Source: Massalongia carnosa (taxonomy: Eukaryota). Taken from it: DNA of 64,000 nucleotides. The position numbers and the translations under genes are program-made. Location: contig OZ287085.1 in assembly GCA_965645245.1 (NCBI GenBank), positions 744,001 through 808,000 of the forward strand, written 5' to 3'. Positions 1 through 64,000 of this stretch are shown here, piece after piece. A model generated the notes under the pieces. It did not search any database. It worked only from the letters and a program-made list of their open reading frames with translations, and had not been told where the DNA came from. The number at the start of each line of letters is the position of its first letter. Position 1 is the first letter of the stretch.

Positions 1-1582
1 TCGAGTATTTTCATGTAATTCGAAAAGAAAAACAACAAACATGGTTGACTTTCCTAGAAAATGCAGCAAATAAAGATGTATTTACCGCGTATAAATACAC
101 TAAACCGCGCCTATTCGAAAAAATACCGCCGATTCTACATGAAAACAAGCTAAATGTTCAGTTTGATGACAAACGCGATGCATTTGTGTCAGCAATGTAT
201 ACAAATAACCTTTTTATTGACGATAATGAGGAAGATTTATCAAATCAAGACAGCGAAAATGATGATAATTGGCCAGATTTGACCGAAAACGAGTTGAAAA
301 ATGCTATTAGTTTATTTAATCCGAAGAAAGCATGTGGACCTGATGCAATCAATTTTACAATTGTTCAAAAATCGTTTCAATCGTTGAAAACGTCTTTTTC
401 ATGATTTATTCGAAATTCATTTGAATCGGTTATCACCCGTTATGCTGGCGGACAGGACTCGGTGCAGTTCTGGAAAAACCTAATAAATCAGACTATTCGT
501 TTCCAAAATCATATCGAATTATCACATTACTAAATTGTCTTGGTAAAATTGCTAAGAAAATCGTTGCAAATCGACTAGCCTACTTCGGCGAAAATTCGAA
601 TTTACTCGATATCGAACAGATGGGCGGACGCAAAAATCATTCTGCAATTGACGCAGTAATGAACGTTGTTCATGATATTGAAATTGCAAATAGAAATAAA
701 AACGTCTTATCATGTTTATTACTCGATGTCAAAGGCGCATTTGACTTTGTCTCGATTAATCAACTGATAAATGTTATGAAAAAGCTTAAATTATCTCGCA
801 TAATAATTCAATGGGTCAAGCATTTCATGACAAAACGATCGATCAATTTGATATTTGATGAAAATTTAAGCAAAACATATATGTCGAATCAGGAATTCCA
901 CAAGGCTCACCAATCTCACCTATTCTATTTCTGATTTTCATTCGTCACTTGTTTCTGAAAATACGAATGTAATTCAATGCACATTCTCCCAGTTTTATTG
1001 ACGATGTTGCAATATATGTCGAAAATAAAACTGCAAAACAGAATTGCAAAGAAATCGAAATCATAGTCAAAACGGCTTTTGATTGGACCGCATCGTATAA
1101 TGTCAATTTGATGACGATAAATCCGAGCTGATTCACTTCGAAAAGACAAGAAATGTATCGAAAGAGACATTGGAATTACCAAACGTGACAATACTAGAAC
1201 CGAAAAATGTAGTCAAATGGTTGTGCGTCTGGTATGACCGAAAACTAAATTTCAAAAAACACGTCGAAACGCGGATCTCTTCTGCGAATCGATTGTTTTT
1301 TGCAATTCAGAATTTGATGAAATCCGAATGGGGTCTGAAAACGACCGCATGCAGACAGCTCTATATGTCATGCATTATTCCTATTTTGGACTACGGCTCA
1401 GAAATTTGGTATAATGGTCAAAAGAAATATGAAAACTATTTCAGAACCTACAAAATCAAATGATTCGAAAGATTTTTGGAACTTTCAATTCCACACCTGT
1501 TCAGGCGATGGAAATTGAATCACATCTTTTGCCAGTCAAACTTCGATTATTAATGAAAAATCAAAAATACGCAATTCGATTA
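1..1582 (+). mobile_element. LINE-A (Tad1/I-group non-LTR retrotransposon) ORF2 internal fragment, degenerate RT region
   Basis: ORF pieces 45-404, 620-934, 1170-1463 carry RT motifs (KACGPDAI, LLDVKGAFD, VKWLCVWYD). Frameshifted, and cut at ~1582 by the poly(T) of an antisense copy. Confidence 0.9.
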
Positions 1583-2778
1583 TTTTTTTTTTATTTATTC
1601 ATTAAGTGTATTAAACCTAAGGTTATGACACTAAACTATTTTAGGATATGTTTTTATATTACAAATTAATCAACCCTTTATAACCCATCTATGTATCGTC
1701 AATTTTTCCCCATTTTCACTCCGTGTTAGTAACAACCTATAGTAATCGAAAATTATCTATTTTACAATTTATCTTTGTAAGTTCGTAACTGTTTCAGCAT
1801 AAATCGTTTCTGATTTTACTGTTCGATCTCTCCCCAACCTCCAGTTTCGAAAATATCGTCATCAAGCTGACCAAGTATCCATTTTCTAGTCGCGATTTTG
1901 TTATTGACAATGAATTTAATCAAAATGTCATTTCCGATTTTTGTATTAAACAACATATTCAAGTTGATCGTAGTATCGATGGTTTGTTTCATTTTTTGAA
2001 TTTCATCGAAATAGTGAATGCAATTCAATAACAAGTGTTCTGGCGTTTGTCGTTGATTGCATCGATTTGAGCATTTTGACGAATTATAATCTTTCAATCG
2101 CTGTAAATATGATCGAAAATAGCCGTGTCCGAATTTTAATTGCATAATAGTAGCAAATATCAATTTGGAACAGTTGTTTGATAAATAATAAAATCTCGAT
2201 ATGCCAGGTTTCATTTCGAATTTCTCGTAGTATTTGCCTTTTGATTTGCAATGTTGCCATTGATTCGTCCATGTGGTTAGCATATTTTGATTTATTTGAT
2301 CGTTTACATAATCAAATGTTATAGCCGAGGACTCGACTAGGATTTGATTATGGCCCGTCTTTGCTATTTTGTCTGCAATTTCGTTTTCGGTAATATTCGA
2401 ATGACTCGGAACCCATTGCAAAATCACCTGAAAATTGCTTTCAAATAAGCGTTTTGCGAGCTTTCGAATTTGTCTTGCGAAAATATGATTTTTCAAGTTC
2501 TGAATTTCGTTTATCGCGTTGATTGATTTTTCTTACGCCGATATGACACCAGCTGAAGCTGGCCCATGCGGGAGATACTACATAGGCTATATAAAGGCAG
2601 AAAACCCGAACGGGTAAAAAACTGCTCCTGCGTACCAGGTTTGTAGAGGACTCGCTCTTTCCCCGGGTTGATCTCTACGGTTTGGGAAACCCGCTATACC
2701 CGTTATGCGCCTGAGTAAGTGCAAGAATAAAAGAGAAGAAAAGAAAATAAGTAGAAGAAAAAACCAATTCTCCTCTCA

Positions 2779-5700
2779 TTATTGCTCCGTCATTTGCGCG
2801 GCAATGGTGTACTGTGTTAGTATGCCCGTACGCATAAGCCATGCAGTGATTATTTTGATCGCTTTGGGGTCTGTTATCAGTTTTTGATAATCCAGCGAGC
2901 CAGCTGCACGCAACATATCGATTCTATTATGCAATCCGCAGAACATTATCACATGTTTCGCCGTTTGAAAGCGGCTTCCGCACAGGCAGGCCGCGGACTC
3001 AATGTCTGGCACCTTGCGTTTGAATAGAAAACTCGCTAACCCGATTTTCTCTGTTCTAATTTGAATTGCGAGGGAGCTTTGCGCCTTATTCAGCAGCTTG
3101 TGCGTGTTCAACCTGTTTTTGTGCAATGGACCCGACTGTGCTATTGTTGGATCAAGCGTATGTATTGATTGATACGCTATCCATTTGTCCTTCCATTTTT
3201 CTTTAAATCGTTTCGCTATGATTCCGTCTCTTTCTCTTTGAAGTGCGGCATATTCTGCTCGTTTTTCCTCTTGTGCATTCTCCGCTTTTTCCCATGGTGG
3301 TGTGCGTTTGGGCTTTCTCTTTGTTGATACTTCAGCTGTCAGCTTGGCCACCCATCTCTGTCTACGAGCTCCCGGTGTTTCTCCAATAATCCGTTGTCGC
3401 CCTCTTTTCCCTTTCAATCTCGTTCTGATTTTCTCGCATGCCTGTTCTATGACTTTTGCCTGACCGTTGTGTTGTAGCCTCGATCTACCTTTGGCCTGCA
3501 GATGATCCAAATGTTGCGTCAATGGACAGATGAATGTTTCCGCCTGTAACACCTCGATGGGTGTGGCCCTGTACGCTCCGGCTACTACTCGTAAACATTT
3601 GTTTTGTACGATCTCGAGTTTGCTTTTCCTCGTGACTTTGACGTGCTTTTGTGTTTCCTCCGGCGTGTGCCATACCAGAGAACCATGGGTCATTGCCGGG
3701 CGTACCACCGCCGTGTACACGTGACGGGCTTGTAGGAGGGTCGCACCCCAAGTGGCTGCGGCGATTCTAGTCAGCGCTCTCGTTTGTCTCGTCATTTTCT
3801 TCTGTATCTCTTTGTAGTGCGCCGACCAATTGAGCCTCGTGTCTATGTACACCCCCAGCACTCGTACAGATTTCGTGACGTTGAGTAGTTTGCCGTTTAC
3901 TGTGAAGGAAGCTTCGAGATTGAATTTCTTGGGATTTTTTGCTAGATGTATGAGCTCGTATTTATGCGGCGCGAACACGGAGCCGTGGCGTTTCGCCCAT
4001 CGTTCGCAATTCTCGTGTATTTCTTTCAATGTTTTGCAATTTTCTTCCGTGGATTTGCCATATGTCAGGATGTTCACGTCGTCTACGAATCCTATGCCTG
4101 CCGCGTTTGTGCTGGGTCTATTGCAAATGTCTAAGAGGTCCGCATTGTAAAAGAGATATAGAATGGGAGATAGAGGAGATCCCTGAGGGATTCCTATGCT
4201 CAGCGGAAATGCGTTAGTGGTGCGTTGATTAATCGTGAGCGTGGTTTCTCTTTCTTTCAAGAAACTATCCGTCCATTTGGCTATCCACTCTGGGATCTTT
4301 CGTTTTCTCATGTTGTGAATGAGCCTACGATGAGAGACGGTGTCAAAGGCTCCCGATACGTCTATGCTCAATAGAGATGCCACTTTATCGTTACCCTGAT
4401 TCCATACGGTGTGCACTTGTTCAGTGAGCAGCTCCAGTGCTGTTTCCGTTCCGCGGCCCGGCCTTGCACCCATTTGAGTATCCGGGATCAGTTGAAATTC
4501 TTCCGTCAGATGGCTAATTTTCCTTGCTATAATGGATTCCAATGCTTTGCCCAACGTGTTCAACAACGCTATGGGTCTCCATGCCTTGGGATCCGTATAG
4601 TTTCCTTTTCCTGGCTTCTTTAGCGTGATAGTGTTGGCGATTTTAAAGACTTTCGGATGATATCCTTCATTCACACATGCTTGAAAAAGTGGTGTCAGCA
4701 ATTTGATTAGGTTTTCTGAACAGGCTTTGAGAATTCTATTTGTGATTCCATCCGGTCCTGGGGCTTTGTCTGGCTTTGGCTTTCGCAGCGCCGCCGCCAC
4801 TTCTTCTTCCGTTATCAGTGCTGGACATTCTGGTGTTGGAGGGTACGAATATCCTACGAGATCCCCGAGATCCGCGTTAGGAGGAGGGGGAAAGAAGGAC
4901 TTCTTCAGCATATTTACTCTCTTCTCGAACGTGTCTGCTATCGTATTGGGATTTTGTGCTGTTGCTAACGGGGGCATTTTTGGAATTTCTCTTGGTGCGT
5001 CGCTTCTGTCTTTGCCCCATTTTGCGAGTCGGAAGAGTCCTGTTCTTGATGCTGCAACTTCGGCCATTTGTTCTCTGAAATGAAGATTTCTTGCCTTACC
5101 GATGATTTTCTGTTTTTTGTCGTTCATTCTGATGTAGTTTTTCCAGTCTGACAGATTTCTTTCCGCCGTCCAGATCCTACGAAGCCTGCGGGTCTCCTTC
5201 GTTGCCTCCTCGCACTCTCTATTCCAGAAGGACTTCGCCTGGGGACTAGGTTTAGCCCATGGTACCGCCTCTTGAACGATTCTTTTGAGGTAGTCTTGAA
5301 TATCTGCAGTGTATGCATCAATTTCGTTGGCGCCTCGTACGACGCGTGGTGTGGGGGCATTTCTCTCAACTTCTCTCAGTTTATTCATGTCCAGGGGTTT
5401 CCAGGCTCTTCGGCGGGGAGGCGTAAGGGGTTCACAGGTGAGGCGGAGCCTCGTCGATATTGGTACGTGATCTGAGTCTTGATTCAGCTCCGGGACTGTG
5501 ATACAGTGTTCCAATCTTTCTACGAGATCTTCCGTCATGAACACCAGATCGATGGTGCTGAATGAGTTTCTTGCCTCCCATGTCACTGTTCCTCTTGGCA
5601 GGGTGAGCGAAAGATTTTTACTTTCAATGATGTCTAGTAGCTGTTCGGACGCCTCGTGTTGACCTCGCACTCTCGCACCTCCCCAATGTGGATGATGAAG

Positions 5701-6153
5701 GTTGAAATCCCCTAGCAAGATGTGTTCTCCTGGCCCGTTCAGTTGACGCAGGGCGGCCGGTAGGGTAGACGGACTATCCGTCACTGAGATAGATAACGGG
5801 GATGGATTGTAGATGTTGTGTATATGAATTTTTCTTAACACGCTTCCTATTCTGATTTCTATATTCAATGTGCATAGATCTTCTGTTGGATATTCCACGT
5901 CCCAACTTTCTGGATCTATCTTCTCGTTGATATAGAAGCAGACGCGTGTGTCTCCTCCGGATTTGTAAAGTAAGTGAAACCCGCTCTGATAGGGGTTGAG
6001 TAGTAGGGCCGTTGTAGGGTTTTTCCATGGTTCTTGAATAGCAATGATATCGAAATTCTTTGTTTTCTCGTCTGCAAGCAATGGTATCAGTGTGCCTTTC
6101 GCACTTTTCCTGACGTTGTACTGCAGAATTGTGAGAGTGTTCGTGTCTCTCAT
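2779..6153 (-). CDS. LINE-B ORF2: APE endonuclease, reverse transcriptase, C-terminal Cys/His finger (1124 aa)
   Basis: QYNVRK, IQEPW, GDFNLHH, SDH (APE); KAPGPDG, IDVSGAFD, QGSPLSP, FVDD, VLGV (RT); CLCGSRFQTAKHVIMFC. No DEDD RNase H motifs seen. Confidence 0.96.
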   Translation of the reverse strand: MRDTNTLTILQYNVRKSAKGTLIPLLADEKTKNFDIIAIQEPWKNPTTALLLNPYQSGFHLLYKSGGDTRVCFYINEKIDPESWDVEYPTEDLCTLNIEIRIGSVLRKIHIHNIYNPSPLSISVTDSPSTLPAALRQLNGPGEHILLGDFNLHHPHWGGARVRGQHEASEQLLDIIESKNLSLTLPRGTVTWEARNSFSTIDLVFMTEDLVERLEHCITVPELNQDSDHVPISTRLRLTCEPLTPPRRRAWKPLDMNKLREVERNAPTPRVVRGANEIDAYTADIQDYLKRIVQEAVPWAKPSPQAKSFWNRECEEATKETRRLRRIWTAERNLSDWKNYIRMNDKKQKIIGKARNLHFREQMAEVAASRTGLFRLAKWGKDRSDAPREIPKMPPLATAQNPNTIADTFEKRVNMLKKSFFPPPPNADLGDLVGYSYPPTPECPALITEEEVAAALRKPKPDKAPGPDGITNRILKACSENLIKLLTPLFQACVNEGYHPKVFKIANTITLKKPGKGNYTDPKAWRPIALLNTLGKALESIIARKISHLTEEFQLIPDTQMGARPGRGTETALELLTEQVHTVWNQGNDKVASLLSIDVSGAFDTVSHRRLIHNMRKRKIPEWIAKWTDSFLKERETTLTINQRTTNAFPLSIGIPQGSPLSPILYLFYNADLLDICNRPSTNAAGIGFVDDVNILTYGKSTEENCKTLKEIHENCERWAKRHGSVFAPHKYELIHLAKNPKKFNLEASFTVNGKLLNVTKSVRVLGVYIDTRLNWSAHYKEIQKKMTRQTRALTRIAAATWGATLLQARHVYTAVVRPAMTHGSLVWHTPEETQKHVKVTRKSKLEIVQNKCLRVVAGAYRATPIEVLQAETFICPLTQHLDHLQAKGRSRLQHNGQAKVIEQACEKIRTRLKGKRGRQRIIGETPGARRQRWVAKLTAEVSTKRKPKRTPPWEKAENAQEEKRAEYAALQRERDGIIAKRFKEKWKDKWIAYQSIHTLDPTIAQSGPLHKNRLNTHKLLNKAQSSLAIQIRTEKIGLASFLFKRKVPDIESAACLCGSRFQTAKHVIMFCGLHNRIDMLRAAGSLDYQKLITDPKAIKIITAWLMRTGILTQYTIAAQMTEQ

Positions 6154-7760
6154 AATTGATCGTCATTGTTGAGAAGTTCTTCGTTAGTGCTTGGCGTCCT
6201 GATGCGTGGACGACCTCTCACCGGCTTGGCGAAGGCCATTTCTCGAATCTCCGGATTCATCATTCTTGTCGTTCTCCATTCTTCTCTTCCTCGTAGGGGC
6301 TTCTCTCTATCCTCTCTCCTGGGCGATAATGATCGCGATCGTGCCACCAGCGGTCTTCCTGCGAGGTTCGTGCTTGGCTTTCTTTTTCTTATTGTTTCCA
6401 TAGCCTCTGTCATTTCTTCATCGTTTGTCTCCTGTACCTCTTCCTCCTCTACTATGGTGCTCCCTGTCCCGTCGGTCTGGCTTCGTTGGGTGTCTTTGTT
6501 GTTGTCGGTTGTGATGATCACTTCGACGTTCTGCAGCGGTGCGTTGGGAGATGGTGTGCTTTTCGATCCTAATCCTCTTTCCTTTCTCTTTTCCTCTTCT
6601 CTCCCGCTCGGAGGTGTTGCGTAAAGTCTTCTAGCGGAGTCCCTTGCGATTTCCGTTCGATGCTTTCTCTCCTTTCTTGTTCTGCATTCTGCCGCCCATG
6701 CTGGGTGGCCTTTTTCTCCACACGCTCCGCATCGTAGGAACCTCGGTGCCTTGTTGCCGGGGCACGATCGGCTTTCGTGTCTCCCCGCGCAGTATCCACA
6801 TGTGGTGGGATTTCTGCAGAACTTTGCTATATGGCCGTATTGTTGACAATTGAAGCATTGTGTGAGCTTGCATCCGGCTTCGAATAGCTCGCACGTCTTG
6901 ATTTCTCCTCTGTCTGCTAGACCTACGAGGATGAGCCGATTGGCCATCTCCGCAGTTTCTACCTCGATGTGCATAGACGCGTATCTCTTGTTCTGCTTAA
7001 TGGCTCTAGTGCTCCATGCCACTCTATTAATTTTTAGGTCTTCGTGCAGATCCTTGTTTTCTCTTATCAGATATTCTATGGCCTTCATTTGTTTTGGTCC
7101 TCGTACATCGTTCATCCGCATGCCGTGTGCTATTACCGCGTATCCCTCTTTACGAATCGTCGCCGATGCCGCCACATTCTTTATCCATGCTGGTTGTGAT
7201 TGGAGGCTCTGCTTAGCCTGCGCTGTTTTGGTGTGGATTTTCAGATCCCCGCTGGGGAGCTTCCTGATACCCGCTATCTCGCTGTTGGGGATTTTTATAG
7301 CTTCTATGATTTCTTTTGTCGTCTTTCTTCCCAAGGCCTCTTGCTCTTTGGGATCTTCTATTCTGACTATGAGTTCTTTCATCTTTCTCTTTTCTCTAAG
7401 CATGTTTTCATCGATTTGGGTCTGCGTCTTTCCGATATCCCCAGTCGTTCCCCTACGGCCCCCAGACGCGACGGCGGCGTAGCTGAGCGCTTTTCCATTG
7501 TTTTCTCCCTGCTTCTCAATCTTCTGTAATCTTTGTTGTATGTCGTGCAGTGTGCTTTGAAGACTTTCTTGATTCGACGCGTCAGGCGCGTCGCGTTTTG
7601 CCTCGTTTTGTTCTATGAACTCCACCAATGCGAGTATCCAGCGACTCACTACTGCGCCTGGTACGGTCTCCCCCATACCTTTTAGTACCTCCCTCGCTTT
7701 ACATGTTAAGTGGTAGGCTTCACTCATTTCACGCGTCAAGGCGTATTCGTTCGTGATCAT
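6150..7760 (-). CDS. LINE-B ORF1 gag-like nucleic-acid-binding protein (536 aa)
   Basis: Three zinc knuckles CFNCQQYGHIAKFC, CGYCAGRHESRSC, CGACGEKGHPAWAAEC; coiled-coil-like stretch followed by SYAAVA; its stop overlaps the ORF2 start as ATGA. Confidence 0.94.
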   Translation of the reverse strand: MITNEYALTREMSEAYHLTCKAREVLKGMGETVPGAVVSRWILALVEFIEQNEAKRDAPDASNQESLQSTLHDIQQRLQKIEKQGENNGKALSYAAVASGGRRGTTGDIGKTQTQIDENMLREKRKMKELIVRIEDPKEQEALGRKTTKEIIEAIKIPNSEIAGIRKLPSGDLKIHTKTAQAKQSLQSQPAWIKNVAASATIRKEGYAVIAHGMRMNDVRGPKQMKAIEYLIRENKDLHEDLKINRVAWSTRAIKQNKRYASMHIEVETAEMANRLILVGLADRGEIKTCELFEAGCKLTQCFNCQQYGHIAKFCRNPTTCGYCAGRHESRSCPGNKAPRFLRCGACGEKGHPAWAAECRTRKERKHRTEIARDSARRLYATPPSGREEEKRKERGLGSKSTPSPNAPLQNVEVIITTDNNKDTQRSQTDGTGSTIVEEEEVQETNDEEMTEAMETIRKRKPSTNLAGRPLVARSRSLSPRREDREKPLRGREEWRTTRMMNPEIREMAFAKPVRGRPRIRTPSTNEELLNNDDQL

Positions 7761-10700
7761 TCTTTAGAATCACCAGCGTCGGCCTTCGTACGAGTCTCTT
7801 CAATACAGCAGTGAATGCGACGAGCGAAATCACTTCAGATGCTATGCGATATTGTGTGAAAATAATGATTTAATGATTTGTTAATGGTGCCAGATGCTTC
7901 ATTTAATATCCAGTCATTTTAAAACATTCTCTTTCAAGTAAGAAATGTTCATGCGGTCGCAAAATTCAACGGCGCCTTCGTTTATCGCGTTTATACTATC
8001 AGAAAAAATCCAAATCGTTTTTTCCAAGTTCGATAAAATATTAGTATTAGACAATTTATAGACCCATTTCATTGCTTGTAAAATCGCATGCAGTTCAGCA
8101 TTTTTAATGCTTGACTGTTTGCTTAATTTCCAGCTTTTCGAAATCGTATGATACTTGATCAGACAATCTTTTTCGATAAATCGATCAAAATTATTGATAA
8201 TACTACTCCAATTCCTCATAATTGGCGCAAATGTGACTGCAGACGTTGCAAATTCGATTTTTGATCCATCCGTATAAAGTAAAACTCGGGATTTATCGGA
8301 GTTCATTGATTGAAGTTTGGATAAGGTCGAATAATAACTTGATTTAGCAGATTCCTTTGTATTTTCGATTTGAAATTCGATTTTGCACGGCGATTTCCAA
8401 GGTTTAATAAAATGATTTGATTGTTCAAACTCATCAGTTTCGTGAACTATGTCGGAAACGGAATGAAGAACGCGAATGAGCTGACTAGGATGTCGTTTAT
8501 TTGTTTGTTTTTCGTCTTCGTTCCATTCGGCATATTTGTTGTTCCATAAACTAGTGTCAAAACCGATGTTTTCGAATTTTATCGAATATGTATTTGGAAT
8601 TCTTTGACAAATAGGGTTTTTTCGGCAATCTTCAATAATCGAATTGCGTATTTTTGATTTTTCATTAATAATCGAAGTTTAACTGGTAAAACATGTGATT
8701 CAATTTCCATAGCCTGAATAGGTGTGGTTTTGAAAGTTCCTAAAATCTTTCGAATCATTCGATTTTGTAGGTTCTGAAATAGTTTTTCATATTTCTTTTG
8801 ACCATTATACCAAATTTCTGAGCCATAGTCTGAAATAGGAATAATGCATGACAAATAGAGCTGTCTGCATGCGGTCGGTTTCAGACCCCATTCGGATTTC
8901 ATCAAATTCTGAATTGCAAAAAACGATCGATTCGCAGAAGAGATTCGCGTTTCGACGTGTTTTTTGAAATTCAGTTTCCGGTCTAACCAGACGCCCAACC
9001 ATTTGACTACATTTTTCGGTTCTAGTTCTGTCCCGTTTGGTAATTCCAATGTGTCTTTCGATACATTTCTTGTCTTTTCGAAGTGAATCAGCTCGGATTT
9101 ATCGTCATCAAATTTGACATTATTCGATGCGGCCCAATCAAAAGCTGTTTTGACTATGATTTCGATTTCTTTGCAATTTTGTTTTGCAGTTTTATTTTCG
9201 ACATATATTGCAACATCGTCAATAAAACTGGGAGAATGTGCATTAAATTTCATTCGTATTTTCGGAAACAAGTGACGAATGTAAATCAGAAATTGAATAG
9301 GCGAGATTGGTGAACCTTGTGGAATTCCTGATTCGACATAATATGTTTTGCTTTTGTTTTCATCGAATATCAAATTGATCGATCGTTTTGTCATGAAATG
9401 CTTGACCCATTGAATTATTATGCGAGATAATTTCAGCTTTTTCATGACATTTAGCAATTGATTAATCGAGACAAAGTCAAATGCGCCTTTGACATCGAGT
9501 AATAAACAGGATAAAACGCTTTTATTTCGATTCGCAATTTCGATATCATGAACGACGTTCATTACTGCGTCAATTGCAGAATGATTTTTGCGTCCGCCCA
9601 TCTGTTCGATATCTAGTAAATTCGAATTTTCGCCGAAGTAGGCTAGTCGATTTGCAACGATTTTCTCAGCAATTTTACCAAGACAATTTAGTAATGTGAT
9701 AATTCGATATGATTTTGGTAGCGAATAGTCTGATTTATTAGGTTTTTTCAGAACTGCACCGAGTCCTGTCCGCCAGCATAACGGGTGATAACCGATTCGA
9801 ATGAATTTCGAATAAATCATGAAAAACACGTTTTTCAACGATTGAAACGATTTTTGAACAATTGTAAAATTGATTGCATCAGGTCCACATGCTTTCTTCG
9901 GATTAAATAAATTAATCGCATTTTGCAACTCGTTTTCGGTCAAATCTGGCCAATTATCATCATTTTCGCTGTCTTGATTTGGTAAATCTTCGACATTATC
10001 GTCTATAAATGGGTTTTTTGTGTACATTGCTGACACAAACGCATCGCACTTGTCATCAAACTGAACATTAAGCTTATTTTCATGTAGAATCGGCGGTATT
10101 TTTTCGAATATGCGCGGTTTAGTATATTTATACGCGGTAAACACGTCTTTATTCGCTGCATTTTCTAGAAAAGTCAACCAGGTTTTTTGTTTTGCTTTTC
10201 GAATTGCATGAAAATACTCAATTCGACTATGTTTAAACGTCCGATGACTAAAATCGGACGGATAATTCTTCCATTCTCGACGATGCCTGCACATGATTTT
10301 TCGAAGTTCGGTTAAATCTTGCGACCACCAATTTTTCGATTTTGCACATATTTTTGTTTTCGGAATAAACATTTCAGCCGCGTTTTTGATAATTTTTTGC
10401 AAATGTATCGCTGATTCGTCGAATTGATGATTATTCAATAAACTTTGAACTTTTGATTCGTAGTTGATTGAATTTTAGTCTAGAAACTTCGAGAATTTAT
10501 TCCAATCGTCTTTATTACAATTGTATTTATTCGATAATGCGGTTGCATGTGACGTCAAATTCTTGAAAGATGCGATTAGTTCAAATCGGATGACTTCATG
10601 ATCTGAACCTGTGACTGCGTTTTCATCAATTGCCCAGTTTGTAATTGCATTTTCGATTTTAGAATTTGCAAATGTTAAATCAATAACAGATGATGAACTT

Positions 10701-12870
10701 CCAGAATGGGCGTAGAATGTGCACAAATCAGGTGTGTTTATCAAACTACATTTGTTTATTTTCAACCATTTGACTAAATTTTCTGATCGAATTGCATGTT
10801 GAATTTTCGAATTCCACCAGTTATGATGTGCATTGAAATCTCCACATATGATGTATTGATTAGTTGATGTAGGTTGATATTTGATTAAAAGTCGATCGAT
10901 CGTGTATGTTTCTCGATCATTTTGACTTTTTTCGTTATAAATATTGAAAATCTGCACTTCTCGAACTTCATAAATTGTAATTTCAATAATTTGCATATCG
11001 GAATCGTCAATAAGATCCGTTCTAGGCGTGCATTGCAGTTTGGGATTGCATTTTGTGACAAATATAGCTACTCTCGAGAGCTAAGTTGCTATTTTCGGCA
11101 TAATGCATGTAAATGACGGATGTGATATTGTTTTTTGATCTCGTGTCCATGGTTCCTGAAACAAAACAATATCAATTTGATTTGATAAAGCATATTCCAA
11201 ACACGAAATCATTGCATTCGTTAACCTTCCATAGTTGTTTTGAATAAATTTGACATTGTGAGTATTTTCTATATTTGCCAACGAATGCTGTCCTGCCATT
11301 ATAAGGCGGTTAATTCGTCAGCCGATTTTCGTGGATTTAATGCAGTAAACATTTCACAATGTTCATCATTTGATTGATGATTTTTATTTCAGTTTGCACA
11401 TTTCACAACAACGTGTGCAGACGCAGTTTTCGATTTGCATGTTATGCCTTCATGATTACGTGTTTCATGATTTTGTGCTCAAATATTGCATTTTGATTTG
11501 TTTCGACACTGATAATGCTTGTATCCGAATTTTTGACAATTAATACATTGTGTATTCGGACGAACGGAAGTAAATATTTCCGTGTCACAGTGTTTTCCCG
11601 CGATATTTACGCCTTTTAACGCGTTTAAGGCCTGATTTCGATCGTTAAAAGTCAAAACGACCGAAGAATTGACTTTATTTTCGCGATCTCGCGCTAGCCA
11701 TCTGGGTAAATCGCACAATTCCATGTTAAGGTTGAATTTCTGGATTTCATTTTGCAAAAATTGCATATTTTGATCAAACGTTGCAATATTTACTCCATGT
11801 GCGATCACTTTAAACCAGTATTCGTCTTTTCGAATTCTTTGTGCATCGAACAAATGTTCCCATATAGATTTGTTTTCCAACAATTCTGCAGCAGTGTTTT
11901 TCGAACTAGTAGTGAGAACGATATTCTGACCGGTTTTCGATTTTTCAACCGTGTTGATTACGATATCTAACTTCGCGTTGCTGAATTGCGCGTTGATTTG
12001 ATCTCGAAGTTTCAATGAGTCGATGTCGCCGATTTGAATTTTTGGTGTAATTATCAGTCGTCTGAGTTTGATTGCATTTAATTCGTCGGTTTTGTCGAGT
12101 GTGTTCGAGGTTTGAATCGAATTTTTCGATCTGGAAACATTGGTTCAATTTTCGGACTTCGCAGTTGCTTTTCCAAGCATTTGACTCCAGGATGGACGCG
12201 TGTTATTGACCTTTGTACTCGTAACCCCGGCGGTTTCCTTTCGTGCGATCGTGTTGACGACTTTATTTGGATTTTCAGTCATATTGACTTGTTGAACCCG
12301 AGTCGATTTTCGCGTTGTTTCTGAGGTTCGATTACTAGTCTGATCAATTACCTTGTCCAATTTCCAATTCATCATGTCTAGTGTTGTTTTGATATTAATT
12401 GATTTTTTTGTCAATAAGGAATTGAAATTATCAATGACTATTGCTGTTTCTGGATTTTGATCTAAGACAAATGACTTCAATAACGCGGTTTTAGCCGTTT
12501 TGAGTAATCCAATCGATTGTGCTCGATTGATTGCTTCTTGGCTTTCCTCTACTCGTTCGTCGAATGTTTTTCGTTTGTTACGTTTGATGGGGGGGCTTAA
12601 TTCTATATTAGAATTTAACGATGGCATGGGTAGATTGGTAGTAAATTGTCCAGATGGGAATTTGGTAGCTTTTGGGGTCGGCGTAGTCGGGGCGGACGAA
12701 TATTCATGTGATTGATCCATAGGCTCGTCAAGTACAGGCGAATTTTCTATAAGTCCTACTGACGAGAGCCCCGGAGATTCCATTTGGAGAGGGTTTTGAG
12801 GAGTGCTCAGGGGTGTTCCCGGGGAGGCTCTCGATATAATTCGTCTTGTCCTAGGGAGTACCGGATTGTC

Positions 12871-15800
12871 CAGTTAAATCTTGCGACCACCAATTTTTCG
12901 ATTTTGCGCATATTTTTGTCTACGGAATAAACATTTCAGCCGCGTTTTTGATAACGTTTTACAAATATAACGCTGATTCATCAAATTGATAATTGTTCAA
13001 TAGACTTTGTATTTGGGACTCGTTGTTTATTGCATTTTCGTCTAGAAACTTCGCGAATTTATCCCAATCGGCTTTATTGCAGTTGTATTTTTTCGATAAT
13101 GCGGTTGCGTGTGACGTCAAGTTCTTGAAAGACGCGATAAGTTCAAATCGAATAACTTCATGATCTGAACCCGTGACTGCGTTTTCATCGATTGACCAAT
13201 TTGTAATTGGGTTTTCGATTTTAGAATTTGCAAATGTTAAATCAATAATAGATGAAGAGTTTCCTGAATGAGCAAAAAATTTATATAGATCAGGCATATT
13301 TATCAAACAACATTTGTTTAATATTAACCATTTGACTAGATTTTCTGATCGAATTGCACATTGAATCTTTGCATTCTACCAGCAATGATGTGTATTGAAA
13401 TCTCCACATATGACAAATTGATCAGTTGATATAGGTTGATATTTAACTAAAAGTCGATCGATTGAATATGTTTCTCGATCGTTTAGACTTTTTTCATTGT
13501 AAAGGTTAAAGATCTGCACTTTTCGAACTTCATCAATTGTAAATTTGATAATTTGCATATCAGTATCCTTTATAAGATCCGTTCTAGGCGTGCATTGTAA
13601 TTTTGGATTGCATTTTGTAACGAATATAGCTACTCTCGGCCGACAAGTCGCTATTTTCGGCATAATACATGTGAATGACGGATGGGAAATTGTTTTTTGA
13701 TCTCGCGTCCATGGTTCCTGAAATAAAACAATATCAACACGATTTAGTACTGCATATTCTAGACACGAAATCATTGCATTCGTTGACTTTGCACAATTAT
13801 GTTGAATAAATTTGACATTTTGTGTATTTTCGATATTTGTCAACGAATGTTGTCCCGCCATTAACCAATCATTAATTCATTATTCGATTTTCTAGGATTT
13901 AGCGAGATAAACATTTCGCAACCTATATCGTTCGATTGATGATTTTTGTTGCAATTGACGCATTTCAGAATTGCATGTGCGCATGCGATTTTAGACTTGC
14001 ATGTTGTGCATTCATGTTTTTGCGTTTTATGACTTTGTGCGCATATATTACATTTTGCCGGACTTTTGCATTGATAATGCTTATGTCCAAATTTCTGACA
14101 ATTAATACATTGCGTGTTTGGACGAACGGAAGCAAATATTTCCGTGTCACAATGTCTACCCGCGATATTCACGCCTCTTAACGCGTTTGACGCTTGATTT
14201 TGATTATTGAAAGTCAAAACAACCGACGACGTGACTTTGTTTTGACGATCCCGAGCAAGCCATCTTGGTAAATCGCATAGTTACATATTCGGATTGTATT
14301 TTTCGATTTAGGTTTGCAAATATTGCATGTTATTATCGAATAACGAGATATTTACTCCGTGTGCTATGACTTTAAACCAGGATTTGTCTTTTCGAATTCT
14401 TTGTGATTCGAAAATGTGTTCCCATGAAGATTTATTTTTCAACAATTCTTCGGCATTGTTGTGAGGGCTAGTGGTGAGAACGATATTTTGACCGGTTTTG
14501 GATTTTTCAACAGTATTGACGATGATGTTTAAATTTGCGTTTTTTAATAGCGCGTTAATTTGATCACGCAACTTCATAGAGTCGATTTGAGCGTCAGGGT
14601 TTTTCGGTGAAATCACGAGTCGTCTGGCCTTGATTGCATCAAATCGATCGACTTTGTTCGAATTATGATTCGAACTTTTCCTTTGAATAGTAGTCCAATT
14701 TTTGGAGTTTTCGGTTGCTTTTCCAAGCATTTGACTCCATGTACCGGTTGTGCTAACATTGTTACCAGAGGCCCCGGTTGCTCATTTGCGACTGGTCTGA
14801 TTTTTAATAATTGAATTTTCATTCAATTTAACAACAGGTTTTTGGATTTTTGGACCATTCTGTAGTGGAGTCGTTTGTTGTTGTGACGTTTTTGAGGAAA
14901 GATGACTAGTTTGATCAAGTACTATGCCCATTTTATAGTTAATCATATCTAAGGATGTTTGTAAATTGATTGATTTTTTCGAAATCAACGAATTAACGTT
15001 GTCAATACGATAGCCGTTTGTTGATTTTGGTCGAGTACAAATGATTGCAAAATGCTTTTTTGGACGACTTTAGAAGCTCAATTGAATTTGCCCGATTGAT
15101 CGCTTCTTGGCTATCTCTCGAATGTTCGTCAAATGTGCGTCTTTTATTTTGTTTGATTGGTGGGCTTGATCCAATGTTTAAGTTCAATGAAGGCATCGGC
15201 AAGATAGTGGAAAATGGACCCGATGGGAATTTCGTTGCCTTTGGTGTCGGTGTTGACGGGGCTGATGCATATTCGCGAGTTTGATCAATAGGTTCAAGAC
15301 GGGGAGAGCTCCCTATCAACGCCACCGGAGATGGTCCGGGGGAGTGTCGCCGGGTAAGGGGTCGGTAGGGGGGCGGGACCGGCTGGGGGTGGTGTCCTTG
15401 GTATATTCCGGCGGTTAATTACCGCGTTAAACATGATTTTATAAATAAATCGATGTTGCCTTTACTATATCCCCTTTATCGCCACCAAATAGTTTATTCT
15501 GACGTTCCCCGGACGTAATAGTCAGAATAGAGAGTTTTTACGCCGATTTACTGGTCTAAAGACTCTTGCTTTCCAAACTCTATTTATTAGACAATAACAA
15601 GTCAAATAAATCCTAGTCGAGTTAAAATAGACCGTTCCTCGCTTAGGCAATAGATCTTATTTAACTCTTTACCTTGACACTACGATATTTGGAATATAAT
15701 AAGAATTTTACGATCGAACAGAAAAATTTTTTTTTTAAAAAAAGTTTTTGATCCAGAAATAAAAATCAAGTACAATGAGAGAGTAGGAGACTTCCTATTC

Positions 15801-16362
15801 TGGTTAGCCTGAAACAGGGCCTTTGATTTAACCCTATTTCAGACGTTTTTCCCCTTCGTTTCAGCAGATTGTTGGTCGGCAGTTCAACGAAAATCGAAAA
15901 AACCCAAAATGGAATAGTGTATACGGTACCGGTAACCTTAAATTTCAAATGAACACCAAGAAGTTTTGTTGTCTCGAGGACAGGTTGTACAGTTACGCGA
16001 CAGTGATGATATTTTGTAAATAATTTTTGTGATAATAGATGAGATCTATGCGACAATTAAACCGAAGAAATATCGAAAATCGAGCGATTTTTGACGTTGT
16101 TGTTGGTGTTTTTCTGTTTTGTAGATTTTTTGGACGCGCTTTTTGGTGAAGGGGCGGACAGACCGCGAGGAAAACTCTGCAGGAGCAGTGGAAGAGCTCT
16201 CCTGTACCCAATTCTGTTTGGTTTTAGCTTCTGGTAGGCTCAAATGAATGAGAAGAATGAGGAGAATAAGTTGGGAAAGCTTCAGTATATCAAAATATAG
16301 GGTACCGATGTTTTGGAGGTTGACTTTTGGGCGCTCTCCGACTGAACAGGTGTGGATAATGT
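12871..16362 (-). mobile_element. LINE-A 5' half (variant gamma): 5'UTR, ORF1, APE domain; no 3' end
   Basis: ORF2 start MAGQHSL at 13861; ORF1 pieces 13861-15435 with CINCQKFGHKHYQC; 5'UTR 15436-16362 homologous to other copies. Confidence 0.88.
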
Positions 16363-17472
16363 GAGTTGATGTAGGTTGATATTTGATTAAAAGTCGATCG
16401 ATCGTGTATGTTTCTCGATCATTTTGACTTTTTTCGTTATAATTATTGAAAATCTGCACTTTTCGAACTTCATCAATTGTAATTTCAATAATTTGCATAT
16501 CGGAATCGTCAATAAGATCCGTTTTAGGCGTGCATTCCAGTTAAAGATTGCAATTTGTGACAAATATAGCTACTCTCGAGCGATAAGTAGCCATTTTCGG
16601 CGTAATGCATGTAAATGACGGAAGTGATATTGTTTTTTGATCTCGCGTCCATGGTTCCTGAAACAAAACAATATCAATTTGATTTGATAAATCATATTCC
16701 AAACACGAAGTCATTGCATTCGTTGACCTTCCACAGTTGTGTTGAATATATTTGACATTGTGAGTATTTTCTATATTTGCCAACGAATTCTGTCCTGTCA
16801 TTATAAGGCGGATAATTCGTCAGCCGATTTTCGTAGATTTAATGCAGTAAACATTTCACAATGTTCATCATTTGATTGATGATTTTTATTGCAGTTTGCA
16901 CATTTCACAACAGCGTGTGCACACGCAGTTTTCGATTTGCATGTTATGCATTCATGATTATGTGTTTCATGATTTTGTGCACAAATAGTGCATTTTGATT
17001 TGTTTCGACACTGATAATGCTTGTGTCCGAATTTTTGACAATTAATACATTGTGTATTCGGACGAACGGAAGTAAATATTTCCATGTCACAGTGTTTTCC
17101 AGAATTATTTTCGCCTTTTAACGCGTTTAAGGCCTGATTTCGATCGTTAAAAGTCAAAACGACCGAAGAATTGAATTTATTTTCGCGGTCTCGCCTAGCC
17201 ATCTGGGTAAATCGTATAATTCCATGTTAAGGTTGAATTTCTGGATTTCATTTTGCAGATATTGCATATTTTAATCAAACGTTGCAATATTTACTCCATG
17301 TGCGATCACTTTAAACCAGGATTCGTCTTTTCGAATTCTTTGTGCATCGAACATATGTTCCCATATAGATTTGTTTTTTCCAACAATTCTGCAGCAGTGT
17401 TTTTCGAACTAGTAGTGAGAACGATATTCAGACTAGTTTTCGATTTTTCGACCGTGTTGATTACGATATCTA

Positions 17473-20400
17473 TTTTTATTTTTTATTTATTCATTAAGTG
17501 TATTCAACCTAAGGTTATGACACTAAATTATTCTAGGATATTTTTCTATATTACAAAATAATCCACCCTTTATAACCCATCTATGTATTTTCAATTTTTC
17601 CCCATTTTTACTCCGTGTTAGTAACAACCTATAGTAATCGAAGAATATCGATTTTAAAATTTGTCTTTGTAAGTTCGTGAATGTTTCAGCATAAATCGTT
17701 TCTGATTTTACTGTTCGATCTCTCCCCAACCTCCAGTTTGGAAAATCACGTCATCAAGCTGACCTAGTATCCATTTTCTTGTCGCGATTTTGTTATTGAC
17801 AATGAATTTAATCAAAATGTCATTTCCGATTTTTGTATTAAACAACAAATTCAAGTTGATCGTAGTATCGATATTTTGTTTCATGTTTTGAATTTCATCG
17901 AAATAGTGAATGCAATTCAATAACAAGTGTTCTGGCGTTTGTCGTTGATTGCATCGATTTGTGCATTTTGACGAATTATAATCTATCAATCGCTGTAAAT
18001 ATGATCGAAAATAGCCGTGTCCGAATTTTAATTGCATAATAGTAGCAAATATCAATTTGGAACAGTTGTTTGATAAATAATAAAATCTCGATATGCCAGG
18101 TTTCATTTCGAATTTCTCGTAGTATTTGCCTTTTGATTTGCATTGTTGCCATTGATTCGTCCATGTGGTTAGCATATTTTGATTTATTTGATCTTTTACA
18201 TAATCAAATGTTATCGCCGAGGACTCGACTAGGATTTGATTATGGCCCGTCTTTGCTATTTTGTCTGCAATTTCGTTTTCGGTAATATTTGAATGACTCG
18301 GAACATTGCAAAATCACCTGAAAATTGCTTTGAAATAAGAGTTTTGCGAGCTTTCGAATTTGTCTTGCGAAAATATGATTTGTCAAGTTCTGAATTTCGT
18401 TTATCGCGTTTATACTATCAGAAAAAATCCAAATCGTTTTTTCTAAGTTCGATAAAATATTAGTATTCGACAATTTATAGACCCATTTCATTGCTTGTAA
18501 AATCGCATGCAGTTCAGCATTTTTAATGCTTGACTGTTTGCTTAATTTCCAGCTTTTCGAAATCGTTTGATACTTGATCAGAGAATCTTTTTCGATAAAT
18601 CGTTTAAAATTTTTGACAATATTACTCCAATTCCTTATAATTGGCGCAAATGTGACTGCAGACGTTGCAAACTCGATTTTCGATTCATCTATATAAAGTA
18701 AAACTCGGGATTTATCGGGGTTCATTGATTTAATTTTGGATAAGGTCGAATAATAACTTGATTTAGCAGATTCCTTTGTATTTTCGAATTGAAATTCAAT
18801 TTTGCAAGGCGATTTCCAATGTTTAATAAAATGATTTGATTGTTCAAATTCATCAGTTTTGTGAACTATGTGGGAAAGGGAATGAAGAACGCGAATAAGC
18901 TGACTAGGATATCGTTTATTTGTTTGTTTTTGTCTTCGTTCCATTGGGCATATTTATTGTTCCATAAACTTGTGTCAAAACCGATATTTTCGAATTTTAT
19001 CGAATATGTGTTTGGAATTCTTTGACAAATAGGGTTATTTTCGGCAATCTTCAATAATCGAATTGCGTATTTTTGATTTTTCATTAATAATCGAAGTTTA
19101 ACTGGTAAAACATGTAATTCAATTTCCATCGCCTGAACAGGTGTGGTTTTGAAAGTTCCTAAAATCTTTCGAATCATTTGATTTTGTAGGTTCTGAAATA
19201 GTTTTTCATTTTTCTTTTGACCATTATACTAAATTTCTGAGCCGTAGTCCGAAATAGGAATAATGCATGACAAATAGAGCTGTCTGCATGCGGTCGGTTT
19301 CAGACCCCATTCGCATTTCATCAAATTCTGAATTGCAAAAAACGATCGATTCGCAGAAGAGATTCGCGTTTCGACGTGTTTTTTGAAATTCAGTTTCCGG
19401 TCTAACCAGACGCCCAACCATTTGACTACATTTTTCGGTTCTAGTACAGTCCCGTTTGGTAATTCCAATGTGTCTTTCGATACATTTCTTGTCTTTTCGA
19501 AGTGAATCAGCTCGGATTTATCGTCATCAAATTTGACATTATACGATGCGGTCCAATAAAAAGCCGTTTTGACTATGATTTCGATTTCTTTTCGATTCTG
19601 TTTTGCAGTTTTATTTTCGACATATATTGCAACATCGTCAATAAAACTGGGAGAATATGCATTGAATTTCATTCGTATTTTCGGAAACAAGTGACGAATG
19701 TAAATCAGAAATAGAATAGGCGAGATTGGTGATCCTTGTGGAATTCCTGATTCGACATAATATGTTTTGCTTAAATTTTCATCAAATATCAAATTGATCG
19801 ATCGTTTTGTCATGAAATGCTTGACCCATTGAATTATTATGCGAGATAATTTCAGCTTTTTCATAACATTTAGCAGTTGATTAATCGAGACAAAGTCAAA
19901 TGCGCCATTGACATCGAGTAATAAACATGATAAGACGTTTCTATTTCTATTTGCAATTTCAATATCATGAACAACGTTCATTACTGCGTCAATTGCGGAA
20001 TGATTTTTGCGTCCACCCATCTGTTCGATATCGAGTAAATTCGAATTTTCGCCGAAGTAGGCTAGTCGATTTGCAACGATTTTCTCAGCAATTTTACCAA
20101 GACAATTAATTTAGTAATGTGATAATTCGATATGATTTTGGAAACGAATAGTCTGATTTATTAGGTTTTTTCAGAACTGCACCGAGTCCTGTCCGCCAGC
20201 ATAACGAGTGATAACCGATTCGAATGAATTTCGAATAAATCATGAAAAACACGTTTTTCAACGATTGAAACGATTTTTGAACAATTGTAAAATTGATTGC
20301 ATCAGGTCCAGATGCTTTCTTCAGATTAAATAAACTAATCGCATTTTTCAACTCGTTTTCGGTCAAATCTGGCCAATCATCATCATTTTCGCTGTCTTGA

Positions 20401-23400
20401 TTTGATAAATCTTCCTCATTATCGTCAATAAATGGGTTTTTTGTATACATTGCTGACATAAATGCATCGCATTTGTCATTAAACTGTACATTTAGCTTGT
20501 TTTCATGTGGAATCGGCGGTATTTTTTCGAATATGCGCCGTTTAGTGTATTTATACGCGGTAAATACATCTTTATTTGCTGCATTTTCAAGAAAAGTAAA
20601 CTATGTTTGTTGTTTTGCTTTTCGAATTGCATGAAAATACTCGATTCGACTATGTTTAAACGTCCGACGACTAAAATCGGACGGATAATTCTTCCATTCT
20701 CGACGATGTCTGCACATGGTTTTTCGAAGTTCAGTTAAATCTTGCGACCACCAATTTTTCGATTTTGCATAAATTTTCGTTTTCGGAATAAACATTTCAG
20801 CCGCGTTATTGATAACGTTTTGCAAATATATCGCTGATTCGTCGAATTGATGATTATTCAATAAACTTTGAACTTGTGATTCATAGATGGTTGAATTATC
20901 GTCTAGATACTTCGCGAATTTATTCCAATCGGCTTTATTGCAATTGTATTTATTCGATAATGCGGTTGCATGTGACGTCAAGTTTTTGAAAGATGCGATT
21001 AGTTCAAATCGGATGACTTCATGATCAGAACCTGTGACTGCGTTTTCATCGATTGACCAATTTGTGATTGCATATTCGATTTTAGAATTTGCAAAAGTTA
21101 AATCAATAACAGATGAAGAACTTCCAGAATGGGCGTAGTATGTACATAAGTCAGGTGTGTTTATCAAACTACACCTGTTTAATTTCAACCATTTGACACG
21201 ATTTTCTGATCGAATTCCTTGTTGAATTTTCGAATTCCACCAGTTATGATGTGCATTGAAATCTCCACAGATGACGAATTGATCAGTTGATTTAGGTTGT
21301 AATTGGATTAAAAGTCGATCGATCGTGTATGTTTCTCCATCAATTTGACTTTTTTCGTTATAAATATTGAAAATCTGCACTTTTCGAACTTCATCAATTG
21401 TAACTTCAATAATTTGCATATCGGAATCGTCAATAAGATCCGTTCTAGGCGTGCATTGCAGTTTGAAATTGCCATTTGTGATAAATATAGCTACTCTCGA
21501 GCTATATGTCGCTATTTTTGGCATAATACATGTAAATGACGGATGTGATATTGTTTTTTGATCTCGTGTCCATGGTTCCTGAAACAAAACAATATCAATT
21601 TAATTTGATAAAGCATATTCCAAAAACGATATCATTGCATTCGTTGACTTTGCACAATTATGTTGAATAAATTTAACATTTTGTGTATTTTCGATGTTTG
21701 TCAACGAATGCTGTCCTGCCATTACAAAGCGTCTAATTCGTCAGTCGATTTTCGAACATTTAACGATATAACCATTTCACAATTTTCATCATTTGATTGA
21801 TGATTCTTGTTGCAATTCGCGCATTTGACGACGACATTTGCACAAGCAATTTTTGACTTGCATGTTGTGCATTCATGATTGCGTGTTTCATGGTTTTGCG
21901 CACATATGCTGCATTTCGCTTGACTTTTGCATTGATAATGCTTGTGTCCAAATTTTTGACAAATAATGCGTTGTGTGTTTGGACGAACGGAGGTAAATAT
22001 TTCCGTGTCACAATGTCGGCCCGCGATATTGACTCCTTTTAACGCGTTCATGGCTATATTTCGATCTTTGAATGTCAAAACAACTGATGATTTGATCTTG
22101 TTATGACGATCACGTGCTAGCCATCTGGGAACATCGCATAATTGCATGTTCGAATTGAACTTTTGAATTTCGTCTTGCAAATATTGCATGTTTTCATCAA
22201 ATGTTGCAATATTTACACCGTGTGCGACGACTTTGAACCACGATTCGTCCTTTCGAACTGTTCGTGGGTCGAATAAATGCTCCCATATTGATTTATTGTT
22301 CAATAAATCTTCAGCAGTGTTATCAGGACTAGTAGTCAGAACGATATTTTGACCTGTTTTGGGCTTTTCGACCGTGTTAACAACTATAGTCAATTTCGCG
22401 TCTTTAAAAAGCGAATTTATTTGGTTCCGAAGCAACAGTGAATCGATATCGCCGATTTGAGCTTTCAGTGTGATTATCAATCGTCGAGATTTGATCGCCT
22501 TGAAATCGTCAGTATTATCGAATTTGTTCGCATTCGAATTATTGTTGTTGTTCTTGTTAGTTGTTTTGGATCGAGGAACGGTAGTCCAATTTTCGGAATT
22601 GACAGTCGCTTTTCCGAGCATTTGGCTCCATGTTCTAGCTGTATCGTTGACCTGCGGCCCTGGGACTCAGGCGGTTTCGCTCCGAATTTCTGGGTTGACG
22701 TTTTTAGTCAAATTCGAATTTCCATTTGAATTTCCCTTCGATTTTGTCTGGACAGGATGCACCGATTGTCTCTTTGTTTCTGGAATTTGGCTAGTTTGTT
22801 CTAGCACCCTATTCAATTTCCAATCAATCATTTCTAACGTTGCTTTTGGCTTAATCGATTTCTTTGCCAGTAGAGAATTGACGTGATCGATGACCATAGC
22901 CGTTTCGGGGTTTTGATCTATTACGAATGACTCTAATAATGCATTTTTTGCCGTATTCAATAGTTGAATCGATTTTGATCGATTGATGACTTCTTGACTT
23001 TCAATCGAATGTTCGTCAAATGTTCGTATTTTGTTGCGTTTAATTGGTGGACTCAGTCTAATATCAGAATTCAATGATGGCATGGGCAGCTTGGTACTGA
23101 ATTCACCAGATGGCGCGACAAAAGGTTTCGTTTTTGGGGTGGGTGTGGACGGTGCGGACGAAAATTCTCGCGTTTGGTCCATGGCCTCCGTGGAGTTTGG
23201 TCCATGGCCTCCGTGGATTCTACGGTTAGGGGGTTGCTCCCAATTATCGCTACCGAAGATGGCGTGGGGGAGTCGGTTCGGGTGGGGCACGGGGGAGTAC
23301 TCGGGGGGACCCATAGATGTTGTGGAGGGGCGCCTGGAGGAGGAGTTGTTGGTATCAATCGATTTGGTCTATGACCTATCTGGTTAAATCTTCGATTGAG

Positions 23401-24309
23401 CATAGTGTTTTTGCATTTGCAATATTCCTTTTATCGCCACCAAATAATTTATTCTGACTTTCCCCGGACGTACTAGTCAGAATAGAATTTACACCTGTTT
23501 GTTTACTGGTCAAATGACTCTTTCTTTCCTATCCCTATTTATTTGACTATAACGCGTCAAATAAATCCTAATCGGGTTAAAATAGACCGTTCCTCGCTAA
23601 GGCAGTAAATCTTATTTAACCCTTTACCAGACACTACAATAGGTAAAAATAATGAAAGTTTTTTTTTGTGCTTTTTTCAATAAAGATAAATTTTAATGCA
23701 ATGTAAGACAATAGGAGACTTCCTATTCTGATTAATCTGAAACAGGACCTTTGGTATAATCCTATTCCAGACGTTTTTCCCCTTTTTTTCAGTGATCTAT
23801 TGACCGGCCGTTCAACGAAGATCTATAAAGCCGAAAATGGAATTTGCAAAAATTATACGTGAAATATGCTATGAAAATTTGTGCTTGCGGAAGTTCCCGT
23901 AACCTTAAATGAGGAATGAACTTTAGAAGACTCTGACGTCGCGACAGTTGTGTACAGTCCCGCGAGAGTAGACAATTTTTGTGAATAATTTTTATAGTAA
24001 TAATTGAAGGTCATGCGACAACAGAACAGAAGAAAACAAGAAAAAAGAGCGATTTTTGGTGAGGTTGTTGGTATTTGTTGTTTTTTCCAACTTCTAGAGC
24101 GCGCTTTATCACGTCGGTCGCGTGCGACCTGCAGAAAAACTCTGCTGGAGCTTTGCTAGAGCTCTCCTACACTCAATCTGAGAGCGTTTTTGCTCTGGAG
24201 GAGCGCAAATGACTGAGAAATAGAAGCTCAATTGACTATTAAAGTTATAGTGTATCAAAAGTTGCGGTACTTGTGTTTCTTGTTATTGTTCTGTAGACTG
24301 GTCCTAATC
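17473..24309 (-). mobile_element. Full-length LINE-A (variant beta), ~6.8 kb, inactivated by stops and frameshifts
   Basis: 15-bp TSD tgattacgatatcta (17458-17472 and 24310-24324); A-rich tail; ORF2 pieces 17708-21722; ORF1 pieces 21722-23403; ~900-nt 5'UTR. Confidence 0.95.
23405..23830 (-). promoter_or_regulatory. Conserved multi-hairpin leader directly upstream of the LINE-A ORF1 ATG
   Basis: Inverted repeats 23450-23459/23475-23484, 23537-23547/23556-23566, 23574-23580/23616-23622. Homologs at ~15440-15900, ~25235-25670, 43386-43630. Confidence 0.6.
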
Positions 24310-26140
24310 TGATTACGATATCTAACTTCGCGTTGCTGAATTGCGCGTTGATTTTATCCCGAAGTTTCAATGAGTTGATATCGCCGATTTGAATTTTTGG
24401 TGTAATTATCAGTCGTCTGAGTTTGATTGCATTTAATTCGTCGGTTTTGTCGAATTTGTTCGAGGTTTGACTCGAATTTTTCGATCTGGAAACAAACAGT
24501 GGTCCAATTTTCGGAATTCGCAGTTGCTTTTCCAAGCATTTGACTCCAGGGTAGAGGCGTGTTATTGACCTTTGTACTCGTAACCCCGGCGGTTTCCTTT
24601 CGTGCGTTCGTGTTGACGACATTATTTGGATTTTCAGTCGTATTGACTTGTTGAACCCGAGTCGATTTTCGCGTTGTTTCTGAGGTTCGATTACTAGTCT
24701 GATCAAGTACCTTGTCTAATTTTCAATACATCATATCTAGTTTTGTTTTTATATTAATTGGTTGATTTGTCAATAAGGAATTGACATTATCAATGACTAT
24801 TGCTGTTTCTGGATTTTGATATAAGACAAATGACTTCAATAACGCGGTTTTAGCCGTTTTGAGTAATCCAATCGATTGTGCTCGATTGATTGCTTCTTGG
24901 CTTTCCTCTACTCGTTCGTCGAATGTTTTTCGTTTGTTACGTTTGATAGGCGGGATTAATTCTATATTAGAATTTAACGATGGCATGGGTAGATTGGTAG
25001 TAAATTGTCCAGATGGGAATTTGGTTGCTTTTGGGGTCGGCGTAGTCGGGGCGGACGAATATTCATATATTGATCCATAGGCTCGTCAAGTACAGGCGAT
25101 TTTTCTATAAGTCCTACTGACGAGAGCCACGGAGATTCCATTTGGGGAGGGTTTTGAGGAGTGCTCAGGGGTGTTCCCGGGGAGGCTCTCGATATAATTC
25201 GTCGAGTCCTAGGGAGTACCGGATTGATCATGATTTAATAAATAAATCGATATGTCTTTTCAATATCCCTTTTATCAACACCAAATAATTTATTCGTATA
25301 TTCCCCGGACGTACTAATCAGAATAGAAATTTACACCAATTTACCGGTCTAACGACTCTTGCTTTCCTATCCCTATTTATATGACAATAACTCGTCAAAT
25401 AAATCCTAATCGGGTTAAAATAGACCGTTCCTCGCTTAGGCAGTAAATCTTATTTAACCCTTTACCAGACACTACAATATTTGAAAATAATGAAAGTTTT
25501 TTTTTGCTTTTTTGCGATAAAAATAGATCTAAGGCAAGGTAAGATAATAAGAGACTTCCTGTTCTGATTAATCTGAAATAGGATCTTTGGTATAATCCTA
25601 TTCCAGACGTTTTTCCCCTTCTTTTCAGTGATCTGTTGACCGGCCGTTCAATGGAGATCAATAAAGCCTAAAATGGTATATGCAGAAATTATACGTGTGA
25701 TATATGGGGAAATTTGTGCTTGCGGAAGTTCACGTAACCTTAAATGAGAAATGAACTTCAAAAAAGTTGGTCGTCGCGACAGTGTTGTACAGTACCGCGA
25801 TAGTAGATATTTTTTGTAGATAATTCTTGTAGTTATAATTGAGGGTAATGCGACAACAGAACAGAAGAAAGTGAGAAAAAAGAGCGATTTTTGGTGATAT
25901 TGTTGGTATTTGTTGTTTTTTTATAACTTCTTGAGCAAGCTTTATCGCGTCTGTCGCGTGCGACCAGCAGAAAATCTCTGCTGGAGCTTTGCTAGAGCTC
26001 TCCTACACTCAATCTGAGTCCGTTTTTGCTCTGGAGGAGCCCAAATAACTGAGAAAGAGATGTTCAATTGACTGTGAAAGTTATAGAGTATCAAAAGTTG
26101 CGGTACTTGTGTTTCGATAGGTGGTCTTTGGTGCTTCCTC

Positions 26141-26345
26141 CCAAGAAGTTTTGTTGTCTCGAAAACAGGCTGTACAGTTACGCGACAGTGATGATAGTTT
26201 GTAGATAATTTTTGTGATAATAGATGAGATCTATGCGACAATTAAACCGAAAAAATATCGAAATTGGAGTGATTTTTGACGTTTTTGTTGGTGTTTTTGT
26301 GTTTTGTAGCTTTTTTGGACGCACTTTTTGGTGAAGGGGCGGACT
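26141..26345 (-). mobile_element. LINE-A gamma 5'UTR fragment
   Basis: Near-identical to ~15957-16160 (ccaagaagttttgttgtctc...gaaggggcggac). Confidence 0.85.
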
Positions 26346-27590
26346 CGACCGTGTTAACAACGATAGTCAACTTCGCGTCTTTAAAAAGCGAATTGATTTG
26401 GTTTCGAAGCAACAGTACGTCGATAACGCCGATTTAAGCTTTCGGTGTGATTATCAACCGTTGAGATTTGATCGTCTTGAAATCTTCAGTATTGTCGAAT
26501 TTGTTCGCATTCGAATTGTTGATGTGGTTTTTGGTTGTTTTTTTTTTGGATCGAGGAACGGTAGTCCAATTTTCGGAATTGATTGTCGCTTCTCCGAGAA
26601 TTTGGCTCCATGTTCTTGTTGTTTCATTGACATGCGGCCCCGCGACCAAAGCGGTTCCGCTCCGAATTGTTGGATTGATATTTTTATTCAAATTCGAATT
26701 TCCATTTGAATTTCCATTTGAACATGTCTGTATAGGTCGCTCCGATTGTCTCTTTGCTTCTGGAATTTTGCTAGTATATTGTAGAACCCTATTCAATTTC
26801 CAATCAATCATTTCTAACGTTGCTTTAGGCTTGATCAATTTCTTTGCCAGCAGAAAATTGACGTGATCAATGACATTAGCCGTTTCGGGGTTTTGATCTA
26901 GAACGAATGACTCCAATAATGCATTTTTTGCCGTATTCAATAGTTGAATCGATTTTGTTCGAGTGATGTCTTCTTGACTTTCAATCGAATGTTCGTCAAA
27001 TGTTCGTCTTTTGTTGCGTTTAATTGGTGGACTCAGTCGAATATCAGAATTCAATGATGGCATGGGCAGATAAGTACTGTATTCACCAGATGGCGCGACA
27101 AAAGATTCGCTTTTAGGGTAGGTGTAGACGGTACGGACGAAAACCCTCGCTTTGGTCCATGGCCTCCGCGGACTCTACGGTTAGGGTAGTGCTACCAATT
27201 ATCGCTAACGTAATAGCCACCCATTCGGGCCAGCCACCCAATCGGGCCACCCCTCAAAATCTAGTAGCCGAATATTAATCTTTTCCTTCCAATCCACCAC
27301 TATCACTCATTTATCGCTAAACTATATATAAAATGCCTAAAAACATACCCATACATGACTCTGCTACTAGATTACACTTTGCTATTGAAAAAATACGCAA
27401 AAACCCGGGCATTTTGCCGCGGGAGATAGCGCGAATTTACAGAGTTCCCTGATCGAGCTTACAGGCCAGTTTTCAAGACAGACGTGACGCAAAACCCCCC
27501 ATGAGGCCACTCAAAGACTATCAGTAGAAGAAGAACAGGGCTTAATCACGTGGATAGATCGGATGACTGCATGGGGCTCGCCACCTAGTA

Positions 27591-29447
27591 ACGTAATTTA
27601 CCCTCATTCGGGTCAGCCCCCCATTCGGGTCACCCCATTGAAATCTAGCGACCGAAAAAAATTCTATCCTTTTCATCCACCACCACTATATATTTATCTA
27701 TTAATTGTAGATAAAATATCTATTAATAGGCCTACGATTGACTCTGCTACTACTAGAATACAGTTGGCTATCGAAGAATTAGCCAAAATTCCGGGCATTC
27801 GCAGCGGGAAATAGCGCGCCTTTAAGGAGTTCCTCAGTCGACTTTACAGGCCCGGCTCAAAGGCAGGTGGGCCGCAAAATACTATCATCAGGCCTCCCAA
27901 AGGCTATCCGTCTATAAAGAACAGGCTCTAATTGATTGGATAGAGCGGATAACCTCATGGGGTTGGCCGCCTCGTATCCAACATTTTGAAGGCATGGCCA
28001 GAAGTCTCCTGAACGCCAAAGGGGACAAAAATCCGTTGGGTCGTCATTGGTATCAAAAGTTCCTGAAAAGGCATCCCGATTTCAAAATCAAATACAATAG
28101 AAACCTCGATCAATCCAGAAAGGACGCTGGTAGTCCCGAAATTTTGCGTGATTGGTTCGAATTGTACACGACTACCTTGGTCAAATATGGGATTTCAGAT
28201 GAAGATACTTACAACATGGATAAAATAGGCTTTTCTATGGGCATCGCAGACAGTTCGAAGGTCATAATCAAAGGAATAAAAACACAATTCAATTTGCATC
28301 CGGGAAATAGGGACTGGGTTTCTCTTATTAAGTGCATATCATCCCGCGGAACAGTTCTTCCGGCTTATATCATTTTCCAAGATGCCAAAGTTAAACCTGC
28401 ATGGTATGATGCCATGGAGACGAAGGCAGATACCGTTCGGGTCAGTCACAATGGTTGGACGGATGCAGAGATAGGCCTTCATTGCTTGTAAACGGTATTC
28501 AATAAGCATACAAAACCTGAACGAGGCATGTATAGGATGCTAATTATAGATAGCCATGAGAGTCACGTCTCCATTCCTTTTATGGAGTTTTATGCCCAAG
28601 AGAAAATCATACCCCTTTGTTTGCCACCACATTCAACTCATTTCTTGCAGCCCCTAGATGTCGGTATTTTTGGCCCTTTATCTAAGGCCTATAAACAACT
28701 CGTTACCAGCCAATCACGTTACGGGCTGTGACTATTTCTAAGCTAGATTTTATGCGCTTTATTCAGGTGGCTAGGAAACAGGCTATTACTACTACTAACA
28801 TCATGAGTGCATGGCGGGGGGCAGGCCTCATCCTTTTTAATCCAGGGCATGTTCTAGGCAAGTTGCCTAGGCCTATCACACCTCCTACCTATCCCAATAC
28901 TGTCACCGATGCCCCCCAAACGGAGCAGCGAATCCAGGAGGTCAGCGATGCCCTTATATCCTATATAACTCTATCTCTTCGCGCGCATGTTGAGTTGCTT
29001 AAAACAACTGCTTCGAATGCAGTCGCTGATAGGGTTATTCTAAGACATACCAATCAAGAACTGATTGATAAAAAGGCTCAGGGACGTCAAAAAGCTTCCA
29101 GAAAGGGGGGTGTTAAAGCGAGGGTGCTGACTGTGGGTGAAGGGCAGGCGATTGCGGAGGAAAAACAGAGGAAGGAAAAAGCATTGGCCAAACAAAAGGA
29201 ACGGTACCATGCTTTCAATTGTAAAGTAAAGTTTGCAAAGGCCGTATGGAAGGAAATGCAGATGGATAGTGATATTTTTAGTTAGTTTTGGGGATGGTGG
29301 AAGCAATGTAATATTTTTCTTTGGTATAGGGCGAAGGTTTTTTTTTTGGTGGGGTGACCCGATTGGGTCGCTGACCCGAATGGGGGGCTGACCCGAATGG
29401 GGGGGTGACCCGAATGGGGGGCTGACCCGAATGAGGGTAAATTACGA
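27591..29447 (+). mobile_element. Fot1/pogo DNA transposon, inner copy (~1.86 kb)
   Basis: TIRs ACGTAATTTACCCTCATTCGGGTCAGCCCC / GGGGCTGACCCGAATGAGGGTAAATTACGA; TA at 27589-27590 and 29448-29449; extra subterminal repeats at the right end. Confidence 0.93.
27755..29285 (+). pseudogene. pogo/Fot1 DDD transposase (HTH + DDE_1), disrupted
   Basis: YNMDKIGF, LIIDSHESH, PPHSTHFLQPLDVGIFGPL motifs in ORFs 27994-28491, 28528-28731, 28728-29285. Confidence 0.9.
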
Positions 29448-29610
29448 TATTCAATACCTTGAGGGCATGACCAAAAGTCTGCTGGAAGCAAAAGGGGACT
29501 CAAAACCCCTAGGACATCATTGGTATAAAACTATCATGAATAGACATCCCCAATTCAAAACTAAATTTAAATGAAATTTTGATCAATCCAGAAAAGACGC
29601 AAGTCATCCC

Positions 29611-29780
29611 TATAACGGTTCGACCATGCGTGGTGCGGACGGCAGGACCTACAGCGAACATAGCAGGACTCCCAGTTATAGTAGAATAGAGCTTGGTCTG
29701 CGGACTAAGTATTGTGCCTTTTGGTCGGGAGGACAGGTGGCGCAATAGTAGAAATCTATTCACTATCTCGCTTCGTCACA
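29611..29780. mobile_element. Solo LTR (170 bp) inside the outer pogo element
   Basis: 5-bp TSD atccc (29606-29610, 29781-29785); termini TATAACG...CGTCACA, an imperfect TG...CA inverted repeat. Confidence 0.8.
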
Positions 29781-30539
29781 ATCCCAAAATCCTGAAGGAA
29801 TGGTTTGAACTGTACATGACACCCGAGCAAAGTGTGTAGTCGCAGATAAAGATATTTACAATATGGATGAAAAGGGTTTACCCATGGGCATTGCGGATAG
29901 TTCTAAAGTGATAGTCAAGAGGGAAACAACCTCATCAATATCATAAGTGCATGGCGGGGGGCAGATCTCATTCCATACAATCCCGAGCATGTTTTAGGCA
30001 AACTGCCTAGATCTATCATTCCTTTACCTCGCAACATCGTTACCACTACCCTCACAACGAATAAACGCATTCAGGTAGCTAACTGTGGGTGAGGAGCTGG
30101 CTAAGATCGAGGAGAAACATCAAAAAGAGGAGGCATTAGCCAGAGAACAGGAGCGATATCATGCTTTAAATGGTAAAGTGAAGTTCGCAAAGGCCGTCTG
30201 GAAAGAAATGCGTATAGATAGTGATAATTTTAGTTAATTTTGGGGATGGTAGAAGCATCGTGGTGATGTTGTTATCCTTTTGGTGGAAGGGGATAGTTGG
30301 CAAGGATATTTTTGATGGGGTGGCCCGATTGGGGTAGCTGGCCCGAATGGTTGGCTAATACGTTACCGAAGATGGCGCGGGGGAGTCGGTTGGAGGGGGG
30401 CCCGGGGGCGTAGTCGGGGGGACCCATCGATGTTTCGGAAATAACAATATCCCATTTAATAGGCCCGGCCTTTAAAATAAAATCGAGGAAAACAGAGAGT
30501 CACAAAACACATAGTGATCAATCACACGTTGTAAAAAGT

Positions 30540-30772
30540 ACACAGTAACAAAAAGCACAGTTACAAACATACAGTCACAAAAACAGAGTCACAAAACACA
30601 GTCACAAAAACACAGTCACAAAAAACACAGTCACAAAAAACAAAGTCACAAAAAACACAGTCACAAAAAACACAGTCACAAAAAACACAGTCACAAAAAA
30701 AACAGTCACAAAAAACACAGTCACAAAAAACACAGTCACAAAAAACACAGTCACAAAAAACACAGTCACAAA
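30540..30772 (+). repeat. 13-15 bp minisatellite (cacagtcacaaaaaa)n within NC
   Basis: Direct tandem repeat; shorter versions at ~33003-33110 and ~59860-59935. Confidence 0.95.
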
Positions 30773-30879
30773 TCAATAAAACATTCCTGTGAAGGGGGTT
30801 CTGCGGGGACTCGTTAAGACAGATCTGCAAACCGTTAATATCGTAGTACATATTTTTAGAGGTTCAAGTCCTTTCTAGC

Positions 30880-31867
30880 TTTTTTTAATTTTTTTTATTT
30901 ATTAAGTGTATTCAACCTAAGGTTATGACACTAAATTATTTTAGGATATATTTCTATATTACAAATAAATCAACCCTTTATAACCTATCTATGTATCGTC
31001 AATTTTCCCCCATTTTTACTCCGTGTTAGTAACAACCTTTAGTAATCGAAGAATATCGATTTTACAATTTGACAATTTGTCTTTGTAAGTTCTTGAATGT
31101 TTCAGCATAAATCGTTTCTGATTTTACTGTTCGATATCTCCCCAACCTTCAGTTTCGAAAATATAGTCATCAAGCTGACCTAGAATCCATTTTCTAGTCG
31201 CGATTTTGTTATTGATAATAAATTTAATCAAAATAACATTTCCGATTTTTGTATTAAACAACATATTTAAGTTGATCGTAATATCGATATTTTGTTTCAT
31301 GCTTTAAATTTCATCGAAATAGTGAATAAAATTCAATAACAAGTGTTCTGGCGTTTGTTGTTGATTGCATCGATTTGTGCATTTTGACGAATTATAATCT
31401 TTCAATCGCTGTAAAAATATGATCGAAAAAAGCCGTGTCCGAATTTTAATTGCATAATAGTAGCAAATATCAATTTGGAACAGTTGTTTGATAAATAATA
31501 AAATCTCGATATGCCAGGTTTCATTTCGAATTTCTCGTAGTATTTGCCTTTTGATTTGCATTGTTGCTATTGATTCCTCCATGTGGTTAGCATATTTTGA
31601 TTTATTTGATCTTTTACATAATCAAATGTTATCGCCGAGGACTCGACTAGGATTTGATTATGGCCCGTCTTTGCTTTTTTGTCTGAAATTTCGTTTTCGG
31701 TAATATATGAATGATTCGGAACCCATTGCAAAATCACCTGATAATTGCTTTCAAATAAGAGTTTTGCGAGCTTTCGAATTTGTCTTGCGAAAATATGATT
31801 TGTCAAGTTCTGAATTTCGTTTATCGCGTTTATACTATCAGAAAAAATCCGAATCGTTTTTTCTAAG
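30880..31867 (-). mobile_element. 5'-truncated LINE-A 3' end (~1 kb), partner of NC copy 1
   Basis: Poly(T) at 30880, 3'UTR, RNaseH C-terminus and CCHC remnants. Confidence 0.92.
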
Positions 31868-33721
31868 CTAAGAATGATAAAATAGAGTTGACATCTCATT
31901 CGTGAAGTCTCTATCCCAGTTTTCGTTCATCTCACTGGTGCGTTTTACGGCCCAAGATTATTGATGAATTCTACGATTGGGGTGAACGACGTCACTTTCG
32001 CCCAGGTCAAACCCAGTTTACTCCTTAATCATATATCAAGGGCGAGTCTAGCCGTAGCCCATGCGCCGGGGAACCGACGGGGTCTCGTTACGAGCGAGAT
32101 GGACATTCCCTGCTCCGACATGCGCATACTGTCCTCTCGGGCTATGCAGACGGTCTCCGTACGGTGGCCGCCATTGCATTCCACGCCTCACGGGTTTTTT
32201 ACGCCTACTTCGCGTTATTCATAAAGGTCTCCCGTTTATGAACCGACCATATCTCGCAGGGATTTCGACTACTATGCTCCTGACCAAGCAGTATAGTATC
32301 GATTTTCCGTCCCTACTAACCAAAACGAGTCGAGGATAACTCGGAGGGGTGCTCGTTGGAAATTCGTCTATTAGCTCAGGGCCTAGACCGTTATCAATTA
32401 ACGGGTTCCTCGTATATTGCCCTCTTCTTGTCCCAAGGGTGTCCTATTTGATGACTAGGTTGCCTCTACTATCCCCGGTACGACTCCGGTTCGGGCCGTG
32501 TTGCTCATGGTAGCCATCAATCGGATGGTTTTCATAACCCAAATCCCTTGTATCGTGTAGGGTGTGACCCTACACTATGTGTCTATATGTTTTATTTCAT
32601 TCAGCCGGAAGGCTCCTTGTTGTAGACGAAGGAGACCCGTGTGACAGATATAGCTGACCCGTTTCGTACGTCTTTAGCTCTTAGCCGTTAACTGCATGAA
32701 AGGACTTGAACCTTTAAGAGTATGACTGAACGTTGTTAACGAGGTCTATGAAAATCGTATTAACGAGGTCTTCGAGAACAATATTAACGAAGTTCCGCTG
32801 AACTATTTTCATTCGTTTTGTGATCTATCGAGGTCTACCCGTGTCAAATCCACACTATACCCCTGTCAAAATGCATCATTTTCAGCTGATGACTGCAAGA
32901 AAGGATTTGAACTTCTAAAAATATGTACTCCGATATTAACGGGGTACAGATCTGTCTTAACGAGCCCCCGCAGAACCCCCTTCATAGGGAGATGTTATTG
33001 ATTTGTGAGTGTGTTTTTTGTGACTGTGTATTTTGTGACTGTATGTTTTTTGACTTTGTGTTTGTGACTGTATGTTTGTGAATTTGTGCTTTGTGACTGT
33101 GTGCTTTGTACAATATATGAATGATGAGTATATGTTTTGTGACTATGTGATTTCCTCGATTTTATTTAACAGGCCGGGCCTATTAAATGGGATATTGTTA
33201 TTCTGCTCCGAGATGGAGTTTTCTTGAGGTGACAGCATTCGCCCCGGTGCTTTTACGCGTTCTATTGATCCCAGCTGATGACTGCGTGGGGAGACTTGAA
33301 CTTTCAGGAGCTAGAACGCGTGTCGATTGTGCTCGGGTAGGGGATGATGCGGCTCCTTTGGTCCACATCTTCTTCCAGCTGATGAATGCATGAAGGGACT
33401 TGAACACTTATAAGCATGGTGCAGGGACGCGCGCATTCTACCCCCCGGCGGTTGGCCTTCGTATCCTCTTCCGTAAGTACGTCTGCGACGCGTGTGAACG
33501 CGTTAAATTAGCATTGTTTTGATGCGAAAAGATAGGAAATTATCTATGTTTGTCAGTCGCTCCACGGTGAGGCCTTTGTCGTCTCCGTGGTAAGGACCGA
33601 TGGTGTAGAAGGAGGAGGGCCGATAGTGTAGAAGTTGGAGGACCGATGGTGTAGAAGGAGGAGGACCGATAGTGTAGAAGGAGGAAGACCGATGTTGTAG
33701 AAGGAGGAGGACCGATAATGT
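31868..33721 (-). mobile_element. Non-coding element NC copy 1 (1.85 kb, uninterrupted)
   Basis: Homologous to 39408-40412 (rc), 58717-61226 and 63819-64000; no conserved ORF. 13-bp TSD agtcctttctagc (30867-30879, 33722-33734) encloses NC plus the LINE fragment. Confidence 0.88.
33594..33721. repeat. 23-bp minisatellite ggaccgatggtgtagaaggagga, ~5.5 units, at the 5' end of NC copy 1
   Basis: Direct tandem repeat. Confidence 0.95.
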
Positions 33722-33777
33722 AGTCCTTTCTAGCAGTTATCAGCTGAAAATAATGTATTTTGACACGGGCATGGTGT

Positions 33778-36700
33778 TTTATTTTTATTTATTCATTAAG
33801 TGTATTCAACCTAAGGTTATGACACTAAACTATTTTAGGATATGTTTCTATATTACAAATAAATCAACCCTTTATAACCCATCTATGTACTGTCAATTTT
33901 TCCCCATTTTTACTCCGTGTTAGTAACAACCTATAGTAATCGAAGAATATCGATTTTAAAATTTGTCTTTGTAAGTTCGTGAATGTTTCAGCATAAATCG
34001 TTTCTGATTTTACTGTTCGATCTCTCCCCAACCTCCAGTTTCGAAAATCTCGTCATCAAGCTGACCTAGTATCCATTTTCTTGTCGCGATTTTGTTATTG
34101 ACAATGAATTTAATCAAAATGTCATTTCCGATTTTTGTATTAAACAACATATTCAAGTTGATGGTAGTATCGATATTTTGTTTCATGTTTTGAATTTCAT
34201 CGAAATAGTTAGTGAATGCAATTCAATAACAAGTGTTCTGGCGTTTGTCGTTGATTGCATCGATTTGTGCATTTTGACGAATTATAATCTTTCAATCGCT
34301 GTAAAAAGATCGAAAATAGCCGTGTCCGAATTTTAATTGCATAATAGTAGCAAATATCAATTTGGAACAGTTGTTTGATAAATAATAAAATCTCGATATG
34401 CCAGGTTTCATTTCGAATTTCTCGTAGTATTTGCCTTTTGATTTGCATTGTTGCCATTGATTCGTCTATGTGGTTAGCATATTTTGATTTATTTGATCTT
34501 TTACATAATCAAATGTTATCGCCGAGGACTCGACTAGGATTTGATTATGGCCCGTCTTTGCTATTTTGTCTGCAATTTCGTTTTCGGTAATATTTGAATG
34601 ACTCGGAACCCATTGCAAAATCACCTGAAAATTGCTTTCAAATAAGATTTTTGCGAGCTTTCGAATTTGTCTGGCGAAAATATGATTTGTCAAGTTCTGA
34701 ATTTCGTTTATCGCGTTTATACTATCAGAAAAAATCCAAATCGTTTTTTCTAAGTTCGATAAAATATTAGTATTCGACAATTTATAGACCCATTTCATTG
34801 CTTGTAAAATCGCATGCAGTTCAGCATTTTTAATGCTTGACTTTTTGCTTAATTTTCAGCTTTTCGAAATCGTATGATACTTGATCAGACAATCTTTTTC
34901 GATAAATCGATTAAAATTATTGATAATATTACTCCAATTCCTTATAACTGGCGCAAATGTGACTGCAGACGTTGCAAATTCGATTTTCGATCCATCTGTA
35001 TAAAGTAAAACTCGGGATTTATCGGAGTTCATTGATTTAATTTTGGATAAGGTCGAATAATAACTTGATTTAGCAGATTCCTTTGTATTTTCGATTTGAA
35101 ATTTGATTTTGCAAGGCGATTTCCAAGGTTTAATAAAATGATTTGATTGTTCAAATTCATCAGTTTTGTGAACTATATCGGAAACGGAATGAAGAACGCG
35201 AATAAGCTGACTAGGATGTCGTTTATTTGTTTGTTTTTCGTCTTCGTTCCATTCGGCATATTTGTTGTTCCATAAACTTGTGTCAAAACCGATATTTTCG
35301 AATTTTATCGAATATGTGTTTGGAATTCTTTAACAAATAGGGTTATTTTCGGCAATCTTCACTAATCGAATTGCGTATTTTTGATTTTTCATTAATAATC
35401 GAAGTTTAACTGGTAAAACATGTGATTCAATTTCCATCGCCTGAATAGGTGTGGTTTCGAAAGTTCCTAAAATCTTTCGAATCATTTGATTTTGTAGGTT
35501 CTGAAATAGTTTTTCATATTTCTTTTGACCATTATACCAAATTTCTGAGCCGTAGTCCGAAATAGGAATAATGCATGACATATAGAGCTATCTGCATGCG
35601 GTCGGTTTCAGACCCCATTCGGATTTCATCAAATTCTGAATTGCAAAAAACGATCGATTCGCAGAAGAGATCCGCGTTTCGACGTGTTTTTTGAAATTTA
35701 GTTTTCTGTCTAACCAGACGCCCAACCATTTGACTACATTTTTCGGTTCTAGTACTGTCCCGTTTGGTAATTCCAATGTGTCTTTCGATACATTTCTTGT
35801 CTTTTCGAAGTGAATCAGCTCGGATTTATCGTCATCAAATTTGACATTATTCGATGCGGCCCAATCAAAGGCCGTTTTGACTATGATTTCGATTTCTTTG
35901 CAATTCTGTTTTGCAGTTTTATTTTCGACATATATTGCAACATCGTCAATAAAACTGGGAGAATGTGCATTGAATTTCATTCGTATTTTCGGAAACAAGT
36001 GACGAATGTAAATCAGAAATAGAATAGGCGAGATTGGTGAGCCTTGTGGAATTCCTGATTCGACATAATATGTTTTGCTTAAATTTTCATCAAATATCAA
36101 ATTGATCGATCGCTTTGTCATGAAATGCTTGACCCATTGAATTATTATGCGAGATAATTTCAGCTTTTTCATAACATTTAGCAGTTGATTAATCGAGATA
36201 AAGTCAAATGCGCCTTTTACATCGAGTAATAAACATGATAAGACGTTTTTATTTCTATTTGCAATTTCAATATCATGAACAACGTTCATTACTGCGTCAA
36301 TTGCAGAATGATTTTTGCGTCCGCCCATCTGTTCGATATCGAGTAAATTCGAATTTTCGCCGAAGTAGGCTAGTCGATTTGCAACGATTTTCTCAGCAAT
36401 TTTACTAAGACAATTTAATAATGTGATAATTCGATATGATTTTGGAAACGAATAGTCCGATTTATTAGGTTTTTTCAGAACGGCACCGAGTCCTGTCCGC
36501 CAGCATAACGGGTGATAACCGATTCGAATGAATTTCGAATAAATCATGAAAAACACGTTTTTCAACGATTGAAACGATTTTTGAACAATTGTAAAATTGA
36601 TTGCATCAGGTCCACATGCTTTCTTCGGATTAAATAAACTAATCGCATTTTTCAACTCGTTTTCGGTCAAATCTGGCCAATTATCATCATTTACGCTGTC

Positions 36701-39407
36701 TTGATTTGATAAATCTTCCTCATTATCGTCAATAAATGGGTTTTTTGTATACATTGCTGACACAAATGCATCGCATTTGTCATCAAACTGAACATTTAGC
36801 TTGTTTTCATGTAGAATCGGCGGTATTTTTCGAATATTCGCGGTTTAGTGTATTTATACGCGGTAAATACATCTTTATTTGCTGCATTTTCAAGAAAGTC
36901 AACCATGTTTGTTGTTTTGCTTTTCGAATTGCATGAAAATACTCGATTCGACTATGTTTAAACGTCCGATGACTAAAATCGGACGGATAATTCTTCCATT
37001 CTCGACGATGTCTGCACATGGTTTTTCGAAGTTCAGTTAAATCATGCGACCACCAATTTTTCGATTTTGCACAAATTTTCGTTTTCGGAATAAACATTTC
37101 AGCCGCGTTTTTGATAACGTTTTGCAAATATATCGCTGATTCGTCGAATTGATGATTATTCAATAAACTTTGAACTTGTGATTCGTAGATGGTTGAATTT
37201 TCGTCTAGATACTTCGCGAATTTATTCCAATCAGCTTTATTGCAATTGTATTTATTCGATAATGCGGTTGCATGTGACGTCAAGTTTTTGAAAGATGCGA
37301 TTAGTTCAAATCGGATGACTTCATGATCAGAACCTGTGACTGCGTTTTCATCGATTGACCAATTTGTAATTGCATTTTCGATTTTAGAATTTGCAAAAGT
37401 TAAATCAATAAAGATGAAGAACTTCCAGAATGGGCGTAGTATGTACATAAGTCAGGTGTGTTTATCAAGCTACACCTGTTTAATTTCAACCATTTGACAA
37501 GATTTTCTGATCGAATTGCTTGTTGAATTTTCGAATTCCACCAGTTATGATGTGCATTGAAATCTCCACAGATGACGAATTGATCAGTTGATTTTGGTTG
37601 TAATTGGATTAAAAGTCGATCGATCGTGTATGTTTCTCGATCACTTTGACTTTTTTCGTTATAAATATTGAAAATCTGCACTTTTCGAACTTCATAAATT
37701 GTAATTTCAATAATTTGCATATCGGAATCGTCAATAAGATCCGTTCTAGGCGTGCATTGCAGTTTGGAATTGCCACTTGTGACAAATATAGCTACTCTCG
37801 AGCGATAAGTCGCTATTTTTGGCATAATACATGTAAATGACGGATGTGATATTGTTTTTTGATCTCGTGTCCATGGTTCCTGAAACAAAACAATATCAAT
37901 TTGATTTGATAAAGCATATTCCAAACACGATATCATTGCATTCGTTGACTTTGCACAATTATGTTGAATAAATTTAACATTTTGTGTATTTTCGATGTTT
38001 GTCAACGAATGCTGTCCTGCCATTACAAAGCGGCTAATTCGTCGGTCGATTTTCGAACATTTAACGATATAACTATTTCACAATTTTCATCATTGGATTG
38101 ATGATTCTTGTTGCAATTCGCGCATTTGACGACGGCGTGTGCACAAGCAATTTTTGACTTGCATGTTGTGCATTCATGATTGCGTGTTTCATGGTTTTGC
38201 GCACATATGCTGCATTTCGCTTGACTTTTGCATTGATAATGCTTGTGTCCAAATTTTTGACAATTAATGCATTGTGTGTTTGGACGAACGGAGGTAAATA
38301 TTTCCGTGTCACAATGTCGGCCCGCGATATTGACTCCTTTTAACGCGTTCAAGGCCATATTTCGATCATTGAATGTCAAAACAACGGATGATTTGATCTT
38401 GTTATGACGATCACGTGCTAGACATCTGGGAACATCGCATAATTGCATGTTCGAATTGAACTTTTGAATTTCGTCTTGCAAATATTGCATGTTTTCATCA
38501 AATGTTGCAATATTTACACCGTGTGCGACGACTTTGAACCACGATTCGTCATTTCGAACTGTTCGTGGGTCGAATAAATGCTCCCATATTGATTCATTGT
38601 TCAATAAATCTTCAGCAGTGTTATCAGGACTAGTAGTCAGAACGATGTTTCGACCCGTTTTGGACTTTTCGACCGTGTTAACAACGATAGTCAATTTCGC
38701 GTCTTTAAAAAGCGAATTGATTTGGTTTCGAAGCAACAGTGAATCGATATCGCCGATTTGAGCTTTCGGTGTGATTATCAATCGTCGAGATTTGATCGCC
38801 TTGAAATCGTCAGTATTATCGAATTTGTTCGCATTCGAATTATTGTTGTTGTTCTTGTTTGTTTTTTTGGATCGAGGAACGGTAGTCCAATTTTCGGAAT
38901 TGACAGTCGCTTTTCCGAGCATTTGGCTCCATGTTCTAGCTGTATCGTTGACCTGCGGCCCTGGGACTCCGGCGGTTTCGCTCCGAATTTCTGGGTTGAC
39001 GTTATGAGTCAAATTCGAATTTCCATTTGAATTTCCCTTCGATTTTGTCTGTATAGGATGCACCGATTGTCTCTTTGTTTCTGGAATTTGGCTAGTTTGT
39101 TCTAGCACCCTATTCAATTTCCAATCAATCATTTCTAACGTTGCTTTTGGCTTGATCGATTTCTTTGCCAGTAGAGAATTGACGTGATCGATGACCACAG
39201 CCGTTTCGGGGTTTTGATCTATTACGAATGACTCTAATAATGCATTTTTTGCCGTATTCAATAGTTGAATCGATTTTGATCGATTTATGACTTCTTGACT
39301 CTCAATCGAATGTTCGTCAAATTTTCGTCTTTTGTTGCGTTTAATTGGTGGACTCAGTCGAATATCAGTATTCAATGATGGCATGGGCAGATTGGTACTG
39401 AATTCAC
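33778..39407 (-). mobile_element. 5'-truncated LINE-A (variant beta), 5.6 kb
   Basis: 14-bp TSD cacgggcatggtgt (33764-33777, 39408-39421); ORF1 open 38023-39407; ORF2 pieces 37400-38023, 36807-37448, 35588-36763 and downstream. Confidence 0.95.
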
Positions 39408-40412
39408 CACGGGCATGGTGTGGATTTGACACGGGTAGACCTCGATGGATCACGAAACGAATGAAAAGATTTCAGCGGAATTTCTTTAATATTGTTCACG
39501 TAGACCTCGTTAATAAGATTTTCATAGACCTCGTTAACAACGTTCGGTCATACTCTTAAAGGTTCAAGTGCTTTCATGCAGTCATCGGCTGAGAGCTTAA
39601 AACGTACGACACGGGTCAGATGTGTCTAGCAAACGGGTCTCCTTCGTCTACAACACGGAGCCCTCCGGCTGAAAGAAATAAAACATATATACACATATTG
39701 TGGGGTCACAACCTACACGATACAAGGGATTTGGGTTATGAAAACCATCCGACTGATAGCTACCGTGAGCAACACGGCCCGAACCGGAGTCGTACCGGGG
39801 AAGGTAGAGGCAACCTAGTCATCAAATAGGACACCCTCGGGACAAGAAGGGGGCAATATACGAGGAACCAGTTAATTGATAACAGTCTAGGCCCTGAGCT
39901 AATAGACGAATTTTCAACGAGCACCCCTCCGAGTTGTCCTCGACTCGTTTTGGTTAGTAGGGACGGAAAATCGATACTATACTGCATGGTCAGGAGCATA
40001 GTGGTCGAAATCCCTGCGAGACATTGTCGGTTCATAAACGGGAGACCTTTATGAATAACGCGAAGTAGGCGTAAAAAACCCGTGGCGTGGTATGCAATGG
40101 CGGCCACCGTACGGAGACCGTCTGCATAGCCCGAGAGGACAGTATACCTATGTCGGTGAATCTAGAACAGGGAATGTCTATCTCGCTCGTAACGAGACCC
40201 CGTCGCTTCGCCGGCGCATGGGCTACGGCTAGACTCGCCCTTGATATATGCTTAAGGAGTAAACTGGGTTTGACCTGGGCGAAAGGGACGTCGTTTACCC
40301 CAATCGTAGAATTCATCAATAGTCTTGGGCCGTAAAACGCACCAGTGAGATGAAAGAAAACTGTGATAGAGACTTCACGAATGAGATATCAACTCTATTT
40401 TATCATTCTTTG

Positions 40413-43385
40413 CCCGTTCACGGACGATAATATTGAAGATTTAACGAATCAAGACAACGAAAATGACGACAATTGGCCGAATTTAACCGAAAATGAATTG
40501 CAAAATGCGATTAGTTTGTTTAATCCAAAGAAATCATGTAGACCTGATGCAATCTATTTCACAATAGTTCAAAAATCGTTACAACTATTGAAAAACGTGT
40601 TTTTTACAATTTATTCTAAATTTTTACAAATCGGTTATCACCCTTTATGCTGGCGAACAGGACTCGGTGCAGTTTTAAAAAAACCTAATAAAACAGACTA
40701 CTCGCTGCTAAAACCATATCGAATTATTACATTACTAAATTGTCTTGGTAAAATTGCGGAGAAAATAGTTGCAAATCGACTAGCCTACATTGGCGAAAAT
40801 TCGAGCTTGTTAGATACCGAACAAATAGGCGGACGCAAAGATCATTCTGCAATCGACGCAGTTATTAAACGTCGTAACTGATATCGAAATCGGAAACCGA
40901 AACAAAAAGGTTTTATCATGTCTATTACTCGATTTCAAAGGAGTATTTGACTTTCTTTCGCTTAAGCAATTGCTAAATGTCATGAAAAAGTTGTATTTAT
41001 CTCGCATAGTTATTCAATAGGTCAAGCATTTTATGACAAAACGATCGATCAATTTGATATTCGATGAATACAAAAGCAAAACGTACTATATCGAATCTGG
41101 AATTCCATAAGGTTCACCCATTTCGCCAATTCTATTTCTGATTTATATTCGTTACTTATTCCGAAAATACGAATGAAATTCAATGCTCATTCACCTAGCT
41201 TTATAGACGATGTTGCAATATATGTTGAAAATAAAACTGCCAAACAGAATTGTAAAGAAATCGAAATTATCATTAAAACAGCTTTTCATTGGGCCGCAAC
41301 GAATAATGTCAAATTTGATAACGACAAATCTGAGTTGATTTACATTGAAAAATCAAGAAATATATCAGAAGACAAAGTGCAATTACCAAACGGGAAAATA
41401 CTAGAACCGAAAAATTCTTTCAAATGGTTAGGAGTCTGGTTAGACCGAAACTAAATTACAAAAAACACGTCGAAACGCGAATATCTTCTGCAAATCGATC
41501 GTTTTTCGCAATTCAAAATTTGATGAAGTCTGAATAGTGACTAAAACCAACTGCATGCAGACAGCTCTATTTGTCATGCATTATTCCTATTTCGGACTAT
41601 GGCTCAGAAATCTGGTATAATTGTCAAAGAAATATAAAAAGCTATTTCAGAATCTGCAAAATTGAATGATTCGAAAGATTTTAGGCACATTCAAAACAAC
41701 GCCTGTTCATGCGATGGAAATTGAATCGCATATTTTACCAGCCAAGCTACGATTGTTGATAAAAAAAAAATACGCAATTCGATTATTGAAGATTGCCGAA
41801 AATAATCCTATTTGTCAAATAATTCCCAGAACCTATTCGGTGAAATTTGAAAACATCGGTTTTGACACTAGTTTATGGAACAACAGATATGCTGAATGGA
41901 ACGAAGACGAGAAAAAATCGAGTAAACCTCATCCTAGTCAGCTTATCCGTATTCTTCATTCCGTTTCGGATATAGTTCACAAAACTGATGAATTCGAATC
42001 TGTAAATAATTTCACCAAACCATGGAAGCCGTCTTGTAAAATAAAGTTCCAAATCGAAAGATCAAAAGAAACAGTAAAGTCCAGTTATTATTCGACTTTA
42101 TCAAAAATTCAATCAATAAACGCCGATAATTCGCGAGTGTTACTCTATACCGATGTATCAAAAACCGAGTTTTCAACTACCGCTGTCACGTTTGCACTAA
42201 TTACGCGAAATTGGAAAAATATCACCGATAACTTCAATCGTTTTATCGAAAAAGATTGTCTACTCAAAAATCATACTATTTCGAAAAGCTGGAAATTAAA
42301 CAAACAGTCAAGCCTTAAAAACGCTGAACTTTATGCTATACTACAACTAATGAAATGGGCATACAAATTGACAATTGCGAGTATTCTCTCCAATTTAGAA
42401 AAAACGATTTGGATTTTTTCCGATAGCATAAACGCGATAAGCGAAATTCAGAACTTGACAAATCATACTTACGCAAAACAAATTCGAAAATTCTCGACAT
42501 GCTTATTCGGAAACAATTATTAGGTGGTTCTACAATTGATTCCTAGTCATTCAAAAATCGTCGAAAATGAAATTGCACATAAAGAAGCAAAAGCGGGACA
42601 AAGTCGAATCCAAGTCGAGTCTTCGATAATAACATTTGATTATGTAAAGGGTCAAGTAAATCGAAATATGTTAGCCACATAGGCGAATCAATTGCAACAA
42701 TGCAAGTCAAAAAGCGAATACTATGAGAAATTCGAAATGCTTCCGGACAAATCGAGTTTTTATTATCTGTCGAATAATTGTTCGAAATTGATATTTGCGA
42801 CTATTATGCAAATGAAATTTGGACACGGTTATTTTCGATCATATCTGCACCGATTAAAAGATTATAATTCGTCAAAATGCACAGGGCGCTGCAACGAACG
42901 TCAAACGCCAGAACGCTTATTGATGATGTGCATACATTATTCCAATGAAATCCTAAACATGTAACAAAATATCGATACCACAATTACTTTAAAAATGTTG
43001 TTTAATACTAGGATCGGAAATAATATTTTTATTAAATTTATTGTTCATAACAAAATCGCGACTAGATAATGGATGCTAGGTCAGCTCAATAACGAAAATA
43101 TCGAAACGGGAGGTTGGGGAGAGGTTGGGGAGAGATCGAACAGTAAAATTTGAAATGGGTTTTGCTGGAATATTCACGAGCTTTACAAAAACAAATTGTA
43201 AAATCGATATTTCGATTACTAAAGGTTGTTACTAACACGTAGTAAAAATGGGGCAAAATTGACGATACATAGTTGGGTTATAAAGGTTTGATTTAATTTA
43301 TAAAATAAAAACATGTCTTAAAATAGTTTAGTGTCATAACCTTAGGTTGTATACACTTAATGAATAAATAAAAAAATTAAAAAAA
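40413..43385 (+). mobile_element. 5'-truncated, more diverged LINE-A (~3 kb), partner of NC copy 2
   Basis: RT and RNaseH remnants (40363-40881, 41173-41454, 41666-42523), 3'UTR and A-rich tail. Confidence 0.92.
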
Positions 43386-43673
43386 GACCGTTCCTCTCTA
43401 AGGCAGTAGGTCTGATTTAACCCTTTACCAGACACTACAATAGGTGAAAATAATAAAAGTTTTAGTTTGCTTTTTTCAATAAAGATAAATTTAATGCAAT
43501 GTAAGATAAGACGAGACTTTCAATTCTGATTAATCTGAAACTAGACCTTTGGTATAAACCTATTACAGACGTTTTTACCCTTCTTTTCAGTGATCTGTTG
43601 ACCGGCCGTTCAACGAAGATCGATAAAGCCACAAATGGAATATGAAAAAATTATCCGTGAAATATACTGTGAA
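43386..43673 (-). mobile_element. LINE-A beta 5'UTR fragment in inverted orientation
   Basis: Matches ~23585-23875 of the full-length beta copy. Confidence 0.85.
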
Positions 43674-45763
43674 TTACCCAGATGGCTAGCACGTGATCGT
43701 CATAAAAAGATCAAATTATCCGTCGTTTTGACATTTAATAATCGAAATATGGCCTTGAACGCGTTAAAAGAAATCAATATTGCGGGCCGACATTGTGACA
43801 CGGAAATATTAACCTCCTTTCGTCCAAAAACATAATGCATTAATTGTCAAAAAATTTGACACGAGCATTATCAATGCAAAAGTCAAGCGAAATGCAGCAT
43901 ATTTGCGCAAAATATTGAAAACCACAATCATGAATGCACAACATGCAAATCGAAAATTGCGTGTGCACACCTCTTCGTCAAATGCGCGAATTGCAACAAG
44001 AATAATCAATCCAATGATGAGAATTGAGAAATGGTTATTTGTTTAAATATTCGACAATCGACTGACGAACGGACAACATTCGTTAACAATTATCGAAAAT
44101 AAACAAAATGTTAAATTTATTCAACATAATTATGCAAAGTCAAAGAATGCAATGATTTTGTGTTTGGAATATGCTTTATCAAATAACATTTATATTGTGT
44201 TGTTTTCAGTAACAATGGACACGAGATCAAAAAACAATATCAAATCCGTCATTTACCTGTATTATGCCAAAAATAGCAACTTATCGCTCGAGATTAGCTA
44301 TATTTGTCACAAAATGATTTCCCAAACTGTAATGCACGCCTAGAACGGATCTTATTTACGATAAAGATATGCAAATTATTGAAAATACAATTGATGAGGT
44401 TTGAAAAGTGCAGATTTTCAATATCTATAACGAAAAAAGTCAAAGTCATCGAGAAACATATATAATAGATTGACTTTTAGTCAAATATCAACCTTCATCA
44501 ACTGATTAATTTATCATATATGGAGATTTCAATGCACATAATAACTGGTAGAATTCGAAAACACACAAGCAATTAAACCAGAAAATCTATCAAATAGTTG
44601 AATATAAGCAATTGTAGTTTGATAAACATACCTGATTTATGCATATACTACGCCTATTCTGGAAGTTCTTTATCTATTATGGATTTAACATTTGCAAATT
44701 CTAAAATCGAAAATGCAGTTACAAAATAATTGGTCAATCCATGAAAACGAAGTCACAGGTTCAGATCATGAAGTAATCCGATTTGAATTAATCGCATCTT
44801 TCAAAAATTTAACGACACATGCTACCGCATTATCGAATAAATATGATCGGAACAAAGCAGATTGGAATAAATTCGCGAAATTTCTAGACGAAAATTTAAT
44901 CATCTACGAATCACAAGTTCAAAGTTTATTGAATAATCATCAATTCGACGAATAAGCGATATATTTTCAATACATTATCAAAAAAGCGACAAAAATGTTT
45001 ATTCTGAAAACAAAAATTTGTGCAAAATCGAAAAATTGGTGGTCGCAAGATTTAATCGAACTTAGGAAAACCATTTGCAGACATAATCGAGAAAGGAAGA
45101 ATTATCCGTCCGATTTTGGTAATCGGACGTTTAAATATATTCGAATAAAATATTTTCATGTAATACAAAAAGCAAAACAACAAACCTGGTTGACTTTTCT
45201 AGAAAATGCAGCAAATAAATATTTATATACCGCGTATAAATACACTAAACCGCGCATGTTCGAAAAAATACCGCCGATTCTACATGAAAACAAGCAAAAT
45301 GTTCAGTTTGATGACAAATGCGATGCATTTGTATCAGCAATGTACACAAGAAACCCATTTATAGACGATAATGTCGAAGATTTTTATCCAATCAAGGCAG
45401 CCAAAATGACGATAATAGGCCAGATTTAACCGAAAACGAGTTGAAAATTGCGATTAATTTATTTAATCGGAAGAAAGCATGTGGGCCTGATGCAATCAAT
45501 TTCATAATTGTTCAAAAATCTTTTCAATCGTTGAAAACCATGTTTTTCAATATTTTTTCGGAATTCATGCGAGTCGGTTCCGTTATGCGGGCGGTCTGGA
45601 TTCGGTGCAGTTCTGAAAAAACCTAATAAATCAGACTATTCGCTACCAAAATCATATCGAATTATCACATTACTAAATTGTCTTGGTAAAATTGCTGAAA
45701 AAATCGTTGCAAATCGACTAGCCTAATTCGGCGAAAATTCTAATTTACTAGAAATCGAGCAGA

Positions 45764-48700
45764 GAAAATTTAGTCAAATGGTTGAAAAAAAACAAATGTA
45801 GTTTTATAAATACACCTGATTTATGCACATTCTACGCCCATTCTGGAAGTTCATCATCTGTTATTGATTTAACTTTTGCAAATTCCAAAATCGAAAATGA
45901 AATTACAAACTGGGCAATCGATGAAAACGCAATCACAGGTTCAGATCATGAAGTCATCCGATTTGAACTAATCGCATCTTTCAAGAATTTGACGTCACAT
46001 GCAACCGCATTATCGAATAAATAAAATTGCAATAAAGCCAATTGGAATAAATTCGCGAAGTTTCTAGACGAAAATTCAATCAACTACGAATCAAAAGTTC
46101 AAAGTTTATTGAATAATCATCAATTCGACGAATCAGCGATACATTTGCAAAAAATAATCAAAAACGCGGCTGAAATGTTTATTCCGAAAACAAAAATATG
46201 TGCAAAATCGAAAAATTGGTGGTCGCAAGATTTAACCGAACTTCGAAAAATCATGTGCAGGCATCGTCGAGAATGGAAGAAATATCAGTCCGATTTTAGT
46301 CATCGGACGTTTAAACATATTCGAATCGAGTATTTTCATGCAATTCGAAAAGCAAAACAACAAACCTGGTTGACTTTTCTAGAAAATGCAGCGAATAAAG
46401 ACGAGTTTACCGCGTACAAATATACTAAACCGCGCATATTCGAAAAAATACCACCGATTCTACATGAAAATAAGCTTAATGTTCAGTTTGATGACAAATG
46501 CGATGCGTTTGTGTCAGCAATGTACAATAAAAACCCATTTATAGACGATAATGTCGAAGATTTACCAAGTCAAGACAGCAAAAATGATGATAATTGGCCA
46601 GATTTGACCGAAAACAAGCTGCAAAATGCGATTAATTTATTTAATCCGAAGAAAGCATGTGGACCTGATGCAATCAATTTTACAATTGTTCAAAAATCGT
46701 TTCAATCGTTGAAAAACGTGATTTTCATGATTTATTCGAAATTCATTCGAATCGGTTATCACCCGTTATGCTGGCGGACAGGACTCGGTGCAGTTCTGAA
46801 AAAACCTAATAAATCAGACTATTCGCTACCAAAATCATATCGAATTATCACATTACTAAATTGTCTTGGTAAAATTGCTGAGAAAATCGTTGCAAATTGA
46901 CTAGCCTACTTCGGCGAAAATTCGAATTTACTAGATATCGAACAGATGTGCGGACGCAAAAATCATTCTGCAATTGACGCAGTAATGAACCTCGTTCAAG
47001 ATATCGAAATTGCGAATCGTAATAAAAACGTTTTATCCTGTTTATTACTCGATGTCAAAGGCGCATTTGACTTTGTCTCTATTAATCAACTGCTAAATGT
47101 CATGAAAAAGCTGAAATTATCTCGCATAATAATTCAATGGGTTAAGCATTTCATGACAAAACGATCGATCAATTTGATATTCGATGAAAACAAAAGCAAA
47201 ATATATTTTGTCGAATCAGGAATTCCACAAGGTTCACCAATCTCCCCTATTCTATTTCTGATTTACATTCGTCACTTGTTTCCGAAAATACGAACGAAAT
47301 TTAGTGCACATTCTCCCAGTTTTATTGACGATGTTGTAATATATGTCGAAAATAAAACTGCAAAACAAAATTGCAAAGAAATCGAAATCATAGTCAAAAC
47401 AGCTTTTGATTGGGCAGCATCGAATAATGTCAAATTTGATGACGATAAATCCGAGCTGATTCACTTCGAAAAGACAAGAAATATATCGAAAGACACATTG
47501 GAATTACCAAACGGGACAATACTAGAACCGAATAATGTAGTCAAATGGTTGGGCGTCTGGCTAGACCGAAAACTAAATTTCAAAAAACACGTCGAAACGC
47601 GAATCTCTTCTGCGAATCGATCATTTTTTGCAATTCAGAATTTGATGAAATCCGAATTGGGTCTGAAACCGACCGCATGCAGACAGCTCTATTTGTCATG
47701 CATTGTACCTATTTCGGACTACGGCTCAGAAATTTGTATAATGCTCAAAAGAAATATGAAAAACTATTTCAGAATTTGCAAAATCGAATGATTCGGAAAA
47801 TTTTAGGAACTTTCAAAACCATACCTGTTCAGTCGATGGAAATTGAATCACATGTTTTACCAGTCAAACTTCGATTATTAATGAAAAGTCAAAAATACGC
47901 AATTCGATTATTGAAGATTGCCGAAAATAATCCCATTTGTCAAAGAATTCCAAACACAAATTCGATAAAATATGAAAACATCGGTCTTGATACTAGCTTA
48001 TGGAACAACAAATATGCCGAATGGAACGAAGATGAAAAACAGACAAATAAATGACAACTTAGTCAGCTTATTCGCGTTCTTCATTCCGTTTCTGACATAG
48101 TTCACAAAACTGATGAATTTGAACAATTAAATCATTTCATTAAACCTTGGAAATCGTCTTGCAAAATGAATTTCAAATCGAAAATACAAAAGAATCTGCA
48201 AAATCGAGTTATTATTCGACCTTATCAAAATTCAATCAATGAACTTTGATAAATCCTGAGTTTTACTTTATACGGATAAATCATAAATCGAATTTGCAAC
48301 GTCTGCAGTCACATTTGCACCAATTTTGCGGAATTTGAATAATATTATTGACAATTTTGATCGATTTATCGAAAAAGATTGTCGGATCAAGTATCATTCG
48401 ATTTCGAAAAGCTGGAAATTAAGCAAACAGTCAAGCATTAAAAATGCTGAACTGCATGCGATTTTACAAGCAATGAAATGTGTCTATAAATTGTCGAATA
48501 CTAATATTTTATCGAACTTAGAAAAAACGATTTGGATTTTTTCTGATAGCATAAAGGCGATAAACGAAATTCAGAACTTGACAAATCATATTTTCGCAAG
48601 ACAAATTCGAAAGCTCGCAAAACGCTTATTTGAAAGCAATTATCAGGTGATTTTGCAATGGATTCCGAGTTATTCGAAAATTAACGAAAACGAAATTTCA

Positions 48701-49504
48701 GACAAAACAGCAAAGACGGGACATAATCGAATCCTAGTCGAGTCCTCGGCGATAACATTTGACTATGTAAAAGATCAAATAAATCAAAATATGCTAACTA
48801 CATAGACCAATCAATGGCAACAATGCAAATCGAAAGGCAAATACTATGAGAAATTCGAAATGCAACCTGGCATATCGAGTTTTTATTATTTATCAAACAA
48901 CTGCTCCAAATTGATATTTGCAACTATTATGCAACTAAAATTCGGACACGGTTATTTTCGATCATATTTACATCGATTGAAAGATTATAATTCGTCAAAA
49001 TGCACAAATAGATGCAATCAACGACAAACGCCAGAACACTTGTTATTGAATTGCATTCACTAATTCGATGAAATTCAAAACATGAAACAACATGTCGATA
49101 CTACTACCAACTTGAATATGTTGTTTAATACAAAAATTGGAAATAACATTTTAATTAAATTCATTGTCAATAACAAAATCGCGACTAGAAAATGGATACT
49201 AGGTCAGCTTGATGACGAAATTGTTGAAACGGGAGGCTGGGGAGAGATCGAACAGTAAAATCAGAAATTATTTATGTTGAAACATTTACGAACTTACTAA
49301 GACAAATTGTAAAATCGATAATTTCTCGATTACTATAGGTTGTTACTAACACGGAGTTAAAATACGGGGGTAAATTGACGATACATAGATGGGTTGTAAA
49401 GGGTTGATTTATTTGTATTATAGAAACATTTCCTAAAAGAGTTTAGCGTCATAACCTTAGGTTGAATACACTTAATGAATAAATAAAAATACAAAATAAA
49501 AAAA
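45764..49504 (+). mobile_element. 5'-truncated LINE-A (3.7 kb)
   Basis: 14-bp TSD agaaatcgagcaga (45750-45763, 49505-49518); ORFs 46109-46900, 46946-47791, 48326-48805; A-rich tail. Confidence 0.94.
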
Positions 49505-50025
49505 AGAAATCGAGCAGATGTGCGGACGCAAAAATCATTCTGCAATTTACGTCGTAATAAATGTTGATCATGATATCGAAATTGCAAATCGAACTAAAAA
49601 CGTCTTATCATATTTATTACTCGATATCAAAGGCGCATTTGACTTTGTCTCGATTAATTAACTGCTAAAAGTCATGAAAAAGCTAAAATTATCTCGCATA
49701 ATAATTCAATAGGTGAAGTATTTCATGACGAAAAGATCGATCAATTTGATATTCGATGATAACAAAAGTAAAACATATTTTGTCGAATCAGGAATTCCAT
49801 TAGGCTAACCAATCTCGCCTATTCTCTTTCTGATTTATATTCGTCACTTGTTTCCGAAAATACGAATGAAATTCGATGCACATTTTCCTAGTTTTATTGA
49901 CGATGTTGCAATATTTTTTTTATTTATTTATTAAGTGTATTTAACCTAAGGTTATGACTCTAAACTATTTAGGATATGTTTCTATACTACAAATAAATCA
50001 ACCCTTTATAACCCCTCTATGTATT

Positions 50026-50262
50026 TGTCGAAAGCCGATTAGTCAGTTGGCTGGTAGCACTACCTGCACTCGATCACGTGACCCTATGAAAATGCAGGGC
50101 TAGTGAAGGTGCCTAATACGCTAGCTCCGAGTAAGCTACGGAAGCTAAATCACTAGCTTAGAAGATTAGGGCACCTCAACTGTATATAGAAGGCTTCGCC
50201 CACCTAGCTAGAGAATCAAGCAATCTACTACCTATGCTTCATTTACCTATGTGCTTTTGATA
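50026..50262 (+). repeat. copia 5' LTR
   Basis: Direct repeat of 55863-56099, about 21 mismatches by manual count. Confidence 0.95.
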
Positions 50263-50882
50263 GGTTATTATCCCGGATTGCAGGGCATCTTCGACGTGTT
50301 TGCTTATTACTTTTGAAAATCCAATTTATACTTTTCAACTTTCATCTCTACCCTTACCCGAGACATCTCTAAGGAACAAGTTGACCTTCAAATAGCTAAG
50401 CAAACCTATCGACTCCCCAGCTTCCCCTTTTTCTACTGTAGTAAATACTAATGGAATTTTCTCAGTCATGCCTTCGGACGTCGGAGATTGAACTCAAACC
50501 TTGGTGGTCAAATTGCCACTACATGGGTATTACATGTGGCAATTTTCCTGCAAGCGAAGCTCTAAGTCAAGCCCAAACTTGGGGAATCCCTTACTTTTTT
50601 CGTTTTGCTTTAGGCTAATTACATATTTTCAATCTCCCTGCCACCGCATTTCACGAGTTGAACACGAAATACACATGCCAACTACGTATTAACTACGTAC
50701 GAAACACCAAAAAGACACGAAGTACGCGTGGTTCAGTTGAGAAATTCAATCTCCTGGCCACCACTTTAATTTTGTTTGCGCGGGCCGCGAGAGCAATCTC
50801 CCAGCCACCAAATTTTGCTTGGCCCCCTATTCGAGCTGCTGCTACGCAAGGCAGACATAAGACTGCCGAATATGGCCTCGAA

Positions 50883-51180
50883 AAAGGCACAACCGAAGCC
50901 AAAATTATTCAAGGCCTAACCAAAACTAAAGCTATTCAAGTCACAACCAAAGCCAAAGCTATTCAAGACATAACCAAAGCCAAATCTATTCAAGGCATAA
51001 CCAAAGCATAATTTATTCAAGGCACAACCAAAGCCAAAGTTATTCAAGGCACAACCAAAGCAAAATTTATTCAAGGCACAACTAAAGCAAAAGTTATTCA
51101 AGGCACAACCAAAGCCAAAGCTATTCAATGCAAAATCAAAGCCAAAGCTATTCAAGGCACAATCAAGGCCAAAGCTCATC
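50883..51180 (+). repeat. 27-bp tandem repeat (caaggcacaaccaaagccaaagctatt), ~11 units, in the copia leader
   Basis: Direct tandem repeat; unit length is a multiple of 3. Confidence 0.93.
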
Positions 51181-51437
51181 AAGCTCGAGCGGTATTTCCC
51201 CCCAACAACTCAATCGATAGAGGCTGCTATCATAGCGTCACTGTTAGAGGAATCAGATCAAGACAAGGATTTCGTAACGCAAGATTCCTAAATATCGAAC
51301 TCCTCCAGTCACCCCAGGCCAGTCTGAATCTGAGTCGGACCTAGAAGCCCCAAGCGACTGTGACCTTTTTGGCCTGACAGTTAGATCGCCCAAGAGAAGT
51401 AACCCCAAAGGTAAGCTATCATCATCTCGCTGCCCGT

Positions 51438-54400
51438 GATGATTGATAAAGTCTCCGGCTCTACTTCCCTATCTATCCTCGAGAACATCCTCAAGCTCTC
51501 GGATCATGAAGGGTACCCAGCATGGAAAAGGTCAATGCGGGACAATGATTATCCTGTGGACGTGGATAGCATTCAAAACAACCGCGCCCGCGATAGATGC
51601 CTCTTCAACTGCCACTGAAGCAGCTACGGACGATGTCTCTACCGACGGCGCATACGCTGCCCTAACAAAGGCGCAAGCCAGAGCCTTGGAGCAGTACACC
51701 GACGGGCACGACAAAGCCTGCACAGCGTTGAGAATCGCATGCGAGGGTAATGCCTACGCGGAAATTGAGGACATGGAAAACGCCGCAGAAGCCTGGAGCC
51801 ACCTCGAAAAAATCTACAAACCAAAAGGGGCAGGTTTTCTCAACGACACTTTTCGCCAGCTTGACAATCTTGCCCTGGCCAACTGTAGCGGCTCGGCGGA
51901 CTACGTCACTCAGTTTCGAGGCATCGTCAACAAGCTCAAATCATTCTCCACCAAGCTAGCTTTAGACGAGAACTACCTGATCTACCATTTTCACACCAAT
52001 CTGGGCCCTGATCACAGCAGCTATTTCGAACGCTATGCCCAAGACCACGACCCGTTTGCTGAGGATGGAACCGCCAAGCATACCCTCAGTCAAGCAATGC
52101 AGCACTTCCAAAACACGGTCACCAACACAAAGACCGCTGCCGGGGGTGCGGTGGTCTCCATGGCCGCACTTCGCCCTGCTCGTGGACGTGGAAATGGTAG
52201 CGGCGGCGGAAACGGAACTGGAAACGAAAAACAAAATCAGGAATAGGTGCAGCCGACCGCCAATGAGACGGCTGTGATCACCAAATCGGTCAAGTACTGC
52301 AATCACTGCAAAAGGCCGTATCACACCGAGAAGGAGTGTCGAATCAAGCATCCGTACTTGGCAACGCAAGACAGTCAACGGTCCAAGACCTGGAAGCGCA
52401 CCAAAAACGAAGACGGTGACAATTCCATGGCCAGGCCCAGCGGCGACAACGACACCGCCAAGTCAGCCTATGTCGCGTTCATGGCCATGGCTCCCTCTCC
52501 TGACGACTCCTAAATCAAAGAAATGGCCAAGCTCTGGATATGGGACTGTGGCAACAGTTAACAAATCTGCCACGACCTATCCGCCTTCACCCAGCTAAAA
52601 GAAGGGAGCCTCGCGCCAATACAGGGGATCGGGGGTGCATTAACCCCTCGAGGCACCGGTAGAGTCTCCATCTCCTGTGTGGACGGTCAAGGAAAATGCC
52701 GCACCTTCCCCCTTTACAACGTCCTGTATGTCCCCGAAGGAGGCCTCAACCTCATCTCCCAAGGTCAGCTGCAACGAGAAGGCTGCCCCATGCAAATTGT
52801 GCCTCAGGGAATCGAGATCGGCAGCTACGGCATCATGGCACGTCGTCAAGAAAATAACCTGTACATTTTAGATTTGTTCAACGTTCCCCAATCCGCCCTC
52901 GCCCTGGCTGCTGTCAACAGTGAGGCATTGAAGATGTGGCATGCCCGTCTCGGCCACTTAGGAGAGCAAAACGTGGTCAAGCTCGCCAGCATGTCGCAAG
53001 GCATAGACCTCAGCAAGCTGCCTCCCGAAGACTCATGCGGCCCCTGCGCCGTTGTCTAAATCACAGCGGAACCTCATAAGGCCCCCATGGAGCCAGGTAA
53101 GCACCCACTGGACCTCATCCACAGCGACGTTCAGGGCCCCTTCAAAGAAGCAGCCAACGGCGCCAAATACTTGGTCACCTTTCACTGTGACTTCGACAGA
53201 CGTTCTCACGTGTCTCTGCTCCGCTCCAAGGACGGGGTGTTTCAAGCTTTCCTCAACTACAAAAAACAAAACGAGTACGGAGACAAATGCATCAAAAGTT
53301 TGAGATCGGACAATGGGGGTGAGTACAACTCCGTTGAATTTGACAAGTTCCGACTCGAAAACGGCATGGGGTGGGAGCCGACTGTGCCAGGAAACCTGGA
53401 GCAAAACGGCAAAGCAGAGCGCCTGGGTAAAACGTTGCAAAAGATAGCTAGCAAAATGCGAGTGGACGCGGGGCTAGATGAAAAGTGGTGGGCCGAATTG
53501 GTACTAACAGCTAATTACCTGCGAAATCGACAACCCACCGCAGGAAGAAATATCACCCCTTACGAATCTCACATAGGCAGTCCCCCTAAGCTAGGACATT
53601 TACGCATTGTAGGGCAAACCGGCTACGCACAAGTGAGAAAGCCTAATAACGGTTGGAACAAATTCCAGGATGGCGCCATCAAGTGCAGATTAGTTGGCTA
53701 CGAAGGCGATCATATTTATCGAATGATCACGCCAAAGGGAATAGTGATGCGGTTCTCCAACGTTAAATGGATAGATAACCTTCCCGCGTCGCTGCCTCAG
53801 GCCCCTTCAGATCCCCCCGCCCCCGCCCCCGCCCCGCCCCCGCCGCCTCAAATTATCGAAATTGAAGACGACGCTCCCCCTACAAAAAGGCTTAAGACCT
53901 CCACATCTGATGAGGCCGCCGCTCTCGAATTCCTAGACAATATCGAAGTACCGACCGACGAAGTCCCATCACCTATGCCTACACCACCTCCTCCTCCTCC
54001 AAATCCTATCCGGCATAGAGTCCAATCGGAGGTGCTTGCTAGGCATCCAGAGCTACGAGAATACTCCCCCGACCCCCTGGCCATGCTCGCTCTCCTCGCC
54101 CACGCCGCAAGCATAGAGCCCTACGAGCCGAAAACCTACAAGTAGGCCGTACGGTGCCGAGATCACCGGGACTGGAGAAAGGGCATACAGGACGAGATCG
54201 ACTCAGTTAACGCCAATAATACCTACAAGCTGGTATTTATCCCTCCAAACCGACGAGCGCTCCGTGCCAAATGGGTCTACCCCCTGAAACGTGGAGCCAT
54301 GGGTGAGGTTCTCCGGCACAAGGCACGATGGGTAGTCAGAGGCTTTGAGCAACGAGAGGGCATCGACTTCAACGAAACGTTCGCCTCCGTGGTTAAGCCA

Positions 54401-55810
54401 ATGAGCTATAGGGCCCTGTTCGCAATCGCAGCCGCCAACGACTGGGAGATTCACGCCATGGACGTCAAAACGGCTTTCCTCTACGGTTGCGTTGAAGAAG
54501 ACATCTACGTGGAGCAGCCAGAAGGCTTCGAGGACGGAACCAAACTAGTGTGGAAGCTATACAAAGCACTCTACGGCCTCAAGCAGTCCCCACGCATTTG
54601 GTACGAGACTTTGACTATGTTCCTGAAGTCCTTAGGCTTTCACATGATCAACGCCGCTTTCAGCATATTTGCAAAGGAAAGGGTCATCGTCTCTCTCTAC
54701 GTGGACGATCTAAAGATCACTGGCTCCTCCCCGTCAGAAATCCGATGCATCAAACAGGCCCTCGGCGAACGTTTTCATATGGTCGACCTTGGACCCATCA
54801 GCTATTATCTGGGAATCTCTATAACTCGGGACCGCCCCAATTGAATCCTGCGCTTGAGCCAACAAGCATTCCTGGAGAAGGTGCTCCGTGACCACGGTAT
54901 GTGGGAGACGAATCCAGTGGCCACCCCCGTGGAAGGACGCCTTGAGGCAATACCAGAAGGCTACCAAGCTACAGAGGACTCACGCCTGCGGTATCAGTCC
55001 GCAGTGGGATCCCTAATGTACGCCATGCTTGGGACTAGGCCAGACCTTGCCTACGCTGTCTCGGTGGTCAGCCGTTATTCCTCAAATCCCACTGAGACGC
55101 ACCGGATGGCCGTTAAGCGCATTTTTAGGTGCATCAAAGGTACGCTGACCTTACAGCTAACATTTAGAGGTCCCTTTATACCTTTAAACGGGAACACGGA
55201 TGCAGACTGGGCCGGAGATCACGATACCCGGAGATCCACTTCTGGATATGTCTTCAACGTCGGCAGTGGTGCCATTAATTGGTCTTCAAAACGTCAACCA
55301 ACGGTAGCACTGTCCTCCTGTGAGGCTGAGTACATGGGCCAGACACAAGCCACCAAGGAAGCTATGTGGCTATCTAGCCTTCTGGACCAAATCAACCCTC
55401 CAGAGGCCCCAGGTACCCACTCCATGCAGCAAATGACTCAGAGTGCCAACATCAACCTAGCTTGTCTCCCCACCTCGTTTTCTTTTGGAGCCGTCATAAT
55501 TCACTGCAACAATCAAGGAGCAGTTGCTTTAGCCAAGAATCCCCAGGCCCATGCCCGGAGTAAGCATATCGACATTCAATGGCATTACCAACGGGAGAAA
55601 ATAGAGGACAAAACGGTAGAATTTCGCTACGTCCCCATTGAGGATCAAGTAGCAGATGGTCTTACCAAGGCCTTATCCAAGGACAAGTTCATTGCATTTA
55701 GGAATACATTAGTCCTGGAGTTATCAACCTCAAGGCTCACATCACCCGCAGCCTCGCCGACGGGGGTGCAACTCGCCTGCAGTACAGCCTGCGGAGTACT
55801 CAGCTCATAG
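51438..55810 (+). pseudogene. copia gag-pol polyprotein with in-frame stops
   Basis: CNHCKRPYHTEKEC knuckle; WIWDCG protease; WHARLGH; HSDVQGP/LRSDNGGEY/NGKAER integrase; KARWVVRG, LYGLKQSP, YVDD RT; DADWAGD, EAEY, ADGLTK RNase H. Confidence 0.94.
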
Positions 55811-55862
55811 TAGTCTCACCTACAGTTGATGTGGGAGTGCTTAACCAGCACCTGAGTGGGAG

Positions 55863-56099
55863 TGTCGAAATCCGATTAGTCCGTTAGCTGGTAGCACTAC
55901 CTGCACTCGATTACGTGACCCTATGTAAATGCAGGGCTAGTGAAGGAGCCTAATAGGCTAGCTCCGAGTAAGCTGCGGGAGCTAAATCACTAGCTTAGAA
56001 GATTAGGGCAACTCAACTGTATATAAAAGGCATCACCAATCTAGCTAGAAAATCAAGCAGTCTACTACCTATGCTTCGTTCATCTATGTGCTTTTCATA
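55863..56099 (+). repeat. copia 3' LTR
   Basis: Direct repeat of 50026-50262. Confidence 0.95.
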
Positions 56100-59000
56100 G
56101 TATCGTCACTTTTTCCCTCTTTTTACTCCGTGTTAGTAACAACCTATAGTAATCGAAAAATATCAATTTTACAATTTGTCTTTACAAGTTCGTAAATGTT
56201 TCAACATAAAACGTTTCTGATTTTACTGTTCGATCTCTCCCCAACCTCCAGTTTCGAAAATATCGTCATCAAGCTGACGTAGTATCTATTTTCTATTCGC
56301 GATTATGTTATTGACAATAAATTTATCAAAATATCATTTCCGATTTTGGTATTAAACAACATATTCAAGTTGATCGTAGTATCGATATTTTGTTTCATGG
56401 TTTGAATTTCATCGAAATAGTGAAAGCAATTCAATAACAAGTGTTCTGGCGTTTGTTGTTGATTGCATCGATTTGTGCATTTCGACGAATTATAATGTTT
56501 CAATCGATGTAAATATGATCGAAAATAACCGTTTCCGAATTTTAATTGCATAATAGTAGCAAATATCAATTTGGAACACTTGTTTGAAAAATAATAAAAT
56601 CTAGAAATGCTAGGTTTCATTTCGAATTTCTCGTGGTATTTGCCTTTTGATTAGCATTATTGCCATTGATTCGTCCAAGTGGTTAGCAATTTTGATTTAT
56701 TTGATCTTTTACATAATCTAATGTAATCGCCGAGGACTCGATTAGGATTCGATTATAGCCCGTCTTTGCTATATTGTCTGCAATTTCGTTTCCGGTAATA
56801 TTTGAATGACTCGGAACCCATTGCAAAATAACCTGATAATTGCTTTCAAATAAGCGTTTTGCGAGCTTTCGAATTTGTCTTGCGAAAATATGATTTGTTA
56901 AGTTATGAATTTCGTTTATCGCGTTTATACTATCAGAAAAAATCCAAATTGTTTTTTCCAAGTTCGATAAAATATTAGTATTCGACAATTTATAGACACA
57001 TTTCATTGCTTGTAAAATCGCATGCAGTTCAGCATTTTTAATGCTTGACTGTTTGCTTAATTTACAGCTTTTTCTAAATCGTATGATACTTGATCAGACA
57101 ATCTTTTTCGATAAATCGATCAAAACTATTGATAATATTACTCCAATTCCGTATAATTGACGCAAATGTAACTTCAGACGTTGCAAATTCGATTTTTGAT
57201 CAATCCGTATAAAGTAAAACTCGGGATTTATCGGAGTTCATTGATTAAATTTTGAATAAGGTCGAATAATAACTTGATTTAGCAGATCCTTTGTATTTTC
57301 GATTTGAAATTTGATTTTGCAAGGCGATTTCCAAGGTTTAATGAAATGATTTGATTGTTCAAATTCATCAGTTTTGTGAACAATATCGGAAACGGAATGA
57401 AGAACGCAAATAAGCTAACAAGAATATCGTTTATTTGTTTGTTTTTCGTCTTCGTTCCATTCTGCATATTTGTTGTTTCATAAACAAGTGTCAAAACCGA
57501 TGTTTTCGAATTTTATCGAATATGTATTTGGAATTCTTTGACAAATGGGGTTATTTTCGGCAATCTTCAATAGCCGAATTGCGTGTTTTTGATTCTTCAT
57601 TGATAATCGAAGTTTGACTGGTAAAACATGTGATCCAATTTCCATCTCCTGAGTAGGTGTGGGTTTGAAAGTTCCTAAAATCTTTCGAATCATTCGATTT
57701 GTAGGTTCTGAAATAGTTTTTCATATTTCTTTTGACCATTATACCAAATTTCTGAACCGTAGTCCGAAATGGGAATAATGCATGACAAATATAGTTGTCT
57801 GCATGCAGTCGGTTGCAGACCCCATTCGGATTTCATCAAATTCTTAATTGCAAAAAACGATCGATTCGCAGAGGAGATTCGCGTTTCGACGTGTTTTTTG
57901 AAATTTAGTTTTCGGTCTAAACAGACTCCTAACTATTTGACTACAATTTTCGGTTCTAATACTGTCCCGTATGGCAATTCCAATGTGTCTTTCGATAAAT
58001 TTCTTGTCTTATCGAAGTGAATCAGCTCGGATTTATCGTCATCAAATTTTACATTATTGGATGCGGCCCAATCAAAGGCAGTTTTGACTATGATTTCGAT
58101 TTCTTTGCATTTCTGTTTTGCAGTTTTATTTTCGACTTAAATTGCAATATCGTCAATAAAATTGGGAGAATGTGCATTGAATTTCAATCGTATTTTCGGA
58201 AACAAGTGACGAATGTAAATCAGAAATAGAATAGGCGAGATTGGTGAGCCTTGTGGAATTCCTGATTTGACATAATATGTTTTACTTTTGTTTTCATCGA
58301 ATATCAAATTGATCGATCGTTTTGCCATGAAATGCTTGACCCATTGAATTATTATGCGAGATAATTTCAGCTTTTTCATGACATTTAGCAGTTGATTAAT
58401 TGGGACAAAGTCAAATGCGCCTTTGAAATCGAGTAATAAACAGGATAAGACGTTTTTATTTCGATTTGCAATTTCAATATCATGAACACGTTTATTACTG
58501 CGTCAATTGCAGAATGATTTTTGCGTCCGCACATCTGTTCGATATCTAGTAAATTCGAATTCTCGCCGAAGTGATAATTCGATATGATTTTGGAAGCGAA
58601 TAGTTTGATTTATTAGGTTTTTTCAGAAAAGCACCGAGTCCTGTCCGCCAGTATAACGGGCGATAACTGATTCGAAGGAATTTCTAATAAATCATTAAAA
58701 ACACGTTTTTCAACGACTAAGAATGATAAAATAGAGTTTATATCTCCTTCGTGAAGACTCTATCCCAGTTTTCGTTCATCTTACTGGTGCCTTTTACGGC
58801 CCAAGACTATTGATGAATTCTACGATTGGGGTGAACGACGTCACTTTCGCCCAAATCAAACCCAGTTTACTCCTTAAACATATATCAAGGGTAAGTCTAG
58901 TCGTGGCCTATGCGCCGGCGAACCGACGGTGACTCGTTACGAGCGAGAAAGACATTCCCTGCTCTATATACACCGACATACGCATACTGTCTTCTCGGGC

Positions 59001-59935
59001 TATATAGACAGTCTCCGTTCGGTGGCCGCCATAGCATACCACGCCTCACGTATTTTTTACGCCTACTTCGAGTGATTCATAAATGTTTCCCGTTTATGAA
59101 CCGACCTTGTCTCGCACGGATTTCGACCACTAAGATCCTGACCAGGCAGTATAGTATCGATTTTCCGTCCCTACTAACCGAAACGAGTCGAGGACAACTC
59201 GGAGGGGGGCTCGTTTGAAATTCGTCTATTAGCTCAGGGCCTTGAGTGTTATCAATTAACGGGTTCCTCGTATATTGCCCTTTTCTTGTCTCAAGGGTTT
59301 CCTATTTGATTACTAGGTTGCCTCCACCATCCCCGGTACCACCCAGGTTCGGGCCGTGTTTCTCAAGGTAACTATCAATAGGATGGTTTTCATAACCCAT
59401 ATCTCTTGTATCGTGTAGGGTGTGACCCTACACTATGTTTCTATATAATTTATTTTTTTCAGCCGAAGGACTCCGTGTTGTAATCAAAGGAGACCCGTGT
59501 GATAGACATAGCTGACCCGATTCGTACGTCTTTAGCTGTCAGCCAATAACTGCATGAAAGGTCTTGAAACTTTAAGAGTATAACCGAGCGTTGTGAACGA
59601 GGTCTATAAAAATCTTATTAACGAGGTCTTCGAGAACAATATTAACGAAGTTCCGCTGAACTAGTTTTATTCGTTTTAGGATATATCGAGGTCTACCTGT
59701 ATCAAATCCACAACATGCCCGAGTCAAAATACACAGTTTTCAGCTGATAATTGCTGGAAAGGACTTAAACCTCTAAAAATATGTTCTCCGATATTAATGA
59801 GATGTAGATCTGTCTTAACGACGCCCCGCAGACCCCTCTTCCCAGGGATGAGTAATTGATTTGTGACTGTGTGTTTTGTGACTTTGTGTTTGTGACTGTA
59901 TGTTTGTGACTGTGTGCTTTGTTACTGTGTACTTT

Positions 59936-60502
59936 TTTTTTATTTTTTATTTATTCATTGAGTGTATTCAACCTAAGGTTATGACACAAAACTATTTTAA
60001 GATATATTTCTATAATACAAATAAATCAACCCTTTATAACCCATCTATGAATCTTCAATTTTTCCCCGTTTTTACTCCGTGTTAGTAACAACCTATAGTA
60101 ATCGAATTTTCGATTTTACAATTTGTCTTTGTAAAGTTCGTAAGTGTTTCAGCATAAATCAATTCTGATTTTACTGTTCGATCTCTCCCCAACCTCCCGT
60201 TTCGACAATTTCGTCTTCTAGCTGACCTAGTATCCATTTTCTAGTAGCGATTTTGTTTTTGGCAATAAACTTTATCAAAATGTCATTTCCAATTTTGGTA
60301 TTGAATAAAATGTTCAAATTGATTGTAGTATCGATACTTTGTTTCATTATTTGAATTTCTTCAAAATAGTGATTGCAGTTCAACAATAGATGTTCTGGCG
60401 TTTGACGTTCGTTGCATCTATTCGTGCATTTTGACGAATTGTAATCTTTCAATCGATATAGATATGAACGAAAATAACAGTGTCCAAATTTCAGCTGCAT
60501 AA
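59936..60502 (-). mobile_element. Short LINE-A 3' fragment
   Basis: 14-bp TSD ttactgtgtacttt (59922-59935, 60503-60516); encodes ...CTNRCNERQTPEHLLLNC...GGWGEIEQ. Confidence 0.93.
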
Positions 60503-60987
60503 TTACTGTGTACTTTGTACAACGTGTGATTGTTGAATACGTGTTTTCCTCGATTTTATTTAACAGGCCCGGCCTATTAAATAGGATATTGTTATTCTGC
60601 TCCGAGATGGAGTTTCTTGAGGTGACTGCATTCGCCCCAGTGTCTTTACGCCTTCTGTTGATCCCAGCTGATGACTGCATAGGGAGACTTGAACTCTCAG
60701 GAGCTAGAACGCGTGTCGATTGTGCCCGGGTGGGGGATAATGCGGCTCCTTAGTTCCACATCTTCTTTCAACTGATGACTGCATGAAGGGACTTTACCCT
60801 TAGAAGCATAGTCCAGGGACGCGCGCATTTTACCCCCCGGCGGCTGGCCTTCGTATCCTCTTTCGTACGTACGTCTGCGACGCGTGGGAACGTGTTAAAT
60901 TAGCATTGTTTTGATGCGAAGACATAGGAGCAAATATATATGTTTGACGTTCCCCCCACGGTTAGACCTTTGGCGTCTCCGTGGTAA

Positions 60988-61222
60988 GGACCGATGGTGT
61001 AGAAAGAGGAGAACCGATGGTGTAGAAAGAAGAGGACCGATGGTATAGAAAGAGGAGGACCGATGGTATAGAACGAGGAGGACCGATGGTGTAGAAAGAA
61101 GAGGACCGATAGTGTAGAAAGTGGAGTACCGATGGTGTAGAAAGAGGAGGACCGATAGTGTACAAAGAGGAGAGCCGATGGTGTAGAAAGATGAGGACCG
61201 ATAGTGTAGAAAGAGGAGGACC
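60988..61222. repeat. 23-bp minisatellite ggaccgatggtgtagaaagagga, ~10 units, at the 5' end of NC copy 3
   Basis: Direct tandem repeat, period 23. Confidence 0.95.
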
Positions 61223-62932
61223 TATTGATGTTGAATGTATGTCGAAAATAAAACTGCAAAACAAAATTGCATAGAAATCGAATTTATAGTCAAAACAGCC
61301 TTTGATTGTGCCACGTCGGATAATTTCAAATTTGATGACGATAAATCCGAGCTGGGTAAGTTCGAGAAGACAAGAAATATATCGAAAGACACATTGGAAT
61401 TACCAAACGGGACAATACTAGAACCGAAAAATGTAGTCAAATGGTTAGACGTCTAGCTAGACCGAAAAATAAATTTCGATAAACACGTCGAAACGCGAAT
61501 CTCTTCTGCGAATCGATCGTTTTTTGCAATTCAGAATTTGATGAAATGCTAATAGGGTCTGAAACCGACAGCATGCAGACAGTTCTATTTGTAATGCATT
61601 ATTCCTATCTCGGACTACGGTTCAGAAATTTGGTACAATGATCAAAAAAATATGAAAAACTATTTCACAACCTACAAAATCGAATGATTCGAAAGATTTT
61701 AGGAACTTTCAAACCCACACCTTCTCAGGAGATGGAAATTGAATCACATGTTTTACCAGTCAAACTTCGATTACCAATGAAAAATCAAATATACTCAATT
61801 CGGCTATTGAAGATTGCCGAAAATAACCCCATTTGTGAAAAATTCCAAATATATATTCGATAAAATTCGAAAACATTGGTGTTGACACTAGTTTATGGAA
61901 CAACAAATATGCCGGATGGAACGAAGACGAAAAACAAACAAAGAAACGACTTCCTAGTCAGCTTATTCGCGTTCTTCATTCCCTTTCCGAAATAGTTCAT
62001 AAAAGTGATAAATTTGAAAAATCAAATCATTTCATTAAACCTTGGAAATCGTCTTGCAAAATCGAATTTCAAATCGAAAATACAAAAGAATCTGCAAAAT
62101 CGAGTTATTATTCGACCTTATCCAAAATCCAATCAATGAATTCCGATAAATCCCGAGTTTTACTTTGTACGGATGTATCAAAAATCGAATTCGCAACGTC
62201 TGCAGTTACATTTGCCCCAAATATGCGGAATTGGAGTATTATTATCAATAATTTTGATCGATTTATCGAAAAAGATTGTCTGATAAAGTATCATACGATT
62301 TCGAAAAGCTGGAAATTAAGCACACAGTCAAGCATTAAAAACGCTGAAATGCATGCGATTTTACAAGCAATGAAATGTGTCTATAAACTCTCCAATACCA
62401 ATAATCCATCGAATTCAGAAAATACGATTTGGATTTTTTCTGATAGTATAAACGCGATAAACGAAATTCAGAACCTGAAAATTTATATTTTCGCAAAACA
62501 AATTCGAAAGATCGCAAAACACTTATTTGAAAGCAATTATCAAGTTATTTTGCAATGGATTCCGAGTTATCCAAAAGTTACCCAAAACGAAATTGCAAAA
62601 AAAACAGCAAAGACGGGCCATAATCGAATCCTAGGCGAGTTCTCTGCCGTAACATTTGATTATGTGAAAGATCAAATAAATCAAAATATGCTAACCGCAT
62701 GAACTAATCAATGGCAACATTGCAAATCAAAAGGCAAATACTACGAGAAACTCGAAATGAAACCTGGCAAATCGAATTTTTATTATTTATCAAACAACTG
62801 TTCAAAATTGATATTTGCTACTATTATGCAAGTAAAATTCGGACATGGCTATTTTCGATCATATTTACATCGATTAAAAGATTATAATTCGTTAAAATGC
62901 ACAAATCGATACAATCAACGATAAACGCAAGA

Positions 62933-63151
62933 GTGCACAGCGAGCAGTCGGGCTTCCGATGGGTAGATCATAGAAAGAATCTACTTGCTGACGTAGTTTT
63001 CATTTGGAGGGCCGCAATTAGTAACAGGATACCCAGGTAGAAGAGCCGAACTTATGACTACGTGTTGATATCGCGATAGAAGCATCTATGTCTATCACGC
63101 TACGTAACGCTCTTCGCATCTCAAGTCGTCAAGTTCGAGGTTGTCCACTTA
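62933..63151. mobile_element. ~220-bp insertion, probable solo LTR
   Basis: Interrupts LINE sequence aaacgccagaacac; flanks caaga/ccaga; imperfect terminal inverted repeat gagtgcaca/tgtccactt. Confidence 0.6.
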
Positions 63152-63521
63152 CCAGAACACTTGTTATTGTATTGAATTCACTTTTTCGATGAAATTCAAA
63201 ACATGAAACAAACTGTCGATACTACGATCAACTTGATAAGGTTTTTTAACACAAAAATCGGAAATGATATTTTGATCAAATTCATTATCAATAACAAAAT
63301 CGCTACTAGAAAATTGATACTAGGACAGCTTGATGACGAAATTGTCGAAAATAGAGGTTGGGGAGAGATCGAACAGTAAAATCAGAAATGATTTATGCTG
63401 AAACATTTCCGAACTTACGAAGACAAATTGTAAAATCAATAACTTTTCGATTACTATAGGTTGTTACTAACACGGAAAAAAAACAGGGAAAAATTAACGA
63501 TACATAGATGGGTTATAAAGG

Positions 63522-63818
63522 GTTTATTTATTTGTATTATAAAAACATATCCTAAAATAGTTTAGTGTCATAACCTTAGGTAGAATACACTTAATAAATA
63601 AATTAATAAAAAAACAACGTGTGGTTGATTTATTTGTATTATAAAAACATATCCTAAAATAGTTTAGTGTCATAACCTTAGGTTGAATACACTTAATAAA
63701 TAAATTAATAAAAAAACAACGTGTGGTTGATTTATTTGTATTATAAAAACATATCCTAAAATAGTTTATTGTCATAACCTTAGGCTGAATACACTTAATA
63801 AATAAATTAATAAAAAAA
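63522..63818 (+). repeat. Three tandem 102-bp units: LINE-A terminal ~93 nt plus caacgtgtg
   Basis: tttgtattat recurs at 63531, 63633, 63735. Confidence 0.93.
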
Positions 63819-64000
63819 CGTGTGATTGATGACTATGTCTTTTCTGACTCTGTGTTTCCTCGATTCTATTTAACAGGCCGGGCATATTAAAATAGGATAT
63901 TGTTATTCTACTCCGAGATGGAGTTTTCTTGAGGTGACAGCATTCGCCCCGGGGTCTTCACGCGTTCTGATGATCCCAGCGGATGATTGCATAGCGAGAC
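63819..64000 (-). mobile_element. NC copy 4, partial, runs off the window
   Basis: Matches ~33115-33296 and ~60523-60688. Confidence 0.88.

Follow-up and report, generated by a model that had tools for sequence, protein, structure and literature searches.

Composition of the locus

The window, i.e., the whole stretch of 64,000 nucleotides analyzed here (Massalongia carnosa, contig OZ287085.1, positions 744,001 to 808,000), consists mostly of LINE-A, a retrotransposon family encoding an endonuclease, a reverse transcriptase (RT), and an RNase H. Coordinates are positions of the window, and those within the LINE are given on the LINE-A reference (ref). Three copies of a non-coding unit (NC) are fused to LINE-A 3′ fragments (chimeras 1, 2, and 3), and NC was found at the truncation point of three of the nine LINE-A 3′ ends in the window. 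A fourth NC fragment (63823–64000, minus strand), equal to NC copy-1 positions 33118–33295, is truncated where the window ends and adjoins a plus-strand LINE-A tail.

The closest named relatives of the LINE-A RT belong to the lichen fungus Lasallia pustulata (51–53% identity), and among the seven sequencing runs listed as containing the sequence, none of which is recorded as RNA, one DNA run is labelled lichen metagenome. On sequence similarity, the named LINE relatives point to lichen-forming ascomycetes and not to powdery mildew. Given these relatives and that run, the powdery-mildew comparisons (EG-R1, Egh24) suggested in the preliminary description of the locus were probably off target.

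Chimera 1 lies on the minus strand and comprises a 988-nt LINE-A 3′ fragment (30880–31867; ref ~4747 to the end, with an A-rich tail; 94% identical to longer LINE-A copies at their 3′ end) and NC copy 1 (31868–33721; 1854 nt), which has its 3′ end at 31868. The unit is enclosed by a 13-nt target site duplication (TSD), agtcctttctagc, with identical left (30867–30879) and right (33722–33734) copies (13/13). In another NC copy, the sequences of the two flanks lie next to each other (NC 32895–33109 = 30879–30663; NC 32852–32905 = 33777–33724); the flanks are contiguous in the uninterrupted target.

The NC part of chimera 2 (plus strand) measures ~1.33 kb and is 5′-truncated at ~30435. It was split into three pieces by the later insertion of chimera 1 and of a near-full-length LINE-A. 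Piece a (30435–30879) equals NC copy-1 positions 33202–32895, piece b (33722–33777) is located between the two insertions, and piece c (39408–40412) reaches the NC terminus. This splitting had been overlooked in the preliminary description. The inserted LINE-A (33777–39409, minus strand) is accompanied by a ~14-nt duplication of NC sequence, and its empty site is present in a contig of run X1, in which 33763 is connected to 39408 and 14 letters match either side. In run X4, a contig departs from the window sequence at 30434. The LINE-A 3′ fragment of chimera 2 (40413–43386, plus strand; 2974 nt) belongs to a divergent subfamily with 79–83% identity to other copies. The left flank (30361–30434) is antisense LINE-A 5′ region (88% identity to 23248–23321), and the right flank (43387–43673) resumes this target after a further ~264 nt (89% identity to 23586–23875). 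No TSD was found around chimera 2; both flanks align collinearly with the 5′ region of another LINE-A copy, apart from the ~264 nt that are missing.

In chimera 3 (minus strand), the LINE part of ~2722 nt (58716–56105 and 50023–49914) is divided by a Copia-type LTR retrotransposon (50024–56104, plus strand; gag, integrase, and SH3 Pfam matches), which is nested between ref 5609 and 5612 and is not the chimera's own. The longer LINE-A piece (56105–58716) is joined to NC at ref 2933, and the shorter one (49914–50023; ref 5612–5722) represents the last 110 nt with the tail. NC copy 3 consists of a 3′ part (58717–59932), ending at the common terminus at 58717, and a 5′ part (60503–61223), ending in 10.3 copies of a 23-mer. 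Between them, a 570-nt 5′-truncated LINE-A (59933–60502, minus strand) was later inserted into a 15-mer array, with its own 11-nt duplication ttactgtgtac (59922–59932/60503–60513). The host of chimera 3 is a plus-strand LINE-A, of which one half is at 61227–62932 (ref 3557–5264) and the other at 49506–49913 (ref 3161–3569, counted to 49914), the two overlapping by 13 nt of the reference. A degenerate repeat (~49896–49913 and 61224–61239) encloses the chimera.

A single TSD around LINE plus NC had been proposed for chimera 1 and, in degenerate form, for chimera 3. Both were recovered, and in both cases the flanks were also contiguous in the target. Each NC–LINE fusion is one integration. Two separate DNA events per locus, i.e., an NC insertion and a neighboring insertion of an unrelated LINE-A, would suit a dense nest such as this one, where LINE-A did later insert into NC (33777–39409; 59933–60502). 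These true secondary insertions, however, have duplications of their own, whereas no target duplication was found at the internal NC–LINE joins, and in chimeras 1 and 3 the sole duplication or target continuity encloses NC and LINE together. Such a coincidence of events is considered highly improbable.

Properties of the non-coding unit

The 5′ end of NC copy 1 lies inside a tandem array of a 23-nt unit (33593–33721), and a second array, with a 15-nt unit, is found at 33002–33109. Both arrays, as well as an internal module of ~35–90 nt present in four copies, had been overlooked earlier. By eye, the module (GTTCAAGTCC...) looks like a tRNA T-arm. Derivation of the 23-mer array from the LINE-A 5′ end was rejected as not significant, 17 of 200 shuffles being as good (sense strand). 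Over window positions 30400–39500, where contigs were compared, NC was covered by many distinct contigs from sequencing runs.

When the 21 stop-to-stop ORFs of NC were compared with Pfam, no credible family match was obtained; a GCV_H match in one of them (17.4 bits, below the cut-off of 22.2) was regarded as noise. Terminal inverted or direct repeats were looked for at the NC termini and none were found. The last 120 nt of NC showed no likeness to the ends of LINE-A or LINE-B beyond that of shuffled sequences (169/200 and 121/200 shuffles, respectively, scored as high). The earlier view of NC as having no ORF, TIR, LTR, or LINE-derived tail was thus borne out by these comparisons.

The Rfam comparison suggested in the preliminary description returned only noise, whether at the gathering score, E ≤ 1, or E ≤ 10, with no tRNA, 5S, 7SL, or U6 match; the best match, a Streptococcus sRNA (E = 1.2), was taken as such. 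ARAGORN predicted zero tRNA genes in NC. Together with the lack of a LINE-like tail, these results agree with the earlier statement that NC is not a classical SINE, and the data support the same conclusion with respect to Helitrons and LTR/TIR elements. The description of NC as a structured RNA was not upheld: the folding z-scores of its 3′ 833 nt (−1.45 sense, −1.67 antisense) are unremarkable and not distinct from those of shuffles.

The 20-nt NC terminus was also scanned against metagenome contigs (six loci) and genome contigs (seven loci), which gave only chance 20–21-mer matches. One of these extended to 33 nt (88%), and none showed similarity to NC beyond the match.

Junctions between NC and LINE-A

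At all three window junctions, NC ends at the same nucleotide, ...AACTCTATTTTATCATTCTT(A/T)G, in agreement with the common terminus noted previously. It is followed by LINE-A from ref ~4747 in chimera 1 (window 31867), ref ~2762 in chimera 2 (window 40413, after ...CTTTG at 40412), and ref 2933 in chimera 3 (window 58716), leaving ~1.0, ~3.0, and ~2.7 kb of LINE-A 3′ sequence, respectively. A further junction was found in run X5, whose organism label is a different one: there, a contig connects the NC terminus (31867) to window-equivalent 36415 (ref ~3086). The total is therefore at least four junctions (three in the window and one among the contig joints listed). NC and LINE-A have the same (sense) orientation at all junctions, and every LINE part reaches the LINE-A tail. 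No poly(A) was present between NC and LINE-A at any of the three window joins. The fusion in one orientation, at different LINE positions and with no poly(A), is hence as originally described.

These features bear on read-through (3′ transduction), in which an independently mobile NC with its own promoter would insert in sense into LINE-A, and transcripts started in NC would run to the LINE-A 3′ end and be mobilized by LINE-A, each junction representing a different source locus. This would account for the shared orientation, the constant NC end, the varying LINE positions, and the single integration, and landing in LINE-A would be likely, as most of the window is LINE-A. Against this, collinear LINE-A was absent 5′ of NC in the three window chimeras and in the fourth fragment. 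Moreover, insertion of NC by LINE machinery should leave a 3′ tail, which all three joins lack, and NC has no LINE-like 3′ end with which to move alone. Read-through is regarded as unlikely.

No microhomology was found at the NC–LINE joints. In chimera 1, CTTAG occurs twice, not once, which indicates that the joining was end-to-end. The LINE-A bases preceding the joint, compared in three other LINE-A copies, are AA at all three window junctions (background frequency of AA in LINE-A, 0.166). Splicing of an NC exon, in cis or in trans, onto cryptic acceptors in LINE-A RNA, followed by retrotransposition, would match the pattern of a fixed donor and variable acceptors, and trans-splicing has been put forward for some L1 chimeras (bioRxiv 10.1101/2025.02.02.635956). 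The presence of AA rather than the acceptor AG at 3/3 joints led to rejection of the splice-acceptor reading, and splicing is given hardly any weight.

The base after the NC end is C, C, and T in the three window chimeras. Helitrons begin with 5′ TC, end in 3′ CTRR close to a hairpin, insert between A and T, and make no target duplication. NC ends in TTAG or TTTG rather than CTRR, the next base is not always T, and a 13-nt duplication and an A-rich tail surround the unit, so that a Helitron identity was dismissed. Since terminal inverted repeats are also lacking, the CTTAG end, for which a DNA-transposon or Helitron terminus had been named as the contrary possibility, is not of that kind; an origin of the junctions from such an end is as improbable as one from two separate insertions.

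Immediately 5′ of the breakpoints in chimeras 1 and 3, the LINE sequence resembles the NC terminus (fraction of positions scoring as high: 0.003–0.02 and 0.004–0.045). No such resemblance was found near the breakpoint of chimera 2 or the X5 junction. The resemblance in chimeras 1 and 3 is predicted by no current model and may be due to chance.

Divergence of the NC and LINE parts

Between chimeras 1 and 2, the NC parts are 92.6% identical and the LINE parts 81.1%, which confirms the unequal divergence of the LINE partners noted before. In the X5 contig, the NC pieces differ at 13/572, 26/605, and 32/620 letters, and the LINE piece at 356/2628. Judging by these differences, the ages of the NC and LINE parts are decoupled.

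LINEs can acquire new 5′ ends, and the junctions could accordingly be attributed to a single composite non-autonomous family, in which NC would be the new 5′ module of a LINE-A derivative and later internal deletions would have produced the different joints. The tandem arrays at the NC 5′ end are also reminiscent of some composite elements. Such deletions, however, would need to have started at the identical NC nucleotide in four of four cases, and the LINE part of chimera 2 is of another subfamily (79–83%), yet its NC is 92.6% identical to that of chimera 1. A single composite family is thus regarded as very unlikely.

The junctions are independent of one another: as had been proposed, the events were repeated, with at least four breakpoints and LINE partners from different subfamilies. 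From the different LINE breakpoint in every chimera seen and the subfamilies of the partners, chimera formation appears to be recurrent.

Proposed origin of the chimeras

The chimeras probably arose by the joining of the 3′ end of an NC RNA to a 5′-truncated LINE-A at the RNA or cDNA level, through either an RT template jump or RNA ligation, followed by LINE-A integration. NC would then be the DNA copy of a free, non-polyadenylated non-coding RNA of ~1.85–1.95 kb with a fixed 3′ end, and the joint would be made during or just before LINE-A retrotransposition. In one version, the LINE-A RT would stop part-way on LINE-A RNA and jump end-to-end onto the NC 3′ end; in the other, an RNA ligase would first join NC to a LINE-A RNA fragment. 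The fused molecule, i.e., NC with the LINE-A 3′ part and its tail, would be integrated once by target-primed reverse transcription, giving target duplications of 11–14 nt. Ordinary LINE-A insertions in the window have duplications of 11–14 nt, so the same machinery fits the integration of the chimeras. Points against the proposed origin are the unremarkable folding of NC, the lack of a TSD around chimera 2, and the fact that every NC copy seen was associated with LINE-A, no LINE-free source locus being among them. The preliminary description had favored an RT jump onto NC. The anatomy, shared with U6/L1- and MINE-type chimeras, speaks for a joining of this type, but not for template switching specifically, as the data fit prior RNA ligation equally well.

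A narrower proposal, considered rather unlikely, is that NC might be a dedicated hitch-hiker RNA without a LINE-like tail of its own, spreading only via fresh fusion to LINE-A 3′ fragments in each generation. Its recruitment to LINE-A particles would be efficient (3/9 LINE-A 3′ ends in the window), possibly via a motif at its terminus (UAUUUUAUC...CUUAG) that would at the same time mark RT stops on LINE-A RNA.

Comparison with known chimeric elements

In the literature searched for fungal chimeras of this type, only MINE/WEIRD of Magnaporthe was described. MINE combines a full-length 1.1 kb non-coding WEIRD with MGL truncated at 28 sites, with duplications of 10–20 bp and no microhomology; nothing similar to WEIRD is reported from other genomes, and both WEIRD and MINE are transcribed in Magnaporthe (PMC2104539). 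MINE (Magnaporthe grisea/oryzae) and the NC–LINE-A chimeras share a non-coding passenger of ~1–2 kb with its 3′ end fused in sense to a 5′-truncated ascomycete LINE at many sites, duplications around the whole unit, mostly joints with no extended homology, and no solo passenger copy seen. NC differs from WEIRD in length (1.85 vs 1.1 kb) and in being internally repetitive (23-mer and 15-mer arrays, four-fold module), and the breakpoint context is AA* here (3/3) vs GCC*A/U in MINE. Also unlike MINE as there described, two of the four breakpoints adjoin LINE sequence resembling the passenger end, and one chimera (2) is 5′-truncated within NC.

In U6/L1 chimeras, a full-length small RNA with its native 3′ end is likewise fused in sense to a 5′-truncated LINE within a single target duplication, with template switch vs ligation under debate. 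Mammalian U6 snRNA/LINE-1 chimeric pseudogenes are reportedly treated by Moldovan et al. (2019). Unlike the U6/L1 passenger, NC is neither U6 nor a member of another Rfam family and is ~17 times longer, and the endonuclease–RT–RNase H architecture of LINE-A is not that of L1. Both template switching and RtcB ligation are proposed for U6/L1 (bioRxiv 10.1101/2025.02.02.635956). The best reading, by likeness of anatomy and not of sequence, is that NC–LINE-A, MINE, and U6/L1 are chimeric retroelements of one kind.

SINEs (including tRNA-derived fungal ones) and SVA are also non-autonomous and depend on a LINE 3′ end for mobilization, and tandem arrays are common to SVA and NC. The chimeras resemble the proposed first step of SINE birth, in which a foreign RNA gains a LINE tail. 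In contrast to SINEs, NC has no LINE-derived tail and no tRNA/5S/7SL head and is far longer, and the LINE part is 1–3 kb and different in every copy.

Significance

For genome annotation, NC–LINE units are best masked as single composite retroelements. The chimeras would represent LINE RT, or an RNA ligase, fusing unrelated RNAs; SINEs and new LINE 5′ ends are proposed to begin with such a fusion. NC–LINE-A would be a second independent fungal system, in which the passenger is longer and internally repetitive, chimeras are locally frequent, and the LINE partners come from several subfamilies. With such a system, one could test whether the passengers are parasites or RNAs of the cell, how their 3′ end is defined, and whether the breakpoints follow a sequence rule. 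If NC were indeed a dedicated hitch-hiker, it would represent a distinct strategy of non-autonomous retrotransposition, i.e., an obligate chimera, or a SINE born repeatedly.

Shared terminus and junctions

BLAST of positions 30867–33734 against the window found NC, the ~1.9 kb non-coding passenger unit, four times. Copy 1 (31868–33721), the reference for NC coordinates, and copy 3 (in chimera 3) were in sense on the minus strand, copy 2 (30435–30879, 33722–33777, and 39408–40412) was in sense on the plus strand, and the fourth copy was a fragment at 63823–64000. Copies 1–3 were fused by their 3' ends to 5'-truncated LINE-A, an AT-rich LINE (chimeras 1–3). As previously claimed, all three had the same terminus joined to different LINE-A positions: ...AACTCTATTTTATCATTCTT(A/T)G was common to the three window junction sequences, and past it LINE-A was entered at reference positions ~4747, ~2762, and 2933 in chimeras 1, 2, and 3, respectively (LINE parts of 988, 2974, and ~2722 nt). 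Neither poly(A) nor a duplication was found at any of these three joins, again in line with the preliminary description. NC stood at the truncation point in 3 of the 9 LINE-A 3' ends of the window.

The three window junctions were end-to-end. In chimera 1, the NC-end CTTAG was followed by a CTTAG of the LINE, and since the pentamer stood twice, not once, it was not used as microhomology. The LINE bases immediately 5' of the breakpoint were AA in all three (AA frequency in LINE-A 0.166; ~0.005 by chance for three), which rules out a canonical AG splice acceptor. A surprise was that, in chimeras 1 and 3, the LINE stretch immediately preceding the breakpoint ranked among the best LINE-A matches to the NC terminus (fraction of positions matching as well, 0.003–0.02 and 0.004–0.045, respectively, by word length). 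Such likeness was absent at the breakpoints of chimera 2 (0.26–0.92) and of a contig from X5, a sequencing run labelled as another organism (0.12–0.85). At four junctions, this is a lead, not a finding; a shared motif might both stall RT on LINE-A RNA and mark the NC end.

Integration of the chimeras

Each chimera was a single integration. Chimera 1 was enclosed by an exact 13-nt duplication (30867–30879 and 33722–33734), and its flanks were adjoining segments of another NC copy, with an 11-nt overlap in copy-1 coordinates; the claim of one target site duplication (TSD) around LINE plus NC was thus borne out by the repeat and the continuous target. The host of chimera 3 was a plus-strand LINE-A, the halves of which (49506–49914 and 61227–62932) shared 13 nt in LINE reference coordinates, supporting one integration with a degenerate TSD, as proposed; the target repeat itself was degenerate. 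Chimera 2 had no target duplication. Its flanks (30361–30434 and 43387–43673) were collinear, with order and orientation kept, in another LINE-A 5' region (23248–23321 and 23586–23875), relative to which ~264 nt were absent between them; the target had either undergone a deletion or was itself a variant. The junction bases and the continuity of the target contradict splicing as well as independent DNA insertions (or a Helitron end at the NC terminus), and each of these two readings deserves next to no credence.

Chimera 1 and a near-full-length LINE-A (33777–39409) had inserted into NC copy 2, which for this reason lies in three pieces; it was also 5'-truncated, with ~1.33 kb of the unit covered. 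A contig of run X1 represented the empty site of that LINE-A, with 14 letters matching both sides, and NC copy 3 carried a later LINE-A insertion of 570 nt with its own 11-nt duplication. True secondary insertions therefore brought their own duplications (14 and 11 nt), whereas the NC–LINE joins had none. Read-through from NC copies lying within LINE-A is unlikely: it requires source loci with LINE-A on both sides of NC, the case for 0 of the 4 window copies, and leaves the missing tail at the join unexplained.

Independence and origin of the fusions

Over the shared 3' kilobase, NC was 92.6% (chimeras 1 and 2), 89.0% (1 and 3), and 88.2% (2 and 3) identical, and the LINE parts of the same pairs were 81.1%, 91.0%, and 79.0% identical. 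Chimera 2 therefore used another LINE-A subfamily, and the LINE partners were indeed unequal in divergence (79.0–91.0% against 88.2–92.6% for NC). One composite family with deletions is very improbable, as the deletion start was fixed and the LINE-A subfamily differed. Among the joints listed, a fourth breakpoint (reference ~3086) was found in an X5 contig (3220 nt, depth 2), in which LINE-A (33784–36415 equivalent; 356 differences in 2628 from the window LINE-A) was joined to the NC terminus at 31867 with 7 unaligned letters between, and two more X5 contigs extended NC to ~33665–33685, within a 23-mer array.

The pattern fits the joining to LINE-A of an NC RNA whose 3' end would be free, defined, and non-polyadenylated, through a template jump of the RT in the course of target-primed reverse transcription or through ligation to a LINE-A RNA fragment ahead of reverse transcription. 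Taking both routes together, joining at the RNA or cDNA level is probable. Both routes are described as proposals for U6 snRNA–LINE-1 (U6/L1) chimeras (bioRxiv 10.1101/2025.02.02.635956).

Anatomy of NC

NC was 1854 nt long with a G+C content of 46.7% (LINE-A, ~33%). The sense strand started with the 23-nt tandem array, inside which copies 1 and 3 both had their 5' ends, in unequal phase (5.7 and 10.3 repeats); from these ends and the X5 contigs, the RNA 5' end seems to lie in or at the array. An A-rich 15-nt array (ACACAGTCACAAAAA) in mid-unit differed in length among the NC copies, with ~5 to ~16 repeats (33002–33109, 59860–59935, 30540–30772, and 63823). In two of the four, LINE-A had inserted into this array (59933–60502 and a LINE tail ending at ~63819), which is likely an insertion hot spot. 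At the plus-strand LINE-A end at 63521–63819, the last ~102 nt with the A-rich tail formed 2.9 tandem repeats (97% identity) directly adjoining the NC fragment.

NC also contained four copies of a 35–90 nt module with the core GTTCAAGTCCYTTCNTGCAG, which occurred nine times in the window (0.04 expected), eight of them inside NC copies; the ninth, at 28631, lay outside NC and had 3 mismatches. The 3' part (~0.8 kb) was unique. Neighbouring single relatives of the 15-mer (32563–32593) and the 23-mer (32618–32639) were located there, their order matching that of the arrays. NC may have been enlarged by duplication within the unit.

No credible ORF was found in NC (21 stop-to-stop ORFs of at least 55 aa gave one sub-threshold Pfam match), nor terminal repeats, nor similarity of its 3' end to LINE-A or LINE-B ends, so its description as free of ORFs, terminal repeats, and a LINE-derived tail stood. 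By eye alone, the module resembled a tRNA T-arm plus acceptor strand; ARAGORN found no tRNA in NC, and Rfam gave no match to it at gathering score or E ≤ 1 and no tRNA when the threshold was relaxed to E ≤ 10. When the 3' 833 nt were folded, the z-scores (−1.45 sense, −1.67 antisense) did not indicate special structure, and the term "structured" was not upheld.

Surrounding elements and host

The 64-kb window was a nest of retroelements in a fungus-type genome. LINE-A (~5.6 kb or more, endonuclease and RT domains) had numerous copies on both strands; close family members also encoded RNase H. The closest named relatives of its RT were from the lichen fungus Lasallia pustulata (51–53% identity), and one DNA run containing NC was labelled lichen metagenome; the powdery-mildew frame assumed earlier is therefore probably wrong.

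A ~0.87 kb repeat in minus-strand sense, R2 (23411–24279, 25257–26115, 15456–16254, and partly 43387–43673; mainly in the stretches 23411–27210 and 12868–16254), always lay directly 5' of LINE-A 5' regions. Together with the initial ~0.75 kb of LINE-A, R2 made up ~2.5 units in tandem, upstream of the LINE-A copy spanning 17474–23321. R2 could be a long or monomer-like LINE-A 5' UTR, or another passenger.

LINE-B (2779–7760, minus strand), an intact LINE with a G+C content of 44–48%, above that of LINE-A, was nested within a LINE-A copy (7977–12647 and 1583–2523). Both of its reading frames were intact, ORF1 (536 aa) with a weak zinc knuckle and ORF2 (1124 aa) with endonuclease and RT, and LINE-B may be active at present. 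A Copia-type LTR retrotransposon (~50024–56104, plus strand; gag, integrase) was inserted 110 nt short of the chimera 3 LINE end and contained a 27-nt tandem array (11 copies, 50884–51183). Tc5/pogo-like DDE transposon remnants (27826–29285, plus strand), with HTH_Tnp_Tc5 and DDE_1 domains (27826–28731) and coding broken by frame changes, occurred once in the window. G-rich repeats followed as far as ~30360, and short ones from the terminal region of the transposon recurred at 29040–29530 and 30272–30440.

Relation to known chimeric elements

The closest known system is MINE, the WEIRD+MGL chimeras of Magnaporthe. In the account of PMC2104539, full-length, 1.1 kb non-coding WEIRD is joined to MGL truncated at 28 sites, the elements are flanked by 10–20 bp repeats, the breakpoint motif is GCC*A/U, solo WEIRD is given as absent from the genome, and MINE is explained by template switching. 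NC is longer than WEIRD and internally repetitive; unlike WEIRD, it is locally very frequent and has one 5'-truncated copy, and the breakpoint context at its joins is unlike that of MINE. The NC–LINE-A chimeras had all structural characters of the MINE-type class, a likeness of anatomy, and the earlier comparison with U6/L1 and MINE was essentially right in kind. SINEs, U6 chimeras, and Helitrons were excluded for NC by the features tested. NC–LINE-A is a real, well-supported feature. It represents a chimeric retroelement of the MINE-like type, in a further ascomycete-type genome, and not a categorically new mechanism.
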